A DNA stretch of 63,467 nucleotides, counting the filler. It is 6 parts of 6 records of this genome, joined end to end, with 100 filler letters (N's around TTAATTAATTAA, not from the genome) between each part and the next. Parts side by side here need not be neighbours in the genome. Positions count along the whole stretch, not along the records: positions 9,379 to 16,544 come from SRR31156797_8796; 5 more parts are not named here. One strand, given 5' to 3'. Below the pieces are notes generated by a model, which worked only from the letters and a program-made list of their open reading frames with translations, ran no database searches and was not told the origin of the DNA. Positions 1 through 63,467 of the stretch are shown here, one piece after another (the first letter of the stretch is position 1; every line of letters starts with the position of its first letter). The translations under genes and the position numbers were made by a program.

Positions 1-5
1 TTTAG

Positions 6-30
6 TGTCCAGTTTACAGGTTCCATTATA
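6..30. mobile_element. Probable terminal inverted repeat of an IS3-family insertion sequence at the contig edge
   Basis: TGTCCAGTTTACAGGTTCCATTATA has the 25-bp layout of IS3/IS150-type ends; the contig breaks right beside it, as expected at a multicopy IS. No transposase is visible. Confidence 0.4.
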
Positions 31-67
31 CAAAGTTTTCGCCCTTTTTATATTCATAAAATACTTT

Positions 68-682
68 TTATATTACCTGCATAGTTTTGATAATATTATC
101 AATTATTAGCTCTTTTTTTGCTTCAAAACCCCAACTGTCATCTGAAAATATTGTTAGCTCTTCAAAACCTTTTATCCAACCTATAATAGATATAATTAGA
201 AAATCAGAACTTAAATCTTTTCTAATTTCATTTTTCTCTTGTCCGTTTTCTATTATAGTTCTTAATTTTTTAGAGAGTATATTTTGGAATTCCCCAATTG
301 TCATTTTAATCAATACCGCTTCTTCATTAGATGATATTCTATACTCTACTATTTTTCGATATTTTAAGAAATCCATATCTGTGAGAAGTTTATCAAAATA
401 ATCAGAGAGGAACTTAATAATTTTTTGAATTGAATCCTCTTTAGAAGAATCAATAGCTCTAATTACATTATTGAAAAACTTTCCAAGTAATTTCTCAGTG
501 AGTACACTAAAAATATCAAATTTATTTTTAAAATGCCAATATACTGCACCTCTTGTAACACCGGCTCTTTTGGCGATATTATCAATAGTAGCATTATCAT
601 AATTTTTTTCATCAAAAATTTCCAGAGCAGCATTTAATATATCCTGTTTTGTTTGTTCTGCTTCAAGTTTCGTCCTTTTCAT
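68..682 (-). CDS. TetR/AcrR-family transcriptional regulator
   Basis: N-terminal HTH KRTKLEAEQTKQDIL...IAKRAGVTRGAVYWHFKNK closely follows the AcrR N-terminus. Confidence 0.93.
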   Translation of the reverse strand: MKRTKLEAEQTKQDILNAALEIFDEKNYDNATIDNIAKRAGVTRGAVYWHFKNKFDIFSVLTEKLLGKFFNNVIRAIDSSKEDSIQKIIKFLSDYFDKLLTDMDFLKYRKIVEYRISSNEEAVLIKMTIGEFQNILSKKLRTIIENGQEKNEIRKDLSSDFLIISIIGWIKGFEELTIFSDDSWGFEAKKELIIDNIIKTMQVI

Positions 683-700
683 CTATTCCCTCACACATTA

Positions 701-1144
701 TTAACTATTTGCTTCAACTAATTTTAATAATAACTCTTGCAACACCTTATATTCATCTCCAAGAACTTCAAACATTTTAGTCTCCTCTTCTTCAACGATA
801 AAAGCTAAATTCTCAAAGGTTTTTATTCCATGCTCTGTTAAATTTATATTTTTAGCTCTAGTATCTTTTTCATTAACAGTTCTTGTAATGATATCTTTTT
901 TCTCAAGTAATCTCAAGACATTGGAAACGACAGTTTTATCCATTTTAGTAAACTCAATAATGTCTTTTTGATTAATTTCCTCTTTGTTTGATAATAATCT
1001 ATTAATTGCAGTGATTAATTGAAATTGAGGACCAGTTAAATTATATGGTCTTAAAAGAGCGTTTACTTTACGTTGCTTTAAATGACTTAATTTAAGCATA
1101 AGGTATCCACAATTATCATTTGGTTGTCTTTCAAAATATGACAT
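701..1144 (-). CDS. MarR-family transcriptional regulator
   Basis: LTGPQFQLI...INQKDI...MDKTVVSNVLRLLEKKDIITR...DTRAKNINLT winged-helix pattern; AAGGAG RBS. Confidence 0.93.
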   Translation of the reverse strand: MSYFERQPNDNCGYLMLKLSHLKQRKVNALLRPYNLTGPQFQLITAINRLLSNKEEINQKDIIEFTKMDKTVVSNVLRLLEKKDIITRTVNEKDTRAKNINLTEHGIKTFENLAFIVEEEETKMFEVLGDEYKVLQELLLKLVEANS

Positions 1145-1169
1145 CTCTCTCTCCTTAAATTGTTTTTCT

Positions 1170-1194
1170 AAGTCAGAATGAACTAATCTGACTT
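1170..1194. promoter_or_regulatory. Inverted repeat upstream of marR, candidate operator
   Basis: AAGTCAGA-N9-TCTGACTT, 25 nt upstream of the marR start codon. Confidence 0.4.
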
Positions 1195-1308
1195 TGCTGA
1201 GAAAAATATTAAATAGTTTTCTATAAATTTTTATATTATTATATCATTTTGCAGATATTCTGTATACAGAGAAGTTAGAGCAATTTTAGATGAAGGGAGT
1301 GTATGTTT

Positions 1309-1452
1309 TTATTTAATCTCAATAGTTCCTTTTTTAGGACAAGCATCAATACATGCCAAAATATTAAGTCCTAAATCTGTAAAAATAATTACTCCAATTA
1401 CTGCAATAAATGGAGTGAACCATCTTAGTTTTTGCCTTTTACTTTTTTTCAT
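1309..1452 (-). pseudogene. 47-aa ORF, probable internal-deletion remnant of a membrane 4Fe-4S protein
   Basis: Manual translation MKKSKRQKLRWFTPFIAVIGVIIFTDLGLNILACIDACPKKGTIEIK with AAGGAG RBS: one TM segment joined to a half ferredoxin motif CxxxCP. Confidence 0.55.
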
Positions 1453-1499
1453 ATAAAATCTCCTTACAAATTCACTCAAAACTGTGTATAAAACTAACC

Positions 1500-3431
1500 C
1501 TACTGCTTACTATTTCTATCACATCTCATACATCTTACTGCTTCTTCAATTGCCTCATCTCTGTCATAAAGCACTTTTACATTATCAAAATTAGTACATC
1601 TATGACTTACTTCTGTTTCTTTTTCCTCTTGTTTGGATAAATCCCAAGTTTTTAGATTAAGTTGTCTCTCAGGAATATTGATCTCTTCTCCTACATATAT
1701 TCCATTCCCACCAAGAGCTTTGTCTATACTTGTTGCAACTTTTCTCGCTTCCGCAATTGCAGTGATTGCAATCTTGGAGTATCCTCCCATATCACCTGCG
1801 ACATATACGTCTTTGGCGCTGGTTCTGTATGTTTCTTTATCAAAACTTATCCATCTGTTTGCGCCTATTTCGATATCACTATCAAGATAAGTGTAATCAG
1901 CTCTCTGCCCAACTGCCATAACCACCAGTTCAGATTCGATTCCAATATTATTGCTTTCATCAAATACAGGATTAAATTTATACTGACTATCTAGAGTAGA
2001 GAGACATTTTTTTAGTATAATTCCATTTAATTTATCTTCCATCTCTACATATTTACTTACTGAATATCCACTTAGAAATTCTATCCCTTCCTCTTTAGCA
2101 CCGTGTTTCTCTTCATGAGAAGCCGGCATCATATCATACTCCTCCAGAGAAACAACATTTACTTCACAACCACATCTCATCAGACTTCTGGCAGAGTCCA
2201 TTGCTACATCTCCTCCGCCAACTACTGTTACTCTCTTAGGGAAATCTCTTTTCCCCTCAAGTTTTATATCCCTTAGAGTATCAACTGCACTGACTATATA
2301 TTTTTTGTCAGGGCCTATTTTTACACCAGTCATAAGTCCTGTTGCAAGAATAGTTGCATCATTATTTTTTCTGATCTCTTTTAACTCGATATCTTCTCCT
2401 ACTTTTATGCCTGTTTTTATATTTACACCTAAATTTTCAATTAATTTAACTTCTCTATTGATAGCTTCATTACTGATCCTATACTCCGGAATCATCATTG
2501 CCGGTACTCCACCTGCAACTTTTTCAGCTTCATAAACAGTTACATTGTACCCAGTTCTAGCTAGGAAATAAGCAGCACTTAGACCAGCAGGTCCACTTCC
2601 GATAATTGCGACTTTTTTCCCGTTATCTTCTAATTTATCTTCTTTGATTTGATTATTCTCCAGAGCCATAGTTGATGCGAAATATTTCAGAGCTCTTACA
2701 CCTATAGAATGCTCCATTTCTCCTCTTCGACATTTGACCTCACAAGGTCTTGCGCAGATTAGTCCACATACATATGACAGAGGATTGTTTTGCCTCATTA
2801 GTGCATATGCTGTATCCATATCATTTTCAACCATATATGCAACATAACCCGGTATATTTACTTCTGCCGGACATGCATTGACACACTGTGCTGATGCCAG
2901 TTTATGACATACTCCTGGATGGCATTTTTTAGCAATAATATGCTCCTCAAAAATACTTCTATAGTTATTTAATAAAAACAATACAGTTTTCTTCATCTTT
3001 CTCTCAGCAGGTATTGGAGTTTCCTCTTCCAGCAATTTTTTTAATATTTCAAGCTCAAGAACTCTCTTACTGGTACCATTACTAATTCTCTCAATAATTT
3101 GCTCTATCTCTTCAATAGTTTCGTTAATAGTTCGAAGTTCTCTAATCAGGTATCTAACGCAAAATCTGGCGTAATCTACGGGACAAGTTTGATTATTTAG
3201 GAATAAAATTGAGTTTACATCTATATCTCTGGTAAAATTTCCAAGAGCTTTATCTATATCCTTCAAAGTAATAATCTCTCCAAAAGGACCACCTATCTGT
3301 ATCATTTCAACTTTTTCGTTATTCCAAAGTCCGCCAGCTTCAAAATTCAATATATATGCTAGTGAATCACTTTCCGAGAGATCATATGTTCCCGGTTTAT
3401 TTATTTTTCCACACAAGATATATTTATTCAT
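1500..3431 (-). CDS. FAD/NAD(P)H-dependent Fe-S oxidoreductase: truncated NuoF C-terminal part fused to a GltD/dihydropyrimidine-dehydrogenase-like module
   Basis: SLBB-like GKINKPG...QIGGPFG; CVNACPAEVNIPGY and CGLICARPCEVKCRR Fe-S motifs; GSGPAG (FAD), GGGDVA (NAD(P)H); C-terminal EAVRCMRCD. Confidence 0.88.
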   Translation of the reverse strand: MNKYILCGKINKPGTYDLSESDSLAYILNFEAGGLWNNEKVEMIQIGGPFGEIITLKDIDKALGNFTRDIDVNSILFLNNQTCPVDYARFCVRYLIRELRTINETIEEIEQIIERISNGTSKRVLELEILKKLLEEETPIPAERKMKKTVLFLLNNYRSIFEEHIIAKKCHPGVCHKLASAQCVNACPAEVNIPGYVAYMVENDMDTAYALMRQNNPLSYVCGLICARPCEVKCRRGEMEHSIGVRALKYFASTMALENNQIKEDKLEDNGKKVAIIGSGPAGLSAAYFLARTGYNVTVYEAEKVAGGVPAMMIPEYRISNEAINREVKLIENLGVNIKTGIKVGEDIELKEIRKNNDATILATGLMTGVKIGPDKKYIVSAVDTLRDIKLEGKRDFPKRVTVVGGGDVAMDSARSLMRCGCEVNVVSLEEYDMMPASHEEKHGAKEEGIEFLSGYSVSKYVEMEDKLNGIILKKCLSTLDSQYKFNPVFDESNNIGIESELVVMAVGQRADYTYLDSDIEIGANRWISFDKETYRTSAKDVYVAGDMGGYSKIAITAIAEARKVATSIDKALGGNGIYVGEEINIPERQLNLKTWDLSKQEEKETEVSHRCTNFDNVKVLYDRDEAIEEAVRCMRCDRNSKQ

Positions 3432-4609
3432 TATTTTAACCCCCGAATCTTATCTTTATCTATAACATCAGTCATTAGATTATATTGGTTATACTCAGCT
3501 AAGCTTTGGTTTACGATTTTGTCATAACCAAATGTACTGATTGGACATACTTTGATACAATGACCACAATATCTATTGGTAATCATAGAGTAGCCACATT
3601 TTTTTCTGTGAACTCTTCTTTTGAACTGCCCAAACCATTCATGCTCATCTTTTGGAATAGTATCATGAGGACAAGTTTTGTAGCACATTCTGCATCTAGC
3701 GCAAAACTCCTCGAAGTTTTGATCCTCACTTGCATGATCTAGCTCAATATCAGCATCTATTGTTACACAGCATAATCTTAATCTTGTTCCCCATTTCTTC
3801 GTAAGCAAAAGACCGTGTGTAGAGTACATTCCAAGCCCGGCATTTACTGCATGAGGTACAAAATTTATTCTATCTCCCATTGAAACAGTTGCCAGAGATT
3901 TATAACCTTTATCTCTAATAAAATCAGCAACTTTATTTACTGCATACCCTGATTTGACATAAGTGTGAAGGTCAAAAATATTACCTGATTGACTGGTAGG
4001 ATAAGGTATCTCATAGATAACATCTTCTGTCATCTCCATTCCCATGATCAGCATAGTATCATATGGAAAATGATGATCATTGTTATTATTAATATATCTC
4101 CTGTCAACCAGAGTAAATCCTCCTATCATTCCCAAACTCTCTACATAATCAAGTATCTCTTTTTTTAATTTTTTGAGATCAGCTATAGGTTTTACTTTTC
4201 CTGATTTAATTTTTGCATCTAATTTTTTATTTTTTCTTGGATGCTTACCTTGAAGAATCATTCCATGAGCAATTTTCATAAAATCTGTTCTTTCTTTGCT
4301 TGCAATTTCAGGAGTTTTTCCATCCTCCCAAACTTTCTTCTTTATTTCTCGTATGTTTTTTTGTGGGCCAAGTGCTGTTGCTAGACCATCTGCAGTATGA
4401 AGCGCAGTGTAGTAGTCAAATAATTCTCCGTTAACTTTTACGTATGGATTATTATCAGTTAATTCTTTACCTAAGTTATCTTTTGTATATGTATAATAAT
4501 GTTTTTTACTATTTCTAAGTATTCCTTTTTTGCTTATTTTAAATGGTGCTCTTTCACTAGCTTTTGGTACGTCGTTATTATAAGTATTATTAAACCCGTT
4601 ATCCTTCAA
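3431..4609 (-). CDS. Reductive dehalogenase/epoxyqueuosine reductase (RdhA/QueG) superfamily protein, putatively cobalamin-dependent, with two 4Fe-4S clusters
   Basis: AVNAGLG...GLLLTKKWGTRLRL, FCARCRMCYKTCP and C...CGHCIKVCP; TTG start with AGGAGG RBS; no Tat signal; stop overlaps the next gene's start. Confidence 0.8.
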   Translation of the reverse strand: MKDNGFNNTYNNDVPKASERAPFKISKKGILRNSKKHYYTYTKDNLGKELTDNNPYVKVNGELFDYYTALHTADGLATALGPQKNIREIKKKVWEDGKTPEIASKERTDFMKIAHGMILQGKHPRKNKKLDAKIKSGKVKPIADLKKLKKEILDYVESLGMIGGFTLVDRRYINNNNDHHFPYDTMLIMGMEMTEDVIYEIPYPTSQSGNIFDLHTYVKSGYAVNKVADFIRDKGYKSLATVSMGDRINFVPHAVNAGLGMYSTHGLLLTKKWGTRLRLCCVTIDADIELDHASEDQNFEEFCARCRMCYKTCPHDTIPKDEHEWFGQFKRRVHRKKCGYSMITNRYCGHCIKVCPISTFGYDKIVNQSLAEYNQYNLMTDVIDKDKIRGLK

Positions 4610-4645
4610 TTTGATTCCTCCTTTAAAAAATATGCTCTTACTATT

Positions 4646-6019
4646 TTAAATAACCGTAGTTAAGCTATCACTATGCTTATCATCTAAATGAGCAAGTTCA
4701 AATTTTAATACAAATGCTGTAATGATTGTAGATAATATATCAGAAATAGGAAAAGATAGCCAAACTCCATTAGCGCCCCAAAATTTTGGAAGTATCAATA
4801 TTAAAGGAATTAATATTATAAATTGACGCGATAAGCCAAGAAATAAAGCATGTAAGCCTTTCCCTACGGCCTGAAAATAGATGCTAAATATAACCTGTAA
4901 TCCCATTAAAGTGATTAGTGAAACCATAATTCTCAGTGCTGAAGCACCAGTATTTATTAACTCTGCATCTGTTGTAAATATACTTATTAATTTGTAAGGC
5001 ATTAATTCCATAATTAATGAAAAGAAACCAGCAACTACAGTTGCGCTAATACTTGCTAAAATAAGAATCTTTTTCACACGGTCATATTTCTTGGCTCCAT
5101 AGTTATAACCAGCAATAGGTTGAAATCCCTGAGAAATTCCAACTACTGGCATAATTACAAACGAAATAAGTTTATTAATAATTCCGAAGATTCCTATTGC
5201 CATCTCTCCACTGTATATCAACAGAGCATTATTGACTATTAAAGTTAATATACTCATTCCTGCAGTCTGGATAAAGTTAGGAAGCCCCAGCATAGTCATT
5301 CCTCTTAATAGGTTCCAATTAATTTTTAAATATTTAGATTTTAGATGAATCGAACCTCTCTTAGCAACAAAAAACCAAACAACCCATACTGTAGAGCAAA
5401 ACTGACCAATAACTGTTGCATAAGCCGCTCCCGCTATTCCCATATCAAATCCAAAGATAAATACAGGATCAAGGATTATATTAACAACCATACCTAAAAC
5501 CATAGTGAGCATTGCTGTGTTTGCTTTTCCTTCTGCTCGAATAATATTAGAGCCAGCTATTGAGATTGACAAAAAAATAAAGCCCCAAGACACAGGTATT
5601 AGATAATCTTTTGCGTAAGGTAATGTTTTCTCAGTTGCTCCAAAAATTTTCAAAAGAAAATCTGGAAATAATAATGAAACGATAGTCATTATTATTGACA
5701 ATATAATCAGCATTGTAACTGAAGTTCCTAAAGCTTTTTCAGCTTTTTTCTGTTCTCCTGCTCCTAAACAACGCGATATTACAGATGCTCCTCCGACTCC
5801 TATCATTTGTGCAAAAGCCATAACAACCATTTGAATTGGAAACGCTATTGCTAATGCTGTTATTGCTAGTGTTCCAGCTCCTCTTCCAACAAAAATAGTG
5901 TCAACTATGTTATAAAAACTACCTACAAGCATACCTACAACCGCCGGAATTGATAGCTTTATAAGTAATGGAAAAAGATTAGCTGTTCCTAAAAAATCCG
6001 ATGACTCATTCTTACTCAT
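4646..6019 (-). CDS. MATE-family efflux transporter (MepA-like)
   Basis: YNIVDTIFVG, IRAEG, NIILDPVFIF-GIAGAAYAT, GYNYGAK motifs; many TM segments. Confidence 0.95.
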   Translation of the reverse strand: MSKNESSDFLGTANLFPLLIKLSIPAVVGMLVGSFYNIVDTIFVGRGAGTLAITALAIAFPIQMVVMAFAQMIGVGGASVISRCLGAGEQKKAEKALGTSVTMLIILSIIMTIVSLLFPDFLLKIFGATEKTLPYAKDYLIPVSWGFIFLSISIAGSNIIRAEGKANTAMLTMVLGMVVNIILDPVFIFGFDMGIAGAAYATVIGQFCSTVWVVWFFVAKRGSIHLKSKYLKINWNLLRGMTMLGLPNFIQTAGMSILTLIVNNALLIYSGEMAIGIFGIINKLISFVIMPVVGISQGFQPIAGYNYGAKKYDRVKKILILASISATVVAGFFSLIMELMPYKLISIFTTDAELINTGASALRIMVSLITLMGLQVIFSIYFQAVGKGLHALFLGLSRQFIILIPLILILPKFWGANGVWLSFPISDILSTIITAFVLKFELAHLDDKHSDSLTTVI

Positions 6020-6060
6020 TATTTATTCCTCCTTAATTTTTTATATACCTACTCGCCCTC

Positions 6061-6134
6061 TGATAATCTATACAAAGATAATCTGCATACAGACTATCTT
6101 TGTATAGATTATCATGAAACTGATTTTTTTGCAA
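6061..6134 (-). promoter_or_regulatory. Sigma70-type promoter overlapped by a 54-bp palindrome (candidate repressor operator)
   Basis: Minus strand TTGCAA-N17-TAATCT with extended -10 TG; perfect 20-bp arms TGATAATCTATACAAAGATA (6061-6080) and its reverse complement (6095-6114). Confidence 0.65.
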
Positions 6135-6197
6135 GGGTCTAAATTTATCAAATGATCATTGGTTTAAGGAAAAGCAGATAAAAAAAGAGATCTATAT

Positions 6198-6232
6198 AAA
6201 AAAAAGAACCTCTCCTTAAATGGAGAAGTTCT
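6198..6232 (-). terminator. Rho-independent terminator
   Basis: Minus strand AGAACTTCTCC/GGAGAGGTTCT stem followed by a U-tract, just after the stop at 6239. Confidence 0.75.
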
Positions 6233-6238
6233 AGTGTA

Positions 6239-6928
6239 TTAATAATTGACTGCAAAATAATCTTGTAAAGTAACACCTTTATGATCAACATGAAGGTTAA
6301 CCTGCCAAAACTCAATTGACAATTGTCTTAATGATTCCATAATACTTCTTTTTTTATCACATAATCCTTTTGGAGGACCTGCTACTGTCATACCATTCAT
6401 GCTACAATACAGAACAACAACTTTGTAACCTGCTTTAACTTTTGACAAAATATCATTGATAATTGTCTTAAGTGATTCAAAATCATTTAATGCCATATGA
6501 TCATGTACAGGCGTTTTCAAGTAAACTCTTAACTTCTCATTAACCAAAATATCTGTTTTCAAATTATTTTGATCAAAATTTTTCTTAGTGTTTTTTACTT
6601 CTATTATTTCATCCAAGTGATTTTCAAGTAAAAAATAATCAATATACTTACTGATTTTATGGTCATTTACACATATTGAAGTATTTTCATCTAAAACGAC
6701 AACTTCAACAACATATTTAATTTTCCTTGAGCATGATTTTACTTCAGAAAGAAGAAGTTGAATTTCAGACTTCGAAGCATTATGCTCGTTAATTATATCG
6801 TCTACACATTTGTGCCATAAGTAGTAACATTTTTCAATTTGACCGTCAACATTGACTAGCAAAATGCTATCATTCATCTTAGATTCATATCTAGCATTTT
6901 TCAATTTGTTACGAAAAAGATATCTCAT
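6239..6928 (-). CDS. Hypothetical protein (229 aa)
   Basis: Long ORF in AT-rich DNA with AAGGGAG RBS and its own terminator; no family recognised. Confidence 0.7.
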   Translation of the reverse strand: MRYLFRNKLKNARYESKMNDSILLVNVDGQIEKCYYLWHKCVDDIINEHNASKSEIQLLLSEVKSCSRKIKYVVEVVVLDENTSICVNDHKISKYIDYFLLENHLDEIIEVKNTKKNFDQNNLKTDILVNEKLRVYLKTPVHDHMALNDFESLKTIINDILSKVKAGYKVVVLYCSMNGMTVAGPPKGLCDKKRSIMESLRQLSIEFWQVNLHVDHKGVTLQDYFAVNY

Positions 6929-7167
6929 TTTTACTCCCTTATAATTTTTTTAATCCTCACTCTCTCTTTTGTCCTGATTTTTAAAAAATTTAACTTTATC
7001 TAACTATTATAGTTTACTTTGCCGCATGTGTCAAAGGTTTATTTTAAATTGTTTTTTGCTGATTTTGTGTCATAGGGAAAATTTAAAATAATTTAATTGA
7101 CGGGTTCAACTAATATGCTGTTTGGTTTACAGTGTAAGTATTTTTTTTAATAAATCAGTATATTATG

Positions 7168-7204
7168 ATTGAGGAGATTAACTTTTGATGTTAATCTCCT
7201 CAAT
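7168..7204 (-). terminator. Hairpin downstream of the NCS2 permease, probable terminator
   Basis: Perfect 15-bp arms ATTGAGGAGATTAAC / GTTAATCTCCTCAAT, 20 nt after the stop codon. Confidence 0.6.
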
Positions 7205-7224
7205 TATAGTTTATTATATTTATA

Positions 7225-8541
7225 CTAAATCATTAAATTTATAAAGCAAAGTACACCTATAAACCATAACATAGGATTTACTTTTTTATGATCACCTGTT
7301 CCGACATGTACAATTATATAAGTCAGGAATCCGAAACTAAGACCAATACTTATACTATATGTTAGCGGCATTAATAACAGTGTTACAAATACCGGAATTG
7401 CTTCTTTGAAATCACGAAGATTAATATCAACTATATTTTTGAACATATATACTCCAACTATAATAAGTGCAGGAGATGTTGCAAATGACGGGATTACACC
7501 TATAATCGGTGTAAAAAACATCGCTAATAGGAAAAATAATCCTATAAATAGTGATGCCAACCCTGTTCTGGCTCCAGCTGCAATTCCAGCTGCTGTTTCA
7601 GACAGAGTTGTCACAGTACTTGTACCAAGTAATGAACCTAGAATAGTAGAAGTAACATCTGTATGAAGCATCTTCCCAAGGGACTTAACTTCTCCACTCT
7701 CTTCTTCCAATCCGATCTCTTTCGCACATGCGATAAGTGTCCCTAGTGAATCAAACAAGTCAACGAACATAAATGAGAAAATAGGGCCTAATAGTGATAT
7801 TTTCATTGCTCCTAAAATATCGAGTTTAAATGCAATCGGACTGATACTTGGTGGCATAGAGATAAGTGCTGTAGGTCTCTGTACAATTCCAGTGAATACA
7901 CCGATAATTGTTGCTACGAACATTCCTATGATTATTCCACCTTTTACTCCTCTGATCTCTAGGATAAAACTAACAACTAGTCCTAATAATCCTAAAATTA
8001 CAGGTAGAGTAAACTCTCCTAAAGAAACCAAAGTAGCAGGATTAGCTACAACTAAACCAAGTGATTTTAATCCGATAAAGGCCATAAATAATCCAATTCC
8101 GGCTGTTACAGCTACTTTAAGTGATTGCGGAATTGCATTTGCGATTCTTTCTCTGATTCCACCAATTGACAGTAATAAGAAGAATACTCCTGATAAAAAC
8201 ACAACACCAAGTGCTGTTTCCCATGCTAATCCCTCACCTAAAACAAGAGTATATGTGAAAAATGCATTTAATCCCATTCCCGGAGCTAGTCCTAATGGTG
8301 CGTTTGCCCAGAATGCTGAGATTAAACTACCGATAATTGCAACTAAACATGTTACTGTGATAAGAGCACCTTTATCCATACCTGTAGCTGATAAGATGCT
8401 AGGGTGTACAAAGATGATATATGCCATTGTTAAAAAAGTTGTTAGTCCTCCGACGAACTCTTGTTTAACACTTGTACCTCTCTCTTCCAACTTAAATAGA
8501 CGATTTAATAAACTGTTGTTTCCGACTCTTGTTGCTTCCAT
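7225..8541 (-). CDS. NCS2/AzgA-family purine (guanine/hypoxanthine) permease
   Basis: GLTTFLTMAYIIFV, APGMGLNAFF, DLFDSLGTL, GARTGL motifs; start moved to ATG 8541 behind an AGAGGAGG RBS; purine riboswitch upstream. Confidence 0.93.
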   Translation of the reverse strand: MEATRVGNNSLLNRLFKLEERGTSVKQEFVGGLTTFLTMAYIIFVHPSILSATGMDKGALITVTCLVAIIGSLISAFWANAPLGLAPGMGLNAFFTYTLVLGEGLAWETALGVVFLSGVFFLLLSIGGIRERIANAIPQSLKVAVTAGIGLFMAFIGLKSLGLVVANPATLVSLGEFTLPVILGLLGLVVSFILEIRGVKGGIIIGMFVATIIGVFTGIVQRPTALISMPPSISPIAFKLDILGAMKISLLGPIFSFMFVDLFDSLGTLIACAKEIGLEEESGEVKSLGKMLHTDVTSTILGSLLGTSTVTTLSETAAGIAAGARTGLASLFIGLFFLLAMFFTPIIGVIPSFATSPALIIVGVYMFKNIVDINLRDFKEAIPVFVTLLLMPLTYSISIGLSFGFLTYIIVHVGTGDHKKVNPMLWFIGVLCFINLMI

Positions 8542-8738
8542 TGTTTCTGGTTCCTCCTCTAGATGAATTGTTAAAAAGAGTAGCAGGTTTAATAAAATCA
8601 TTGACGTTTCAACAATTATTTTATTAAGCTTGCTTCTTTAAGTGCTTTCAATTCATCACTCTTTCAATATGATTTTTAATATTTATAGAAAACCAAAATT
8701 AAGGCCTCACAAACTTAATTTTGATATCTTATACAAAT

Positions 8739-8777
8739 AAAAAAAATCACCTAATATAATTTATTTAGGTGATTTTT
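8739..8777 (-). terminator. Intrinsic terminator forming the riboswitch expression platform
   Basis: AAAAATCACCTAA/TTAGGTGATTTTT stem with a U-tract on the minus strand, 20 nt 3' of the aptamer. Confidence 0.8.
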
Positions 8778-8796
8778 AAAATTAAAATATTCTAAA

Positions 8797-8861
8797 AATC
8801 ATAGTGACTTATTTAGGGTAAGTCGTAGAAACTATCGTCCATATTACGAAATTATATGATT
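8797..8861 (-). ncRNA. Purine riboswitch, guanine-sensing type
   Basis: Minus strand AATCATATAATTTCGTAATATGGACGATAGTTTCTACGACTTACCCTAAATAAGTCACTATGATT: P1 AATCATA/TATGATT, L2 TATGG, J2/3 TTTCTAC, P3 GACTTA/TAAGTC; discriminator base is C. Confidence 0.93.
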
Positions 8862-8926
8862 ATTATCAAATTATTCAGTTGTTATTGCTTAAAAAAAAGT
8901 TATATATTTTTAAGCGTTTAAAAAGG

Positions 8927-8955
8927 ATTATACTAAAAAAACGAACTCGAGTCAA
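8927..8955 (-). promoter_or_regulatory. Sigma70 promoter for the riboswitch-permease transcript
   Basis: Minus strand TTGACT-N17-TATAAT. Confidence 0.8.
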
Positions 8956-8964
8956 GAGATTTGT

Positions 8965-9126
8965 ATTAAAAGTTGCTAAATCAAGCTGTTTTTCTGGAAC
9001 TTCAATCTCTTGTCCCACATATACTCCACCTCCACCTAGAGCCTCATTAATTGCTATTGAAACTTTCTTTGCTTCAGCTATTTTTATATCTTCGTCAAGT
9101 AAATATTTTAAATTTAAACGTTTACC
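8965..9126 (-). pseudogene. Fragment of a paralogue of the 1500-3431 oxidoreductase
   Basis: Manual translation GKRLNLKYLLDEDIK-IAEAKKVSIAINEALGGGGVYVGQEIEVPEKQLDLATFN aligns with GQRADYTYLDSDIEI...IAEARKVATSIDKALGGNGIYVGEEINIPERQLNLKTWD of the intact gene; no usable start. Confidence 0.8.
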
Positions 9127-9278
9127 TAATTCAAATTTTGTGCTATACTTATTTCAGATGTTTATAAGAGTCAATTTTGCGTTTTAATATTCGAGTACTT
9201 TTGAGTGACTTTCGTATTGAGAATTAATTTTGAATTTATATCATTAAAAAAAAATACGGAGGTACTTAAATGACAGGT

Positions 9279-9378
9279 NNNNNNNNNNNNNNNNNNNNNN
9301 NNNNNNNNNNNNNNNNNNNNNNTTAATTAATTAANNNNNNNNNNNNNNNNNNNNNNNNNNNNNNNNNNNNNNNNNNNN
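9279..9378. other. Artificial contig spacer
   Basis: 100-nt N run with central TTAATTAATTAA (stops in all frames). Confidence 0.98.
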
Positions 9379-10299
9379 CATCTGATAATAGGAAGATACA
9401 TCAAGCAAGTTCAATGCATTATTGAGAAATCCAATAATAAGAGCACCGAGCAGGGTTCCCATAATGGTTCCCTTGCCGCCCATAAGGCTGGTGCCACCAA
9501 GCACAACCGCCGCAATGGCGTCGAGTTCATATCCATACCCTGCCGTGGGCTGGGCGGACGAAAGACGGGAGGTCACAATCAAACCAGACAATGCCGAAAG
9601 AAAACCGGCGATGGCATAGACCGTGATCTTGATGGTATCCACGTTGATACCAGACAAACGAGTAGCGGATTCATTCCCACCAAGGGCATAGATATACCGG
9701 CCCAGACGGGTGTGATTGAGCAGGTACCACGCTCCGGCAAACGTGACGGCCATAATCCAAATGGGGACGGGAATGCCGAACAAATAGCCGGTTCCAATGT
9801 AGGCGAAAGCGTCAGCAACATCAGTGAACCCAGTGGATATGGGTCGACCATCCGTATAGACAAGCGTCAGCCCTCGAACCATGGTCATGGAAACCAATGT
9901 AGCGATAAACGCCTGCACCTTGCCTTTGGCTATTATGATACCACTTGCCGCGCCGAGCAACGCTCCGGCTCCAAGGGCCGCGCCCACAGCCAAAACAATC
10001 GGCATTTCCGCTGCGATAAGACTCGCGCCAATAGCCCCGCACAGAGCCAACACCGACCCGACGGACAGATCAATGCCAGCCGTCAGAATGACAAGTGTCA
10101 TACCCACGGCCATAATGGCGTTGATGGCCGTCTGCCGCAGAATGTTAAGGATATTGCCCGTGGTAAAAAAGTTGGGATTCAAAAAGGAAACAATGACAAT
10201 CATCACAACAAGCGCAATGAGAGATTTCTGCTGAATCAACCGTTCCTTGATGGATACGGATTGCTCCTGTCCATTTGACATGTTTTTTGCTGCGCTCAT
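9379..10299 (-). CDS. rbsC: Ribose ABC transporter permease (3' truncated)
   Basis: [43 protein letters not shown] motifs; follows rbsD-rbsA. Confidence 0.93.
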
Positions 10300-11798
10300 G
10301 CAGCCTCCTTGCGCGCCCTGCCGATAGCACAGGCCATAAGTTTTTCCTGATCCGCTTCCTGTGCCGTGAATTCGCCGCAGAAACGGCCTTCGTGCATGAC
10401 GGCAATACGATCACTCATGCCGAGAATTTCCGGCATTTCTGATGAAATAAGAATTATACTCATACCTTCTGACTTGAAGGAATTAATCAACTGATAGATT
10501 TCCTTTTTGGCTCCCACATCCACGCCGCGCGTCGGCTCATCAAGAATGAGCACCTTGGGGCGGTCCATAAGTCCCTTGGCAATGGCAACCTTCTGCTGGT
10601 TGCCACCGGACAGATTGCCAACCTCCTGTCTGCGAGAAGGAGTCCTGATATTAAATGCTTTGATGTATTCGTCTGCGGCCCGACGTTCATTGATTTGGTC
10701 GATGTGGCCGATGCCGGAACAGAACTCCGTCAACGCGGTCAGGGTCATGTTCTCCTTGACCGACAGGCCAAGAATCAGGCCGTCCGCCTTTCGATCTTCA
10801 CTGATATAGGCAATACCAGCATCCAGAGCATCACCTGGATTTTTAATATCGAGTTGCTTCCCACCCATTAAAATCTGACCGCCATCTTTGGGATAAGCTC
10901 CATAAATAGCCTTCATCAGTTCGGTCCGCCCTGCGCCCATAAGACCGGATATGCCAAGGATTTCGCCCTCTCGCACAGAAAATGACAGCCCTTCGAGGCG
11001 AGGTCCGATAAGATTTTTGACCTCTAAACTGACCGCCCCCAATTCCACGTCAATACGCGGATACTGTTCTTCCAACCGACGCCCAACCATCATCTCGATA
11101 AGTTCGTCTTCAGTGATATCCGCCACGGAACTTTCACCGATAAACTGCCCGTCACGCAAAACAGTCACATCATCACAAATTTCGAAAATCTCCTTGAGAC
11201 GGTGAGAGATGTAGACCACGCCATGCCCTGATTCGCGCAGTTCACGAATCACGGAAAACAGTGCTTGGGTTTCGGTATCCGTCAGGGTGTCGGTCGGTTC
11301 ATCCATGATGATAACGCGGGATTCGAAGGACAAAGCCTTGGCGATCTCGACCATCTGCTGTTCACCAATCCCCAGCGCTCCAAGCCGTGTGCGAGAAGTC
11401 CGTGTCACCCCGAGTTTAGCGAGCAGTTCGTCAGCCATCCGATACATTTCCTTCCACCGGATATGTCCCAGAAAACCGACCTTTTCGCGGCCCAGAAATA
11501 TGTTTTCGGCAATGGAGAGTTCCGGGAGCAGATTCAATTCCTGATGAATGATACTGATACCCGCTTCCTGTGAAGCACGGGGGCCACTAAAAGTACATTC
11601 TTGGCCCAGATATCGGAGCGTGCCCGCGTCCCGTTTGTAAATACCAGTCAACACTTTCATGAGCGTTGACTTCCCTGCACCATTCTCGCCAACCAGCCCC
11701 ATAACCTTGCCGGGAGTCACCCGTAGATTGACACCATCCAAAGCCTTAACGCCGGGGAAGCTCTTTTCGATGTTCTCAAGTCTGAGCAATTCGTCCAT
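10296..11798 (-). CDS. rbsA: Ribose ABC transporter ATP-binding protein
   Basis: Tandem ABC domains: [32 protein letters not shown]. Confidence 0.95.
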
Positions 11799-11809
11799 AA
11801 TTCTCTCCG

Positions 11810-12229
11810 CTAAAAAGCGACGCCTGCCTTGATGGTGACATTGGCGTACGGGGTAAACTCTCCTGTCCGCACAATGGCGACACTCTCTCGCGTATTCTTT
11901 TTGAAAACTTCATGACTTACATAACTCACAGGAATGGGTTTGCCACGCTCCGTTTCAACAGAACGCAAAAAATAAAGTAATTCCCTATGTAAATCAGGAC
12001 TGACGCTCTTAAATTCCTCGGCAAGTTCCACTCCCTGAACTTCCATTTCAGAAATAATGGTTTTGACCACATCCATAAAAGGCGGAACCCCTTCAGTCAC
12101 CGCCAGATCAATGCGCTGTACGTCTGAGGGAATGGGTAACCCTGCGTCGCAGATGGTCAATCCGTCAAAATGGCCGAGACTGGCCACGACATATGATACT
12201 TCCGCGTTAATAAGTTTTGAATTTTTCAT
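11810..12229 (-). CDS. rbsD: D-ribose pyranase
   Basis: 139 aa from ATG 12229; [32 protein letters not shown] motifs. Confidence 0.95.
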
Positions 12230-12288
12230 TTTTCCACCGTGGCGCCTATGCGCCGGTTGCCGTGCAAAGTCACCCGCTTGTAACACGA

Positions 12289-12316
12289 ATCGAAACGTTT
12301 GCGCAAACGTTTCGAT
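12289..12316. promoter_or_regulatory. Tandem RbsR/LacI-type operator
   Basis: Perfect 28-bp palindrome ATCGAAACGTTTGCGCAAACGTTTCGAT containing two AAACGTTT cores, 60 nt upstream of rbsD. Confidence 0.85.
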
Positions 12317-12544
12317 GGCGATAACAATACACATCTGTGACGGCTTGATTTGCTTGAAAAAAAACCAAAAAACACTTTTGAAAATTGAACTACACTCATT
12401 CAAAAGTAAAAAATGATCCCATGAAAGCAGTGTGAAAACCGGGGGAAATACGATTGATTTGATTCATGCGAATTGCCTCCGTAAAGAAAGGATACAAGGG
12501 AAACGATGTGCGGCTCCCATACCGCGACACCGGGAGGAACAATC

Positions 12545-13324
12545 ATGGATTCTTTCAATTACGAAATACACGAATACAAAGCGGGCTTTGCTCGGACACC
12601 AATCAAGTCCATCCGTGAGGTACCGCTGACAATTCACCTCAACGGAAAAGAAGTCGTGACATTGCTGTGCACGGCCAAGCATCCTGAATATTTGGCTATA
12701 GGCTTTCTCAAATCCGACGCATTCCTATCCAGCCCGGACCAGATCACGGATTTGACAGTCCGTGACGAAGGCGACCGTCTGCTGGCGGAAGTGGAAACCT
12801 GTCACGACCCGTGGAAAAATCGTATTCTGGAACGCTCCATCACCTCCGGTTGTGGCAAAGGCACTAACTTCGGACGCAATACGGCCACGATTTCCAAACG
12901 TCGTGTAAATGGTGATGTCAAAGTCACTCCTGAACAAATTCTCTCGCTGGCAAAGCAACTGCACGAACGTTCCACCTTGTACAACGCCACGCGCGGTTGT
13001 CACAATTCCTCTCTGTGCACCCCAGACGAAATGCTGCTTTTCCGAGAAGATATAGGGCGTCACAACGCCATCGACATGATCTGCGGCCAGTGTTTTCTGG
13101 ACGACGTCTCCGTGGATGACAAACTCATCGTCTCCACCGGTCGCATCGCCTCGGAAATCCTGCTCAAGGTTATCCGCATCGGCGTGCCCATCCTCGCCTC
13201 CACAGCCGTCGCCACAAGTTTTTCCGTAGAACTTGCACGCAAAACCGGCATCACCCTCATTGGCAACATCAAGGACGATAGCTTCTGGGTCTATAATGAT
13301 AACAAACGAATCATCGGTTTTTAA
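12545..13324 (+). CDS. fdhD: Formate dehydrogenase accessory sulfurtransferase
   Basis: EVPLTIHLNG, TSGCG, TRGCH, EDIGRHNAID motifs; GGAGG RBS before ATG 12545. Confidence 0.93.
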   Translation: MDSFNYEIHEYKAGFARTPIKSIREVPLTIHLNGKEVVTLLCTAKHPEYLAIGFLKSDAFLSSPDQITDLTVRDEGDRLLAEVETCHDPWKNRILERSITSGCGKGTNFGRNTATISKRRVNGDVKVTPEQILSLAKQLHERSTLYNATRGCHNSSLCTPDEMLLFREDIGRHNAIDMICGQCFLDDVSVDDKLIVSTGRIASEILLKVIRIGVPILASTAVATSFSVELARKTGITLIGNIKDDSFWVYNDNKRIIGF

Positions 13325-13405
13325 AAACATCAAACCAACGTCTGTAATAAAAACAACTCACAACAACTTGCCAGGACGTCGCAATCAGTGCCTGTTTTTC
13401 TCGAA

Positions 13406-13420
13406 ATAGGGTAAATCTAT
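13406..13420. promoter_or_regulatory. Candidate LysR-type binding site upstream of fdhE
   Basis: ATAG-N7-CTAT (T-N11-A dyad). Confidence 0.35.
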
Positions 13421-13651
13421 AGAAACATCGCCTTTCTATCGACTTTTTTCACATCTTCGGAACATACTGAATTGTAGACCTTTTTAGCTCGCTTTATGCT
13501 CAAAAAGACATAATTTCTTTAAAAATTTATCCTTCTATTTCGAATAGATGTGCATTTCTTGTGTCAAAGCTTGAGTAAGTTTCAAGCCTTTGGCATCATA
13601 GACAGGCGCCCATACTGTTTTTCGTAACCGAACAATCAAAAAGGACGCACC

Positions 13652-14539
13652 ATGGAATTTAATGTGGAACAATATCAACGGCGGCTTGAAAAGAAGATCA
13701 CCCAGTTGAAAGGCAAGTCCTATATTTCCGAGGAACTCGTGAACTTGCTGGCCGACGTGGCTCGACTGCAGTTGACGGCGCGCATTGACGCAACCGTGGT
13801 GCTGCCGGACGACAGTGAACTGGCCCCGCCGGAAGCTGTGTTTCAGGGCATGTCTCTAATCGGACGCGAAATGTTTCCCCACGACAGCGCTCAGGCCGCG
13901 AATCTCCTGCTTGATCTTATCGCCCTGCTTGAAAAGACCGGCGGTCCTTTGGGCGATGGAGCCAAGATTGTGGCCAAAGCCATGGAAGACGGCGAATTCT
14001 CTCCTGCGGAGTTATTCGACAAATTCCTTAATGACGACACGAAATTCTTTGCTTCCTGGGCTGAACGGACACCGGATGCACCCAAAACCATTGCATTCCT
14101 TGCCTTTGCATCGCTTGGCCCGTCCATCGAAGCTGCGGCCGATATTCTGGCCGGAAAGTTGCCGGAAATGAAGGTACCGGAAGTAGGCACCTGCCCCATC
14201 TGTGGTAGCCTGCCGCTCATCTCCTCTCTCAAAGAGAAAGAAGGATACCGTCACGCCACCTGTTCGTTCTGTCGTCATGAGTACAGGATAAAACGCATTG
14301 CCTGCCCGGTCTGTGGTGAAGACGACCAGAAAAAGCTGACATTCTTTACCGTGGATGAAGAACCGGGATTCCGCGTGGACGTCTGTGAATCCTGCAAGAC
14401 CTATATCAAGACCATTGACTTTCGAAATCTGGACCGTGTAGCCGTACCTGTTCTTGATGATCTGGATTCTTTGGCGCTTGACTATGTTGCTGCAGGTCAG
14501 GGATACAAGCGCGCAACGCTTTCTGCTTGGGGATTCTAA
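13652..14539 (+). CDS. fdhE: Formate dehydrogenase maturation protein
   Basis: CPICG, CSFC, CPVCG and CESCKTYIK Cys pairs; C-terminal DDLDSLALD. Confidence 0.93.
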   Translation: MEFNVEQYQRRLEKKITQLKGKSYISEELVNLLADVARLQLTARIDATVVLPDDSELAPPEAVFQGMSLIGREMFPHDSAQAANLLLDLIALLEKTGGPLGDGAKIVAKAMEDGEFSPAELFDKFLNDDTKFFASWAERTPDAPKTIAFLAFASLGPSIEAAADILAGKLPEMKVPEVGTCPICGSLPLISSLKEKEGYRHATCSFCRHEYRIKRIACPVCGEDDQKKLTFFTVDEEPGFRVDVCESCKTYIKTIDFRNLDRVAVPVLDDLDSLALDYVAAGQGYKRATLSAWGF

Positions 14540-14552
14540 CAAAGAGGTGACC

Positions 14553-15482
14553 ATGTCAGCCTTAAACTCAAACATCATGCACAAGACATCGCATATCATA
14601 CCCGCAGACTGTGCGCCGGACATTGCCGGTGGATTCAATGCGCTCCTGCATGACGACAAAAAAGCACGGGACTACCTGCTTGAGTTGACATGGCCCACAG
14701 GCGATCCTTTCTGCCCAAGATGTGGTCACCGCAAAGTCTACACTCTGTCCGGCGAACGACTTCGGTGTGCCAGTTGCAAATACACCTTCCAGCCATTTTC
14801 CGGTCGGTGGATCAACAATGGCGCACTCAGTCCTTCCGAATGGCTCCGACTTATCGTCCTGTTCGTGCAGGAATGTTCGGTTCATCAGATGAAGGATCAA
14901 CTCGGACTGTCGTATAATACTGTATATAAAGCCCTGACCGCCATCAGGTTCGCCATCCTCGGCCACGCGCTGGATGCACGGCAGCTCATCAGCTCGGCAA
15001 CCGGACTTGATTCATATCTTAAAGGCAACCGACTGACTGGTGGCCCGCGGGATATGCACATGGACACTATCCCGGTCTACGGCATCCTGCGCCGTGACGA
15101 CATTGTCTTCATCGACCTTGTGCCGGGTTTTCAAGCAGAAACACTGTTCCACTTCCACATGAACTTTCACCTGAAGCTCATTCGTACCGGCAATCTCGTC
15201 TACACGGACAGATACAAGGATTACGACACGCTCATTTTCTGTGGCAACGATTCACTCCCTTACGAGATCATCCGCCGCTATGACGAACCACCGCACATCG
15301 ACGCGGTGCATGACGAATTCTGGGACTATGCCCAATCCCGAATCAAGAAATTTCGCGGTATATCCTGCCAACGATTTCCTCTCTATATGAAGGAACTCGA
15401 ATTCCGATTCAACAACCGTGATAAATCCATCGCCGAAATACTGGCCGCGTACCTATGCGCACTGGTGCCCACACAGGAATAA
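14553..15482 (+). CDS. IS1595 (ISXO2/IS1016-like) transposase-derived protein, possibly domesticated
   Basis: Zn ribbon CPRCG...CASCKYTF, HTH-like LGLSYNTV, PVYGIL, VYTD, KFRGI...ELEFRFNNR; AGAGG RBS; ATG 13 nt after the fdhE stop. Confidence 0.8.
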   Translation: MSALNSNIMHKTSHIIPADCAPDIAGGFNALLHDDKKARDYLLELTWPTGDPFCPRCGHRKVYTLSGERLRCASCKYTFQPFSGRWINNGALSPSEWLRLIVLFVQECSVHQMKDQLGLSYNTVYKALTAIRFAILGHALDARQLISSATGLDSYLKGNRLTGGPRDMHMDTIPVYGILRRDDIVFIDLVPGFQAETLFHFHMNFHLKLIRTGNLVYTDRYKDYDTLIFCGNDSLPYEIIRRYDEPPHIDAVHDEFWDYAQSRIKKFRGISCQRFPLYMKELEFRFNNRDKSIAEILAAYLCALVPTQE

Positions 15483-15682
15483 AGCCCTTTTGGTGTTAAA
15501 CCATGGGGCAGATATCATTTTATGTCCATTTTGACATAAAGCATTAATCTTTATTTCAACCACTTACGTAAAACCCCTTCTAATGGGGCTGTGTGAAAGT
15601 CGGTAAAAGACCGATTCTTTTGAACTGTTCTCTCCAATCCCCCATAACAGGGATAACGGAATTAACTGGGAGAGGTACGCTT

Positions 15683-15913
15683 ATGCGTTTTTCACACAAC
15701 CATTCGTCGGCTGCAAACGCGACAAGTCCAATGCCCTTCGGCGGCCTTGGATTTGCCACGGACAGTGTCCATGCGGCGGCGCAGGGAATGATCCTGACAC
15801 CTCTCTGTCATTACGACAGATCAGGAACCAACCTGCCCGCCCCGGACCAAATCACGCAGCCAAGCGGCTATGAGTTACTCGTGACTTTAGGTTGCGAGAT
15901 TCGCGGGCGATGA
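15683..15913 (+). CDS. Small hypothetical protein (76 aa) directly upstream of fdhA
   Basis: GGAGAGG RBS before ATG; ends 25 nt before the fdhA start. Confidence 0.5.
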   Translation: MRFSHNHSSAANATSPMPFGGLGFATDSVHAAAQGMILTPLCHYDRSGTNLPAPDQITQPSGYELLVTLGCEIRGR

Positions 15914-15938
15914 CCCGCACTCAACTTTAGGAGGTCGA

Positions 15939-16544
15939 ATGCATACTAACCGAAGGAACTTCCTCAAGCTCTCCGCTGTCGCGGCCACGGCCACGGCTTT
16001 TGGCGGACTCGGGCTTGGCTGTACAGCGAAAAAGGCACCCATTGCCGATCGCGCCGAAGCCATGAAGCCCAAGTGGAGCAAACAGACAACGACTATCTGC
16101 TGCTACTGTGCAGTGGGTTGCGGTCTCGTCGTCAACACATCCCTCAAGGACAAGCGGGCCATCAACGTCGAAGGTGACCCGGATCATCCCATCAATGAAG
16201 GTTCTCTGTGTGCCAAGGGCGCATCCATCTGGCAGTTGGCTGAAAATGACCGCCGCCCGGATTCCGTCCTGTACAGAGCTCCCTATTCCAAAGAATTCAC
16301 CAAAGTCTCCTTGAGCTGGGCACTGGAAAAAATCGCCCACAACGTCAAGAAAAGCCGTGACGAAACTTTCACCTACAAGAATGCGAAAGGCCAAGTGGTC
16401 AATCGCTGCGACGGTATCGCTTCAGTCGGTTCCGCCGCTCTCGACAACGAGGAGTGCTGGGCTTACCAGACGATGCTCCGCAGCCTTGGTCTGGTGTATG
16501 TGGAACACCAGGCTCGTATTTGACACAGCGCAACTGTTGCGGCT
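15939..16544 (+). CDS. fdhA: Periplasmic Mo/W formate dehydrogenase alpha subunit, selenocysteine-containing (3' truncated)
   Basis: Tat signal NRRNFLK; CCYCAVGC and LCAKG 4Fe-4S motif; in-frame TGA at 16521-16523 in HQARI-U-HSATVAA, the Sec ligand position. Confidence 0.95.
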
Positions 16545-16644
16545 NNNNNNNNNNNNNNNNNNNNNNNNNNNNNNNNNNNNNNNNNNNNTTAATTAATTAA
16601 NNNNNNNNNNNNNNNNNNNNNNNNNNNNNNNNNNNNNNNNNNNN
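16545..16644. other. Artificial contig spacer
   Basis: 100-nt N run with TTAATTAATTAA. Confidence 0.98.
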
Positions 16645-17184
16645 TTTGGTAAACCCCAGGTCAATGACATTGCCCTCCCTGTAGGCGCTCATTCCGTATG
16701 CCTGCATCATCCAGACCCCTAATTTTGAAGACAATAGCCTGAGGCCAAAAGTCAGTTTTACATTCAAAAAATTAGGCAGGGGAAACATGGCCAGAGAAAG
16801 GCAGATAGGAAACCAGACCGTTTTCAGCCGCTCCATGCCCCCATAAATCCAACACAATCCCACGGCAACCATCCAAAAAGAGAGGTAAAGCATGAAATAC
16901 TCTCCGGCCAACTCCCCTATCCAAAAAAGGCTGATTCCCGGAATTAAAAGGAGGAACCCCTGCCATTCCGCTCTGCCCGGTTTTGAAAAAAAAACCGTCT
17001 TCCTCTCCCAGAGCAGGTATAAAACGATAAAGGGCATGAGCATGCCGTGGGAATAATCATCCCTTGTCCAGTCATGACGGACGAGGTATTCCAATGGTGA
17101 ATAATAAATCCCGAGGCAGATCATCCCCAGTACAAAAGGCAGGATACTCCGCCCATCCAAGTATCGTTTTATCTTAAAAATCAT
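16645..17184 (-). CDS. Exosortase (XrtD/EpsH-like), 3' truncated
   Basis: W-x-x-DDYSHG, MFPLP, REGNVIDLG motifs; ATGA overlap with the upstream stop. Confidence 0.85.
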
Positions 17185-17915
17185 CGCATACATTTCGCGA
17201 CGGCCACCTGGGCCGCAAACAAGGGTAATTTAATCTGGCGCCGGATCCGGGCGGGCTCTGCCATCAACCGATAGAACCATTCCAGACCGGATTTGCAAAA
17301 AAACTCCGGCGCCCTTGCCACCCGCCCCGACACCACGTCAAGGGAGCCGCCGATCCCCTGGCAGACCCGGACATGTTTCAGGCGACCGGAATTTCTGGCA
17401 ATCCAAAGTTCCTGCCTGGGAGAGCCCAGGGCAAGGAAGAGAATCTCAGCCTCTGATTCATTTATCCTGTCAATTAGTTCGCCTGCCCGGCTTTCCGCCA
17501 GATAACCGTTCTGCCGTCCTACGATCTTCAGTGAGGGGTGTCTGTTCAATAATTCTTCCGACGCAGCCCTGTTCACCTCTTCCCGGGCTCCGTACAGGAA
17601 GATCTTATATCCTTTATCAGCGGCCAGGCCACAGATATTCTGCATAAGTTCGCATCCGGGAACCCGGGAGACCGATGCGTTGTAAAGCCAGTTAGCGGCC
17701 CAGACCATTCCGATCCCGTCCGGAATCAGGAGATCGGCCCTTTTGAACATTTTGTACAGAAACCGGTCCTTGGGCACAGAATAATTTTTTTCAGGATTCG
17801 AGGCAAAAACCGTATGGACCCTGTTGCCGGTCTCAACAAACTCGACAACCCTGCCCAATGCCCGGTTCATATCACAGTCATCAATCCATATGTTCAATAT
17901 TGGAAACCGCTGCAT
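17181..17915 (-). CDS. WecB/TagA/CpsF-family glycosyltransferase
   Basis: NPEK, PDGIG, RVPGCEL, ALGSPRQE, GIGGSLD, RAP, LEWFYRL motifs. Confidence 0.93.
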   Translation of the reverse strand: MQRFPILNIWIDDCDMNRALGRVVEFVETGNRVHTVFASNPEKNYSVPKDRFLYKMFKRADLLIPDGIGMVWAANWLYNASVSRVPGCELMQNICGLAADKGYKIFLYGAREEVNRAASEELLNRHPSLKIVGRQNGYLAESRAGELIDRINESEAEILFLALGSPRQELWIARNSGRLKHVRVCQGIGGSLDVVSGRVARAPEFFCKSGLEWFYRLMAEPARIRRQIKLPLFAAQVAVAKCMR

Positions 17916-17919
17916 ATCA

Positions 17920-19686
17920 CTATTGATACTCCCTGTATATTTCAGCTGCTGCATTCAGTTGGGATTCATCCAAACCGATCAGGGTGATAAATATGACGCA
18001 ATCCGGATCTCCGGATTTAACCGCCTGAATGGTATTTGTCTTCTCTAAAAGGCCGTATCCCTTGGAATACCACCCCAGCAAGGGATTTATCCTGCCCCGG
18101 GCAATGGAAAAAAGGCCTTCGGGGTCATACATAAATAAGCGCTCTCCCCCATTATTCAAAAAAAACCAGTTTTCTTTTTTCTCAATCCTGACCCCTGGGT
18201 GGAGGTGAAAATTCACTTCAAACTCATGACGGCCCTGACCGGAAAAAGAATCCTTTATCACCCAGCAGGTTTTGTCATGAAAAACAAGTTCCCGTTCATG
18301 GGTTACCGGTTCTCTCAACCGGGTATATCCGTCATGGCAGCCGCGTAAAAGAATCCGGCCGGACCATTGCCGGGATTGAGTCAACCGGGATTTAAACGGC
18401 TTATCCCAGATAAATCCTGAAACCTGTTCAGCCTGATCTTTGCCGTCAATGCAGACCGTATTATGGGCACGGGTCCCTTTGAAATAGGATCGATACTCTC
18501 CCGCTCCATTATACCGGTAAGTGCCCGGATCAACGAAAAACGGCCGACCCTTTTTATAATAAACCACAGAAAGGGCATCTGCATGCCCGTGATTATAAAG
18601 GGGGCCCATTCCCAGAGGCCCGTGGTCAAAGGCCAGAAAAACCTCATTCCCCGTCCGGATTACCGAATAACCCGCATGGGGGAAGGTGACAGAATCAAGC
18701 CCCTGTAAACTGTCTGGCCATTCAGGACAGTTGGCCTCCCGATGTGGTACAAGCCCCGGGCCAAGGGCATATCCGCCATCATCATCACCAATGGACGGGA
18801 ACCTGTCTTTATCATAGGTAAAGGCGTTTAAAAATGCCTCACCCCGCCTTAGTCGTTCCTTCCACCCTTCACAATCATACCGGTGGTTGGCTTCCAGAAA
18901 GTCAAGGGTGAACCAATAGAGATCCAGAACAAATCTAAGATAGGCCAGGGATTGTTCGCCGGGTCCGCCGTCTGGCAGAATCTGATGAGAGAGCCCTTCT
19001 TCCAGCAGAATAACCCCTTTACTAAACCATTTATCCCCCTCCCGGGTCTCATTAAACAGGACGCCCGCAAAAATCAGCCCAACAGACTCGCATATGGTAT
19101 GATTCCCAAGGGAAGAATATAGAGCCATATTCCGAGAAACCCACCATGCATGACAAAAAACAGCAGAAAGAAGAGGTGCTGTTTTCTTTTTTTCAAGCTC
19201 CCTGTCCAGCCGCTTAAGGGTGAAAAAAAAAACCGGGATACGCAATGCGCACTCCATGGGAGAAAGATAGTGCACCCCGTGTAAAAATGGATTATCATCA
19301 ATCCAGGTCATCACCCTTGTTCTTATGCCGCCTTCCCCATCCCGGAACCCTTCCTGCAGACGGGCCGGCTCCCATACGGACCGGATATCGGGGTCCATAT
19401 CCTCAATTTTAATTTTTGAAAAAAACAGGGGACGCTTTTTTCTTTCAAATGATAGAAAATCCGATTCATGGGAAGCGGTTTCTTTCCCTGTTTCTGAATG
19501 GATAACCCTCGGCAGGATGATGGCGTCCAGAAAAGAAAGGTCGATTTCCGGCACCTGTACCAGGCCCTTGCCGGCAAAGGCCTTTTTTTCATAATACCAT
19601 GTCCGGGCCAATCGTTTTATACGGTAGGCAAATTCTTTGAAAGAAACCGTCCTTAAACGGTTTATATAATCTTTTGCATGATACAC
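17920..19686 (-). CDS. Heparinase II/III-family protein
   Basis: WEPARLQ, GNH, PDGG-EQS, HGHADALS, DPGTYRY, AHNT, HDGY motifs; GTG start. Confidence 0.88.
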   Translation of the reverse strand: MYHAKDYINRLRTVSFKEFAYRIKRLARTWYYEKKAFAGKGLVQVPEIDLSFLDAIILPRVIHSETGKETASHESDFLSFERKKRPLFFSKIKIEDMDPDIRSVWEPARLQEGFRDGEGGIRTRVMTWIDDNPFLHGVHYLSPMECALRIPVFFFTLKRLDRELEKKKTAPLLSAVFCHAWWVSRNMALYSSLGNHTICESVGLIFAGVLFNETREGDKWFSKGVILLEEGLSHQILPDGGPGEQSLAYLRFVLDLYWFTLDFLEANHRYDCEGWKERLRRGEAFLNAFTYDKDRFPSIGDDDGGYALGPGLVPHREANCPEWPDSLQGLDSVTFPHAGYSVIRTGNEVFLAFDHGPLGMGPLYNHGHADALSVVYYKKGRPFFVDPGTYRYNGAGEYRSYFKGTRAHNTVCIDGKDQAEQVSGFIWDKPFKSRLTQSRQWSGRILLRGCHDGYTRLREPVTHERELVFHDKTCWVIKDSFSGQGRHEFEVNFHLHPGVRIEKKENWFFLNNGGERLFMYDPEGLFSIARGRINPLLGWYSKGYGLLEKTNTIQAVKSGDPDCVIFITLIGLDESQLNAAAEIYREYQ

Positions 19687-19690
19687 AGAT

Positions 19691-21850
19691 TTAAATCAGG
19701 GGCAAGGCCAAGGTGACCGCCCTGTTGTCCCGTAAGGATTCCAAGATACCGAAACTTGCCAAGGATGTAGAGTACAATTGGTCATAGGGAATTAAATTTT
19801 CATCTCCCTTCAATATCCCGTTTAGAAAACTCCTCACCTCTTCTTTCTGCCCCTTGTTCTGGTTCATCAATTTATCTTTCTTTTTATTCCCGCCGGAATA
19901 AACCGTTAAATGCTTAAAATCATCCAGGACGGCCGACACCCCGCTGCCATGGACTTCAACCCTTTCCTTGGCAAGGCTTTTATCACCATTGGAAAAATAC
20001 TGCACAGATCCTATGGACCCGTTCTCATATTTTAAGGATACCGTTACAATATCATTTAATCCATGGGCATCTTCCATGGCATATCCATGTAAACTCACAG
20101 GCAGGGACCCGTTAATAAAGGTCAGAAAATCAATAAAGTGGCAGACCTCCCCTATAATACGCCCCCCCCCTGTTTCCATATCCTGAATCCATGAATCCGG
20201 AGGGATGGAACCGGCGTTAATCCGATAGGTCATGGCCACAGGGGTGCATTGAAAACAATTTTTCAACTTAACGGCCAGGGGAGAAAACCGCCGATTATAA
20301 CCGACCATCAGGTGAGGCCCTCCCCCGCCGGTCTTAACCAGAGCTGCAATCTCAATAAGTTCTTCCGGCGTCAGACAGAGCGGTTTTTCAACAAAAACAT
20401 GTTTTCCTTTTTCTATAGCCTCAATGACATATCCGGCATGGGAATCATGGGGGGTCGCGATGAATACGGTATTTATCTCCCCATTATCCAGGATATCCTC
20501 AAGTTTTTCCGTGCAAAAGCTGAATCTGAACCGTTCTGCAACAGAGCGGGAAGTGGTCCCGCGGCTGGTCATGACACCGTTCAGGGATATGGTATCCTTG
20601 TCCGGTATATTTGGCAGCAGATGGCTCTGGGCATAGGACCCTGCCCCGATAAATCCGATTCCGATTCTGCCGGGCTGCATAGGAGGACCGTCCTTTAAAA
20701 CAAATTTTTCGCGGTTGAATTTCTTTTGACGGTCATACTCGATTAAAATACCGATAAAGGCATCCGAGCCCTCCATAATCATATTATAGGCATCGGGGGC
20801 GTCCTCAAGCTTGAAAAGATGGGTGGTCAGATAAGAGAGGTCAATCCTCCCCTTGAGTATCAATTCCTGGAATGCCGCCATATTTCTCTGCTCTGTCCAC
20901 CTCACATAGGCGGCAGGGTAATCACAGCCTTTATCTTCGTACACCGGATCGTACCGGCCAGGGCCATATGAGCAGGACATTTTCAACTCAAGCTCTTTTT
21001 TATAATAGTGGGGTTCCCTGTCAAATCCTGTGGGGACATCACCCACAATGACCACCCGCCCTCTTTTCCGGGCAATGGCCCCGGCAAAATTAACGGGATC
21101 CAAAGAGGAGGACGCCGCTGTTATGATAACGGCATCACACCCCATCCCGCCTGTTGAATGTAGGATTTTATCCTGGATGCCTTTGGCATTCCTGGAAAGG
21201 GCCAAATCAATGCAGTGGCTGCTGGCGATTTCAACCATTGCCGGGTCAATATCAACCCCGACAACCTTAACCCCGGAAGCTTTGAGCAATAGTGCTGTCA
21301 ATTGTCCCAGAAGTCCCAGTCCGATGACGGCACATGTTTCACCAAGCCGCAAATCCGCCTGCCGGACCCCCTGCATGGCAATGGCCCCCAGGGTATTATA
21401 CGCCGCCTGCTTCATATCCGTATCCGGGCTTAATTTCACACAGAGGTTTACCGGGACACTGACAATTTCGGCATGTGAGGCTGTCAGGCCGCCGCAGGCA
21501 ACCTTGTCCCCCACCACATACCCACCAACATTTTCACCAATCTTTATCACCTCGCCGACACAGGAATACCCCAAAGGGGAATGGGCATCCAATTTTTTCA
21601 TGACAGCGCGGTAGGTCTGGACCGGCCCCTGGGTTTTTAATGTATCAATGACCTGTCTTACCTGCTGGGGACGTTCCTTGGCCTTGCCGACAAAGCCTTT
21701 TCTTGCTGTTCTTACGGTGCTGCCTTCAGTACCGGCGCTGACCAGTGAATAATAATTTTTCACCAGAAGGCAGCCTGGCTTTAAACCTGGCGCCGGCACA
21801 TCTAAAATAGTCATTTTACCGTTTTTTAATTTTTGGGTAAGCTGCTGCAC
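19691..21850 (-). CDS. Bi-domain oxidoreductase (Zn-ADH-like plus Gfo/Idh/MocA)
   Basis: SAGTE, GLGLLG, SYGPGRYD, GAGSYA, FVEKPL, GYNRRF, GEVCHFID motifs. Confidence 0.92.
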   Translation of the reverse strand: MQQLTQKLKNGKMTILDVPAPGLKPGCLLVKNYYSLVSAGTEGSTVRTARKGFVGKAKERPQQVRQVIDTLKTQGPVQTYRAVMKKLDAHSPLGYSCVGEVIKIGENVGGYVVGDKVACGGLTASHAEIVSVPVNLCVKLSPDTDMKQAAYNTLGAIAMQGVRQADLRLGETCAVIGLGLLGQLTALLLKASGVKVVGVDIDPAMVEIASSHCIDLALSRNAKGIQDKILHSTGGMGCDAVIITAASSSLDPVNFAGAIARKRGRVVIVGDVPTGFDREPHYYKKELELKMSCSYGPGRYDPVYEDKGCDYPAAYVRWTEQRNMAAFQELILKGRIDLSYLTTHLFKLEDAPDAYNMIMEGSDAFIGILIEYDRQKKFNREKFVLKDGPPMQPGRIGIGFIGAGSYAQSHLLPNIPDKDTISLNGVMTSRGTTSRSVAERFRFSFCTEKLEDILDNGEINTVFIATPHDSHAGYVIEAIEKGKHVFVEKPLCLTPEELIEIAALVKTGGGGPHLMVGYNRRFSPLAVKLKNCFQCTPVAMTYRINAGSIPPDSWIQDMETGGGRIIGEVCHFIDFLTFINGSLPVSLHGYAMEDAHGLNDIVTVSLKYENGSIGSVQYFSNGDKSLAKERVEVHGSGVSAVLDDFKHLTVYSGGNKKKDKLMNQNKGQKEEVRSFLNGILKGDENLIPYDQLYSTSLASFGILESLRDNRAVTLALPLI

Positions 21851-21903
21851 GGGGTTTTAGCTCCTTGAATAATGGACCGCATCCGGGGGGAATCCCTCCG
21901 TCA

Positions 21904-23061
21904 TCAGTTCAGAATATGTTCAATATATCTTTGGTATAATTCTTCTTTGGAAAAAGAAGATTTTGACATTTTAAGGGCCTTGGCAGATTCACAAATGGCC
22001 TCTTTTTCCAAGGCCGTGAAAAAAGAACGGAGCACATCCGCATCAAAGGGTTTTTCCCACCCGAACCCGTTCTGGACAACAAAGGCGGATGCATCATTTT
22101 CACCCAGCACCAGTATGGGCAGGCAGGCGGCAATATAATCAAACAATTTATTGGGCATTGAGGGCCCCCGCATGGGCAATACACCGATATGCTTTGACTT
22201 TAACTCCTCGACCACGGCTTCATAGGAGATGTATCCGGTAAACCGTATATTCTTCATTCCAATTTCCCGGGCCCTGTTTTTGATCCGGATCAGGTTTTCC
22301 CCATCCCCTATAATCGTCAAATGATACCCATCCAGGTTGTTCAGGGCCGACATTATTTCGTCAAGGGAAATAACGTATTGCAATTGCCCAACATAGACAA
22401 CCTGGATGATATCCTCGGCCAGATTCCTGTCAACTCCATCCATGGCCTTCCACCTGTCCCGGTCGTAACCCAGGGGAATAAACCGGGAGGCTTTGCCCGG
22501 CCGGTAATGATTCAGCCAGCCCTGGAATGAGGGGGCGACATGGATGAACTTATCGATCCCGGCCATTGCCGGGTATTGAAAAAAATGGCAATACCATTTA
22601 AAAACCAGATTCTTTATCCGGCTTCCCGTTTTAAGGCTGTCCGGCCAGATATCCCTGATATCCAGAACCGCACTGCATTTTTTCAGCCTTTTCACCATTG
22701 AAACGGCAAAAATCAGTTCAGGGGGCCTGGACGGCAGAATAAGGATATCTTTCGCCTTGACCCTGCCAATCAGATAAAAAAAATACTTGACGGCCAGGAT
22801 CTGATGCACCACCACTCTTTTTACGGAAATATTATTATCATACCCCGGTATCCGGACAAGGGTGAGCCGGTAGCCCAGGCTCCTTTGATAATGGTCCACC
22901 TCCTTCTGATCAAAATGGGTCTTCCGTGCATGGCTGAAATCTGTGGTCAAGTATTCCACCTCATGGCCGGCCCCGGCCAGGAGATCCGCAAGTACCGGGT
23001 GTCGGGTGCCGCGCTTGGCCATCCTGTTCTCAAAAGGGGAAAGAATATATATTTTACCCAA
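21904..23061 (-). CDS. Glycosyltransferase family 4
   Basis: DIRDIWPD, IIGDG, MPNKLFDYIAACLP. Confidence 0.88.
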   Translation of the reverse strand: MGKIYILSPFENRMAKRGTRHPVLADLLAGAGHEVEYLTTDFSHARKTHFDQKEVDHYQRSLGYRLTLVRIPGYDNNISVKRVVVHQILAVKYFFYLIGRVKAKDILILPSRPPELIFAVSMVKRLKKCSAVLDIRDIWPDSLKTGSRIKNLVFKWYCHFFQYPAMAGIDKFIHVAPSFQGWLNHYRPGKASRFIPLGYDRDRWKAMDGVDRNLAEDIIQVVYVGQLQYVISLDEIMSALNNLDGYHLTIIGDGENLIRIKNRAREIGMKNIRFTGYISYEAVVEELKSKHIGVLPMRGPSMPNKLFDYIAACLPILVLGENDASAFVVQNGFGWEKPFDADVLRSFFTALEKEAICESAKALKMSKSSFSKEELYQRYIEHILN

Positions 23062-23073
23062 TTTTATTAACCT

Positions 23074-24198
23074 TTATTCCTCATTATCGTCAAGGGCCAG
23101 ATACATGGTCCTGAACTGGCTTACAATTTTTTCAGATTCAAAATTCTCAAAGGCATATGCCCTGCTGTCCATTCCCAACTGCTGGAACCCGGCGATATTT
23201 TCAATGGCCGCCCCCATCTTTTCTGCAAGATCTGATGCATCCTGCCGGCGGACGAAAAGGCCGTTTGTATCTTCTTTTACCACCTCTTTTAACGCGCCGA
23301 CATCCGTGCAGATGACAAACAGACCTGAGGCCATGGCCTCAAGCACAGAGTTGGGACAGCCCTCGGCCCAGGAAGGCAGAAGAAACACATCGGCATCGGC
23401 ATATGCCTCATATTTTTCTTTACCGTCAACAAATCCTTTAAAAAAAGTGATATCCTCTATTCCGGACAATCTCACAGAATGCTTCAGCCGTTCCATCACC
23501 CCGGTATCCTTGGCAAAACCGACAAACCTGAGGTTGAAATCAAATCCCTTTTGCTTTAAACGGGCTGCCGCTTTTACAATTTCAAACACCCCCTTTGGCT
23601 CTGAAATACGGCTGAGAAATAAAAAACAGGGAATATCACCCTTGTCATCCTTAAGGGGACGAACCAGGCTGCCGTCAAAAGCCGTCCGTGAGACCTGGAT
23701 GCAATTTTCCGCCACTCCCCATCCCCGGAGAACCGTTTTAAACCTCTCCGCCAGAACCACAACCCTGTCTGCCCGGCCGCAGATCCACATCAGGCATTTC
23801 CTTAACCAGGTTTTTTTATGGACATTTTCCACGAACCCTTCATCCCAGCCCCGGATAAAAAGAATGGTTTTTCGTCCCATAAGATTTGCCACCAGAAGGA
23901 GGAGCCCGTCTCGGACAAGGGGCACAGGGATCATGGACGGATTGAACTGGACAATGCGTATGGTTCTGTCAGCAGCCAGTACACCGAAAAAACCTGCCAG
24001 ATCCGCCAGGTATTGCCTAATATACTTCAGCCTGGATTTTCTTTGATAATATTCATGGGCACGCCGCCCCACAATAAAAGACTGGACTTGCCAGGAATCT
24101 GACTTAAACGCCCTAAAAAACAAGCGGTAATAATTGGCAACCCCTCCCCTGCTCTTGAGATCTTTGGTCACAATCAAGGTCTTTTTCACAATGGACAT
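23074..24198 (-). CDS. Glycosyltransferase family 4
   Basis: ADVFLLPSWAEGCPNSVLEAMASG, TDVGA. Confidence 0.92.
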   Translation of the reverse strand: MSIVKKTLIVTKDLKSRGGVANYYRLFFRAFKSDSWQVQSFIVGRRAHEYYQRKSRLKYIRQYLADLAGFFGVLAADRTIRIVQFNPSMIPVPLVRDGLLLLVANLMGRKTILFIRGWDEGFVENVHKKTWLRKCLMWICGRADRVVVLAERFKTVLRGWGVAENCIQVSRTAFDGSLVRPLKDDKGDIPCFLFLSRISEPKGVFEIVKAAARLKQKGFDFNLRFVGFAKDTGVMERLKHSVRLSGIEDITFFKGFVDGKEKYEAYADADVFLLPSWAEGCPNSVLEAMASGLFVICTDVGALKEVVKEDTNGLFVRRQDASDLAEKMGAAIENIAGFQQLGMDSRAYAFENFESEKIVSQFRTMYLALDDNEE

Positions 24199-24201
24199 CC
24201 T

Positions 24202-25518
24202 CTATTTTGCAAACCGGGCCTGCCGGCATAAACAGGTTGCCAGCATATAATTAAACACAAAGGGCATGGTGTCCCCGATAAAAATGGATTTGCTGTACCA
24301 TGACCAGATAATGAGATAGACAAAGGCAAAAACAATGGCTCCGAATCCCATGGCTTTTTCATAGGGATCAACCGCTCTTTTCCATGTTTTCAGCACCGAT
24401 CTGAACATGGCAAGGATAAAGAGGCAATAGATGAACACCCCGAAGAACCCATACTCCATGGCTGTAAAATTCAAAGGGGTCACCCCGTAGTAAAATTTCA
24501 TATCTCTGAATAATTGGCCTCTCTTAATATTTGTCCCTGTCATTTTCCGGGATTCCGAAAACCGGCTGCTGACATAAGCACCCGGGCCGTAGCCAAACAT
24601 CATTTTGTCCAGTCCCTTTTTCGGCAGGGTGGTAAAGACCCGGACCGTGGTCGCAGTCCGCCCACCGGTATATTCAGGATTTTCCACATTTGTGGTCTGC
24701 TCATAGGTGATCAGCTTATTGATAATAAACCCGAAATCAATTGAACCGCCTTTTTCATGCTCTGGGGTCAGGCTCTGCATGGTCTTAACACTGACAATAA
24801 AGGTAAGGGAAATGAGAAGGATCGAAATCAGGGCCAGCTTCTTCCCCAGGTCCGGAATATTCCGTTTTATATAAAATCTATCTTTTAAGGCCAATATCCC
24901 GATGAATATAAAGGTGGGCGGGATAAGAAAGGGCAGGGCCCGCTTATGACCCATAATCCCCATTCCTATGAATGCCATGATCAAAAAAAGAAATTTCCTG
25001 GATGGTTTCACATAGAGATAAAAGCCCATAAGGTATCCGGTGGTGATCAGGGGAATGAAGGCTACGGCAGACCCGTCTGACAGGGAGTATGTCCCGGTGG
25101 CCTGTTCCCCCTGCCCGTAAATCAGCATCTTGATAAAAATAACGGGAATCTGAACCAGAAAACAGAAGAACATGAATTTTTCAAGCCGCCTCAGTTCCCC
25201 CTCACGAAACCCCATATTCACCATGGCCAGGAAAAAAATATAATACCGGAACACCAGCCGCATTCCAAAGAGGGTTCCCAGGCCTAAGGTGCCGTTTACA
25301 ACTGCCGAACAGAGGCCGACCAGCCCAAGCATGCCGAAAAAATACAAATAGGGCAGCCGGAACCGGGTCTTGGCATTTACCATGGAAAACAAAAAAAACA
25401 GATAAATAAAAGGCTCTGTCAACCAGTTTACCAGGGGCGGGAGAAGGCCGTAGCCTTCAAGGGAATTACCGAAAAAAACGATAAAGGTAAGGCAGTAAAC
25501 AAAAAAACGATTAATCAT
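24202..25518 (-). CDS. Polytopic membrane protein, probable Wzy polymerase/O-antigen-ligase family
   Basis: About 10 TM segments, large loop with FGYGPG and EYGFFG; located in a Wzx-containing locus. Confidence 0.7.
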   Translation of the reverse strand: MINRFFVYCLTFIVFFGNSLEGYGLLPPLVNWLTEPFIYLFFLFSMVNAKTRFRLPYLYFFGMLGLVGLCSAVVNGTLGLGTLFGMRLVFRYYIFFLAMVNMGFREGELRRLEKFMFFCFLVQIPVIFIKMLIYGQGEQATGTYSLSDGSAVAFIPLITTGYLMGFYLYVKPSRKFLFLIMAFIGMGIMGHKRALPFLIPPTFIFIGILALKDRFYIKRNIPDLGKKLALISILLISLTFIVSVKTMQSLTPEHEKGGSIDFGFIINKLITYEQTTNVENPEYTGGRTATTVRVFTTLPKKGLDKMMFGYGPGAYVSSRFSESRKMTGTNIKRGQLFRDMKFYYGVTPLNFTAMEYGFFGVFIYCLFILAMFRSVLKTWKRAVDPYEKAMGFGAIVFAFVYLIIWSWYSKSIFIGDTMPFVFNYMLATCLCRQARFAK

Positions 25519-25548
25519 AAACTATCTCTCATCCGGGTTGAATATGCC

Positions 25549-26850
25549 TTATTGAGGTGCATCTTTTTCGTACCTAAAGGGGACATCACTGCATTGGCTG
25601 CCTGGACAGATTTTATTTTTGGACATGACCACCCCCGTGATATTCTTGTTGGTTTTAATGGGTAAGCCATCTCGGCTGATGAGAGTATTCCCTGATATTT
25701 CCCCCCCCGAAGCATCAAACACATAGAGACAATGCCCTTGGGTCTCAATTCTGTTTTCAGTGATTAAAACCGGTTTTCCATAGGCATAGACAGAGATACC
25801 GGCGGATGTGCCGCCCTTTTTTATATCATTGTCCCGGATTGATGCTTCTCCGTTTATGAGCATTCCCCTGCCCTGTTTTTCACTGATAATGAGATTGCCG
25901 CTAATTTGATTGCCCTTTGTGTCCTCTCCGCCTTTAACCGTTATGTCTGCCCCGCCCGGTCCGGAACCGCAATTCTCAACCCGGTTCCCCCTTATGGTTG
26001 AATAACTTCCTTTTAAATAGATGGCTTCATGGTCCCGGCCGGGGTTCAGATTTCGAATTTCATTCTCCGCTATTAAAACTCTTTTCCCATATGCCAATAT
26101 TCCGTGGGTTTCCCTTGCCTGACTGCCCGTCGGCCCTGAAATCGAATCAAGATGATTCCCCTGTATTGCCACGTCCGATGTAAACGCTTTATTGGCATTG
26201 CTGCCGACGACAATGGCGCTGCACCCGCCCTGGGAAGAGCTTAAGTTTTCAAACCGGTTGTTCACAATATTAATATCTGAGACCTTCCCATGGGATAAAC
26301 AGAGGGAGCAGACCTCCGTCCCGCTAATATCTACAAAATAGGAATCTATTATCTTTACCCCGGATATGCGCCCCTTACTTGAAGAAGATGTATATAAAAC
26401 GTATTGAACGTTGTCGAATCTGCACTCCTGAATGGATAACTTATCTATCCCCTGTTCCGGCGACAATTTAATATAAAAGAGCAGCCGGGAATTTTTAAAT
26501 TGGAGGCCTCTTACACCCAAAGAGGTAAATATGGATAATTTCCCGGCATTTTCAAGGAGGGTTGTATCCTGTCCATCCCCTATTATGGTGGCCCCATCCA
26601 GGTTCCCTGAATAGCCCGAAAGAGAATACCTTCCGGCTTTAACCATTAAGATATCCCCCGGCACCATAATTTTTAGCCCTTTCTGGACGGTCTTAAACGG
26701 ATGAAGACGGTCTCCGGAGTGGTGATCGCCGGCAGCCGGATCATTTTGATCCACATAATAGGTGGCAGCCCCTGGACCCGAGAACGGAAACAGGCAGGCA
26801 ATAAAAAGGATTAAAATCACGTAAAAATTAAGTTTATGATTCACCCACAT
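25549..26850 (-). CDS. Secreted right-handed beta-helix (pectin lyase-fold) protein
   Basis: Signal peptide, ATYYVD...PFKTVQ...PGD N-cap and repeated IxxNxI strands. Confidence 0.8.
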   Translation of the reverse strand: MWVNHKLNFYVILILFIACLFPFSGPGAATYYVDQNDPAAGDHHSGDRLHPFKTVQKGLKIMVPGDILMVKAGRYSLSGYSGNLDGATIIGDGQDTTLLENAGKLSIFTSLGVRGLQFKNSRLLFYIKLSPEQGIDKLSIQECRFDNVQYVLYTSSSSKGRISGVKIIDSYFVDISGTEVCSLCLSHGKVSDINIVNNRFENLSSSQGGCSAIVVGSNANKAFTSDVAIQGNHLDSISGPTGSQARETHGILAYGKRVLIAENEIRNLNPGRDHEAIYLKGSYSTIRGNRVENCGSGPGGADITVKGGEDTKGNQISGNLIISEKQGRGMLINGEASIRDNDIKKGGTSAGISVYAYGKPVLITENRIETQGHCLYVFDASGGEISGNTLISRDGLPIKTNKNITGVVMSKNKICPGSQCSDVPFRYEKDAPQ

Positions 26851-26860
26851 GATTTGGCCT

Positions 26861-28018
26861 TCAAATAAGACCTTTCCCCTTAAGATAAGACAGAATCTCC
26901 CCGGCCCTGTGCCGCCAGGAGTAATGATCAAAGGCAAGTTTCCGGGCGGCCTGGGCCAATTCGTTATCCCGGGGCATATGGATGGCCCTTCCCAACTCTG
27001 CTCTCAGGTCATCAAAGGAATCCGGATCAGCCAGCAATGCATTCCGACCATGGGTCAACACCTCTCTTATTGTGGGAAAGCCATGACCGACAATGGTCCT
27101 GCCGGCAGCCATATATTCAAACACCTTCAATGGAGAACAATAATCCATTGTCCTCACTTTTTTGCTCCAGACCATTAAAAGGACGTCGGCAGCAAAGAGA
27201 TATTCTTTTACCCTTGCATGGTTTACCCGCCCGGGGAAAACTATATTATCAATTCCCTGATCTTCGGCCTGACGTACAAAATACGCGGCATTGGCATCAG
27301 GCCCTCCTACAAGGACAAAAAAAGCCTCGGACTCTTTCCGGGCCAGTTCAAGAATATTTTCAATTTCCCGGTCAGGATAAAAACTCCCGGTATAGGCCAC
27401 GATCTTCCGTTCAAGGGGAAGGCCCAGCCGTTTTCGGAGCAATGAGACATCAGATGGCCTTTTATAATTTTCCACATCCACACCGTCATGGAGGGCCAGG
27501 ACTTTATCTTTGGGCACCCCGGCTTGGATCCAGAAATCCGCCAGATTGCGACTGATGGCGGTGAAACCGAAAAAACTATCAGACCGGGCGTTGTTCAATA
27601 ATTGACGGCTGAATATCCGGTTGAGCCTGCCGAGATCATGGAGGGCAGAGTTATGGGCTTCATACATGACAGGGACACCACAACTTAAGGCCGCATTCAC
27701 ATATGTCGGATTTCGGGTCATGCAAATATCAGCTCCCACCCGTTTCAATAGGCGTAGAGCCCCTAAATATCCTCCTATCATTGTAAATCTGCCGCCAATG
27801 GTGAATTTTCGGTAGGGGAGGATATGAAAATTGATGGGCTGTTCTATCTGTGCACCGGCATGCTCAGCCAGCTCTTGGGGCGAGCTTCCTTTGGGTGCCG
27901 GAACCGCCAAAACGACATCCTGGCCCAACAGGGAAAATGCACGACACATGTGCAGGACCTGAATCACATTGGCTTTACCCGAATCCAGCCTGTGGTCATG
28001 TAAAAAAAGTAATTTCAT
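26861..28018 (-). CDS. Glycosyltransferase family 4
   Basis: ANVIQV, SPLKVFEYMAAG. Confidence 0.9.
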   Translation of the reverse strand: MKLLFLHDHRLDSGKANVIQVLHMCRAFSLLGQDVVLAVPAPKGSSPQELAEHAGAQIEQPINFHILPYRKFTIGGRFTMIGGYLGALRLLKRVGADICMTRNPTYVNAALSCGVPVMYEAHNSALHDLGRLNRIFSRQLLNNARSDSFFGFTAISRNLADFWIQAGVPKDKVLALHDGVDVENYKRPSDVSLLRKRLGLPLERKIVAYTGSFYPDREIENILELARKESEAFFVLVGGPDANAAYFVRQAEDQGIDNIVFPGRVNHARVKEYLFAADVLLMVWSKKVRTMDYCSPLKVFEYMAAGRTIVGHGFPTIREVLTHGRNALLADPDSFDDLRAELGRAIHMPRDNELAQAARKLAFDHYSWRHRAGEILSYLKGKGLI

Positions 28019-28032
28019 TCCCGTGGGGTACC

Positions 28033-28983
28033 TTAAGACCTCAGCCTGTTCATATGCCTGCGCAGCCTATAGGCCAGGGGCATGTTTGCCAACTGCCGGA
28101 TCAACAATTCCAGCCGGCCCAATCTGATCCCCTGAAAAGGAGCTGAGGCCGGCGATAGTCCTGAACCGGTTTTGGGTCCCGGCTCAGCCAGTTCCAATAC
28201 CCTGAGGATGGATTCAATCCGGGCTTTATTACTTTCATACTCTGTCATACCGGATTCATCCGGCCCCGTATAATGAATGGTGCGGTGTGCCCGGCGCAAT
28301 TGATCAGGCGCACTATTGGTACGGTTTTCCAAATGGGCCTGGTCTTCTTGATATCGGTCATCATCGACCCTGCGGGTATGAATTTTCGCAGACGTGTTTC
28401 CAAATAGTGTATGGTGCTTTTTTTCCCAATAATATTTTTTATCATCAAAATAGGAGATGCCCAGGTGGCGGCAAACCCACCGAAGGGCTGTAGGGTCTGT
28501 CACAAGGGATTTGTAAGGGCAGGCCGTAATTTCCGGAACAAGACTCATATACAGCCGATGGTAATTGACCCACTTTCTGGCCCAAGACCTCTCATGCCCC
28601 CTTTTTTTACAGGAAGCGGCCATTTCTGAAGGGGACTTCCATATCAGAATATGTTTCACCGACACCCCCGCTTTCATCAGACGGAAGGCCTGACCTTGGA
28701 TCCAAAACGGATTTTTGCTTGAATCAACGATATAATTAATGTCTGGAAATAAATCAAAAATTGATTCGTAGGCATAAGCCTCTCCATTTTCTTTAACCTT
28801 GGTCCACACCGTGCAATCAGAATTCCCGCATCCGCACTCTGGAGATTGGTGATGTTTTCGGACAGGCCGGAAAAGTGCATGAAGCTCGCCGCATGAAAAT
28901 CCCCGGGGATCGTTGGCCAGGATCATATCAAACAGTGTCGAGCCGCTGTAGGAGGTTCCGCCGATGAAAATAACGGATTTCAC
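28033..28983 (-). CDS. Sulfotransferase-family protein
   Basis: PAPS-binding loop GGTSYSGSTL, GEL, CGCG...C, VDSSK; GTG start in a GTGA overlap with the upstream stop. Confidence 0.8.
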   Translation of the reverse strand: MKSVIFIGGTSYSGSTLFDMILANDPRGFSCGELHALFRPVRKHHQSPECGCGNSDCTVWTKVKENGEAYAYESIFDLFPDINYIVDSSKNPFWIQGQAFRLMKAGVSVKHILIWKSPSEMAASCKKRGHERSWARKWVNYHRLYMSLVPEITACPYKSLVTDPTALRWVCRHLGISYFDDKKYYWEKKHHTLFGNTSAKIHTRRVDDDRYQEDQAHLENRTNSAPDQLRRAHRTIHYTGPDESGMTEYESNKARIESILRVLELAEPGPKTGSGLSPASAPFQGIRLGRLELLIRQLANMPLAYRLRRHMNRLRS

Positions 28984-30089
28984 TGAGACGCCCCCCCCTG
29001 CCGGCGGAAAAGGCAATTGAACGCATTCAGATACCGGGTGCCGACAACCTCAATATCATGGGCCTGTATAGAATAGGTACGGGCCTGCTGGCCCATCTTC
29101 TTTCCCAGATCCTCCCCATCAATGAGCCGCCTGACATCTTTAACCAATTGCTCAAAATTTTTTGAGTGGAACCCTGCGCCCTGTTCCCGGTTAATTCCAC
29201 CGGGATCAAAATTCAGCGTCACCACTGGCGTCTGTCTCATCCAGGCCTGAATAAAGGTGTTGGGAAACCCCTCTCTGGGCTGGGAGGTATTCACAAAAAC
29301 AGATGCCCTGGAAAGGAGTGAATTCACATCATCCTGGGAAAGCAGGCCGAGGTATTCAAGATTTTTTGTCCGGTTTATTTTATTTAAAATCCATTTATTA
29401 TATGGGCCGGAATGGGGGCTACCTGCCATGATAAAGACGGCATTGGTATCCCCCAGTCTACGGGCAAGTTCAATAAAAAGATCGGGCTGCTTCCAGGGTT
29501 TGATATTGGCAACCCATGCAACCAGAGCCGGCCTGTCCTTTCTGAACGGTGGAGCAGGCACCTCATGACCGTTTGGTATCACAATGCTGTCAAGACCAAA
29601 GGTATCTTTAAGCATACGGGCCTGGGTATTGGTCTGGGAAATTATCAGGTCAGCCTTCAGTATACCGTATCTGCCCAGGATTTCGGTTAGCAATGAGGAA
29701 AAAAAAGAGCGGGTAAAGGGAATTTTATTTTTCCGGCAGGCATAATCGGCACTGATACCGTGTACAAAAAGGGCATTGTTACGCTTTGCCAGGTAAGCCG
29801 CCATACCCGTGTATGAAAAACGGACACGCTGATAAATCAGGTCGGGCTGGATTTTCCGGATAAGCCGAGACAGGGCAAAATAATTCAGGTAGGCCTTTAA
29901 TCTTCCGCGGTCAGGCAGAAAGTGATAATGGGTTCCGGGATCATCAATCCCGATCTCTTCATTTAAATCAAAGGCAAAATGGACTTCGTGTCCCGCATTG
30001 GCACAGGTATTACGAATATACTCGGCCTGTACCTCGGCACCGCCCCGTGAGGAGTGTATGCTGTTTCTCATTAAGATTAAAATTTTCAT
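28980..30089 (-). CDS. Glycosyltransferase family 4
   Basis: GGAEVQ, VNTS-EGFPNTFIQAW. Confidence 0.92.
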   Translation of the reverse strand: MKILILMRNSIHSSRGGAEVQAEYIRNTCANAGHEVHFAFDLNEEIGIDDPGTHYHFLPDRGRLKAYLNYFALSRLIRKIQPDLIYQRVRFSYTGMAAYLAKRNNALFVHGISADYACRKNKIPFTRSFFSSLLTEILGRYGILKADLIISQTNTQARMLKDTFGLDSIVIPNGHEVPAPPFRKDRPALVAWVANIKPWKQPDLFIELARRLGDTNAVFIMAGSPHSGPYNKWILNKINRTKNLEYLGLLSQDDVNSLLSRASVFVNTSQPREGFPNTFIQAWMRQTPVVTLNFDPGGINREQGAGFHSKNFEQLVKDVRRLIDGEDLGKKMGQQARTYSIQAHDIEVVGTRYLNAFNCLFRRQGGASQ

Positions 30090-31294
30090 CTGCTGCCCGT
30101 CTCAATTTCATTTTTAATGCGTTGCAGATATGATTCATATGAGTGTTTCATCTCATCCAGCCCCTTGGCGATCTTTTCCGTCGGTGGGGCTGACAGGTTG
30201 GATTCCATGGCCGAGAGAACCCAACGATGATCTCCAAGCTCCATGGCATTCCGGTAATGGGTTTCTTCCATCCCAAAGGCCTTGAGTAAAAGGGAAATTT
30301 TTGACTGGTTTGAAACGGTAACCCTATTGGGTTTACAGTCCATGGCGATGACAGGCGTCAAGTTTTTCAAGCTGAAAATAGAGGCATGAAACCGGTTGGT
30401 AAGAGTGATATCATAATGTGCGAACATGCCCGACCATTGGAGGGGGCTCATATCGGAGAAATCATAGTCAGAAATCCTATTCCCTCCCCGCCAGGAAACC
30501 ACACGGAATCCTTTGGACTTAAATTTCTCCACCGCCGCTTCCACCCCAGACACCCCCAAGGGCAGGTCCAGACCGATCAAAGGGGTTTCCGGATCTATCC
30601 TCCGCCGCTCCAGATAGGCTTGGGCATGGGATGGATCCACATCATATGAAAAAGTGGGATCCGGGACCAGGGATAGACGGGACTCAAGATGGGGGGCAAG
30701 TTTAAGGATAAAATCCCGGGTAATACCGTCTCTAACACCAATCATCGAGAACCCTTGTGCAGAACGTACCAACGATTCCCGGCTCCATGTATCCAGACGG
30801 TCCACTGTTAAGGCGGTACCCACGGAAGAGGCAAGCATTACTTTTTTACCGCTGAGTTCCGGGGGCAACCAATAAACAGGCAACTCTTTTTGTGATACAT
30901 TCCAGCCATAAAAATTCAGCACCGTATCGCTTCCAACAATGATCAGGTCACAGGATTTTCCTCTTATGAACTCCGCGGCATCTTCATAGGAATCACTGCA
31001 CAGGCCCCGGGATCCATCAATCTCCAAATATTTTTTCTGGGCATCCCGGTATCGATGCTGCCTTAACAGGTGGCGATAGAGAAAGGATGGAACAATATGC
31101 CTTTTTTTTAGATTTAGCCGGTCATATCCGGTTTCAGCCTGCTTGGTCCGGCTTGTATAATCAATAATTTCAACATGGGAATCTGGGAAAGTGCTCCGGA
31201 CAGAACAAAGGGTCGCATAAGCCTGAAAAAATGTCCCAAGGTTAAAATTGGAAGTATATGTCAATATGCCGATTCTATTAATTGTACTGCTCAT
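30086..31294 (-). CDS. Polysaccharide pyruvyl transferase family protein
   Basis: NLGTFFQAYA, VGSD, IGVRD, PDPT, TNRFHA motifs. Confidence 0.9.
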   Translation of the reverse strand: MSSTINRIGILTYTSNFNLGTFFQAYATLCSVRSTFPDSHVEIIDYTSRTKQAETGYDRLNLKKRHIVPSFLYRHLLRQHRYRDAQKKYLEIDGSRGLCSDSYEDAAEFIRGKSCDLIIVGSDTVLNFYGWNVSQKELPVYWLPPELSGKKVMLASSVGTALTVDRLDTWSRESLVRSAQGFSMIGVRDGITRDFILKLAPHLESRLSLVPDPTFSYDVDPSHAQAYLERRRIDPETPLIGLDLPLGVSGVEAAVEKFKSKGFRVVSWRGGNRISDYDFSDMSPLQWSGMFAHYDITLTNRFHASIFSLKNLTPVIAMDCKPNRVTVSNQSKISLLLKAFGMEETHYRNAMELGDHRWVLSAMESNLSAPPTEKIAKGLDEMKHSYESYLQRIKNEIETGSR

Positions 31295-31339
31295 TTCGTT
31301 TAGGGATCTCTTTGTTCAATCAAAAAAATGTTGCAGGTT

Positions 31340-32548
31340 CTAGGTTTGAAGGCATAGGTAATCGCCGTCCCAATTACCAAGGTAGACACGGCCGTCATGA
31401 TCCAGTACCGGAGTGGAAAGTGATTTCCCGGTTTTGTAACGCCACGCTATTTCACCGTTGTCCTTTATGCAGTACAAACTGCCTGAATAGGGGGTATCCT
31501 TGGTAGTAATAAAGATATTGCCGTTGGGGTCAATGCTCGGTGTTGTCCAGAGTGCCCTGGGGGCATCGCTTAATTTTATAGTTTCAAGGGTGTCGCCTGA
31601 CATCTTATGGAGAAAATAAAGATAGCCTTGAAAATCGCTTACAAGGACATACTCCCCATACCCGACAGCCACCGAGCCCCTTGCCTCACCTAAAAGGTTT
31701 TTCCGCCATTTCAGCCTCCCGTCAAGACCCAGGGCTATGACCTGCCCGGTCTGCTTCCGGCTGGATGCAAGGGTAAAATAAACCGTTTCATTCTCCAGGT
31801 CTATACTGGGATTACCCCAGGCATCAAACCGGCTATGGTTGTCAAACGTCCAGCTAAGACGGCCATCTGATGACAGCTTATGAAAATACCGGTGCTGGGA
31901 TGCGATAAAAACCGACCCGTTTCCGTCTAAAACAGCACCGGAGAGATGGTGGCGAGGCGCACCAAGGTCAAATGTCCAGACCGGTTCGCCGTCATCCATA
32001 TTGATTGCATGCAACCCGACCCCAAAGGCGGATATATAAATCATACCACCATCATCAATACAGGGTGAGGCCCAGCACTTTGCATCCCATTTTTTTTTCC
32101 TTGCATGGTCATAGGCGTAATGGTCCGTATGGATGACGGCAAGCTTGCGCAGAAATCGGTTGGGCATCTCTTTAAAATAGTTACATAGCCCCCTTGTCCA
32201 CAACAGATTACCTGACCGGTCGTAACAGATCAATTGTCCGTTGCCTGATGCCACCAAAATATGGGTATCGTTGAAAATGGACGGGCTGGAATAAATTTTC
32301 TGGCCAGTCAGAGAACACCACCGGAGTTTTCCGGACGGACCCAGAGAGTAGAAAGCCCCGTCATGGCATCCGAAATAAAGATTACCCTCACTGTCAAATA
32401 CCGGAGTTGATTCAGCCCCCTTAGCAGGGGTATTTGGCAACCGGCAGCGCCATACCAATTCAGGCTTATTTTTCCCGCCCTTACTAAAAACTAACCGCCC
32501 GGTCCTTTGCTGGTCAAACAAGAATGTGGCAGAAGGTATGTGCTTCAT
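31340..32548 (-). CDS. PQQ-binding-like beta-propeller repeat protein
   Basis: Repeated STP/SSP...G-LY...G-L-W blades. Confidence 0.85.
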   Translation of the reverse strand: MKHIPSATFLFDQQRTGRLVFSKGGKNKPELVWRCRLPNTPAKGAESTPVFDSEGNLYFGCHDGAFYSLGPSGKLRWCSLTGQKIYSSPSIFNDTHILVASGNGQLICYDRSGNLLWTRGLCNYFKEMPNRFLRKLAVIHTDHYAYDHARKKKWDAKCWASPCIDDGGMIYISAFGVGLHAINMDDGEPVWTFDLGAPRHHLSGAVLDGNGSVFIASQHRYFHKLSSDGRLSWTFDNHSRFDAWGNPSIDLENETVYFTLASSRKQTGQVIALGLDGRLKWRKNLLGEARGSVAVGYGEYVLVSDFQGYLYFLHKMSGDTLETIKLSDAPRALWTTPSIDPNGNIFITTKDTPYSGSLYCIKDNGEIAWRYKTGKSLSTPVLDHDGRVYLGNWDGDYLCLQT

Positions 32549-32588
32549 TGTTTTTATATTTCCAAAAAATCAGCCCTTTTACCGGTCA

Positions 32589-34091
32589 TCAGAACAAAAA
32601 AATCGGTATGGGCAATAGGTTATTCATCCATCCCCGTTCTTTTAGGGTGAAAGATTTATTGAAAAAAGAAAACAGAAAATAAAGACCGGCACCAGACAGG
32701 GAAATCAAAATAAAAAACAAAATCCCCTTATCGGCATAAAAACGGAACGGCCATAAAATAAGCGCCATCATAAAGGCGTTGGCGCCAATGACTGCCAAAC
32801 CCCGCCAATCCACATTAAAATCAAGATGTTTTCTCATACAATAAAAAAGAAAAATGTTTTTAAAAAGAACACCGGAACAGGACATCAGAACCACCCCCAT
32901 AACCCCGAACCATTGTACCGCTATCAAAGCCCCGGCCAGATTATACAGTGCAAACACCTTGCTATATAGGGTGTATTGAACCTGCTCAATTGCCTTTATA
33001 CATAAGCCAATGGGCTGAAAAAAAACATTCAGCGAGATAAAGACTGCCAAAACACTGAGTATCGGTAGTGCCCCCAGATAATCCGCCTTAAAAACAATGG
33101 AAATCAAACTGCCGCCCAGGACAAGAATGCCGGCAGTTAGGGGAAAGATAAAAAAGGCTCCTAATTTAAGCAGCAGATTAAACATGGAGCCCAGCACCCG
33201 GGGATCACTGTTTTGGGCATATTTGGCAAAAAAGGCTGGCCGAATAACATCTTTCAGCAGCATGTGGGGCATGCACCGGACTAAAATCTTGATGACCTTA
33301 TCGGCAAAGGCATAAAATCCAACAGCTTCCGGTCCTAGGAATGCCGTAATCACAAAAAAATCCGTTGAAACTGATAAGACAGAGCTTCCCAGTTCATTGA
33401 GAATTGAATATCCACCATACCGAAAATACCGTTTTAAAGGGATTGCAACCTGTTTGTGTTCATCGGAATGGACACGGACAAATTTAATATAATAAAAAAA
33501 GACCTGGAGGGCAGTCCAGACAGCCCAGGACAGCACTTCGGTCAACAACAGGCCCTTGATCCCAAGGCCCGATTCCAGCAAAATAACAACGCAGGCACCC
33601 CGGAAAAGGATATATACCGAATTGGAAATAACCGAGTATTTGTGCAGGAACAATGAATTGAGTACATTTGTCAGCAACTGGGTTTCAAGATATAGGAGGA
33701 TTCCCCAGGCAAAGATACTGAGATACCCGATGAATCCATCCAGTTTAAGCAGTTCCCCTATGGGATTATGCAAAAAAAGGATTAGGCAGACGGTAGCGCA
33801 GGACAGAAGGAAACGGAGAACCAGACCATTGAAAATAAGTTTTTTAATAACGGCATACTCTTTCCTCTGCAGGGATTCAGGGATATACCTCTGAAAAACA
33901 GCCGGTATGCCGAATGCCCCGAGGACGCCGATGTATCCGATCATTGAATAAAGTACCGTGTAAATTCCATATTCTTTAACGGATAATGACCGGATAACGT
34001 AAGTCGTTACAAACACACCCAGGGTCAGCGAAACAAAAAAGCGGACAAGCATCCACAGGCTGCTTTGCTTAATGGACGCATCAATATTCAT
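32589..34091 (-). CDS. wzx: Polysaccharide flippase
   Basis: About 12-14 TM segments; RSLSVKEYGIY, FLGPEAVGFY motifs. Confidence 0.85.
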   Translation of the reverse strand: MNIDASIKQSSLWMLVRFFVSLTLGVFVTTYVIRSLSVKEYGIYTVLYSMIGYIGVLGAFGIPAVFQRYIPESLQRKEYAVIKKLIFNGLVLRFLLSCATVCLILFLHNPIGELLKLDGFIGYLSIFAWGILLYLETQLLTNVLNSLFLHKYSVISNSVYILFRGACVVILLESGLGIKGLLLTEVLSWAVWTALQVFFYYIKFVRVHSDEHKQVAIPLKRYFRYGGYSILNELGSSVLSVSTDFFVITAFLGPEAVGFYAFADKVIKILVRCMPHMLLKDVIRPAFFAKYAQNSDPRVLGSMFNLLLKLGAFFIFPLTAGILVLGGSLISIVFKADYLGALPILSVLAVFISLNVFFQPIGLCIKAIEQVQYTLYSKVFALYNLAGALIAVQWFGVMGVVLMSCSGVLFKNIFLFYCMRKHLDFNVDWRGLAVIGANAFMMALILWPFRFYADKGILFFILISLSGAGLYFLFSFFNKSFTLKERGWMNNLLPIPIFLF

Positions 34092-34127
34092 ATCAACAAT
34101 CTCAAGATACTGACCACTCTTTGGTTT

Positions 34128-34655
34128 TCAACCCAGGGTTCCTGTAAACCAGTCACAGGTCGTCTTAATACCCTCCTCAAGAGAGATTCCATGGGTCCAG
34201 CCCAGGCATTTAAGGCGGGAAACATCAAGGAGTTTTCGGGGGGTACCGTCCGGCTTTGCCGTATCAAAAACAATATCCCCCTTAAACCCAACCTGTTTTT
34301 TTATGACCGAAGCAAGCTCTGCTATGGTGCAATCCAGACCGGAACCAAGGTTCACAAAACAGGGGGAGGGATAATTGGCGACAAACCGGTCAACCGTATC
34401 GTCTGCCAGGGACATTAGGAAAATGCTTGCATCTGCCATGTCATCTACGTACAAAAATTCCCTTTTGGGCGATCCAGTACCCCATACAATCACCTTTGGG
34501 GCTTTGGCAACCTTGGCCTCATGAAACTTCCGGATCAGGGCCGGCAGGACATGGGAGGTCTCAAGGTCAAAATTGTCATTGGGACCGTAGAGGTTAGTGG
34601 GCATAACCGCCATGAACCGGGTGTTGTACTGCCTATTGTAGGCCTCGCACATCTT
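34128..34655 (-). CDS. fcl: GDP-L-fucose synthase (5' truncated)
   Basis: MPTNLYGPNDNFDLETSHVLPALIRKFHEAK, WGTGSPKREFLYVDD, KPDGTPRKL. Confidence 0.95.
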   Translation of the reverse strand, partial: KMCEAYNRQYNTRFMAVMPTNLYGPNDNFDLETSHVLPALIRKFHEAKVAKAPKVIVWGTGSPKREFLYVDDMADASIFLMSLADDTVDRFVANYPSPCFVNLGSGLDCTIAELASVIKKQVGFKGDIVFDTAKPDGTPRKLLDVSRLKCLGWTHGISLEEGIKTTCDWFTGTLG

Positions 34656-34755
34656 NNNNNNNNNNNNNNNNNNNNNNNNNNNNNNNNNNNNNNNNNNNNT
34701 TAATTAATTAANNNNNNNNNNNNNNNNNNNNNNNNNNNNNNNNNNNNNNNNNNNN
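34656..34755. other. Artificial contig spacer
   Basis: 100-nt N run with TTAATTAATTAA. Confidence 0.98.
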
Positions 34756-34891
34756 TAAACGGCTAATTAAGGTATTTAAAGTAGTTTACCATAGGTAAAA
34801 CCCCTCTTATGCCCTTAAAACAGGGAATTTATATATAATTCTATCCTACTTTAAGCTACTTAATAAGCGGTTATAAGACGGATGAGTAGAT

Positions 34892-34920
34892 AAAAAAAGC
34901 CAATTGGTATTTTATTGGCT
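34892..34920 (-). terminator. Probable intrinsic terminator
   Basis: Minus strand AGCCAAT/ATTGGCT stem followed by a U-tract. Confidence 0.55.
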
Positions 34921-35007
34921 CAGGTCTTAATTGCCCGAAGTCTAAAATATCAGTTGGCTTGATCACAACTAAAGGAATGTTGCTAGACGGTTTTTATCTG
35001 GGATTAA

Positions 35008-35688
35008 TTAGATATCAATATCCTCGTTTTCCTCAGTTGGCATCATGAATGATTGCAAAGTGGTGAATATTTCCATTTGTTCATCATGATTTTTTGCAAA
35101 AAGAAAATAGAGCATTTGTACCAAATAACCTTGTGCATCTGGTTGCATTCGCCTGATTGCATCAATTATTTGTTTTTCCTGAACATTGAATTGATCAGCA
35201 ACACCTTCCAAAGAATTCCCACCACTTGGAATAAGGTTGTTTGCTAGTGTTCCCAATACGGATTGAATAGCTGGCATTTGAGTGATTGCCGTTACTGTAT
35301 CTTTGGTTGTATTGGTACTTATTTTTGCAAGTTCTCTTGTGTGATCATCTTTAAGGTCACTAATTTTGTCTTTCAGCTTTTCAATGGTAAATTCATTTTT
35401 CAATTTTACTTCCTGTAAAGCTCTGATCTTATCACCGTAATCAGTTTTTAAATCAAGAATTACATTGAAATGCTCTCTTTCAACTCTTCTAAGTTCCTCC
35501 ATAGCATTTAAAGGAATCGGTTTCGGTTCGGGAACTTCTATTTCTTCATTTGGATAAATTTCTTCCAGTTCGCTTACATCTTTGTCGGTGCTTCTCAATT
35601 GATATGCTTTATTTCTACAAGTTGTAGAGCAATAACGGCTATCTGAGCGTTTCCCCGATATGGTTTCATTACATACTTCACATTTCAT
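35008..35688 (-). CDS. Hypothetical protein with N-terminal Cys4 zinc finger and coiled coil
   Basis: CEVC...YCSTTCRNKAY, then a heptad-rich helix. Confidence 0.8.
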   Translation of the reverse strand: MKCEVCNETISGKRSDSRYCSTTCRNKAYQLRSTDKDVSELEEIYPNEEIEVPEPKPIPLNAMEELRRVEREHFNVILDLKTDYGDKIRALQEVKLKNEFTIEKLKDKISDLKDDHTRELAKISTNTTKDTVTAITQMPAIQSVLGTLANNLIPSGGNSLEGVADQFNVQEKQIIDAIRRMQPDAQGYLVQMLYFLFAKNHDEQMEIFTTLQSFMMPTEENEDIDI

Positions 35689-35736
35689 TTTATCATTGTT
35701 TTTTAAGTTGTTGATTTATTTAATTGCTCTGATTTT

Positions 35737-35979
35737 TTAGGATGGTGATTCTTCAATTGATAGGGAATTTCTGGTTTGTTCATCCAATCCAATTTCCCAT
35801 GGTGCTCTCCACTCGATATTGTCATGAATGTATTTTATTTCATTTTCGAAAAGCAATGATCGGTTTTTGATGTGCTCCAAAAAAGCAGGATCCAATTTTT
35901 TCATTCTTCGAATAAGAGTTGATCTTGAAATATCTAATTCAATTGCAAGCTCTGTTCGGTTCATTGTTCTGTATTTCAT
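35737..35979 (-). CDS. Small HTH DNA-binding protein
   Basis: MNRTELAIELDISRSTLIRRMKK. Confidence 0.75.
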   Translation of the reverse strand: MKYRTMNRTELAIELDISRSTLIRRMKKLDPAFLEHIKNRSLLFENEIKYIHDNIEWRAPWEIGLDEQTRNSLSIEESPS

Positions 35980-36123
35980 TTCTTCAAATTTTATATTGTG
36001 TATGTATTCAGTTCGGTTTTTTCTCTGTTTGTATTCTTTTTAGCGTATACCCTTTAGGTTTTACAGGAATACACATCAAATAGGGTGAAAACAGTCCTGT
36101 TTTGTGTATTCATTGTGGTGAGC

Positions 36124-36753
36124 CTAATTTGAATACGCTTTTTGTGTTTCGATATGCTTTTTGACTCGCTGAACGGTAGTGACGGATTTTTTCACCAGCT
36201 TGGCAATATTCCTAATGGATTTCCCATCACCTAAAAGTTCAATAATATCGGCATGCTGTTTTTCGTATTGCTCTTTTGTCATTTTTCCTTTACCAGCATG
36301 AAGCTTGTAAACTCCTTTAGCTTTTGCAATCGCAATTCCTTCCGATTGTCTGTCTTTTATTCGGTCGTATTCCATTTTTGCAGCCAATACCATTAGAGCA
36401 GACATGAAATCAAACATTTGGTTGTAATGCCCATCGATGTAGCTTTTCATTCCGATTTTGTAAATGGTAACCGTTACCTGATTTTCTTTCATCAGTTCCA
36501 GAGTGTTTAAAACATCGGGAACACTTCTACCTAATCGGTCAAAGTCATAAACAACCAATTCAGAAATTTTATCTTTTCGAACTGCATCCATAATGATCTT
36601 ACCGCTTGGTCTCTCTGCAAATGGCATCATGCCTGAATACTTATCTACGACCAATTCACCTTTAATGTCTTTTAGTCCATCAACCTGTCTGTCTTCATTT
36701 TGTCCTGTGGTTGATACTCGGGCATATTTGTATACTTTCTTTTCGATACTCAT
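36124..36753 (-). CDS. Serine recombinase (resolvase/invertase) with C-terminal HTH
   Basis: YARVST-GQ-RQ, DRLGRS, RQSEGIAIAKAKG, SIRNIAKLVKKSVTTV. Confidence 0.95.
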   Translation of the reverse strand: MSIEKKVYKYARVSTTGQNEDRQVDGLKDIKGELVVDKYSGMMPFAERPSGKIIMDAVRKDKISELVVYDFDRLGRSVPDVLNTLELMKENQVTVTIYKIGMKSYIDGHYNQMFDFMSALMVLAAKMEYDRIKDRQSEGIAIAKAKGVYKLHAGKGKMTKEQYEKQHADIIELLGDGKSIRNIAKLVKKSVTTVQRVKKHIETQKAYSN

Positions 36754-36756
36754 GGG

Positions 36757-37080
36757 TTAGGATGCTTTTAGGTATGGGTATTCTTTTAAATGATCAGCTA
36801 CCATCTTATCAAACTGATTGTAGATTAAAACAGCAGTATCTTTATTGTCAATTTCTTTATCCAGGTAGTTTGAAAAGACAGTTCTGTATTGATCGGTTAT
36901 AGTATCACTTTCCTCTCCACCTTCATTAATATCAATTCCCATTAAATAGGTGATAGGATACCAACTGTTTAAGCCATGATCGGTACATGAAGTAATTTTT
37001 TCTATATGTTCAAATATTCGGGTGGTGACAACAATATCCTCTATCAAATCAATAATGACATTCTTTTTCTTTGTACTCAT
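36757..37080 (-). CDS. Hypothetical protein
   Basis: ORF tightly packed between rep and the recombinase (2-3 nt gaps). Confidence 0.7.
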   Translation of the reverse strand: MSTKKKNVIIDLIEDIVVTTRIFEHIEKITSCTDHGLNSWYPITYLMGIDINEGGEESDTITDQYRTVFSNYLDKEIDNKDTAVLIYNQFDKMVADHLKEYPYLKAS

Positions 37081-37082
37081 CT

Positions 37083-38501
37083 TTAAAATTGTTCTTGTTC
37101 AAGCCTTGTATCATCAGGGCATTGAGTTAATGTTTCAGTTTTGGTCTTTCTATCAAATTCATTGAGGAAGAAGCGGGCATCAGCTCCATGGTAATATTTT
37201 TTCTTTCCTCCTATGGTTGCAATGATCGATGTCTTTCGACTTGGAACTCCTTTTATCTTTTTTCTGTTGGGGTTGGTCGTTCTTATCAGGTTGAATTCAT
37301 TTCCTAAATCTTTAATCAGGTTGATAATCTCTTTTTGCTTTTTGCTTCGTCTGGCTTTTCTTTTCTGGGATATTTTCAGGTTATAGGCTTTATCCCTGCA
37401 TTTTCTTTGATCATTGCAGTACTTGGAACCGCTTTTCTGACCTGTTATCTCTTTTCCACAAGTCAAACAATATCTTTTCTCTTTTTTAACCTCTCCTTGA
37501 TCGGTTGATTCGCACCGTACAATACGTGGTGTATTCGTAACATTTTTTTGTGCGTTTATTTCTGGATTATTCCAGTTTTTTAGCTCTTCAAATTCGGTGT
37601 ATTCGTAACGTTTTTTATTGCGTGAAAACTCTGACAATTCCAATAAAATAAGGTCTTTCAGGATGTTTTTAATGTCACGTTTTGCGTACTTTTTTATTAG
37701 CTTTTCCAGTAAATCCTTATTTCGCTTGCGATCTGGACGGCTTCTCTCGTCTTTTATCCACCAATCGGGATTTCTCAAATCCTTGAATTTGCTTTTGTAT
37801 TTTTTCGGTAACCTTCTTGAAGATTTAATTTGATTCCATTCAAAGAAGATGGTTTCATCAATGAATTTCAGATATTTAGTAGCTATCAACTTACTAAGTT
37901 TCTCTTTATCCATTAGGTCAGCCAATGTTCTTATCTTGAAGTTTTCAACGGCTCTCATTCTGGTGAACTTGGTTTCAATCCTCAGTAAATCCACATGATG
38001 TATTTGAGATTGAGCCGATTTGTCGTAGAATTTGTACTTGGTGTTTGTGGTTTTAAACTTGTATCCGTTGCCTGATTCACCGTTGATATCCATATCAGAA
38101 CGCCTAACACCACGGCAATACAGGATGCTATCTAAAAAAGTCTTATTGTCAATCTTACAGGATGTTGTATCAAGGTTCAAACCGATTTCAAAGCCTCTTA
38201 GAATGGCTTTATCTGGTATAACTCCGAATTCAGACAAACGGTTTATAGCTTCCAGAAAGTTGTCAAAGGTGAATCGATTTGCATTGTGAGCTCCGTCATT
38301 AAAGAATTTATGAATAGAACCTTTGATTTTTGCTTTTCCTTTGGGTTCGATGATGAAGTCTAAACCCTTGTAACTGGCTTTTTTACTTCCCATTTTCTCA
38401 CCTGAATCTTCATCGACCCGAAAAGAGAATTTTAGATTTGGGTGTTCATTCCAAAGGCTAAAATCGAAGTCAGCAAGCTCTATGATAAATCCGTCAATCA
38501 A
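37083..38501 (-). CDS. Putative rolling-circle replication initiator (phage/plasmid gene II/X-like) with C-terminal zinc finger
   Basis: MID start, GSIHKF...HN, FEIGLN, FYDK, LLRIE motifs; CLTC...YC...C tail. Confidence 0.7.
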   Translation of the reverse strand: MIDGFIIELADFDFSLWNEHPNLKFSFRVDEDSGEKMGSKKASYKGLDFIIEPKGKAKIKGSIHKFFNDGAHNANRFTFDNFLEAINRLSEFGVIPDKAILRGFEIGLNLDTTSCKIDNKTFLDSILYCRGVRRSDMDINGESGNGYKFKTTNTKYKFYDKSAQSQIHHVDLLRIETKFTRMRAVENFKIRTLADLMDKEKLSKLIATKYLKFIDETIFFEWNQIKSSRRLPKKYKSKFKDLRNPDWWIKDERSRPDRKRNKDLLEKLIKKYAKRDIKNILKDLILLELSEFSRNKKRYEYTEFEELKNWNNPEINAQKNVTNTPRIVRCESTDQGEVKKEKRYCLTCGKEITGQKSGSKYCNDQRKCRDKAYNLKISQKRKARRSKKQKEIINLIKDLGNEFNLIRTTNPNRKKIKGVPSRKTSIIATIGGKKKYYHGADARFFLNEFDRKTKTETLTQCPDDTRLEQEQF

Positions 38502-38655
38502 GGGTGAGAAAAGAGTAAAAAAAAGGTGAGTTAATAATCCAAAAATGTGGTGTATGCGTTACACTTTTTGCCGCGTTTTCGTTACTCAAAAATTGAAAAA
38601 ATGAGTAAGATATGCCTGTAAAATACTGGTGTGTTCGTAACAGTTTTTATTGCGT
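37528..38655 (+). repeat. Four dispersed 28-bp direct repeats (37528, 37596, 38549, 38628)
   Basis: GGTGTATTCGTAACATTTTTTTGTGCGT, GGTGTATTCGTAACGTTTTTTATTGCGT, GGTGTATGCGTTACACTTTTTGCCGCGT, GGTGTGTTCGTAACAGTTTTTATTGCGT. Confidence 0.85.
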
Positions 38656-38706
38656 GGTATGTTCTGTGTTTCCTGTTTTTATTGGCTTTGATGCCAATTA
38701 CAATAA

Positions 38707-38880
38707 TCAAGTTTTGTACTGTACTTCTTTTGATTTAGGAGGAACACAAAAGAACTGTAAGCCTATACACATTAAAAAAAATATTATCTGGTGATAGGCT
38801 CCAAGAATAATTCCTATAAAAGCTAAAAAAGCTAGAATTCTAAATAGTATTTTGAATGCTTTATTGAATCGGTTTTCCAT
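38707..38880 (-). CDS. 57-aa small membrane protein (below ORF-track cutoff)
   Basis: MENRFNKAFKILFRILAFLAFIGIILGAYHQIIFFLMCIGLQFFCVPPKSKEVQYKT; ATG 2 nt after the upstream stop. Confidence 0.6.
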   Translation of the reverse strand: MENRFNKAFKILFRILAFLAFIGIILGAYHQIIFFLMCIGLQFFCVPPKSKEVQYKT

Positions 38881-38882
38881 GC

Positions 38883-39179
38883 TTAGGCTATTTTTCTTCT
38901 AAGTTGTTTTTTAAGCTGAACAAAGTCGATTTTCAGGACATGAGACAGACGAAAGAAATATTTTTTACCTGTTCGTGGTTCACATTCAATTAATCCATCA
39001 TTAACGTAATTAAGAACAGTTCTTTCGCTCACATTATGAATCTCTGCAACTACATTTGTACCCACTATTACATTGTAGAACTTATTGTAGATTTTACTTT
39101 CAATTTCAGTTTCTCGAATCTCATTCATTGCTTGAATAAGATCATCTTTATTCATGTTATAAGTAATCATTGTTTCCAT
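38883..39179 (-). CDS. Excisionase-like HTH protein
   Basis: TNVVAEIHNVSERTVLNYVNDGLI...YFFRLS winged-HTH pattern in the early operon. Confidence 0.75.
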   Translation of the reverse strand: METMITYNMNKDDLIQAMNEIRETEIESKIYNKFYNVIVGTNVVAEIHNVSERTVLNYVNDGLIECEPRTGKKYFFRLSHVLKIDFVQLKKQLRRKIA

Positions 39180-39203
39180 TGGGTGCTATTTTTGAATTTC
39201 AGA

Positions 39204-39413
39204 CTATTTTATTCTTGTGATCGAAATTTTGTAGCCATCTTTTGAAATGGACGTTGTGAATTCATAACCTTTCTTTTTTAATTCAGAACAGGTATTTCTA
39301 ATTCGTTGGATAATATTTACATTATCAATGTCTAGTGACATAACTTCTCCTTTGTCTAATTGCAGTAAGGTTGCATTCCAAACGATTTTACTTATAGGTT
39401 TTTTGTTATTCAT
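39204..39413 (-). CDS. Small basic protein at the Cro position
   Basis: First gene divergent from the CI-like repressor; 69 aa, basic. Confidence 0.65.
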   Translation of the reverse strand: MNNKKPISKIVWNATLLQLDKGEVMSLDIDNVNIIQRIRNTCSELKKKGYEFTTSISKDGYKISITRIK

Positions 39414-39447
39414 GTTATTTTGTCTAATTTGGTTTCGTATTGAGACA

Positions 39448-39503
39448 CAAATATAGAGAAATACTCTATTTAAGCAATGGTAAAATAGAGAAAAACTCTA
39501 TTT
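39448..39503. promoter_or_regulatory. Two 17-bp operators overlapping a Bacteroidetes -7 promoter box
   Basis: ATAGAG-N5-CTCTAT at 39453-39469 and 39485-39501; minus-strand TATATTTG (TAnnTTTG) at 39448-39455. Confidence 0.8.
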
Positions 39504-39510
39504 GAAATAG

Positions 39511-40203
39511 ATGAAAACATATAACATATTTATTATGAGCGTTAAGGATCGATTAAAAAAATTCATCAAAGATAGAGGGATGTCTGTGGCATCTTTCGAA
39601 AAATCTATAAATGCTTCTAATGGATATGTGAATAGTATTTCGAAAAGTATCGGTGTTGATAAGATGGAATCGATAATAGAGAAATACTCTATTTTAGATA
39701 TTGAATGGTTATTGACAGGTAAAGGGAGTATGTTGAAGTTAGATTCAAAACAGAATGTTGAGGTTGTAGGGGAAGGACTAATTGAGGATGCCGTACAGCA
39801 AAAAAAAGGTATAATAAGGTATTACGATGTTGATGCTTCGGCTTCACCTATTGAAATGTTTAGTTCTGGTAGTGATGTTGCATATAAAGACTTAATTGTT
39901 CCTGGCTTTGAGGATTGTGAAATTGCCCTAAATATATGGGGTGATAGTATGGAACCTAAGCTATGTAAAGGGGAGATGATTATTTGTAAGTTGTGGCAAG
40001 AGTCTTTTATAGAGTATGGGTTTGTATATCTTATAGAAACTAAAACAGGTCACAGGATGATAAAATATTTACAAGCTGGTCAATCACCAGATACAATTAA
40101 TTGTGTTTCAGAAAATAAATTTTATCAACCTTTTGAAGTGAAAAGAAATGACATACTTAAACTTTACGTTGTTAAAGGGCATTTGGAAAGAAGTATGTTG
40201 TAG
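39511..40203 (+). CDS. CI/LexA-like repressor (HTH plus S24 peptidase)
   Basis: SVKDRLKKFI...FEKSINASNGYV, EWLLTGKGSM, GDSMEP, MIK catalytic motifs; true start may be ATG 39535. Confidence 0.92.
   Translation: MKTYNIFIMSVKDRLKKFIKDRGMSVASFEKSINASNGYVNSISKSIGVDKMESIIEKYSILDIEWLLTGKGSMLKLDSKQNVEVVGEGLIEDAVQQKKGIIRYYDVDASASPIEMFSSGSDVAYKDLIVPGFEDCEIALNIWGDSMEPKLCKGEMIICKLWQESFIEYGFVYLIETKTGHRMIKYLQAGQSPDTINCVSENKFYQPFEVKRNDILKLYVVKGHLERSML
39676..39692. promoter_or_regulatory. Third operator copy inside the repressor gene
   Basis: ATAGAGAAATACTCTAT, identical to 39453-39469. Confidence 0.7.
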
Positions 40204-40220
40204 AGAAAACAAGTGTAGAT

Positions 40221-40484
40221 ATGAGTAAAGAACCAATCCCATCAACTAATTGGGAAATTGAATTTGAAAGAATCGTAAATAATCCAATATATTTTATTGA
40301 AGCTTATTGGAATAAATTGAATAATACTAATCCTGTTGAGCTAAGTAGAGAGGAAAAACAGAAATTTTTTGATAAGCACAAAGGGATTCCCTTGTTACGG
40401 ATGGATAATTTTATTGAGTTTCGGGAAGCGGAACAAAAGAGAAGAGAAAGCGGAATTGAGGATTGGGAGGTTTTGGTGAAATAA
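40221..40484 (+). CDS. Hypothetical protein (87 aa)
   Basis: ORF 17 nt downstream of the repressor, same strand. Confidence 0.65.
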   Translation: MSKEPIPSTNWEIEFERIVNNPIYFIEAYWNKLNNTNPVELSREEKQKFFDKHKGIPLLRMDNFIEFREAEQKRRESGIEDWEVLVK

Positions 40485-40495
40485 AATGTTGGTTT

Positions 40496-40774
40496 CTAAT
40501 CTTTTGAGGATTCTTTTATTAAAAAATGAAAAATATGTGAATGAGCTTCTTTTAAGCTACTAAGAAGCTCATATATAAATTGTTCTTCTTTTATTTTACC
40601 TCCTTCTAATTTGAATTTGTCGAATAAAACTGATAGAATATTTTTATTGAATTTTTCAATCTCATTTAGTTTGTAATCTTTAAAATGATCACTTAGTAAT
40701 GATCTATATTGTTGGATCAATTCAAAGGTGATTTCCGATTTATCTGGGTCGTAATCTGGATATTTTTTTTGCAT
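40496..40774 (-). CDS. Hypothetical protein (92 aa)
   Basis: ATG 3 nt after the integrase stop. Confidence 0.6.
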   Translation of the reverse strand: MQKKYPDYDPDKSEITFELIQQYRSLLSDHFKDYKLNEIEKFNKNILSVLFDKFKLEGGKIKEEQFIYELLSSLKEAHSHIFHFLIKESSKD

Positions 40775-40777
40775 GTT

Positions 40778-42061
40778 TTATTTCTTAAAAAATGGATGAT
40801 CAGCTAAACTTTTTGCATTTTCTTCTTGTGATATTTTAATATACTTCATGAATGCCTTTTCTGTTTTATGACCAGTAATTTTCATGATTCTAATAGAGGG
40901 GATTCCAGCATTAAACATGTTTGTTGCACCTGATCTTCTAGCTGTGTGGGTGGTGATTAATTCAAATTTTTGTTTTACTGTTTCAACTAATTTTCCTCCC
41001 TCTGTTCGTGAAGATGAAATAAGGTTGTCGATTCCTGCCATTTGACAAATTTCTTTGATGTGTTTATTTATTTTTTGATCTGAAATTGTTTTTGTCAGGT
41101 CAAATTCAGTTTCTAAAATCTCTTTAATTATCCAGTGAATGGGAATTATGACATCATCATTTTTTCTAATAGTAGCTCCTTTTGCAGGTTTTATTCTAAT
41201 AAAATTATCATCGAGGTTAATTTCTCCTAATCTATTAAAATCAGAAACTCGTAATGCAGTATAAGCACCTATTAAGAATCTATTTCTAACATGATTAAGA
41301 GCTTCAATTTTTCTTGTTAGGTTTTGTGTTCTGATATCCTTATAATCTTCAAGGTTCCTGATGAGTTCTTCTGTGAATTCTAAGTTGTATATTTTTAAGA
41401 GTTCATTTTCTGTAAGGTAAACGGAATCTGCTGTTTCGCTGGTGGTTCTAAATTTTTTATTTCTGTGTTCAATTGAATTGTGTAATCCTTCTTCTTTTGA
41501 TTCTTCCATGAATAATTTGATATTTTTAATCATGGTTCCAAAATAGTTTTTAGACTTACCTTCTTTCTCAATGTATTTTTTGAAATTTTTATAAAAAGAC
41601 ATGTTTATATCTTCAAAGTGAAGTTTCGTTCTGGTTTCTTTTTCGAAGGATATTAATAAATTTTTAGTTGATCCGTAGCTCAATTTTGTTCTGTCAGCTC
41701 TTCCCGATCTAGGTATGAAGTTTTCCAGATAATCCACTAATAGATTAGATGGTTTAACCCCTTTATTTTGTTTTTTTTCTATGGCTTTTAGAAATTCCTC
41801 TTTAGTTGGAACTTTCATTGTAATAGCAAAATCATTACAAACTGCATCTAAAGTATTCTTCCAAATACTAAGTCGAAGATTGATTTCAGCAGCATCTTTA
41901 TAAGCTCTTACCTGTTTAACTCGTTTTTTATCATCGAGCCAATAATCAACAATCACACGCTCACCTGTGGCAATTTTAAAACGTTCTCCTTTGAATCGTA
42001 CAATGGCATCAACCGAAGTTTGTTCCTTTTTTTTATCTTTAAGAAAGAAATTAACACTCAT
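40778..42061 (-). CDS. Tyrosine integrase (Bacteroidetes type)
   Basis: TALRVSD, HTARRS, TGH...FMKY catalytic motifs; N-terminal arm-binding and SAM-like region. Confidence 0.95.
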   Translation of the reverse strand: MSVNFFLKDKKKEQTSVDAIVRFKGERFKIATGERVIVDYWLDDKKRVKQVRAYKDAAEINLRLSIWKNTLDAVCNDFAITMKVPTKEEFLKAIEKKQNKGVKPSNLLVDYLENFIPRSGRADRTKLSYGSTKNLLISFEKETRTKLHFEDINMSFYKNFKKYIEKEGKSKNYFGTMIKNIKLFMEESKEEGLHNSIEHRNKKFRTTSETADSVYLTENELLKIYNLEFTEELIRNLEDYKDIRTQNLTRKIEALNHVRNRFLIGAYTALRVSDFNRLGEINLDDNFIRIKPAKGATIRKNDDVIIPIHWIIKEILETEFDLTKTISDQKINKHIKEICQMAGIDNLISSSRTEGGKLVETVKQKFELITTHTARRSGATNMFNAGIPSIRIMKITGHKTEKAFMKYIKISQEENAKSLADHPFFKK

Positions 42062-42097
42062 GAAGTATAGTATATGTTACAAAGTAAAGATATAAAA

Positions 42098-42131
42098 AGG
42101 GAACGATGGGGAACGTTTTGGGGAACGTTTT
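42098..42131 (+). repeat. Tandem repeats, candidate integrase arm-type sites
   Basis: GGGGAACGTTTT twice (42108-42131), preceded by degenerate AGGGAACGAT, between int and the att core. Confidence 0.65.
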
Positions 42132-42228
42132 ATTTTCTTTAGGTGTATTTTTTCATGAAACTCATTTTCAATACCCTATAAAACCTACTTTTTTTGCTGG
42201 TGTTTTGAAATTTAGATAAAAAACTAAT

Positions 42229-42245
42229 AGTCCCGCCCCGGGTAC
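42229..42245 (+). mobile_element. att core: displaced 3' end of a tRNA (probably tRNA-Leu)
   Basis: AGTCCCGCCCCGGGTAC reads as T-arm 3' side plus acceptor strand, with no tRNA 5' part upstream. Confidence 0.75.
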
Positions 42246-42253
42246 TCAGGATG

Positions 42254-42285
42254 AAAGCCGTTTCAGAAATGAAACGGCTTTTTTT
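42254..42285 (+). terminator. Intrinsic terminator of the original tRNA gene
   Basis: AAAGCCGTTTCA-GAAA-TGAAACGGCTTT followed by a T-tract. Confidence 0.88.
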
Positions 42286-42361
42286 ATATACATATACTTC
42301 ATATTTTTTTAAGGAATTGAATTGGGATTTTTCGTAATTTCGAATTATAAAATTGATTCCA

Positions 42362-43786
42362 ATGAACAAACACATTTTACTTCTAGTTTTCTTAATTTTT
42401 TCTCTGGTAATTCATGCACAAAAAGTAGAAATCCTCTATTTTACTGATGCGCATCGAATTTTTCCTGTTGATGATGTAGAAGGAGGTCGGGGAGGAGTAG
42501 CTCGCCTAAAAACAATAGCAGATCAAAGCAAAACAGCAAATCCGAATACATTAGTAATACATGGTGGAGATTTGTGTGGTGGTGTCCTTTTTGGGGGAAT
42601 GTATAAAGGAATGCCGATGATTGAAGCATTTAATGAAATTCCGGTTGATATCTGTAATTTTGGTCAGCATGAGTTCGATTTTGGTGTGGATCATACGCTT
42701 AAAATGCTTAGCAAATCGAAATCTCAATGGTTAAGCTCGAATCTTAAAAATAGAGATGGTGGTACTTTTGCTAGCCTGCCAAAATTTCTAATTAAGAAAT
42801 TTGGCGACATGCATATTGGTTTTATCGGATTAACCGATGCAATGAATTCAACAATGCAAAACAAGAGAGTGATTCAGGAAGATTTGTTGGTTGCTATATC
42901 AGGTGTGATTGAAGAATTAAATTCAGTTGATGTTTTGGTTGTAATCAGTCAAACTGATTTGAAGACCAATCGTGAAATTTTAAAACAGTTTCCTGAGATT
43001 GATTTAATTCTTACCGAAGAGCAATACGAGTACGAGAGCAATGTTTTTTACAAAGGGAATACTCCAATCGTTTCTCCTGCCGGAAATATGAGCTCTTTGG
43101 CTAAAATAACGATCCAAAACAATAAAAAAGTGCAGGTAGATATGATTCCTTTGGATTCAACAATTCAATCGGAGAAATATCTACGCGATATGGAAGTATT
43201 CTACAAGAAGGATATGGAGTTAAAATTATCTAAGAAATTGTGCATGCTTGAAGTTCCTTTGGACTTTAGAAGTGGTATAAAAGGGGAAAGTTTGGCAGGA
43301 AATTTAATTAGCGATGCTTATCGTGAATATCATGATTCAAATGTAGGCTTGATAAATGGAGGAGGAATAAGAGCTGATATTCCAGATGGAGAATTTACTT
43401 TAAAATCGGCGCGATCATTATTGCCATTTGGAAATAAAATCTGTCAGATTTTAATGAAAGGAAGTGAGCTGAAGAAGCTACTTAAGCAGTTTGCAGGTGA
43501 TACTAGAGGACAACTTTTACATGTGTCGGGTATTCGCTACAATTACAATCAAAAATTGAATTCTATAAATATTGAATGGAAAGGAAAAAAATTGCAGGAT
43601 GATGATTTACTGACAGTTTCTTTAAACAACTATTTTCTTAAAAAATTGACTGTTGAATTTGAAGTTTTGATTGATGAAAATGATCCGCTAGCGCTTGAAG
43701 ATTTTGAAGTTTTGCGTAAATATTGTGCTAGTAGAAAAATGCTTCATCCTAAATTAGAAGGAAGATTTACGATAATTAGGAAATGA
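42362..43786 (+). CDS. Secreted bifunctional metallophosphatase/5'-nucleotidase
   Basis: Signal peptide; TDAH, GGVARL, GGD, GQHEFDFG, NGGGIRA, LPFGN motifs. Confidence 0.9.
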   Translation: MNKHILLLVFLIFSLVIHAQKVEILYFTDAHRIFPVDDVEGGRGGVARLKTIADQSKTANPNTLVIHGGDLCGGVLFGGMYKGMPMIEAFNEIPVDICNFGQHEFDFGVDHTLKMLSKSKSQWLSSNLKNRDGGTFASLPKFLIKKFGDMHIGFIGLTDAMNSTMQNKRVIQEDLLVAISGVIEELNSVDVLVVISQTDLKTNREILKQFPEIDLILTEEQYEYESNVFYKGNTPIVSPAGNMSSLAKITIQNNKKVQVDMIPLDSTIQSEKYLRDMEVFYKKDMELKLSKKLCMLEVPLDFRSGIKGESLAGNLISDAYREYHDSNVGLINGGGIRADIPDGEFTLKSARSLLPFGNKICQILMKGSELKKLLKQFAGDTRGQLLHVSGIRYNYNQKLNSINIEWKGKKLQDDDLLTVSLNNYFLKKLTVEFEVLIDENDPLALEDFEVLRKYCASRKMLHPKLEGRFTIIRK

Positions 43787-43810
43787 TTTTAACCACGAAG
43801 CACAAAATTC

Positions 43811-43850
43811 CACAGAGATAATTACTCTGTGAAACTCTATGAACTCTGTG
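43811..43850. repeat. CACAGAG/CTCTGTG palindromic unit between convergent genes (REP-like or terminator)
   Basis: CACAGAG-N7-CTCTGTG followed by further CTCTATG and CTCTGTG copies. Confidence 0.45.
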
Positions 43851-43865
43851 TTTGTATTTTTTAGG

Positions 43866-46103
43866 CTATAGATTCAATCCCAATGTAATGTATATGCTTC
43901 TTCCCGGAGCATATATTGCTTCATTACTTCCTTTTACAGATCTACTCAAATGCTCATAATAGGCTTTGTCGAAAATATTTCGAATTCCTCCTGTCAAATG
44001 AAATGAGTCAGATATTAAATAGGAAGCATTTAAATCTACTATTGAAAAATCTGGTGTTTCTGTTTCTCCATATGATTTAGCAATTCTACTTTGCTTTAAT
44101 ACATGTCGGAAATTAATTTCAGGGTGAAATTTGTTTTTACAAAAATGAGCTCCAAAAGCATATCTAATATCCAAAGGTGGAATTTCTGGTAATGCCTGAT
44201 TTTCATCTTTATTTTTACCATAAGTGTAAGCTAAATTGATACGATGATAAAACTGCGAATTGATGGTTTGGTTAAAACTAATTTCAAATCCGCGCATAAC
44301 TGCTTTATCGATGTTATCATACTGCTTAACACCAGGTGCACTTGCCATTTTTGGTGATAAATCGCTTCGAATTTCGGCGCTGATATAGTCTCTTAACATG
44401 GATGCGAATAAGTTAATATCCAGGTTGAAAGATTTTGTTTGCCATGAAAAACTATAATCTACCTGGTAGTTGATTTCGGGATTCAAATCGGTATTTCCAA
44501 TCCTTTCGTAAGGATCGATATCTACCGATAGGTAATTTATGAATCGTTCAGTTAAGCTTCCACTTCGAGCAGCACGTCCAAACCAGATTCCCATTCTTAC
44601 TTTATCAGAAATATCGTGGGTTGCTCCAATACTAAGAGAGAGATTCAAATCATCCGATGGATCGCCAGAATTTACCAAGCTAAACTCATTGGCTTTGTTT
44701 TTGCTTTCTGCCGAATTGTTGTCAATTCTGGAAGATGCAATAAAATATGTATTGCCCGATGAGAAATGGTACTCTCCAAATACGCCAATATTTGAAATTT
44801 TACTATCCTGCCAAATGTTGTCGTAAATGGTATTCCCTGCCATTGGTCCCATTAACATTTCACGGGAGCGAGTACCATCAGCTTCTTCCGATTTGTAATC
44901 TATTCCAGTAAATAATGAACTTTCTTTGAACTGAAAAGCAGCTTCCGATCTATATGCATAGTTTTTGGTTTCTGCTTCGGTAATGGCATTCACTTTTCGT
45001 GGATTAAGATTCTTGCTCAGGTTATCCATTACGTGATCAACGAAAGATGCATTTGCCGATGTTGAAATGGATGCTAAGGCTGAATTGGTAAAAGTAATTT
45101 TGTGTCCCAAACTAATTAGCTTGGTATCATCTTCTCGTAAATCCATATTTAAAGCCGGAAAATCAACATCTTCGGCATAATTGCTATTTGCTGATATTTT
45201 TAAACTCTGATTTGAAGATAATTTTAGAACTCCGGAAAGTCCAATGTTTGTTCGATTAAAACTCGAAGTTACTTTATCTCCATTTCCATCTTCGTAATCC
45301 GATCCTTCGCTATAAGCTCCAAATATCCCAAAATTGTAGAATTTCCCTTTAGCTCCTGCCAGAGCTTCAGTTCTGAATATTTCCCCATTGCTTTCGTAAC
45401 TGGCAGTTGTTCGTCCGAAAGCCTGGGATTTATCACTAAAACTTTTTTGTGAAGATTTAAAATGAATGCTTCCCCCAAATGAACTGCCGTAGCGCAAAGA
45501 GTGCGGACCTTTCATGATTTCCACTTTGTCGACCATATTCAATGGAATCTGACTTATTGGTGGATCCATTCGGTTTGGACAAGCTGCTGTTGCGCCTAAG
45601 CCATCATCCATAATAATGTTAATTTGATTGTATTTGAATCCTCTTAAAACAGGATCAAAACCATAACTTCCACTTTTTCGAATTCCCCCGATCAGTGCAG
45701 TCTGGCTTAGAAAATCTCCTGCATCGTGCGATAGTTTATCGCTTGAGTTTACTTTCATCACATCTGATTCTGCTTTGCCTGTTTTTCTGGCTATCACGGT
45801 TGTAGGCATCAAGGAAATGTATGCTTGAGTCAAATATAATTTTCCAGATTCCAAAGCGTCCTTTAGTTGAGTACTTTTAATGATGATTTTTCCATAGTTA
45901 ACATGTGATATTTGTAAGTTATCACCTTCATTGTAAACGATTTTTATTTCGCCTGTTGCGGAAGAACTTCCTTTTTGATTCTGATACAAATAATGAGCAA
46001 ATGAGATGGGTTCTTTAGTATCTTGATCGAGAATTTGTATAGTTTTTTGTGCATAAATCTGAAATCCACATAGCAGAAAACAGATGGACAATATGTTTTT
46101 CAT
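43866..46103 (-). CDS. TonB-dependent receptor, OprC-like (copper)
   Basis: Plug motif ACPNRMDPP, DHVMDN, Met-rich loop; C-terminal NIFDKAYYEHL...PGR; start at ATG 46103. Confidence 0.85.
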   Translation of the reverse strand: MKNILSICFLLCGFQIYAQKTIQILDQDTKEPISFAHYLYQNQKGSSSATGEIKIVYNEGDNLQISHVNYGKIIIKSTQLKDALESGKLYLTQAYISLMPTTVIARKTGKAESDVMKVNSSDKLSHDAGDFLSQTALIGGIRKSGSYGFDPVLRGFKYNQINIIMDDGLGATAACPNRMDPPISQIPLNMVDKVEIMKGPHSLRYGSSFGGSIHFKSSQKSFSDKSQAFGRTTASYESNGEIFRTEALAGAKGKFYNFGIFGAYSEGSDYEDGNGDKVTSSFNRTNIGLSGVLKLSSNQSLKISANSNYAEDVDFPALNMDLREDDTKLISLGHKITFTNSALASISTSANASFVDHVMDNLSKNLNPRKVNAITEAETKNYAYRSEAAFQFKESSLFTGIDYKSEEADGTRSREMLMGPMAGNTIYDNIWQDSKISNIGVFGEYHFSSGNTYFIASSRIDNNSAESKNKANEFSLVNSGDPSDDLNLSLSIGATHDISDKVRMGIWFGRAARSGSLTERFINYLSVDIDPYERIGNTDLNPEINYQVDYSFSWQTKSFNLDINLFASMLRDYISAEIRSDLSPKMASAPGVKQYDNIDKAVMRGFEISFNQTINSQFYHRINLAYTYGKNKDENQALPEIPPLDIRYAFGAHFCKNKFHPEINFRHVLKQSRIAKSYGETETPDFSIVDLNASYLISDSFHLTGGIRNIFDKAYYEHLSRSVKGSNEAIYAPGRSIYITLGLNL

Positions 46104-46205
46104 CCTTAGTTTTTTAAGGTGAGTAATTGGGCGTGCCTGAAAAATGGGCATGCCAAAATTTTCGATATCAATGGATTAGGATTGGTATCGAGAAAAAATA
46201 AGTAA

Positions 46206-46577
46206 TTAGAAAAAATATGAATTGGGAGGGTGAAATATATCCGATAGACCTTTAATAGGATTTAGATTTCTTATATGGAATGACGCCTTATTTGTAGTAA
46301 TTATTGGTGTTGGTAGTTGTGTGGAAGTATAAAGAATGAAGCATTGAATTTCTTTCTCAATAACTAATTGATCGTTTTTTGATTTGTTTTCTTCCTGTTC
46401 TTTGATTTGTTTTTTTAGATGACATTTACCATTACATTCCATTTTTGGTTTATCTTTATTTTCACAAATTTCTGCAAATATATCTTGGTTGATTTTAAAA
46501 TTTAGCACGATAAAGGCAGTCTCAAAAGTTTGGAATGAGAAAAGAATGAGTAGTAGATATGTAAAAAATCTCTTCAA
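46206..46577 (-). CDS. Upstream ORF with signal-like N-terminus, Cys cluster and C-terminal HPP
   Basis: TTG start; CENKDKPKMECNGKCHL; ends IFHPPNSYFF. Confidence 0.8.
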   Translation of the reverse strand: MKRFFTYLLLILFSFQTFETAFIVLNFKINQDIFAEICENKDKPKMECNGKCHLKKQIKEQEENKSKNDQLVIEKEIQCFILYTSTQLPTPIITTNKASFHIRNLNPIKGLSDIFHPPNSYFF

Positions 46578-46654
46578 TAGAATTAATAAAAGACAATTGT
46601 GTATTAAATATACAAAAGCTTTATGTAATGAGTAAAGTAAATTAACCAGAAAAA

Positions 46655-46685
46655 TAAAAAAGCTCACCTAAAGTATGGATGAGCT
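46655..46685 (-). terminator. Probable intrinsic terminator after the selD operon
   Basis: Minus strand AGCTCA/TGAGCT stem followed by a U-tract. Confidence 0.6.
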
Positions 46686-46708
46686 AATATAATATCTTGA
46701 GGTTTTTC

Positions 46709-47050
46709 TTACAGATTGATTACTTTATCGGCGTCTGCCTGAAGAGTGATGATGTCAGGCATGCTGCCAATTGCTCCAACTTTAACTTGATTTAATAGAT
46801 TGAAATAATCAAGGCAAGTTTTACATGCTAGCATTCTAACTCCTTTTTGTTCCAGATTTTGTAGAGCTTCTAATGCTGGAGAGTTTTCACAAATCAATTT
46901 CACTCCTGCATTATAGAAAACAATGATTTTTGGCAATCTGCCTTCGGCATCTAAAAGTTTAAAATAGTTGCTTGCTAATTTTACACCTAACTCTTCGCTT
47001 CCAGAACCCATTCCATTCTGGGTAATCTGTATCAATGTATTCTTGTGCAT
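46709..47050 (-). CDS. DsrE-fold protein resembling the C-terminal domain of selenium-metabolism protein YedF
   Basis: MGSGSEELG, FYNAGVKL, ACKTCLDYF, M-DI motifs; 2 nt downstream of selD. Confidence 0.85.
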   Translation of the reverse strand: MHKNTLIQITQNGMGSGSEELGVKLASNYFKLLDAEGRLPKIIVFYNAGVKLICENSPALEALQNLEQKGVRMLACKTCLDYFNLLNQVKVGAIGSMPDIITLQADADKVINL

Positions 47051-47052
47051 AA

Positions 47053-48093
47053 TTATCTTACGCTAATATATGGTTCGTTATCATCTTTTCTTTCCATTAA
47101 TTTACCAATTGGATTCAAGTTGAATCCTTCTGATTTTGCCAGTTCTACAAAGTCTGAAATGTTATCATCGTTTACAGCTACCAATAGTCCGCCACTCGTT
47201 TGAGGATCGCAAAGCAGAGCTTTCTGATCTTCGGTAATTTCTCCGACTAAATGACCATAAGAAGCCCAATTACGTCTTGTTCCTCCAGGTGTACTTCCTT
47301 TCTGAATTAATTCTTCAACACCATCGATTTTTGGAACAGCATTGTAATCGATTATTGCATTTACATTACTTCCTTCGCAAATTTCACTTAGGTGACCCAA
47401 AAGTCCGAAACCAGTAACATCGGTCATCGATTTGATGTATTCCTGCTCTCCGAAAACCACACCAACTTTATTTAAACTACACATTAAATCAACAGCAATT
47501 TGATTGTTTTCGTGGGCAATTAATTTCTTTTTTTCGGCAGTTGTAAGAACGCCAATCCCCAGCGGTTTAGTTAAGAAAAGAGTGCAGTTCGGACTTGCTG
47601 TATTGTTTTTCTTTACACGATCGGTTGCAACAATCCCATTTACCGATAATCCAAATACTGGATCACCAATATCGATTGAATGACCACCTGCCAATTGAAT
47701 GTCTGCATTGGCACAAACATCTCTTGCACCTTCAATTACTTTTTGAGCAATATCAGTTGATAATTTATCCAAAGGCCAGGCTAAAATAGCCAATGCCATA
47801 ATCGGTTTTCCACCCATTGCATAAATATCACTAATGGCATTTGTGGCTGCAATTCGACCAAAATCATACGGATCATCAACAATAGGAGTAAAGAAATCGG
47901 TAGTGCTAATTAAAGCCTGTCCGTTACCTAAGTCGAATACCGCGGCATCGTCTTTTGTGTCGTTTCCAACCAATAGGTTCGGATTCGGGATTCTTGGCGT
48001 ACTGCTTTTTAGTATACATTCTAAATCTTTTGGTGAGATTTTACAGCCACATCCGGCTCCCGGACTAAATTGAGTCAGTTTCTTAGTTTCCAT
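47053..48093 (-). CDS. selD: Selenide, water dikinase (Cys form)
   Basis: [37 protein letters not shown]. Confidence 0.96.
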
Positions 48094-48249
48094 TCTATTA
48101 TCTGATCTGTTAAATTATCCGGCAAAGATATCACTTTTTAGCCTTCGTTGTCACTTGGGTAGCAGTCTAATTTTAACAATATTTATTGTGGAGAGATGAG
48201 TAAAATCTTTTAAATTTGATAATTCAATTTTGAATTAATTGTTATTGAT

Positions 48250-48999
48250 TTGAAAAGACTGTTTAAATTATCGGGTTTATTGCTTGTTGTTACAATGATT
48301 AGTGCATTCTCGTGCACAACACAGAAGAAATATGCAGAAGCATATCCAGAATGTGATGCCTTTACTTGTGTAAATGAAGTGGATACGAATGAGCAATTGG
48401 AATTAAATAAGATTGGCAAACGTAAATTACAGATCTATTTAATACGTCATGCTAAGCCAAATGTAAAAAAGAAACTGTTTTATTCGGCAAAGGAAGCTCA
48501 GCAGTATGTATACGATTACAATTCAGTTCCTGTAATTCCAATTGATAAAAGCCTGGTGAATGTGAACTTAAGATCTGATCATGTAATTTATTGTTCGAAT
48601 CTTCCGAGATCGCAAGAAACTGCTTTAACGATTTTTGGTGACAACTATCCTGTTGTTTCTGATTCCATTTTCCGAGAGTTTGAAATCAAAATCATTAAAG
48701 CGAATAGTATTATTAAGTTGCCATTAGGATTGTGGCAGGCATTTAGCCGAGGTAGCTGGTTGTTAGGATACAACCACAGAGGAATTGAGAGTCGTAAAGA
48801 ATCGAAAATTCGAACGAAACAAGCTACTGAAAATCTAATTAAAGTTGCCGAAAAGGAGGAAACAGCAGTATTAGTAGCTCATGGAATGCTAAATGGAGGA
48901 ATTGCAAAAGAATTGACAGAACAAGGTTGGCAGATCACTCAAAAGAAAGGCCATGTAAACCTTGGAGCTACCATCCTTGTTAAAATTGTTGATTTGTAA
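48250..48999 (+). CDS. Histidine phosphatase-family lipoprotein
   Basis: Lipobox-like AFSC, LIRH, S-L-RS-ETA, FRE, LVAHG. Confidence 0.8.
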   Translation: MKRLFKLSGLLLVVTMISAFSCTTQKKYAEAYPECDAFTCVNEVDTNEQLELNKIGKRKLQIYLIRHAKPNVKKKLFYSAKEAQQYVYDYNSVPVIPIDKSLVNVNLRSDHVIYCSNLPRSQETALTIFGDNYPVVSDSIFREFEIKIIKANSIIKLPLGLWQAFSRGSWLLGYNHRGIESRKESKIRTKQATENLIKVAEKEETAVLVAHGMLNGGIAKELTEQGWQITQKKGHVNLGATILVKIVDL

Positions 49000-49008
49000 T
49001 TTGAAGAA

Positions 49009-49650
49009 TTATTTCTTTCGAATCATCATTAATCCATGACGAATTGGTAGCATTAGATTTTCAACTCTATCGTCTTTTTGTACGTGACTGTTAAATGCAA
49101 GAATTCCTTGAGTTTGTTTGTCGTTTGGATCTACTTTATCAACTACTTTACCATCCCAAAGAACATCATCGGCAAGTATAAAACCACCTTGTTTCAGTTT
49201 TGGAAGTACAGTTTCGAAATACTCAATGTATTGGCGTTTGTCAGCATCAATAAAAACCATATCAAAATTTTCCTTGAGTTTAGGAATGATATCCAATGCC
49301 TCACCTATGTGGAACTCGATTTTATTTTCGCAACCAGATTGTTTAATAAATTTCCTTGTGAAATATTCCAATTCATCATTGCAATCAATGGTATGAATTA
49401 CGCAATCATCTGAAGTTCCCATAGCCATACTAATAGCAGAATAACCAGTATATGTACCAATTTCCAAAATGCGTTTTGGATTCATCATCTGGCAAATCAT
49501 TTTTAAAAATTTGCCTTGTAGATGTCCCGATAGCATTCTTGGACGAAGCATTTTTACATGCGTTTCGCGTGATAAGTCTTTTAGTACTTGTTCTTCGTTT
49601 TCGGTGTGTGTAAGGATATAGTCTTCCAGCTCTTTGTTAATCTCCAGCAT
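49009..49650 (-). CDS. Class I SAM-dependent O-methyltransferase
   Basis: LEIGTYTGYSA, FDMVFIDADK, ADDVLW. Confidence 0.92.
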   Translation of the reverse strand: MLEINKELEDYILTHTENEEQVLKDLSRETHVKMLRPRMLSGHLQGKFLKMICQMMNPKRILEIGTYTGYSAISMAMGTSDDCVIHTIDCNDELEYFTRKFIKQSGCENKIEFHIGEALDIIPKLKENFDMVFIDADKRQYIEYFETVLPKLKQGGFILADDVLWDGKVVDKVDPNDKQTQGILAFNSHVQKDDRVENLMLPIRHGLMMIRKK

Positions 49651-49653
49651 GAC

Positions 49654-50874
49654 TTATTTGTACATCAAAGTGGTTAATTTTTCTTTATCTAAAATCTCGT
49701 TGGCAACTTCCATTAATTGTTCCGCAGTTATCGATTCTACTTTTTGGTAAATTTCTTCAAGAGAATCAACACGATTGTACAGAAGGAAACTTTTGCCAAC
49801 ATTCAGCATCAAATTTTCATTGTTTTCCGATGATATGGCAATTTGACCTATCATCTGATTTTTAGCCTTTGTTAACTGACCTGGTCCTAGTTTTTTTGTG
49901 CAAAGCAAATCCATCTCTTTATGGATGAGATTTAAACATTTATCAAGATAGCCTTTATCGGTTCCAAAATAGATGCTGAATACTCCGGTATCAACATAAG
50001 GGGAATAATTGGCTTCAATATTGTATGCCAACCCGTGCTTCTCGCGAAGTGTTAGGTTCAATCGAGAATTCATTCCTGGTCCGCCTAAGATATTTGTTAG
50101 TAGGGAAAGAGGAATTCTTCTTTCGTCATTGGCATCGTAAGCAACATTGCCAAGCACACAGTGTCTCTGAAAAGTATTTTTCTCTAAAGTAAGGGTTCTA
50201 GGCTTGTATGAGTTTGGCTTGGTTCTTTTGTTGGTGCGAATATTTTTTGGAATGTGACCAAAGAATTTCTCCACCATTTTAACCAGCTTCTTAAAATCGA
50301 TATTTCCTACCGAGCTAATTACCATTTGATCTGTGTGATAATTGTTCTCAATAAAACTTAAAATATCATTTCGCTTAAAAGCTTTAATGTGCTTTGGAGT
50401 TCCTAAAATATTTCGACCAATTGAATCTTTCTTGAAAATTAATTCTTCGAAATCATCAAAAATCAACTCCGACGGAGAATCTTTATAAGAATTGATTTCA
50501 TCAAGAATTACCTCTTTTTCTTTTTCCAGTTCCTTCTCAGGAAAAACAGAATTAAAGGTGATATCGCTAATTAGTTCAAGAGCTCTCTTGTAATCTTTGT
50601 CAAGGAAAGTAGTGTAAACACATGTTTCTTCCTTGGTTGTATAAGCATTCAATTCACCACCAACATCTTCCATTCGGCTCAAAATATGATATGCCTTACG
50701 CTTAGTTGTTCCTTTGAACACCACATGCTCTATAAAATGAGCAATCCCCCATTCTTCTTCTTTCTCATCTCGGGAACCGGTATTCAAAATAATTCCGCAG
50801 TGTGCAACAGTAGCATTCACCGGACGATGAATCAGGCGGATACCATTTGATAATGTGTGAGTTTCGAATACCAT
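49654..50874 (-). CDS. M16 (pitrilysin)-family zinc peptidase
   Basis: HFIEH inverted Zn motif, LNAYT, SRL...LREKHGLAY. Confidence 0.94.
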   Translation of the reverse strand: MVFETHTLSNGIRLIHRPVNATVAHCGIILNTGSRDEKEEEWGIAHFIEHVVFKGTTKRKAYHILSRMEDVGGELNAYTTKEETCVYTTFLDKDYKRALELISDITFNSVFPEKELEKEKEVILDEINSYKDSPSELIFDDFEELIFKKDSIGRNILGTPKHIKAFKRNDILSFIENNYHTDQMVISSVGNIDFKKLVKMVEKFFGHIPKNIRTNKRTKPNSYKPRTLTLEKNTFQRHCVLGNVAYDANDERRIPLSLLTNILGGPGMNSRLNLTLREKHGLAYNIEANYSPYVDTGVFSIYFGTDKGYLDKCLNLIHKEMDLLCTKKLGPGQLTKAKNQMIGQIAISSENNENLMLNVGKSFLLYNRVDSLEEIYQKVESITAEQLMEVANEILDKEKLTTLMYK

Positions 50875-50952
50875 ATACTTTTTTATTAGGCTGCAAAGGT
50901 AACAAGAAGTTTATAATCCGATTAAAAAACCTATCTAATTTTCTTGATTTTA

Positions 50953-50983
50953 TTTGGAGGTGTAAATTTTTTACGTACTTTTG
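50953..50983 (+). promoter_or_regulatory. Bacteroidetes housekeeping promoter for the tRNA
   Basis: TTTG-N19-TACTTTTG (-33/-7 consensus); a divergent TACCTTTG at 50894-50901 serves the peptidase. Confidence 0.75.
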
Positions 50984-51001
50984 CATCGCTCAAGTAAAGA
51001 G

Positions 51002-51035
51002 GGTGCCATAGCTCAGTTGGTAGAGCAATGGACTG
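51002..51035 (+). tRNA. tRNA-Phe(GAA), 5' half, truncated at the contig end
   Basis: GGTGCCATAGCTCAGTTGGTAGAGCAATGGACTG: acceptor 5' strand, D-arm and anticodon stem up to the first anticodon base G; identity inferred from the typical Phe sequence. Confidence 0.85.
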
Positions 51036-51135
51036 NNNNNNNNNNNNNNNNNNNNNNNNNNNNNNNNNNNNNNNNNNNNTTAATTAATTAANNNNNNNNN
51101 NNNNNNNNNNNNNNNNNNNNNNNNNNNNNNNNNNN
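51036..51135. other. Artificial contig spacer
   Basis: 100-nt N run with TTAATTAATTAA. Confidence 0.98.
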
Positions 51136-51383
51136 ATCAGGCCGAGTTTCATCTTGACTCCAATGGATTTGTATTTTTCCTCTTCTATCAGGTGCCGGAG
51201 GTTCTCCACTTTTTCAACGTCATCCATGGTATACTGGCGACGGTTGGTTTCGGTTCGCTGCGGATGGAGATAGGAGCTGAATTCCTTTTCCCAGTAGCGC
51301 AAAGTGGTTTTCTTTACCCCGGTTATTTTGGACACCTGGTCTATGTTTAACATAACTTTTTGCAATACGTCATTATTCTTCAT
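51136..51383 (-). CDS. MerR-family HTH regulator (3' truncated)
   Basis: IDQVSKITGV...TLRYWEKEF...P-R...RRQY; AGGAG RBS. Confidence 0.88.
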
Positions 51384-51451
51384 GAACCTTCTCCTGACTG
51401 ATCGGCGTCCGGGACTTCAGCCCGAGAGGCGATAAAAAGGTCTTTTTACAC

Positions 51452-51593
51452 CTATCGGCCGGGTGGAGTTAAAAGTTAAATAAATTTTTAATTAAACCGT
51501 AGTAAAACGAAAAACAGCTAAAGGTGCATAGATCATTTCTCCTGTTTTTATTTATCTTGTTAAAGTTATCGGCTAGACAGCCTGGAATCTTTA
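51452..51593 (-). promoter_or_regulatory. Two sigma28 (FliA)-like promoters
   Basis: Minus strand TAAA-N16-GCCGATAA (51566-51593) and TAAC-N15-GCCGATAG (51452-51478). Confidence 0.6.
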
Positions 51594-51723
51594 ACAGTTT
51601 CTTTGTATAAATGTATAAAAAAGTGCGACAGGCGTGTAACGCCGCTTGATTGGCCGCTGTCCGCGGCGCCAGGCTTCAAGTTATGGACTGAAAAATCAGC
51701 AAGCTGCATATAGGAGGTAGAGG

Positions 51724-52002
51724 TTGCAGACAACCTGTGATAAATGCGGTCGGGCCTTCGAACCGGGAGATTTGAAATACAAGGTCAGAATAGAGTTGAT
51801 TTCTATGTATGACGGCTATGTGGAAGAGCCCGAAGGAGACGTGGACGAAGAACTGGAAAGACTGATTCACGTGCTGTCGGCTCAGGATCCTCGAGAAGCG
51901 GCCCGTGACGTGGCTCAGACCATTATGCTGGTAATGTGCCGGGAATGCAGAAACAAACTCGTCCGTGAATATCAGGAGCAGGATGCCAGAGTCTTTCATT
52001 AA
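51724..52002 (+). CDS. Small putative zinc-binding protein
   Basis: CDKC...CREC; AGGAGG RBS, TTG start. Confidence 0.75.
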   Translation: MQTTCDKCGRAFEPGDLKYKVRIELISMYDGYVEEPEGDVDEELERLIHVLSAQDPREAARDVAQTIMLVMCRECRNKLVREYQEQDARVFH

Positions 52003-52026
52003 AACCTGAAAAGGGTCCCGCTCCTG

Positions 52027-54531
52027 CTAAAAATTAATATTGTTGTTATCAACTTTTCGCAAAGGCGCCGACAAATCCGGCCCGACTGCCTTTCCCGCAA
52101 AGAGAAGTCTGTACTGGTACATGTGCCCCAATATCTTTTTTACATATAACCTTGTCTGGTCAAAAGGAATTCTTTCAATAAACTCTTCAAGCGAGCATTC
52201 CTCGGACTGTTTGGCCCAGCGCTTAACATTGAAAGGCCCGCCGTTATATGAAGCTATGGCCAAGGGAAGCTGCCCTTCAAATTCCTTTATCAGGGCGGCC
52301 AGGTACCAGGCGCCGAATCGGATGTTTGTTTCAGGGTCGAAAAGAGCTTCCGGGTGAGGTTCGGCCTGGCCAATCCTGGATGCTATTTTCTTGCCAGTGG
52401 ACGGCAGTATTTGCATGAGGCCGTGGGCGTTGGCAACGGAAATAATGTGAGGATCGTAATAGGATTCCGTCCTGATTACAGCCATCAACAAGGCGGGATG
52501 AAGATGGAATTCCCTGGCGGCCTTTAAAACCTGGCTCGGATAAGCCAGGGGATAAAACCTCCGCCTGGCCAGCAGTCTGTCAGCTTCGCTTTTGCCTTTA
52601 ACCAGGAGGCTGAAATGCTTGTATTGAAGACGGACAAATCCTTTATAGTCCCCGGTTTCCGCCATGTACGCGCTGCTGAAGGCGAAAACGCGCAGTTTTA
52701 ACCCGGGGTTGTTTGCAGTTCTCTTTAGAATTCTCCTTAAATAATCAGCTTCCATGTGCGCCAGGTCAAGGACGCCTGAGGCGGCCAGATCCTTCAGCCT
52801 GATAGTTGCTTTATATGCCGCGGTTTTAGCCGATCCGGCAGGCTTGAGGTTTATTAATCGTTTTCGTTCCGTCCACAGATCCCCGATTGAAAGGCCCGGG
52901 TCGCTGTTGGCCCAGGCCGGAGTTCCCACGGCCTCTATCTTATGCAGTCTTAAAGGTAGGGCAGAATAATCCTGATCAGGATATTTGGGCGCCAGCAAGG
53001 CGTAAAAGGCAGGCAGGTCCTCCCAGTGGTCCTGGTTCTTTATCCACCCCAGCCTTTGTTCCGAGCGCATTCGGTAATAATAATCCCTTTTGCTTGCCGC
53101 CAATTTTTTGTAATACACATTGGCCTGGGCCTTTTTCCCCTGCTGCTCCAGGGACCTGCCCAGCCAGTATGAGGATGCGGTTTTTAGTTTGCTGCCGGAA
53201 AGCTCTTCCACGATTTCCCTGAAATCGGCTTCGGCCTTTCCCCACTCCTTACGGCCATAGTGATAGAAAGCCGTATGCCACAGCATGTCATCCTTGAAAC
53301 TGCCTTCACGGTATCTCTTGTGGACGGCCTCCCAGCATTCCATGGCTTTTTCATGCTTGCCAAGCCGTAAATACATAAGGCCCGCATCCAGGCGGGCCTG
53401 CTCAGCTTTTTTCCCGGATCCATAGGCTTTGGCCGCTGCCAAATAGGCATCCGCGGCCTTTTGCCACTGGCCGGTTCTCCTGAGACTCCGGGCATACATT
53501 CTGATGCCGGATGCGCTCCTGGCGCCCTGGTAGCAAGCCGCGGCCTTTTGATTCTGCCCGGAAAAATATAACAGCAGGGCCTTTTCGGAAGACAGCCTGT
53601 TTTTTAATACATCACTGCAGCCCGCGGCCCTAAGTTTTTCAATCATGACCAGGGATTCATCAAGCCTCCATTCACGGCGCAGCAGCCTGACCAGGTCGTA
53701 CTTGTCTGCTTCCCTACCGGGCTTGTCTGTTGATTTTAATAGAAATTCCTTGTATTTGAAGGCTGCTTCCGCCCTGACTTCCCTGGTGCGGGAATTATTC
53801 ATGGCCTGGCGATAATTTTCCTTGGCCAATTCCATTTGGCCGAGTCCTTCATGCATCCGGGCCATGACCAATCGCACACTGGCGCTCGGTCCTGTTTTCA
53901 AAAGCTTTCGGCACTCATTCAGGGCCGCTGTTTTATCGCCTTTGTAATATAGAGCCTCGGCCCTGGTCAGGCGGGCCTTGTTTACAAAAGCTCCGCCCGG
54001 CTGCATTTTTATATATCTGTCAAGTAGCGATCGAGCCCGGTCGTATTCGCCAGCCGTAAAAAAGGCCCGGCCCCGGTAATAAGTTCCATAGCATTCCAGC
54101 GATGCAGGTATTGAGCCTTGCCTGCTCATGTATTTTTCAACCTTATCCGAATTGCCGAGCTTGTATGCGGTTACACCGCTTAGAAAGTTAACCTGTTTTC
54201 TTCGGCTTCCGGAAAGTTTGATTTCAGATATCTTTTCCAATAGGACCAGTGTTTCCGTATAGTGCCCTCGCACATAAAGCCGGACCGCGCGGTCAAAATC
54301 GGCTTCCGTAACCGGAGGCGTTTTAGGGACTGTTTTGACTTTAACCTCGGCGGGCTGTGCTTTGGAGGCTTCCTGCCCGGCTTCAGGCTGTTCGCCTTTT
54401 TTCACAGAGCTTTGTTGTCCCGATTGGCAGGATGAAAGGAAAAAGATTGCTGATAGAAGAAATATGGTTACATGGGCGAATTTCGATAGGACCGCTATAC
54501 GGTTGATGCTGGAATTTTCTACTTTGTTCAT
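52027..54531 (-). CDS. Soluble lytic transglycosylase (Slt70-like) lipoprotein with TPR repeats
   Basis: Lipobox LSSC; RTES, GLMQI, ASYNGG, T-R-LYV motifs. Confidence 0.92.
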   Translation of the reverse strand: MNKVENSSINRIAVLSKFAHVTIFLLSAIFFLSSCQSGQQSSVKKGEQPEAGQEASKAQPAEVKVKTVPKTPPVTEADFDRAVRLYVRGHYTETLVLLEKISEIKLSGSRRKQVNFLSGVTAYKLGNSDKVEKYMSRQGSIPASLECYGTYYRGRAFFTAGEYDRARSLLDRYIKMQPGGAFVNKARLTRAEALYYKGDKTAALNECRKLLKTGPSASVRLVMARMHEGLGQMELAKENYRQAMNNSRTREVRAEAAFKYKEFLLKSTDKPGREADKYDLVRLLRREWRLDESLVMIEKLRAAGCSDVLKNRLSSEKALLLYFSGQNQKAAACYQGARSASGIRMYARSLRRTGQWQKAADAYLAAAKAYGSGKKAEQARLDAGLMYLRLGKHEKAMECWEAVHKRYREGSFKDDMLWHTAFYHYGRKEWGKAEADFREIVEELSGSKLKTASSYWLGRSLEQQGKKAQANVYYKKLAASKRDYYYRMRSEQRLGWIKNQDHWEDLPAFYALLAPKYPDQDYSALPLRLHKIEAVGTPAWANSDPGLSIGDLWTERKRLINLKPAGSAKTAAYKATIRLKDLAASGVLDLAHMEADYLRRILKRTANNPGLKLRVFAFSSAYMAETGDYKGFVRLQYKHFSLLVKGKSEADRLLARRRFYPLAYPSQVLKAAREFHLHPALLMAVIRTESYYDPHIISVANAHGLMQILPSTGKKIASRIGQAEPHPEALFDPETNIRFGAWYLAALIKEFEGQLPLAIASYNGGPFNVKRWAKQSEECSLEEFIERIPFDQTRLYVKKILGHMYQYRLLFAGKAVGPDLSAPLRKVDNNNINF

Positions 54532-54868
54532 GTTACGTTATTATATATCAACAGCGGGGCGGTTGTCAATGTAACCATTCAATTCAATAAGGTATTTTCT
54601 CATATTCAATCATATGCCCGCCAGCCGGGAAGGCGCGGCGGGCATTAATGGATTGAGATAATATTCGGATAATCCCTTAGGGAAAAAACGCAAAAATTTC
54701 CTTTGTAATTGCCTTCACTCGGCAATACGCCTTGGTCGGTTTTTAGAGCCCGACAGGTTATCGCTCGACATTTATCCGTTGTGGCGGAAAAAGATTAGGA
54801 AAAACAAACATTTATGAACAGGCAATAGTAAGAGGCAGCCGGAATCAGACGCCTGGACGAGTTTCGAA

Positions 54869-55324
54869 TCAACCATAAGAAGGAGTCGCGGCTTGGGTTC
54901 GGGATCTCAGATGATCTTCATAACTGTTCACCAGTCTTTGGCCGATTACGCCGGATAAACGCTTCATAACCAGGTATGCTTCCTTGGGAAACCGTTCAAA
55001 TACATGTTCAAGACTTGTCGCTTCGATTCTTAAAATCGTGCTTTCTTCGTAGCAACGGGCCGATGCGGTGTACACATTCGGTTCGACCAGAGCGCTCCAG
55101 CCGAAGACTTCTCCGGGATCGTCCACGGTGAAATTGATGGAGCCTCCCTCTTCAATGAAGAGAGTTACATGTCCATCAACCATGATGTAAAGATTTTCCG
55201 CAGAATCTCCCCGGTTAAAAATGACCTGGTCGGAAGAGTAGGATTCTTCAATGGCCATCTTCGCTATTTCATTCATGAAACCAGGGTCAAGCTCGTGAAA
55301 GAGTAAAGATTCTTCAATATTCAT
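54869..55324 (-). CDS. Stand-alone cyclic nucleotide-binding (Crp-like) domain protein
   Basis: IFNRGD-A-LY, PGEVFGWSAL, YTASA; no HTH. Confidence 0.88.
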   Translation of the reverse strand: MNIEESLLFHELDPGFMNEIAKMAIEESYSSDQVIFNRGDSAENLYIMVDGHVTLFIEEGGSINFTVDDPGEVFGWSALVEPNVYTASARCYEESTILRIEATSLEHVFERFPKEAYLVMKRLSGVIGQRLVNSYEDHLRSRTQAATPSYG

Positions 55325-55646
55325 AATGCTTTACCTCCTTTGTGCCCCTTGAAAATGTTTCGTGAATGCGATCCCGGCTTTGGGCGGATTTCATGAGATC
55401 CGGGTTGATCCGAAAACATGATGACTTATAGCGACCGGCGCCGGGATGAATAATATAGATATATTTTACACCCCATTTGTGCAAAAGGCTTGATTTGGAA
55501 ATAAGTTTTCCTTAAAGAGGCGCCCGCCAATGGTGAGTTGGAAAAAGAACTACGCTTTTAGCAAGCCCGAGTCGGCGCGGGCGCCTTCCAATTAGGATAA
55601 CGAAATTGGCGCCCGCTCCATGAAGATCCGACTTTATTATTCGGGT

Positions 55647-57443
55647 TTAATCCTCGTACAGGCTGTCGATAATACCTTTGTACTTTTTGGTAATTACTCC
55701 CCGCTTCAACTTGAGGGTCGGAGTGATCTCCCCGGAATCAACGGTGAATTCTTCGGCCAGCAATTTGAAATACTTGATTTTTTGATACCCGGCCAGGTCC
55801 GAACAGGCTTTATCCGTAATATTTTGATAAAAATCATATATTTCCGGTAGGGAAACAAGTTCTTCCCGGCTGGAATAACTGATGTTGTTCTTTTGGGCAT
55901 ATTCTTCAAGAGCAACAAAGTTGGGTACTATCAGAGCCGTTACATATTTTTTCTGGTCGCCTATAATGGAAACCTGCTCCACGTAAAAATTGGAACCCAC
56001 AAGAGTTTCGATCAACTGGGGGGCTATATATTTTCCGCCGGACGTTTTCATCAACTCCTTTATTCTTTCAGTTATCCTCAATTCACCGTTTTCATCGAAT
56101 TCGCCCGCGTCCCCGGTGCGAAAGAAACCGTCTTCGGTAAATACGTCGGCAGTGGCCTGGGGTTTTTTGTAATAACCCTTCATGATATTGCCGCCCCTGA
56201 TTAATATTTCATTGGTTTTGGGCTCGATTTTTATTTCCACCGACGGCATGGGCAGGCCGACTGTGCCGTACTTGTAATTATGGGGTTCGTGGCAGGTTGC
56301 GGTTGCGGTTGTTTCAGTAAGACCATACCCATAGCAAATAAAAACGCCTATGTTTCCAAAAAATTCTTCTATGTTTTGGCTCAGCGGAGCGCCGGCGCAC
56401 GGGAAAAATCTTATTCTGCCGCCGGTTACCTCCCTTATTTTACTGAGCACGAGCTTGTCGGCCGCCTTGTATTTAAACTGCAGCAATCCGGAAACAGGCT
56501 GCCTGTCCTTTTTCAGGGTGTTGTATTGAGCGCCCACATCCACGGCCCAATTGAAAAGCTTTTTCTTGGTCGGGCTGGATCTTTCAAGCTGTTCAAAGAC
56601 TGCGGCATGAATTTTTTCATAAAAACGCGGCACGGCGCACATGACTGTTGGTTTGACTTCCTTTATTATCTCAACAATTTGAGCCGGATTCCTCAAGTAG
56701 TAATTCACCGCCCCCTTGTAATAGATCATGTAGGTCCAACAGCGCTCGAAAACGTGACTTAGAGGTAAAAAGCAGAGGCTGACGTCGTTTTCCCCTACCG
56801 GTAAAAGTCGTTTGTCGTGGGCGTCGGCCTGAAAAAGCATGTTGTAATGGGTCAACATGACGCCTTTTGGCTCCCCGGTCGTGCCGGATGTATAAATGAG
56901 GGTCAAAAGGTCGTCTTTATCGCCCCTGGCTATTCTTTCTTTTACTGCCGACTCCGCGCCGGAGCCTGCGCCGATCTTTAAAAAGTCGCTTAAATACATA
57001 ACCTTGTCCGACTTTTCAATCGGCAGCTTCTCGTTAAAGACGATTACCTTTTGAAGATGCTCGCTTATTTCAAAAAACGACATGACCTTGTCATATTGGT
57101 CCTTGTCCCCAACAAAAACTATTTTGGCTTCGGCGTCATCAAGAATATATTTGGCCTGCCCGGCCGCATCGGTCGCATATACCGGCACTGGAACAGCGCG
57201 ATTGCATAGCGCGGCAAAGTCGGCAATACTCCATTCCGGGCAATTCTGAGAAAATATGCCCACCGTGTCCTGTTCTTTTATGCCGGACTCAAACATGGCC
57301 TTGGCCGCCGTCATGACCTTGTCCCCGAAAGATTTCCATGAAGTTGCGATCCATTGGCCGTCTATTTTGTCGTAATAAGCCGGCCGGTTTCCGTATTTAT
57401 CAACCTGCCGCCAGAAAACCTGAGTGTAATGTTTATAATCCAT
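55647..57443 (-). CDS. Long-chain fatty acid-CoA ligase (AMP-dependent synthetase)
   Basis: YTSGTTGEPKG, FLPLSH, GYGLTET, FRTGD, PTLKLKR; GAGG RBS before ATG 57443. Confidence 0.94.
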   Translation of the reverse strand: MDYKHYTQVFWRQVDKYGNRPAYYDKIDGQWIATSWKSFGDKVMTAAKAMFESGIKEQDTVGIFSQNCPEWSIADFAALCNRAVPVPVYATDAAGQAKYILDDAEAKIVFVGDKDQYDKVMSFFEISEHLQKVIVFNEKLPIEKSDKVMYLSDFLKIGAGSGAESAVKERIARGDKDDLLTLIYTSGTTGEPKGVMLTHYNMLFQADAHDKRLLPVGENDVSLCFLPLSHVFERCWTYMIYYKGAVNYYLRNPAQIVEIIKEVKPTVMCAVPRFYEKIHAAVFEQLERSSPTKKKLFNWAVDVGAQYNTLKKDRQPVSGLLQFKYKAADKLVLSKIREVTGGRIRFFPCAGAPLSQNIEEFFGNIGVFICYGYGLTETTATATCHEPHNYKYGTVGLPMPSVEIKIEPKTNEILIRGGNIMKGYYKKPQATADVFTEDGFFRTGDAGEFDENGELRITERIKELMKTSGGKYIAPQLIETLVGSNFYVEQVSIIGDQKKYVTALIVPNFVALEEYAQKNNISYSSREELVSLPEIYDFYQNITDKACSDLAGYQKIKYFKLLAEEFTVDSGEITPTLKLKRGVITKKYKGIIDSLYED

Positions 57444-57756
57444 CTGATTCCTCAACCTAGAACTAATTTTTGCTTCAAACTTTTTTCATGCCCGGTTATG
57501 GCGCCCGAGCCTGATTTCATCTAAATCATTCTAAATAATACTACCCGGCCGCTTAATCTTCCACACCTTTTGAGACGATTGGGAAAAAAATCACATAAAT
57601 ATTCCGGTAAATGTGACTGGCGACGTCTCCGCGACTTTTTGACATCACGCTAATGGAACTGTTAATATGATCAAAATGATCAAAAATATGTTTTGCTCTA
57701 AAAGCGACCGGGGTCGGTAAGCCATGCCAAAGGACTGGTTAAGCAGGTGATATAAA

Positions 57757-58194
57757 ATGGATATTGATAAAAAAAACGAATCGGAGATGGAAATCACTGA
57801 AGAATTAATCCGACAAATTGTGGAGTCGTCGCCTTATGCCGAATTCATGGGCATGAAACTCATTAAAGCGAAAGACGGGGGCGCGGCCATTGAAATGATG
57901 GTTAAAAAGCATCACGAAAATACACAGGGCATCATTCACGGAGGAGCAATCTGTTCCCTGGTCGACCAGGTCGGTCCAGTGGCCCTGGCTACGAAGCTGG
58001 GTCCGAATCAACGGCCTCGAACAGTCCAGATAGATATCCACTACCTGGCGCCGGGCCGGGGAAACCGGTTGATCGCGGAAGGTGCGGTTTCCAAGACAGG
58101 CCGGCGGATATCGGTAATAGACTGTGAAGTATTTGACGAAGAGGGCGCAACCGTGGCCCTGGCCAGATGCACTTGTACGGTTGTAAATATTTAA
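57757..58194 (+). CDS. PaaI-family hotdog thioesterase
   Basis: N-x-x-GIIHGGAICSLVD, IHYLAP. Confidence 0.92.
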   Translation: MDIDKKNESEMEITEELIRQIVESSPYAEFMGMKLIKAKDGGAAIEMMVKKHHENTQGIIHGGAICSLVDQVGPVALATKLGPNQRPRTVQIDIHYLAPGRGNRLIAEGAVSKTGRRISVIDCEVFDEEGATVALARCTCTVVNI

Positions 58195-58326
58195 AGAAAA
58201 TGAAAAATTCATTCAAAGCAATGCAGGCGCTCATGGAAAAATCAGAATAAAGGATTTATACTGAAGTTTGAATATTATTATTGTAATCTATTGATTAAGG
58301 TCATTTTCGGCGTAGCCGAATATGAC

Positions 58327-58426
58327 NNNNNNNNNNNNNNNNNNNNNNNNNNNNNNNNNNNNNNNNNNNNTTAATTAATTAANNNNNNNNNNNNNNNNNN
58401 NNNNNNNNNNNNNNNNNNNNNNNNNN
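58327..58426. other. Artificial contig spacer
   Basis: 100-nt N run with TTAATTAATTAA. Confidence 0.98.
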
Positions 58427-58427
58427 C

Positions 58428-60254
58428 AACTTTCTGTTTACGGGTTTTGCCGATAAAGAACCATATTTCAACAGGTTGTCGAGCATTTATAAATCGTTCA
58501 AACAAAAAACCGGCAAAGCAGATGCTCAGGAAACCGGTTTAGTACAAACGAACTTTCTACCGGTTGATGATTTTTATGAAACATCAACCTTAATGCTGGT
58601 TGAGCAGGTAAAACAGTTACAAGACAAGGGGATAAAGGCCAATGAAATAGCGATATTAATCCGTAGAAATAAAGAAGGGACTTCAATTATTGAAGCATTT
58701 CTTTCTGCTGCAAAACAAGAAGAAAACAAAAACTATAATCTTTCGGTATTGTCAAACGAGTCCTTGTTTTTGCATGCTTCTAAAGCTGTAATTTTTACAA
58801 TGGGTGTTACCGGGTTATTGGTTGATCCGGAGAACAAAATTGCACGGGCAGCACTAACTCAGCTATGGCAAAGCTGGCTAAAGCCAGAGCTCAAGAAAAG
58901 AGGAATTTCAACTCAGTCTAAAGGTATTCAAAGCCTATTGGATTTTAACGATACCAGTGACTGGCAACTGGAACAGAATTTCGAGCAGGTTTTTGAACAG
59001 GAATTGGAAGCTAAGATTGCGATAGCAAAAGAAAAGGTTTTATTATCGTCGCTCGACGAAACGATAACACATGTTGCTTCGTTGTTTCATTTGTTTGAAC
59101 TGGAAACAGAGTTGCCCTTCCTTCAAACCCTTATTGATAAAGCCGGAGAATTAAAAAGTTCCTTATCAAACGATTTGTCTAACTTCCTTTTTTGGTGGAA
59201 CGAAAAAGGGGCTTCAACATCAGTAAATGTTAACGAAGAGGTGGACTCCATTCGCTTGATTACAATTCATAAATCGAAAGGGCTGGAATACAAAGCAGTA
59301 CTTCTTCCCTACCTCGATTGGAAAACCTCAACTGGAGGAAATAAAAATGACATTTTATGGTGTCGCTCTGCGAATTCTCCTTTTAACCGGTTTCCGCTAT
59401 TGCCGGTAAGAATGGGAAGCCAAATGGCAGAAACAGAATTTAAAGAACGCTATTTTGAAGAAAAAACCAATAGCTATATCGATTTAATGAACCTGGTTTA
59501 TGTAGCTTTCACAAGGGCCAAATCGATTCTGATGCTCAATTGTCCGGAAGTTATCGAACCTAAAAAAGGTGCAAAACCAGCTGATAAACCTTTCAATAAT
59601 ATTTTATATAAAGCTTTGTGTGCGCTAGCAGAAGACAAACTATTTGAAGGGTGTTGGAACGATGAAAAGAACAGGTTTGAATTCGGAAATATTCAACAGT
59701 ACGAGCAGGAAAAAATACAGCCTAACTCCGAAATAATAAACAAATACCATTTTAACGATTTTAGTCAGAAGATTAACCTTCGTTTAACCGGTGAAAACTT
59801 TCTGATAAAGGATGAGCAACACCATTCGGTAAAAAATACAGGGAAAGTTATTCACGACATATTATCCCGTATTGAAACATTGGAGGATGTAGAGAAAGCT
59901 TGTGATCAGGCATTCCGGGATGGAACAATTACTAAGACCGAATTAGATGAAATTACACAAACCATACAACAAAACCTTAAGATCGACACGGTAAAATCGT
60001 GGTTTGATGGAAGCTACCAGGTTTTAAATGAAAGAAATCTGCTTACGTCGAAAAAGTTACTTCGTCCTGACCGGATCATGCATTCCGAAAATGAAATAGT
60101 TGTGGTGGATTACAAAACAGGAGAAAAAAATAATAAATACAATTATCAGGTTAAGGAATACGCCGAAGTTTTAAAACAAGCAGGATTTGAAAATGTAAGA
60201 GCATATTTGTGGTACCTGCAGTCTTATGAAATAGAAGAAGTTTGCCAAATTTAA
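58428..60254 (+). CDS. addA: UvrD/AddA helicase-nuclease, C-terminal part (5' truncated)
   Basis: IAILIR, TIHKSKGLEY, YVAFTRA and PD-(D/E)xK RPDRI...DYKTG; frame open to the contig edge. Confidence 0.88.
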   Translation, partial: NFLFTGFADKEPYFNRLSSIYKSFKQKTGKADAQETGLVQTNFLPVDDFYETSTLMLVEQVKQLQDKGIKANEIAILIRRNKEGTSIIEAFLSAAKQEENKNYNLSVLSNESLFLHASKAVIFTMGVTGLLVDPENKIARAALTQLWQSWLKPELKKRGISTQSKGIQSLLDFNDTSDWQLEQNFEQVFEQELEAKIAIAKEKVLLSSLDETITHVASLFHLFELETELPFLQTLIDKAGELKSSLSNDLSNFLFWWNEKGASTSVNVNEEVDSIRLITIHKSKGLEYKAVLLPYLDWKTSTGGNKNDILWCRSANSPFNRFPLLPVRMGSQMAETEFKERYFEEKTNSYIDLMNLVYVAFTRAKSILMLNCPEVIEPKKGAKPADKPFNNILYKALCALAEDKLFEGCWNDEKNRFEFGNIQQYEQEKIQPNSEIINKYHFNDFSQKINLRLTGENFLIKDEQHHSVKNTGKVIHDILSRIETLEDVEKACDQAFRDGTITKTELDEITQTIQQNLKIDTVKSWFDGSYQVLNERNLLTSKKLLRPDRIMHSENEIVVVDYKTGEKNNKYNYQVKEYAEVLKQAGFENVRAYLWYLQSYEIEEVCQI

Positions 60255-60317
60255 GTTTCACCATGAACATAAAAAGACCTAAAGGTGTTTATTCAGGAAA
60301 CAATCAGAATAAGCATT

Positions 60318-60743
60318 ATGGAAAGAAAAGATTTTATAAAAAAATTTGCTTTGGGTGGTAGTATTTTATTAACCGCACCCGTTCTTTTTAATTCATGTTC
60401 GGATGATGGAGACGATAGTCAGGAGACTAATCCGGGAACCGGATCTGGTATTACAGTCGACCTTACCAGTAGTGATTTTACATCTCTTGGATCGGTTGGA
60501 GGTTATGCCTATAAGGGAGATATTCTTATATTCAGATCAGGTGAGAACACCTACAAAGCATTATCAAAAACCTGTACTCACCAGGGGTGTGAAGTAAGTT
60601 ATAACCACACCGACGATAATGTCCCGTGTCCTTGTCACGGATCTAAGTTTACAACAGCAGGAGTTGTACTGAACGGACCAGCCACAACCAATCTAAAGAA
60701 ATACAGTGTTTCAAAAAACGGAGACATTTTAACCATCAGCTAG
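60318..60743 (+). CDS. Rieske 2Fe-2S protein with Tat-like lipoprotein signal
   Basis: CTHQGC and CPCHGS; N-terminus RKDFIK...FNSC. Confidence 0.92.
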   Translation: MERKDFIKKFALGGSILLTAPVLFNSCSDDGDDSQETNPGTGSGITVDLTSSDFTSLGSVGGYAYKGDILIFRSGENTYKALSKTCTHQGCEVSYNHTDDNVPCPCHGSKFTTAGVVLNGPATTNLKKYSVSKNGDILTIS

Positions 60744-60748
60744 TCTGG

Positions 60749-62074
60749 TTAATTACTTTCAATAACCTGCCCTTTCTCCCGGTACAAATCAACCTTTCCG
60801 TCAAGCAGAACGGCAATTACCGTTACCTGACTGTCAAGCACTTTCTCTGGAACATCGATGTAAATAATTCCGGGGACAGCACTCCAGTATTGTTTCATTT
60901 TAACATCCCAGCTCAACTTAGTTCCGTTACCTACTACCCAAATTCGGTTCACTTTATTTTTTATACCTTTTAAAACCAACGAACCGTTTGGCTTATGCGG
61001 AACATATAAATATAATATGTTTCCTTGCTTGTTCAATGCGGTAGGTCCATAGTAGTGTTCGCATGGTATACCTGCCCGGGTGCCGTATATGGCTTCCGAA
61101 TGTTTCAATGTCCAGCGCCCCAATTCTTTTAATATTTCTACTTGTTCTTCAGGAATTGTCCCATCGGCTTTCGGGCCTATATCGAGCAACAAATTTCCTC
61201 CTTTGTTAATACAATCAACCAATATCCGAATAACCTGATTTGATGTTTTATAATTGTGGTCGTTGTGTTGAAATCCCCAACTATCATTCATTGTCATACA
61301 AAGTTCCCAATATTTTTCATCGGGTCGGGTAATCGGCAGGCCTTGTTCTGGTGTCGCATAATCGCCATACCCCTGGATTCGACTGTTAAGAATTACATTC
61401 GGATTCCAACTCCTTAATGATTTTGCCAGTGTTTTAGCTCTCCATCTTTCAGCCGATTGTTCCCAGTCTCCATCAAACCAAAACAAATCAGGTTTAAATC
61501 GAGTTGACAATTCTTTTAATTGACAGAAATTAAAGTCGACAAAACGATCCCACCTTATTGAATCATTCTCGTAGCGTTTAATTTTTCGTGTTTTATTAGG
61601 GTAATCAGGATGCGACCAATCAAGCAACGAATAATATAATCCAACTTTGAGGTTGTTTTTACGCAGTTTTTTTACAAATGGAGCTACCAGATCTTTGTTT
61701 GCCGGTGTTTTAGCCACAACATTTAAATTACTGCATTGGGTATCCCAAAGTGCAACTCCATCATGATGTTTTGTTGTTAGTACCGCGTACCTGGCACCGC
61801 TTTCCGCAATAAGTCTGGCCCATAATGCAGCATCGTAACTATCAGCTGTAAAACCATCCAGTTGTTTCATGTAATCGTCATACGAAATGTAATCATTAAA
61901 AAACGACCAACTCTCATCAATTCCATTTACAGCGTATATTCCCCAATGGATAAAGATTCCAAGCTTGGCCTCCTCAAACCACTGCATTCGCTCACTATGC
62001 TTTCTATCTGTTTCTTGTGCACAAACAGAAGTAATTACTATAAAGCTGACAAAAAAGGTAAATAGTTGTTTCAT
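60749..62074 (-). CDS. Alpha-L-fucosidase (GH29)
   Basis: KLGIFIHWGIY, TKHHDG, WFDG, GGNLLLDIGP. Confidence 0.95.
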   Translation of the reverse strand: MKQLFTFFVSFIVITSVCAQETDRKHSERMQWFEEAKLGIFIHWGIYAVNGIDESWSFFNDYISYDDYMKQLDGFTADSYDAALWARLIAESGARYAVLTTKHHDGVALWDTQCSNLNVVAKTPANKDLVAPFVKKLRKNNLKVGLYYSLLDWSHPDYPNKTRKIKRYENDSIRWDRFVDFNFCQLKELSTRFKPDLFWFDGDWEQSAERWRAKTLAKSLRSWNPNVILNSRIQGYGDYATPEQGLPITRPDEKYWELCMTMNDSWGFQHNDHNYKTSNQVIRILVDCINKGGNLLLDIGPKADGTIPEEQVEILKELGRWTLKHSEAIYGTRAGIPCEHYYGPTALNKQGNILYLYVPHKPNGSLVLKGIKNKVNRIWVVGNGTKLSWDVKMKQYWSAVPGIIYIDVPEKVLDSQVTVIAVLLDGKVDLYREKGQVIESN

Positions 62075-62316
62075 TATAAGATATAATTTAGGTTTAGGTC
62101 AATTTTCCTATTGTCCAAAGTTATAATATTTCAGAACAGGTTTATAAATCTCAATGTTTTCGTGTACCAGAATACAAACCAGTAGCAGGCTGCTCTGAAT
62201 GCGAAAAGCATTACTTTCAAAATTAGCAATAAGAATTGATGTTTTTTTCACATAAATCAAACCCAACGTTTCAAGTTATTCGTTTACTTTCACTGCAAAA
62301 CCAATTTTAGTTAATT

Positions 62317-63225
62317 ATGAAAAAACTATTTTTTCTACTGTTTGTTGGCATTGCCTTATGCAGTTGCACTAACAATCCGGAATTGAATCAAATTCAAAAT
62401 AAAAATGAAAAATTCTCTTTTGTTTTTATGACCGACATTCATTTAACCACCGAAAGAAATGCGGAACAAGGTTTTATGCAATCGATAGACTCGATAAATG
62501 CCCTGGCTCCCGATTTTGTTTTAACCGGTGGCGATAACATTATGGATGCCTTAGGGCAAACTTATGCTGCAAGCGACAGTGCATATAACCTTTATACCAG
62601 CGCGATTAAGAATTTAGAGATGCCGATTTACAATACAATGGGTAACCACGAAGTTTTTGGTTTGTATAAAAAAAGTGGAGTTGATCCATCGCATGAAGAA
62701 TATGGGAAGAAACTATACGAAAACAGACTGGCCAAACGCTACTATTCATTTGATCATAAAAACTGGCACTTTGTAGTGCTTGATGGGATAGGTTTTACGG
62801 AAGACAGACATTATTACGGCCATGTTGACGAGGAACAGCTGGAATGGTTAAAAAACGATTTAAAACAAGCCGGAGATAAACCCGTAGCTGTTAGCATTCA
62901 CATTCCATTGTTTAGCGTTGGTGCCCAAATTATGAAAGGCCCAAATGAAGCCATGCGAAAAGCAGAAATTGTTACCAATGCCAACGAAGTACGCGAAATT
63001 CTGGAACAGTACAATACCAAATTAGTACTACAAGGACATTTACATTTTCTGGAAGATATAGAATACAACGGTATTCACTATATAACCGGAGGTGCGGTAT
63101 CTTCGCAATGGTGGAAAGGCCAACGGTTTGGCATGGAAGAGGGATTCTTAAAAATTGATATAGACGGAGAAGATTTTACCTGTGAATACGTTGATTTTGG
63201 TTGGGAAGTAAAAAAAGCAAGTTAA
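62317..63225 (+). CDS. Calcineurin-like metallophosphoesterase lipoprotein
   Basis: TDIH, GGD, GNHE, HIP, GHLH; lipobox-like CSC. Confidence 0.92.
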   Translation: MKKLFFLLFVGIALCSCTNNPELNQIQNKNEKFSFVFMTDIHLTTERNAEQGFMQSIDSINALAPDFVLTGGDNIMDALGQTYAASDSAYNLYTSAIKNLEMPIYNTMGNHEVFGLYKKSGVDPSHEEYGKKLYENRLAKRYYSFDHKNWHFVVLDGIGFTEDRHYYGHVDEEQLEWLKNDLKQAGDKPVAVSIHIPLFSVGAQIMKGPNEAMRKAEIVTNANEVREILEQYNTKLVLQGHLHFLEDIEYNGIHYITGGAVSSQWWKGQRFGMEEGFLKIDIDGEDFTCEYVDFGWEVKKAS

Positions 63226-63250
63226 AACGATTTGAATCCATACAAAATAG

Positions 63251-63275
63251 AACCGGGTAGTACCCCGGTTTTTTT
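63251..63275 (+). terminator. Intrinsic terminator between convergent genes
   Basis: AACCGGG/CCCGGTT stem plus a T-tract. Confidence 0.75.
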
Positions 63276-63279
63276 ATGT

Positions 63280-63467
63280 TTAACTGTAAACTGTAAGAAC
63301 AACACGACGCGAGCCTCCGTAATCGCGAAATTCACAAAAATAAATCCCCTGCCAGGTTCCCAAATTTAAACGATGGTGGGTAATCGGAATCGTAATTTCT
63401 GCTCCAATTACCGATGACTTAAGATGTGCAGGCATATCATCAGCTCCTTCGTAGGTATGAATGTATA
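63280..63467 (-). CDS. yjbQ: YjbQ/UPF0047-family protein, C-terminal part (not in ORF track)
   Basis: Manual translation YIHTYEGADDMPAHLKSSVIG...LGTWQGIYFCEFRDYGGSRRVVLTVYS*. Confidence 0.92.
   Translation of the reverse strand, partial: YIHTYEGADDMPAHLKSSVIGAEITIPITHHRLNLGTWQGIYFCEFRDYGGSRRVVLTVYS

Follow-up and report, generated by a model that had tools for sequence, protein, structure and literature searches.

A homologue of IS1595-type transposases encoded in a formate dehydrogenase (FDH) gene cluster, here designated tnpL, and sequences derived from the terminal inverted repeat (TIR) of its own ancestral element were, as judged from sequence comparisons, probably co-opted as a transcription factor and its operator for fdhE and fdhAB. 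Since tnpL is a fixed, conserved host gene and TIR remnants occur in neighbouring promoter regions, its present function is most likely that of a gene regulator. More tentatively, this pair may have been domesticated early in the Desulfovibrionales and may have controlled the operon for the tungsten/molybdenum (W/Mo)-selenocysteine FDH, together with fdhE, ever since.

The analysed stretch of DNA (63,467 nucleotides, referred to as the window) contained an intact tnpL ORF with an ATG at 14553, a stop codon at 15480-15482 and a predicted product of 309 amino acids (P0001). A gap of 13 nt with a purine-rich RBS separated it from the fdhE stop codon (14537-14539). These coordinates and the RBS agreed with an initial annotation of the ORF, which had also placed it in an FDH cluster; fdhD, fdhE and the N-terminal part of fdhA were identified around it. 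The features of the locus were as follows.

12506-13324, plus strand: fdhD, sulfurtransferase, FDH cofactor (Pfam FdhD-NarQ, E 3.1e-69).
13494-13513, no strand assigned: palindrome A (ModE-like Mo/W box of the TTATGYC-N6-GRCATAA type), 5' of fdhE and conserved in place in relatives.
13558-13600, plus strand: TIR-derived element A, with unit 1 at 13558-13579 and, behind it, a further unit that is partly palindromic (PWM, alignment A7, footprint).
13652-14539, plus strand: fdhE, FDH accessory protein (Pfam FdhE_central and FdhE_C; TIGR01562 at E 7.5e-24, below cut-off).
14553-15482, plus strand: tnpL, IS1595-type transposase homologue of 309 aa, classed as domesticated on domains, synteny, tree and selection.
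14652-14786, plus strand: zinc ribbon, residues 34-78 (PF12760), with C54, C57, C72 and C75 invariant.
14814-14972, plus strand: three-helix HTH domain, residues ~88-140 (alignments A1 and A3, AF2 model, weak fold matches).
15009-15413, plus strand: degenerate DDE/RNase-H-like domain, residues 153-287 (alignments).
15462-15483, plus strand: 3' end of tnpL (LVP... codons and stop), degenerate, at the ancestral right-TIR position (PWM 14.3).
15490-15511, plus strand: TIR-derived site B, a weaker copy, 8 nt downstream of the tnpL stop codon and 8 nt upstream of palindrome B (alignments A4 and A7).
15520-15539, no strand assigned: palindrome B (ModE-like Mo/W box), 5' of the small ORF and fdhA (pattern scan).
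15683-15913, plus strand: small ORF of 76 aa, no known family, directly 5' of fdhA (tblastn).
15939-16545, plus strand: N-terminus of fdhA with Tat signal, Fe4S4 domain and Sec TGA at 16521-16523 (Pfam and sequence).

The fdhA gene was cut by a contig-join linker (16546-16645), and truncation of the FDH cluster therefore reflects assembly rather than biology. The small ORF was found at an equivalent position in 43 of 80 loci (tblastn, E ≤ 0.05), travelled with fdhA in locus L006 and had no NCBIfam match. A search of 12300-16545 against Rfam gave nothing at E ≤ 1, and a scan for sigma-70 promoters and terminators yielded no signal exceeding shuffled controls.

Each of five complete genomes contained one high-scoring tnpL orthologue, and a single copy was present in the 63-kb window; genuine multi-copy IS1595 elements that share a genome with tnpL were only ~28% identical to it. 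A scan of a genome contig collection recovered 323 relatives. Among 301 Desulfovibrionales genomes, 196 had a match at E ≤ 1e-10, mostly one or two per genome, and 105 had none. The fdhA gene was located 314-986 nt downstream of tnpL, on the same strand, at 48 of the 69 loci with enough downstream sequence, and was not directly downstream at the other 21; fdhE lay upstream at 38 of 67 loci. Several of the remaining tnpL loci adjoined moeA, mobB, moaA or MobA-like genes, and in Maridesulfovibrio (G005) tnpL followed fdhD-fdhE-moaA, with fdhA not adjacent. The tnpL tree followed genera, with genus labels requiring 13 changes, a value that none of 200 shuffles reached (shuffled mean 30.5). Median dN/dS of tnpL (0.229) was similar to that of the FDH accessory genes (fdhD, 0.248; fdhE, 0.302), with 0.175 for the fdhA N-terminus; pairs that included the window sequence gave values of 0.04-0.11 at saturated dS.

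Several comparisons argue for domestication: tnpL is single-copy, it is syntenic with fdhA, fdhE and Moco genes across the order, its tree agrees with the genera, it is under purifying selection, its catalytic motifs are eroded, and it lacks a TIR pair. Together they strongly support the conclusion that tnpL is a fixed host gene rather than a mobile element. The domestication claimed in the initial annotation, which had pointed to synteny, single-copy status, dN/dS and tree congruence as checks, thus agreed with all of these analyses. For D. vulgaris, the putative tnpL homologue is DVU0585. In biofilm data for this organism, this gene was not co-induced with fdh, which counts against the proposed regulatory role; DVU0586, which has been named within the fdh1 operon, was strongly induced with fdh. 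The G20 fitness paper did not discuss neighbours of fdhAB.

A Pfam search of P0001 returned the two IS1595 families alone, Zn_ribbon_IS1595 (PF12760; residues 34-78, E 1e-12, 48.2 bits vs a gathering threshold of 25.4) and DDE_Tnp_IS1595 (PF12762; residues 153-287, E 2.2e-16, 60.6 bits vs 27). Its score against the NCBIfam IS1595 model NF033547 (equivalog_domain) was 54.4 bits, below the cut-off of 75. No chaperone-like family was detected in Pfam or NCBIfam, and no HTH_1, Mop or integrase-like DNA-binding domain was found in Pfam. The zinc-ribbon cysteines C54, C57, C72 and C75 were all kept in 119 of 119 aligned sequences, as were R132 and E281. Within the HTH domain, for which the AF2 model predicted helices at residues 94-105, 110-117 and 121-137, S120, N122, K126, A127 and R132 were invariant among 25 orthologues (A1); across 119 sequences (A3), R132 alone was invariant in this domain. 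The HTH region weakly matched homeodomain-like and Tc3-transposase DNA-binding domains (VIA-align, Z 4.0-4.7, best Z 4.7). Foldseek comparison of the tnpL model with the PDB gave nothing at E ≤ 0.001, and a wide VIA-align search matched no solved structure to the catalytic domain, a result that does not imply fold novelty. Judged from the alignments, the best-conserved parts of the protein are the zinc ribbon and the HTH that once recognised the transposon end. Retention of both, and of the C-terminal FRFN motif, had been noticed initially and was confirmed by Pfam, alignments and the presence of ELEFRFN in the translation.

The other peptides on which the initial annotation was based (GLDSY, VYTD and DAVHDEFW) were likewise all present in the tnpL translation. 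Alignment with bona fide relatives placed the triad columns at D153 (codon 15009-15011), D219 (15207-15209) and A251 (15303-15305, replacing the canonical N), so that P0001 retains two triad residues out of three. In addition, S154 replaces the E of the canonical 'DE' and D254 the E of 'NGxEGFW', and the canonical catalytic D, D, N/E/H motif set of functional IS1595 transposases (DE..YFGG, YTD, NGxEGFW) is absent. Erosion of the catalytic motifs was thus seen on alignment as claimed, but loss of the first Asp had been slightly overstated, since D153 is present; the intact triad named initially as evidence against domestication was not found, the third residue being A251. Among 79 genome loci, the first Asp was D in 27, the second was D in 64 and the canonical N occurred in one, locus L079, a genuine IS whose two TIRs are both complete. 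Loci L096-L104 belong to a second degenerate lineage. A formal D-D-E/D combination was found in 8 of 119 aligned homologues and in 5 of the 79 genome loci, where the third column was shifted by one residue. Because P0001 keeps two triad residues, because D250 adjoins the third triad position and because some homologues read D-D-E/D, residual chemistry is conceivable.

A contrast set comprised 80 metagenomic relatives, 33-49% identical to P0001. None of the 80 was FDH-linked, 68 had an intact D-D-N/H triad and 38 had TIR pairs, which bounded elements of ~890-920 bp. The right TIR of active relatives overlaps the transposase stop codon. Compact ~900-bp elements (metagenomic loci L105-L175, and L079) have the same domain order as tnpL (zinc ribbon, HTH, RNase-H-like DDE, C-terminal ELEFRxN), and their inner TIR is homologous to the host cis motif at tnpL loci. 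They carry tipped TIR pairs and canonical catalytic motifs without a link to FDH, whereas tnpL is single-copy and syntenic and has neither the canonical N nor a TIR pair.

This cis motif is a directional 22-nt sequence found at 13558-13579, upstream of fdhE, and in the same orientation at 15490-15511, just past tnpL. By alignment, the host site is homologous to the inner part of IS1595 TIRs. Site A was the top PWM match of the whole 63-kb window (score 28.1) and was identical to an active right TIR at 18 of 20 inner positions (direct alignment A7). Conservation of element A across 10 loci with saturated synonymous sites was the highest of the fdhE upstream region (0.88 and 0.84 vs 0.47-0.77 in other bins). 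With a model from IS TIRs only (R2), site A scored 3.6 bits (E 7.7, rank 19 of 22) and no match in the window was significant; the strong statistics for the motif stem from close relatives and the host-trained model. Site B in the window scored below 14 with the host PWM, and orthologous sites in relatives scored 17-29. PWM matches on the C-terminal codons of tnpL were considered as a confound, an interpretation that was rejected once these codons proved to lie where the right TIR sits in the homologous elements. No inverted TIR pair flanked tnpL in the window, as had been claimed at the outset; the single, tip-less TIR-derived sites that are present had been missed. A first k-mer enrichment was dominated by coding sequence.

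When a model built from host sites only (R1) was run on 318 kb of IS loci, it gave 12 matches, all at IS termini (E 0.0012-0.091). R2 gave 20 matches in 1.01 Mb of Desulfovibrionales loci, two of which were the TIRs of L079; the other 18 all lay either in the regions 5' of fdhE or of tnpL, or at or beyond the 3' end of tnpL. Since 17 of these 18 host sites end by position 25 of the 29-position model and none reaches position 26, all lack the cleaved tip; they also share one orientation. In complete genomes, R1 matches at E ≤ 10 numbered 2, 2, 3 and 1 for G001, G002, G003 and G004, respectively, and seven of the eight were at tnpL/FDH loci, the exception being one weak match in G003. One G002 match lay at a displaced fdhA promoter outside the training set; as R1 was trained on sites from or near the scanned genomes, independent weight attaches to this untrained site and to the absence of matches elsewhere only. 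Motif matches were absent from other palindrome-bearing Mo/W promoters, and the tnpL-containing Maridesulfovibrio genome (G005) had no R1 match at E ≤ 10. Alternatively, the 22-nt motif could belong to a promoter or be bound by a different protein. A sigma-54 promoter was rejected on inspection: GG and GC are spaced one base too far apart, and both dinucleotides are lacking at site A.

Genome G001 contained six sites of the ModE-like palindrome, at fdhA, a second Sec-FDH, another molybdopterin oxidoreductase, an aldehyde oxidoreductase operon, a gene for a TupA-like binding protein and one unclear position (DUF169/Usp); a reversed-pattern control in the same genome gave zero sites. The palindrome was lineage-restricted. 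Its half-site and N6 spacing are similar to those of the published ModE box, and a ModE site of G. sulfurreducens has the identical heptamer (PMC545781). ModE-N-only genes were present in 5 of 5 complete genomes, in two copies each, which makes their presence or absence uninformative; in locus L088, such a gene lay directly behind the palindrome. The protein that reads the palindrome is probably of the ModE-N type.

Binding of TnpL itself to the 20-bp palindrome TTATGYC-N6-GRCATAA, which would make it a global Mo/W-enzyme regulator, was considered and downgraded in favour of such a ModE-type binder. The palindrome is present in both intergenic regions of the window, its sites in G001 are mostly beside Mo/W-enzyme genes, and the TIR of one IS1595 subgroup has 8 nt in common with its right half. 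This reading is nevertheless rather improbable in view of the likeness to the ModE box, the ModE-N-only genes, and a lineage-restricted distribution that contrasts with HTH residues invariant in 25 order-wide orthologues. It is also unlikely that TnpL is an FDH maturation or assembly factor acting through protein contacts (to FdhE, FdhD, the Tat signal of FdhA or the product of the small ORF), with the 22-nt motif as a promoter element or another regulator's site: invariant residues cluster in the zinc ribbon and HTH, Pfam and NCBIfam showed no chaperone-like family, and the cis motif is homologous to the ancestral transposase binding site, with seven of eight genome-wide matches at these promoters. 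Consistent with a maturation factor are co-transcription with fdhE across the 13-nt gap, the frequent position of tnpL beside moeA, mobB or moaA, and the Maridesulfovibrio arrangement, which lacks both an adjacent fdhA and an R1 match. Of the two roles proposed in the initial annotation, that of a DNA-binding regulator was strengthened by the invariant DNA-binding parts and by conserved TIR-derived sites in precisely the two intergenic regions that it had singled out (13325-13651 and 15483-15682); maturation gained no specific support.

Two directly oriented TIR-derived sites bracketing fdhE-tnpL, together with retention of D153 and D219, could also point to residual nuclease or recombinase chemistry that rearranges DNA between the sites, as in excision or a phase-variation switch. 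Such a switch is very improbable, given a triad that is not conserved across orthologues, the missing cleaved tips of all 18 host sites and a gene order that is stable across genera. The chance insertion of an ordinary IS1595 element into the FDH cluster, whether still active or recently dead, would fit the database names ('IS1595 family transposase', 'DDE transposase') and the Pfam domains above threshold, but is refuted by single copy number, order-wide orthology and synteny, purifying selection, the lack of a TIR pair and the eroded motifs, and is barely credible.

On the favoured reading of regulator and operator, tnpL descends from a compact IS1595-type IS of ~900 bp and has lost its mobility: the catalytic motifs are decayed, the left end has disappeared, and of the TIR nothing but its inner, protein-binding part is left. 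TnpL is predicted to bind the same-orientation TIR-derived sites at the promoters of fdhE-tnpL and of the small ORF-fdhAB operon, and would act as a locus-specific transcription factor that regulates itself and fdhE as well as the periplasmic W/Mo-selenocysteine FDH. At the fdhE promoter, where the site lies ~55-95 nt before the ATG, autorepression is our guess; at the fdhAB promoter, with the site on the 5' side of the Mo/W box, activation or co-regulation may be guessed. Both sites adjoin the palindrome, which marks a wider Mo/W-enzyme regulon.

TunR, reportedly a tungstate-responsive regulator of sulfate reducers derived from XerC/XerD recombinases, resembles TnpL in the conversion of a DNA-recombination fold into a transcription factor, in the same bacterial group and in Mo/W homeostasis. 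It differs in its tyrosine recombinase origin and Mop-type oxyanion-binding domains, whereas TnpL is of DDE transposase origin and has no recognisable sensor domain; moreover, unlike that of TunR, the candidate operator of TnpL derives from the element's own TIR. TldR proteins are TnpB-derived, RNA-guided transcriptional repressors of bacteria. As proposed for TnpL, they arose from a transposon-encoded nuclease that is no longer catalytic and now regulates host transcription, but TldR belongs to the RuvC/TnpB lineage and is guided by RNA, whereas TnpL would recognise DNA through protein contacts that it inherited from TIR binding. SETMAR with its Hsmar1 TIRs shares a retained transposase DNA-binding domain and TIR remnants as binding sites, and PDB entry 7s03 (SETMAR) was among the weak fold matches of the tnpL model. 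SETMAR-type systems are eukaryotic, stem from other superfamilies and have many dispersed sites, in contrast to the two dedicated promoters and bacterial operon of tnpL. Merlin is the eukaryotic relative of IS1595. ModE, including the DNA-binding-domain-only Desulfovibrio proteins (PMC545781), is comparable in the regulation of Mo/W genes and in the ModE-like box beside the TIR-derived sites. ModE carries HTH_1/Mop; TnpL has neither and falls outside the ModE family.

The recruitment of transposases as regulators is well established for eukaryotes, whereas bacterial reports of it are rare and recent. We know of no DDE-IS-derived regulator whose operator traces to the element's own TIR, and full-text literature searches returned no bacterial example of a domesticated IS1595 or FDH-linked transposase regulator with an inverted-repeat operator. 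Because hundreds of genomes name tnpL 'IS1595 family transposase' or 'DDE transposase', regulon and pan-genome analyses overlook it. Among CO2-reducing enzymes, the periplasmic FdhAB of Desulfovibrio serves as the benchmark. With a named candidate protein and defined DNA sites, the control of FdhAB expression, and of the selection of W or Mo isoenzymes, becomes directly testable. Should the proposed role hold, with paralogues beside other FDH operons, the tnpL family could be the missing regulator of the W/Mo-dependent FDH isoenzyme switch in Desulfovibrio. In one genome, a 36%-identical tnpL paralogue was found as the divergent neighbour of a second molybdopterin oxidoreductase.

The tnpL gene, which encodes an IS1595-transposase-like protein (P0001), lies among genes for formate dehydrogenase (FDH) and its accessory proteins in the following arrangement:

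12506-13324, plus strand: fdhD
13325-13651: intergenic region, 327 nt
13494-13513: 20-bp palindrome of the type TTATGYC-N6-GRCATAA
13652-14539, plus strand: fdhE
14553-15482, plus strand: tnpL (309 aa, P0001), starting 13 nt past the fdhE stop
15483-15682: intergenic region, 200 nt
15520-15539: 20-bp palindrome of the same type
15683-15913, plus strand: conserved 76-aa open reading frame (ORF)
from 15939, plus strand: fdhA, interrupted by the linker just past the selenocysteine (Sec) codon
16546-16645: contig-join linker, two N-runs flanking a short six-frame-stop spacer

The linker breaks off fdhA 22 nt beyond the Sec codon; past it lies an unrelated exosortase/WecG/heparinase-II/III cluster on the minus strand.

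By its domains, tnpL belongs to the IS1595 protein superfamily: Pfam Zn_ribbon_IS1595 and DDE_Tnp_IS1595 each matched P0001 over the gathering score, and the protein fell under the curated NCBIfam cut-off for IS1595 transposases (54.4 vs 75 bits). The initial annotation had described an apparently domesticated transposase with eroded catalytic motifs and no convincing pair of terminal inverted repeats (TIRs), and every peptide motif that it quoted was found in the tnpL translation. As a comparison set, metagenome contigs were scanned with ten distant relatives, yielding 80 loci whose products were 33-49% identical to tnpL, many of them on 1.1-1.4-kb contigs. The D-D-N/H triad was intact within canonical motifs in 68 of these relatives, a TIR pair bounded an element of ~890-920 bp in 38, and fdhA, fdhE or fdhD was found near none of the 80. 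Aligned to them, P0001 showed D153 with S rather than E as the next residue, D219, and A251 in place of the canonical N, with D254 replacing E three residues further on. Erosion of the motifs was thus borne out at A251, at the S after D153 and at D254, but P0001 keeps two acidic residues of the triad, and the third position is adjoined by D250. The column of this third position is alignment-sensitive; one MAFFT run placed it off by one residue, which was corrected by counting back from a near-invariant Trp. A formal D-D-E/D occurred in 8 of 119 aligned homologues.

Among 79 genome loci, the first catalytic Asp was retained at 27, the second at 64 and the canonical N at one, L079. This locus, from a Desulfobacteraceae bin, carries both full TIRs, is basal in the tree and is a real insertion sequence (IS). 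The four Cys of the zinc ribbon, R132 and E281 were present in all 119 aligned sequences, and a helix-turn-helix (HTH) block (S120, N122, K126, A127, R132) and the C-terminal KELEFRxN were invariant among 25 orthologues (alignment A1). As judged from these alignments, the catalytic centre is decayed and the DNA-binding part is not. A confident AlphaFold2 model of P0001 (pLDDT 92.5, pTM 0.90) resembled no solved structure as a whole in Foldseek at E ≤ 0.001. A wide VIA-align search matched residues ~88-140 to homeodomain-like HTH domains, including the DNA-binding domains of the Tc3 and SETMAR transposases (best Z 4.7, weak). In the model, this stretch is a three-helix HTH; the weak fold matches support nothing beyond that.

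Of 806 candidates from a word-indexed search, 251 were homologues at E ≤ 0.001. In the 120 matches listed, all named homologues were from Desulfovibrionales, with identities to tnpL of 80-98% in Pseudodesulfovibrio, ~69% in Paucidesulfovibrio, ~60% in Salidesulfovibrio and ~50-56% in Maridesulfovibrio, Oleidesulfovibrio, Desulfovibrio and Desulfocurvus; source databases name most of these listed proteins 'transposase'. At E ≤ 1e-10, tnpL matched 196 of 301 sampled genomes of the order, usually once or twice each, and each of five complete genomes held a single high-scoring copy. One Pseudodesulfovibrio genome also contained two small, genuine elements of the IS1595 family, at about nine copies in total; identity between copies was 99.2-99.6% and their TIRs were clear, but their proteins were only ~28% identical to tnpL. 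Such multi-copy elements (L081-L084 and L086, in G001 and G002) measure 728-761 bp and are without a zinc ribbon; the TIR of one type has an 8-nt word in common with the right half of the palindrome (L001, L002), which may be chance.

From 323 relatives in a one-genome-per-species scan, 80 loci were kept, 69 with at least 1.5 kb of downstream and 67 with enough upstream sequence. Synteny with the FDH genes extended well beyond the window: an fdhA N-terminus (at least 55% identical) lay on the same strand 314-986 nt downstream of tnpL at 48/69 loci, and fdhE lay upstream on the same strand at 38/67. A Pfam scan covered 14 of the 21 loci without fdhA (57 ORFs). Several adjoin molybdenum-cofactor genes (fdhD-moeA-fdhE, mobB-moeA or a MobA-like gene), one in Maridesulfovibrio has a moaA-like gene alongside tnpL, and some have a molybdopterin oxidoreductase at greater distance; no related genes were detected among the flanking ORFs of L049, L078 and L079. 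Other loci without fdhA adjoin a set of periplasmic-binding-protein, histidine-kinase and receiver-STAS genes. In several genera (L016, L043, L046, L006 and L030), tnpL stands beside genes for a periplasmic binding protein of the Peripla_BP_6 family, a histidine kinase with sCache_3_2 and PAS domains, and a response regulator of the receiver-STAS type that lacks a DNA-binding domain, a trio that could be the sensory input for the locus.

With true IS proteins as the root, a maximum-likelihood tree of 78 sequences grouped tnpL by genus, with 13 changes of genus label against a shuffled mean of 30.5 (0/200 shuffles as low). Maridesulfovibrio had 100% support, and the window fell in a starred Pseudodesulfovibrio clade. 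Pairwise Nei-Gojobori estimates over 12-13 Pseudodesulfovibrio-like loci gave a median dN/dS of 0.229 for tnpL, beside 0.248 for fdhD, 0.302 for fdhE and 0.175 for the fdhA N-terminus; values for pairs with the window (0.04-0.11) are rough because dS, above 1.5, is saturated. With a score under the curated cut-off, eroded catalytic motifs, no flanking TIR pair and a single copy, tnpL does not qualify as a functional insertion sequence on any of these counts, and we regard it with high confidence as a domesticated, fixed host gene.

A directional 22-nt motif (alignment A4) was found from the spacers between tnpL and the small ORF across genera. Over all 63 kb, its best position weight matrix (PWM) match was site A, upstream of fdhE at 13558-13579 (28.1), and the second-best lay at the tnpL 3' end (14.3); site B (15490-15511), 8 nt past the tnpL stop, is a weaker copy. 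The motif was not found at other palindrome-bearing promoters. A sequence-only model of the motif, R1, derived from host sites alone, was searched against five complete genomes with a threshold of E ≤ 10. It gave two matches each in G001 and G002, all at fdhE/fdhA promoters and one at a displaced fdhA promoter outside the training set, three in Halodesulfovibrio (two in tandem right past tnpL and a weak stray), one match past tnpL in Nitratidesulfovibrio and none in Maridesulfovibrio. The way R1 was built makes matches at trained or near-trained sites expected; what is informative is the near-absence elsewhere in 4-Mb genomes together with the untrained site.

Over 318 kb of metagenomic IS loci, the same host-derived model gave 12 matches (E 0.0012-0.091), all at element termini: plus-strand matches fall at the right end, whose TIR overlaps the stop codon of the transposase, and minus-strand matches at the left end. 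Conversely, model R2, trained only on 54 IS TIR arms (alignment A8), gave 20 matches over 1.01 Mb of Desulfovibrionales loci. Two were the full TIRs of L079; 12 lay on the plus strand ~75-130 nt upstream of fdhE, one on the minus strand upstream of fdhE, three at or past the tnpL 3' end and two upstream of tnpL. The model has 29 positions; 17 of the 18 host matches stop at or before position 25 and position 26 is reached by none, which leaves all 18 sites without the cleaved tip. In a direct alignment (A7), site A equalled an active right TIR at 18/20 inner positions, with the tip replaced. On these comparisons, the 22-nt motif is the inner half of an ancestral TIR. In the window, R2 gave site A a score of just 3.6 bits (E 7.7, 19th of 22 matches), probably because the window has T where all 54 training arms have C; site B was weak under both types of model.

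Across ten loci, 13560-13599 was the most conserved 40 nt upstream of fdhE (mean column agreement 0.88 and 0.84, vs 0.47-0.77 in other bins), and a second, partly palindromic unit follows the first unit of the site A element. Because synonymous sites between these genomes are saturated, this conservation argues for function, not for a decaying fossil. A further conserved island in the fdhE leader alignment, 13460-13481 (mean column agreement 0.77), lies upstream of the first palindrome and may be the promoter. Among the metagenome contigs, L105-L175, together with L079, represent a widespread family of very compact (~900 bp) IS elements in which the last transposase codons (LVP...) form part of the right TIR. 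A second zinc-ribbon IS1595 lineage (L096-L104), none of it FDH-linked, has N, G, K or E for the first Asp, mostly keeps the second Asp and the Asn, and may be another decayed or domesticated branch.

The palindromes at 13494-13513 and 15520-15539 were the only exact matches in the window. They occupy the same places in Pseudodesulfovibrio relatives and follow fdhA where it is apart from tnpL. Genome-wide, G001 had six (reversed-pattern control, 0) and G002 four (control, 2); two of the four G002 sites lie at FDH genes. Five of the six in G001 adjoin genes related to molybdenum or tungsten (Mo/W): the tnpL-linked fdhA; a second FDH gene interrupted by Sec, with a ModE-N-like gene in front of it; another molybdopterin oxidoreductase; an operon for an aldehyde oxidoreductase; and a gene for a TupA-like binding protein. 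The remaining G001 site is flanked by DUF169 and Usp genes. In the ModE consensus published in PMC545781, the spacer is likewise N6 and the half-site is similar; a G. sulfurreducens site listed there has the same heptamer, and the paper notes that Desulfovibrio species encode proteins comprising only the ModE DNA-binding domain, with an unknown sensing mechanism. Each of the five genomes had two such ModE-N-only genes, which adjoin tnpL or its paralogue at L045 and L085. With this half-site and spacing, and with ModE-N genes in all five genomes, the palindrome is probably a Mo/W box bound by ModE-N and not by TnpL. It marks a candidate Mo/W regulon in Pseudodesulfovibrio of three molybdopterin oxidoreductase/FDH operons, the aldehyde oxidoreductase operon, the TupA-like gene and the fdhE operon. 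ModE-N-only genes also stand directly upstream of FDH-type genes (L088:3177-3569, L045:7072-7410, L085:6276-6650), in two loci between the FDH-type gene and tnpL or its paralogue, a hint that ModE-N and TnpL may be functionally paired. The paralogue (36% identical; Nitratidesulfovibrio G004, L085 ~7048-7866) is divergent to a second molybdopterin oxidoreductase and an FdhB-like gene; neither motif model matches there, and any DNA target that the paralogue may have has therefore diverged.

These data are consistent with a scenario in which an IS1595-type element inserted beside FDH genes in an ancestor of the order. Its transposase would then have lost the catalytic motifs, the left end and the TIR tips, and retained the zinc ribbon, the HTH and the inner TIR word. 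This word is now present, in some cases as two copies, in the promoter region of fdhE(-tnpL) and in that of the small ORF with fdhAB. Binding of TnpL at these TIR-derived sites would provide autoregulation and control of the FDH structural operon, with another factor reading the adjoining Mo/W box. On sequence grounds, a role of TnpL as a transcription factor with a TIR-derived operator is moderately likely; the direction of regulation and the signal sensed are guesses. The closest functional parallels are TunR, which arose from a recombinase and is a W/Mo regulator of these same bacteria, TldR, which is derived from TnpB, and those eukaryotic domesticated transposases that bind TIR remnants. 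A full-text search, with most subscription journals outside its coverage, returned no description of the tnpL gene family, no IS1595-derived bacterial regulator and no transposase gene described in Desulfovibrio FDH clusters.

The 76-aa ORF has its own RBS and matched no Pfam or NCBIfam family. Most FDH-linked loci of Desulfovibrionales carry it immediately in front of fdhA, and where fdhA is displaced (L006) it travels along. Its counterpart in D. vulgaris is probably DVU0586; by gene order, DVU0585 would be the tnpL homologue and DVU0586 the small ORF. One study treats DVU0586-0588 as the fdh1 operon (bioRxiv 10.1101/2022.01.18.476765), and in supplement rows of a biofilm study DVU0586 was strongly induced and DVU0585 was not (PMC3431258).

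Follow-up and report, generated by a model that had tools for sequence, protein, structure and literature searches.

A possible PICI-like replicative island at a tRNA-Leu gene of a marine sediment Marinifilaceae bacterium

Positions 34756–42285 of the window, the 63,467-nt stretch of DNA analysed here, hold the integrase-side portion of a small mobile island in a marine sediment bacterium of the Marinifilaceae (Bacteroidota), with the 3' end of tRNA-Leu(UAA) as its target. We give an even chance to the reading that this element is an integrative, repressor-controlled, replicative island of Marinifilaceae resembling a phage-inducible chromosomal island (PICI), perhaps a phage satellite. The genes and gene order listed in the initial annotation are present, as judged from ORFs and family matches, and its interpretation as a whole is partly supported. 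The window joins six contigs through N44-TTAATTAATTAA-N44 linkers, and the "break" beside the element is such an artificial joint; the element's own contig stops inside a 128-bp tandem repeat after one unit. ARAGORN found no tRNA in the window, so the intact tRNA copy is missing from it, and the left end is absent, as had been stated.

Integration at a tRNA 3' end, also proposed initially, is supported by comparison with related genomes. The att core (42229–42245, plus strand) is a displaced fragment of tRNA-Leu(UAA), its final 17 nt, and tRNA-Leu(TAA) ends in these same 17 nt in all five Marinifilaceae genomes searched. One related locus, L038, is an empty site, in which an intact tRNA is followed by the identical terminator and a 5'-nucleotidase flank with 90.7% identity to the element's host flank across 1516 bp. 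That terminator (42253–42282, plus strand, called by a terminator scan) belongs to the host tRNA-Leu gene, marks the start of the host flank, and also lies 3' of the intact tRNA in L037. Contigs from other runs depart exactly before 42229 into tRNA sequence, and an independent metagenome contig spans the integrated state across 39135–43500. The tyrosine integrase (427 aa; 40778–42061, minus strand; PF00589 1.7e-9, PF13102; phrog_1 1.7e-18) adjoins the displaced tRNA fragment and shares 35% identity with its counterparts in L013 and L015, two delimited elements. Three direct GGGGAACG repeats, read from the sequence between int and att (42099–42127), are candidate arm-type integrase sites by analogy with GCGGCAAC repeats, which those two elements carry at each end. 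The run that probably yielded the element gave no hint of excision or of additional copies: no joints were seen and unitig depth was similar in element (1364) and flank (1415), rare forms being invisible in contigs.

A divergent repressor switch is supported by the gene arrangement and by operator-like sequences. The CI-like repressor (39511–40203, plus strand) carries a C-terminal S24 peptidase domain (PF00717 Peptidase_S24 5.9e-12; phrog_4 1e-21), in which Ser146, within GDSM, and Lys185 can be read. Two 17-bp palindromic operator-like sites ATAGAGAAAnACTCTAT (39453–39501) lie in the 97 bp that separate the divergent genes, and a third copy lies within the repressor gene (39676–39692); the motif is found three times in the window, where chance predicts 0.01 matches. 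The S24 domain points to repressor self-cleavage rather than control by a helper-phage anti-repressor, and it is the one reason for suggesting SOS induction. Facing the repressor is a 69-aa gene (39204–39413, minus strand) with one homologue, in L012. Its presence and divergent orientation agree with the initial label "Cro-like", which holds by position only, as the protein has no Pfam, PHROG or NCBIfam match. Beyond it lies a 98-aa Xis-like HTH_17 protein (38883–39179, minus strand; PF12728 1.4e-5), whose 25.7-bit match is slightly below the 27-bit cut-off; its L013 homologue, at 35.6 bits, exceeds it. A 57-aa hydrophobic, presumably membrane, peptide was recognised from its ORF and sequence (38707–38880, minus strand) and has weak homologues in L002, L004, L012 and L019. 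Between repressor and integrase, an 87-aa protein (40221–40484, plus strand) and a 92-aa protein (40496–40774, minus strand) have no Pfam, PHROG or NCBIfam match.

Rep (37083–38501, minus strand) was characterised by model, profile and fold comparison, and its assignment as a gene II (G2P)/Rep_trans superfamily initiator is supported by predicted fold, language-model neighbours and profile-profile alignment, in agreement with the "gene II/X-like" label it had received. Its predicted layout comprises an N-terminal G2P/Rep_trans-fold domain (aa 1–290), a disordered linker, a Zn ribbon (C345, C348, C362 and C368) and a basic C-terminal part. The AF2 model has a pLDDT of 79.5, and above 85 across aa 1–290. 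Foldseek placed 4cwe and 4cij at the top (E 1.7e-5), and VIA-align gave Z scores of 11.0 and 10.9 against the RepD/RepDE initiators over 233 and 218 residues, with TBP as the next-best fold at Z 6.3. Matches in BFVD include Inoviridae G2P, and ESM Atlas places Rep next to Bacteroidota clusters with PF05144 in 20–79% of their members. Rep alone matched nothing in Pfam, NCBIfam or PHROG, and a profile search of PDB sequences found none; in contrast to these library models, hhalign of 51 Rep-family members against five PF05144-positive Bacteroidia proteins gave 97.4% (E 1e-11, 194 columns), with the GSxHK, ExGxN, YDK and LRxE motifs aligned. The same family against the C-terminal part of M13 gene II was not significant (0.8%). 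Eleven columns are invariant in the Rep family, among them H64, E105, E176 and Y159, the invariant Tyr falling in the YDK motif.

Iteron-like repeats accompany rep in most related loci. The 28-nt motif ACGCA-N-ACGAATACACC occurs twice upstream of rep (38628–38655 and 38549–38576, at −154 and −75 from the rep start) and twice within it (37596–37623 and 37528–37555, at +878 and +946), always on the minus strand. The pattern matches six times in the window (0.89 expected), with four of the matches clustered at rep, and in related loci 47 of 48 matches fall at about −155, −75, +875 and +946; those at rep are all on the rep strand and are present in 21 of 23 loci. Because 68 nt separate the two copies within the gene, they stand in different reading frames, which shows selection on the DNA and not on the protein. 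They map to the Rep linker, where pLDDT is below 50. A hairpin and nick-site scan at the motifs found nothing that stands out (z −0.3 and −0.9).

Downstream of rep, a 107-aa protein (36757–37080, minus strand) has no Pfam, PHROG or NCBIfam match and has homologues in L001, L009, L011 and L018. It is followed by a small serine recombinase of the resolvase/invertase type (209 aa; 36124–36753, minus strand; PF00239 2.4e-23, HTH_7; phrog_125, annotated as "DNA invertase", 2.4e-37), which tblastn places 3' of Rep in 17 of 21 loci and a PHROG match in L017 as well. An 80-aa HTH protein (35737–35979, minus strand; HTH_8 2.1e-5) has homologues adjoining the recombinase in most loci. The last gene encodes a 226-aa protein (35008–35688, minus strand; no Pfam or NCBIfam match over threshold) with an N-terminal Zn ribbon (CxxC...YC...C-R-x-K-A-Y) resembling that of Rep, then a long helix and, at the C-terminus, a small helical portion; homologues occur in 8 of 21 genome loci and in 8 metagenome loci. 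A terminator-like hairpin and T-run, read from the sequence 3' of this gene (34892–34921, minus strand), is identical in L001 and was not among the calls of a terminator consensus scan. The contig then ends in the first unit of a tandem array of about 128 bp (34756–34883, minus strand), which aligns with every repeat unit of L042; the array reaches 3.7 copies in L001 and 6.7 in L042, and L018 has arrays of 104–116-bp units. The repeat unit has no Rfam match and its consensus fold is weak.

Complete relatives indicate what such an element may look like at full length. L013 (11.1 kb) and L015 (14.8 kb) have exact att repeats and intact ORFs, with a 15-nt tRNA-Cys fragment on one side and the intact tRNA on the other. 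As initially noted, virion and conjugation genes are lacking: neither Pfam nor PHROGs finds any in the visible part of the element, and Pfam gave no capsid, terminase, Zot or relaxase match in L013 or L015; three L013 tail ORFs were covered by a PHROGs scan and a repeat Pfam scan.

A decayed or truncated tailed prophage, its late genes lost or lying beyond the contig break, has perhaps one chance in five. L017 (the same as L023) and L022 carry Int, a Rep 62% identical to that of the element, the same iterons, an invertase-type recombinase, terS (phrog_83 2.7e-43) and terL (phrog_9 4.6e-165); small elements are therefore not alone in carrying the Rep-iteron-recombinase module. The far end of our copy is missing, and L001, 95% identical in DNA over the rep-to-repeat module, has no integrase within 21 kb. 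Against this, among the loci searched for terminase, which were those other than L042, only terminase-free ones had the Zn-ribbon gene and the repeat array. In L042, whose Zn-ribbon protein is 97% identical to the element's, small cargo genes, an integrase and an att fragment all lie within 8 kb beyond the array, and tblastn of its six large ORFs against all the collected loci, including the terminase loci L017, L022 and L023, matched only integrases. The completeness of L013 and L015 at their small size also speaks against decay, as does the recurrence of the architecture in at least four genera with one to three Rep copies per genome (five genomes counted). A conventional tailed prophage, which would have refuted the initial interpretation, is not what the relatives carrying the Zn-ribbon gene show, but it may still apply to this copy, since the window lacks its far end.

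An integrative mobilizable element, with the Rep_trans-fold protein as a relaxase like NicK of ICEBs1 and the MOB_T relaxases, is improbable, somewhat more so than a tailed prophage. The left end of ICEBs1 runs int – repressor <> xis – nickase, and NicK is also the driver of rolling-circle copying once ICEBs1 has excised. The element resembles ICEBs1 (int, immA, immR <> xis ... nicK) and MOB_T IMEs in this order, in its tyrosine integrase at a tRNA gene and in its divergent repressor/xis switch with a Rep_trans-family nickase. L013 encodes an M78 (ImmA/IrrE-like) peptidase that includes an HTH domain, and L042 has an ORF with an HELGH motif, read by eye; both fit the same reading. However, neither the element nor its complete relatives match a coupling protein or pore gene, and their hosts are Bacteroidota, unlike the Firmicutes hosts of ICEBs1 and MOB_T IMEs. 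TraM (PF12508), the Bacteroidetes mating-pore marker, was found in only 2 of 10 element-carrying draft genomes, on other contigs (a Bacteroides control was positive), and TraJ, among five draft genomes searched, solely in the two TraM-positive ones. A replication role is the simpler reading of Rep in the tailed prophage. Rep_trans proteins have been described as relaxases of Firmicutes ICEs and IMEs (PMC6499999, PMC7563843, PMC5704250).

A small ssDNA or tailless virus integrated as a prophage, whether inovirus-like or of another kind, with structural genes too small or too new to recognise, was proposed initially and is now very unlikely: the G2P-like initiator, the hydrophobic peptide adjoining rep and several small ORFs without family match would suit it, but neither the visible 7.5 kb nor complete L013 yielded a Zot/pI-type ATPase, secretin or capsid match, the AF2 model of the 226-aa protein shows, at low confidence (pLDDT 64, pTM 0.21), a Zn ribbon with helices and not a jelly roll, variation between copies is like that of island cargo and unlike that of virion genes, and a tailed dsDNA prophage makes use of the same Rep family.

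The PICI-like island reading draws on likeness to known satellites. Like the complete relatives, PICIs/SaPIs and marine VEIMEs (virion-encapsidated integrative mobile elements) are att-flanked and 10–15 kb long, lack structural and lysis genes, and follow a similar order: int, repressor divergent from a small regulator, xis, an initiator with adjoining repeats, and variable cargo. In contrast to PICIs, no terS, capsid-remodelling or interference gene was recognised in the island, nor a packaging, capsid-remodelling or small-terminase gene in any small element, and the island's repressor has an S24 domain. In the genomes G001 and G002, with one small element each, the L017-type terL query found no such terL. 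Any of the 226-, 107-, 87- and 92-aa proteins or of the L013 and L042 tail ORFs could hide a transfer function. The SaPI initiator is a primase-helicase, whereas that of the island is G2P/Rep_trans-like. Its fold is shared (Z 11) with the pT181-type RepD/RepDE/RepC initiators (Rep_trans, PF02486; PDB 4cwe, 4cij), and its motifs line up with those of proteins positive for PF05144, the family of filamentous-phage gene II protein. Cognate repeats of pT181 lie inside the initiator's own gene, as two of the element's do. Rep differs from these initiators in its additional C-terminal Zn ribbon and basic tail and in its setting: theirs are small plasmids or filamentous phages, whereas Rep sits in an integrated element and in a tailed prophage. 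VEIMEs are reported to lack capsid genes, to occur as concatemers consistent with rolling-circle copying and to be integrated in Flavobacteria in some cases (PMC9618062). Among the matches listed for Bacteroidota phage satellites, no such element appears.

Loss of the repressor, through RecA-stimulated self-cleavage or another signal, would turn on xis and rep, and Int with Xis would release an excised circle. Rep would bind the iterons and nick through Tyr159, rolling-circle copying would follow, and the serine recombinase may resolve multimers. The circle would then leave the cell in particles borrowed from a tailed helper phage, possibly of the type carrying the same Rep-iteron-recombinase module. 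The unseen far part most likely contains the intact tRNA and variable cargo, often anti-phage defence genes. Cargo of the relatives likewise probably consists of defence or toxin genes: L013 encodes a HigB-like toxin in addition to its M78 peptidase, L015 DndE/HerA-like and SMC-like ATPases, L011 two ThsB-type TIR proteins, and L009 one HSDR_N protein.

The element at 34756-42285 is best explained as a PICI-like island that integrates, replicates itself and is under repressor control, and whose transfer would depend on something else. It combines an integrase, an attachment site, a divergent repressor switch and its own initiator accompanied by repeats, and lacks structural and lysis genes; the 10–15 kb size and the ends that belong to this set of PICI-type features are taken from two complete relatives, L013 and L015, the window copy being incomplete. 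Most simply, the transfer agent would be a tailed phage of a type that has the Rep-iteron-recombinase module in common with the island. We infer the whole chain from repressor loss to packaging: loss of the repressor would lead to excision, Tyr159 of Rep would nick at the iterons and start rolling-circle copying, and the recombinase would resolve the copies before they are packaged.

The gene content of the element fits this build. The ORF positions of the initial annotation are correct, and family scans are consistent with its labels. The tyrosine integrase (40778-42061, minus strand) matches PF00589 and PF13102, and the CI repressor (39511-40203, plus strand) matches PF00717 (E = 5.9e-12), with the serine of a GDSM motif at residue 146 and a lysine 39 residues further; no match to the repressor was found among PDB sequences. 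The Xis-like protein (38883-39179, minus strand) scores slightly below the cut-off for HTH_17, its L013 counterpart scores above it, and PHROGs adds a weak match to phrog_57 (small terminase; E = 0.004). The gene at 39204-39413 is real, and its label as Cro-like reflects position, as no family matches it. A palindrome, ATAGAGAAAnACTCTAT, has two copies between the divergent genes and a third within the repressor gene (three matches observed in the window vs 0.01 expected). Further along, the minus strand encodes a serine recombinase (36124-36753; PF00239, E = 2.4e-23; phrog_125, E = 2.4e-37), a short HTH protein recognized by family scan (35737-35979), and a 226-aa Zn-ribbon protein (35008-35688) whose N-terminal ribbon has the same pattern as a ribbon close to the Rep end and whose AF2 model is poor (pLDDT 64, pTM 0.21).

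The element is integrated at the 3' end of a tRNA gene, as initially proposed: positions 42229-42245 (17 nt) equal the terminal bases of tRNA-Leu(UAA) in all five Marinifilaceae genomes searched, and ARAGORN finds no tRNA gene in the window. The related locus L038 has an intact tRNA and, after it, the terminator and 5'-nucleotidase gene that the window has (90.7% identity over 1516 bp). L038 is the empty site, and the window contains the junction at which the displaced tRNA end adjoins the integrase. The complete relatives L013 (11.1 kb) and L015 (14.8 kb) carry a 15-nt tRNA-Cys fragment beside the integrase gene and an intact tRNA-Cys at the opposite end; an att repeat was sought in the related locus L001 and not found. 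In the probable source run (X1), the element unitig is as deep as its flank (1364 and 1415), and no joint at the element occurs among the contigs, which would not reveal rare circles. A contig from a separate study spans 39135-43500 in the integrated state. Around 42229-42287, run X1 also contains short unitigs at a depth of about 900 in which the intact end of tRNA-Leu, with the terminator as in the window, leads into different downstream sequence; the summed depth over the terminator is about 2275, which points to a second strain or locus. One unitig of 63 nt (depth 900) that includes an intact tRNA-Leu runs on into other sequence and most likely comes from another strain or locus, not from an empty site of the source genome. 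The regions past tRNA-Leu in two genomes (8.6 kb in G004, and a region in G001) were set aside as uninformative, holding no element genes and sharing only a GGGGAAYG-like motif.

Rep belongs to a large protein family that curated models leave blank. A word-indexed search with the 472-aa Rep (37083-38501, minus strand) returned 62 relatives, the named ones exclusively from Labilibaculum, Marinifilum, Ancylomarina and Carboxylicivirga; all except one are annotated as hypothetical, and none of the 62 has a precomputed Pfam domain. Sequence searches against a phage collection and a plasmid collection gave no relatives. A profile of the N-terminal 290 residues matched 2507 cluster representatives (clusters at 50% identity) at E ≤ 0.001 and 1997 at E ≤ 1e-10, and one named member of this wider family is from Riemerella. 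Pfam gave no match for the window Rep and 20 close relatives even at E ≤ 1, named none of 37 wider-family representatives at 1e-3, and returned two weak PF02486 matches and one weak PF05144 match, all sub-cut-off, among 84 remote relatives at E ≤ 1. No PHROGs family recurred in more than one of 51 family members. Two profiles of the family (A1 and the 51-sequence A3) retrieved nothing significant from PDB sequences, and hhalign of A3 against M13 gene II was not significant with the C-terminal part, the only part used, as the M13 record begins within gene II.

Structure and remote homology place the family among the gene II / Rep_trans (PF05144/PF02486) rolling-circle initiators, as one branch of that superfamily. 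The AF2 model of Rep is confident over residues 1-290, and its top solved Foldseek matches are the initiators 4cwe and 4cij (E = 1.7e-5). VIA-align gave Z scores of 11.0 (233 aligned residues, rmsd 4.7) and 10.9; TBP-fold proteins followed at 6.3. By both methods, Rep has the fold of the solved RepDE and RepD-type initiators. Top BFVD matches include predicted viral structures named G2P from Inoviridae, and the closest ESM Atlas clusters are from Bacteroidota, with PF05144 carried by 20 to 79% of their members. A PF05144 search of 401 genomes of the same class gave above-cut-off matches in six; five of these PF05144-positive Bacteroidia proteins, aligned as A4 and compared with A3, matched with a probability of 97.4% (E = 1e-11, 194 columns), the motifs GSxHK, ExGxN, YDK and LRxE being in register. 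Eleven columns are invariant across the 51 family sequences, including H64, E105, E176 and Y159 of the YDK motif, and we infer that Y159 is the nucleophile. The fold, the neighboring clusters, the viral models and the profile alignment thus bear out the initial call of a gene II-like initiator, which no curated model makes for Rep. A family left blank by Pfam, NCBIfam and PHROGs can now be named, with a candidate catalytic tyrosine and a candidate 28-nt binding site.

This site is a bipartite motif (ACGCA, an A-rich spacer and ACGAATACACC) with four copies on the rep strand, two before the start codon (offsets −154 and −75 from the rep start) and two in the gene (+878 and +946). A loose pattern of the motif has six matches in the window vs 0.89 expected, four of which are the rep-associated copies. 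Among related loci, 47 of 48 motif matches fall at those four offsets, all on the rep strand, and the motif is present in 21 of 23 loci, L018 and L021 having no match to the strict pattern. The in-gene copies are 68 nt apart and are therefore read in different frames, and they map to a Rep linker that is disordered in the model; together, this looks like selection on DNA and not on protein. The repeats are a likely origin. No nick site was found at them, and single-stranded folds of the iteron regions were not better than shuffles, with no significant hairpins. The origins of pT181 and lambda also sit inside their initiator genes, a placement that the iterons within rep resemble.

A second repeat accounts for the truncation of the window copy. 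The element forms the left end of the contig 34756-51035, and its first 128 bp (34756-34883) are one unit of a tandem repeat. Related loci carry the tandem array, with units of 104-128 bp, after the Zn-ribbon gene: L001 at 13619-14089 (3.7 units), L042 at 837-1686 (6.7 units), and L018 at 13885-14345 (104-116-bp units). The assembly break is explained by such an array, and the left end is indeed missing, as initially noted, with the opposite end of the element outside the window. The unit has no Rfam match, and its reading as an RNA gene was dropped as unsupported (weak consensus structure of −5.97 kcal/mol, two pairs with double changes). The res sites of resolvases have about the length of an array unit; the gene of the small serine recombinase lies 1.2 kb from the array.

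Virion and conjugation genes are not visible, in agreement with the initial annotation: no capsid, terminase, portal, Zot-type ATPase, relaxase or pore gene was recognized in the visible 7.5 kb and complete L013 (Pfam or PHROGs) or in complete L015 (Pfam). Packaging or capsid-redirecting genes (terS, cpm/ccm, ppi and similar) were not recognized by Pfam or PHROGs either, the weak phrog_57 match of the Xis-like protein being the sole hint of one, and uncharacterized ORFs remain. One rival of a phage-dependent island is an integrative mobilizable element in which Rep, as a Rep_trans, MOB_T-like protein, would act as the relaxase. The pore protein TraM (PF12508, Bacteroidetes) occurs in two of 10 carrier genomes, all drafts, on contigs other than the Rep contigs, and TraJ in the same two, among five carrier drafts searched; a Bacteroides control for the TraM search was positive. 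Another rival is a decayed or truncated tailed prophage: terminase, portal and capsid genes are missing from both complete relatives as well as from the visible part, and the opposite end of this copy lies outside the window. The proposed prophage of a small ssDNA virus finds the least support, as no Zot/pI ATPase or coat protein of the Inoviridae type was matched in the visible part or L013, where very small coat proteins could escape.

Tailed prophages carry this replication module as well. The IMG/VR contigs L022 and L023 (32 and 35.6 kb; L023 is equal to L017 of Marinifilum flexuosum) have the iterons and a Rep that is 62% identical. In the same direction they also encode an invertase-type serine recombinase, a DNA methyltransferase, a second tyrosine recombinase, terS (phrog_83, E = 2.7e-43) and terL (phrog_9, E = 4.6e-165). 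L017 and L022 lack the Zn-ribbon gene. A division of L017 into a satellite and a prophage by a tRNA-Arg att repeat was discarded, no internal repeat being found at the 11-mer level. Within one bacterial family, the same replication module is used by a temperate tailed phage and by small islands with att ends, as would be expected of a helper and its satellite.

Phage satellites in marine sediment Bacteroidota are little described. VEIMEs are reported to be marine integrative elements that lack a capsid and occur in particles as concatemers; some reside in Flavobacteria (PMC9618062). Among the papers listed on phage satellites in Bacteroidota and on Phage_CRI in Bacteroidetes, none describes this element, and a candidate preprint concerns unrelated elements. 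A far-reaching and rather doubtful extension is that the Marinifilaceae islands are the first phage satellites described in Bacteroidota, replicating by rolling circle under repressor control, sharing initiator/origin specificity with tailed helpers and ferrying anti-phage cargo, with Rep as a large unannotated Bacteroidota branch of gene II/Rep_trans that carries origin repeats in its own linker, and with the 128-bp array and the Zn-ribbon/coiled-coil protein as a satellite-specific packaging or interference part.

The stretch from the Zn-ribbon gene and repeats to the tRNA differs between element copies. It holds three uncharacterized ORFs in L013, whose HigB-like toxin and HTH-M78 peptidase are encoded on the opposite side, between the integrase and the repressor. 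Three other islands encode a DndE/HerA-like ATPase, an SMC-like ATPase and an RNA_pol_A_CTD/HA protein (L015, 13716-19726), two ThsB-type TIR proteins (L011, 10786-12004) and an HSDR_N protein (L009, 10726-13686), a cargo that by its domains looks like anti-phage defense. Because these candidate defense genes vary between the array and the tRNA, the islands may be a place to look for new defense systems. In L042, whose Zn-ribbon protein is 97% identical to that of the window, the region past the array contains small genes, an ORF with a HELGH motif (by eye), two minus-strand genes, an integrase sharing 80% identity with the L013 enzyme, and a tRNA-Cys fragment. L001 shares 95% DNA identity with the window only over 34756-38715, from the repeat to just upstream of rep, and contigs of another sample diverge from the window at 38712 and 38880. 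The modules of the element are mosaic.

Several neighboring gene sets were observed along the way. Beside its array, L001 (14717-20498) has a C39-peptidase ABC exporter, an outer-membrane beta-barrel protein and a radical SAM enzyme, a peptide-export/RiPP-like cluster that may belong to the cargo or to the host. The loci L002 (14296-21377), L010 (12968-21142), L004, L006 and L007 have no Zn-ribbon gene and continue into a convergent minus-strand cluster with an ArdC-like zincin (MPTase-PolyVal), uncharacterized proteins of 850-1030 aa, a GH108 lysozyme with a PG-binding domain and many small genes. The cluster may represent another phage or element; TraM was not found in these genomes. In L006, from Marinifilum flexuosum, a second, tandem element (516-4656) lies just upstream of the main locus; it encodes a separate integrase and a distantly related Rep paralogue (29% identity, 416 aa).

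The six contigs of the window (1-63467) are connected by five linkers of the form N44-TTAATTAATTAA-N44 and have G+C contents of about 0.31, 0.49, 0.49, 0.34, 0.48 and 0.37, a spread (0.31-0.49) with which adjoining contigs may stem from different organisms of one bin or culture. The sole Rfam match in the window lies outside the element and is a purine riboswitch aptamer (RF00167, 63.8 bits) at 8782-8879 on the minus strand of the first low-GC contig. At 47053-48093 (minus strand), a 346-aa ORF has a GAGCGCK motif close to its N-terminus and presumably resembles selenophosphate synthetase.
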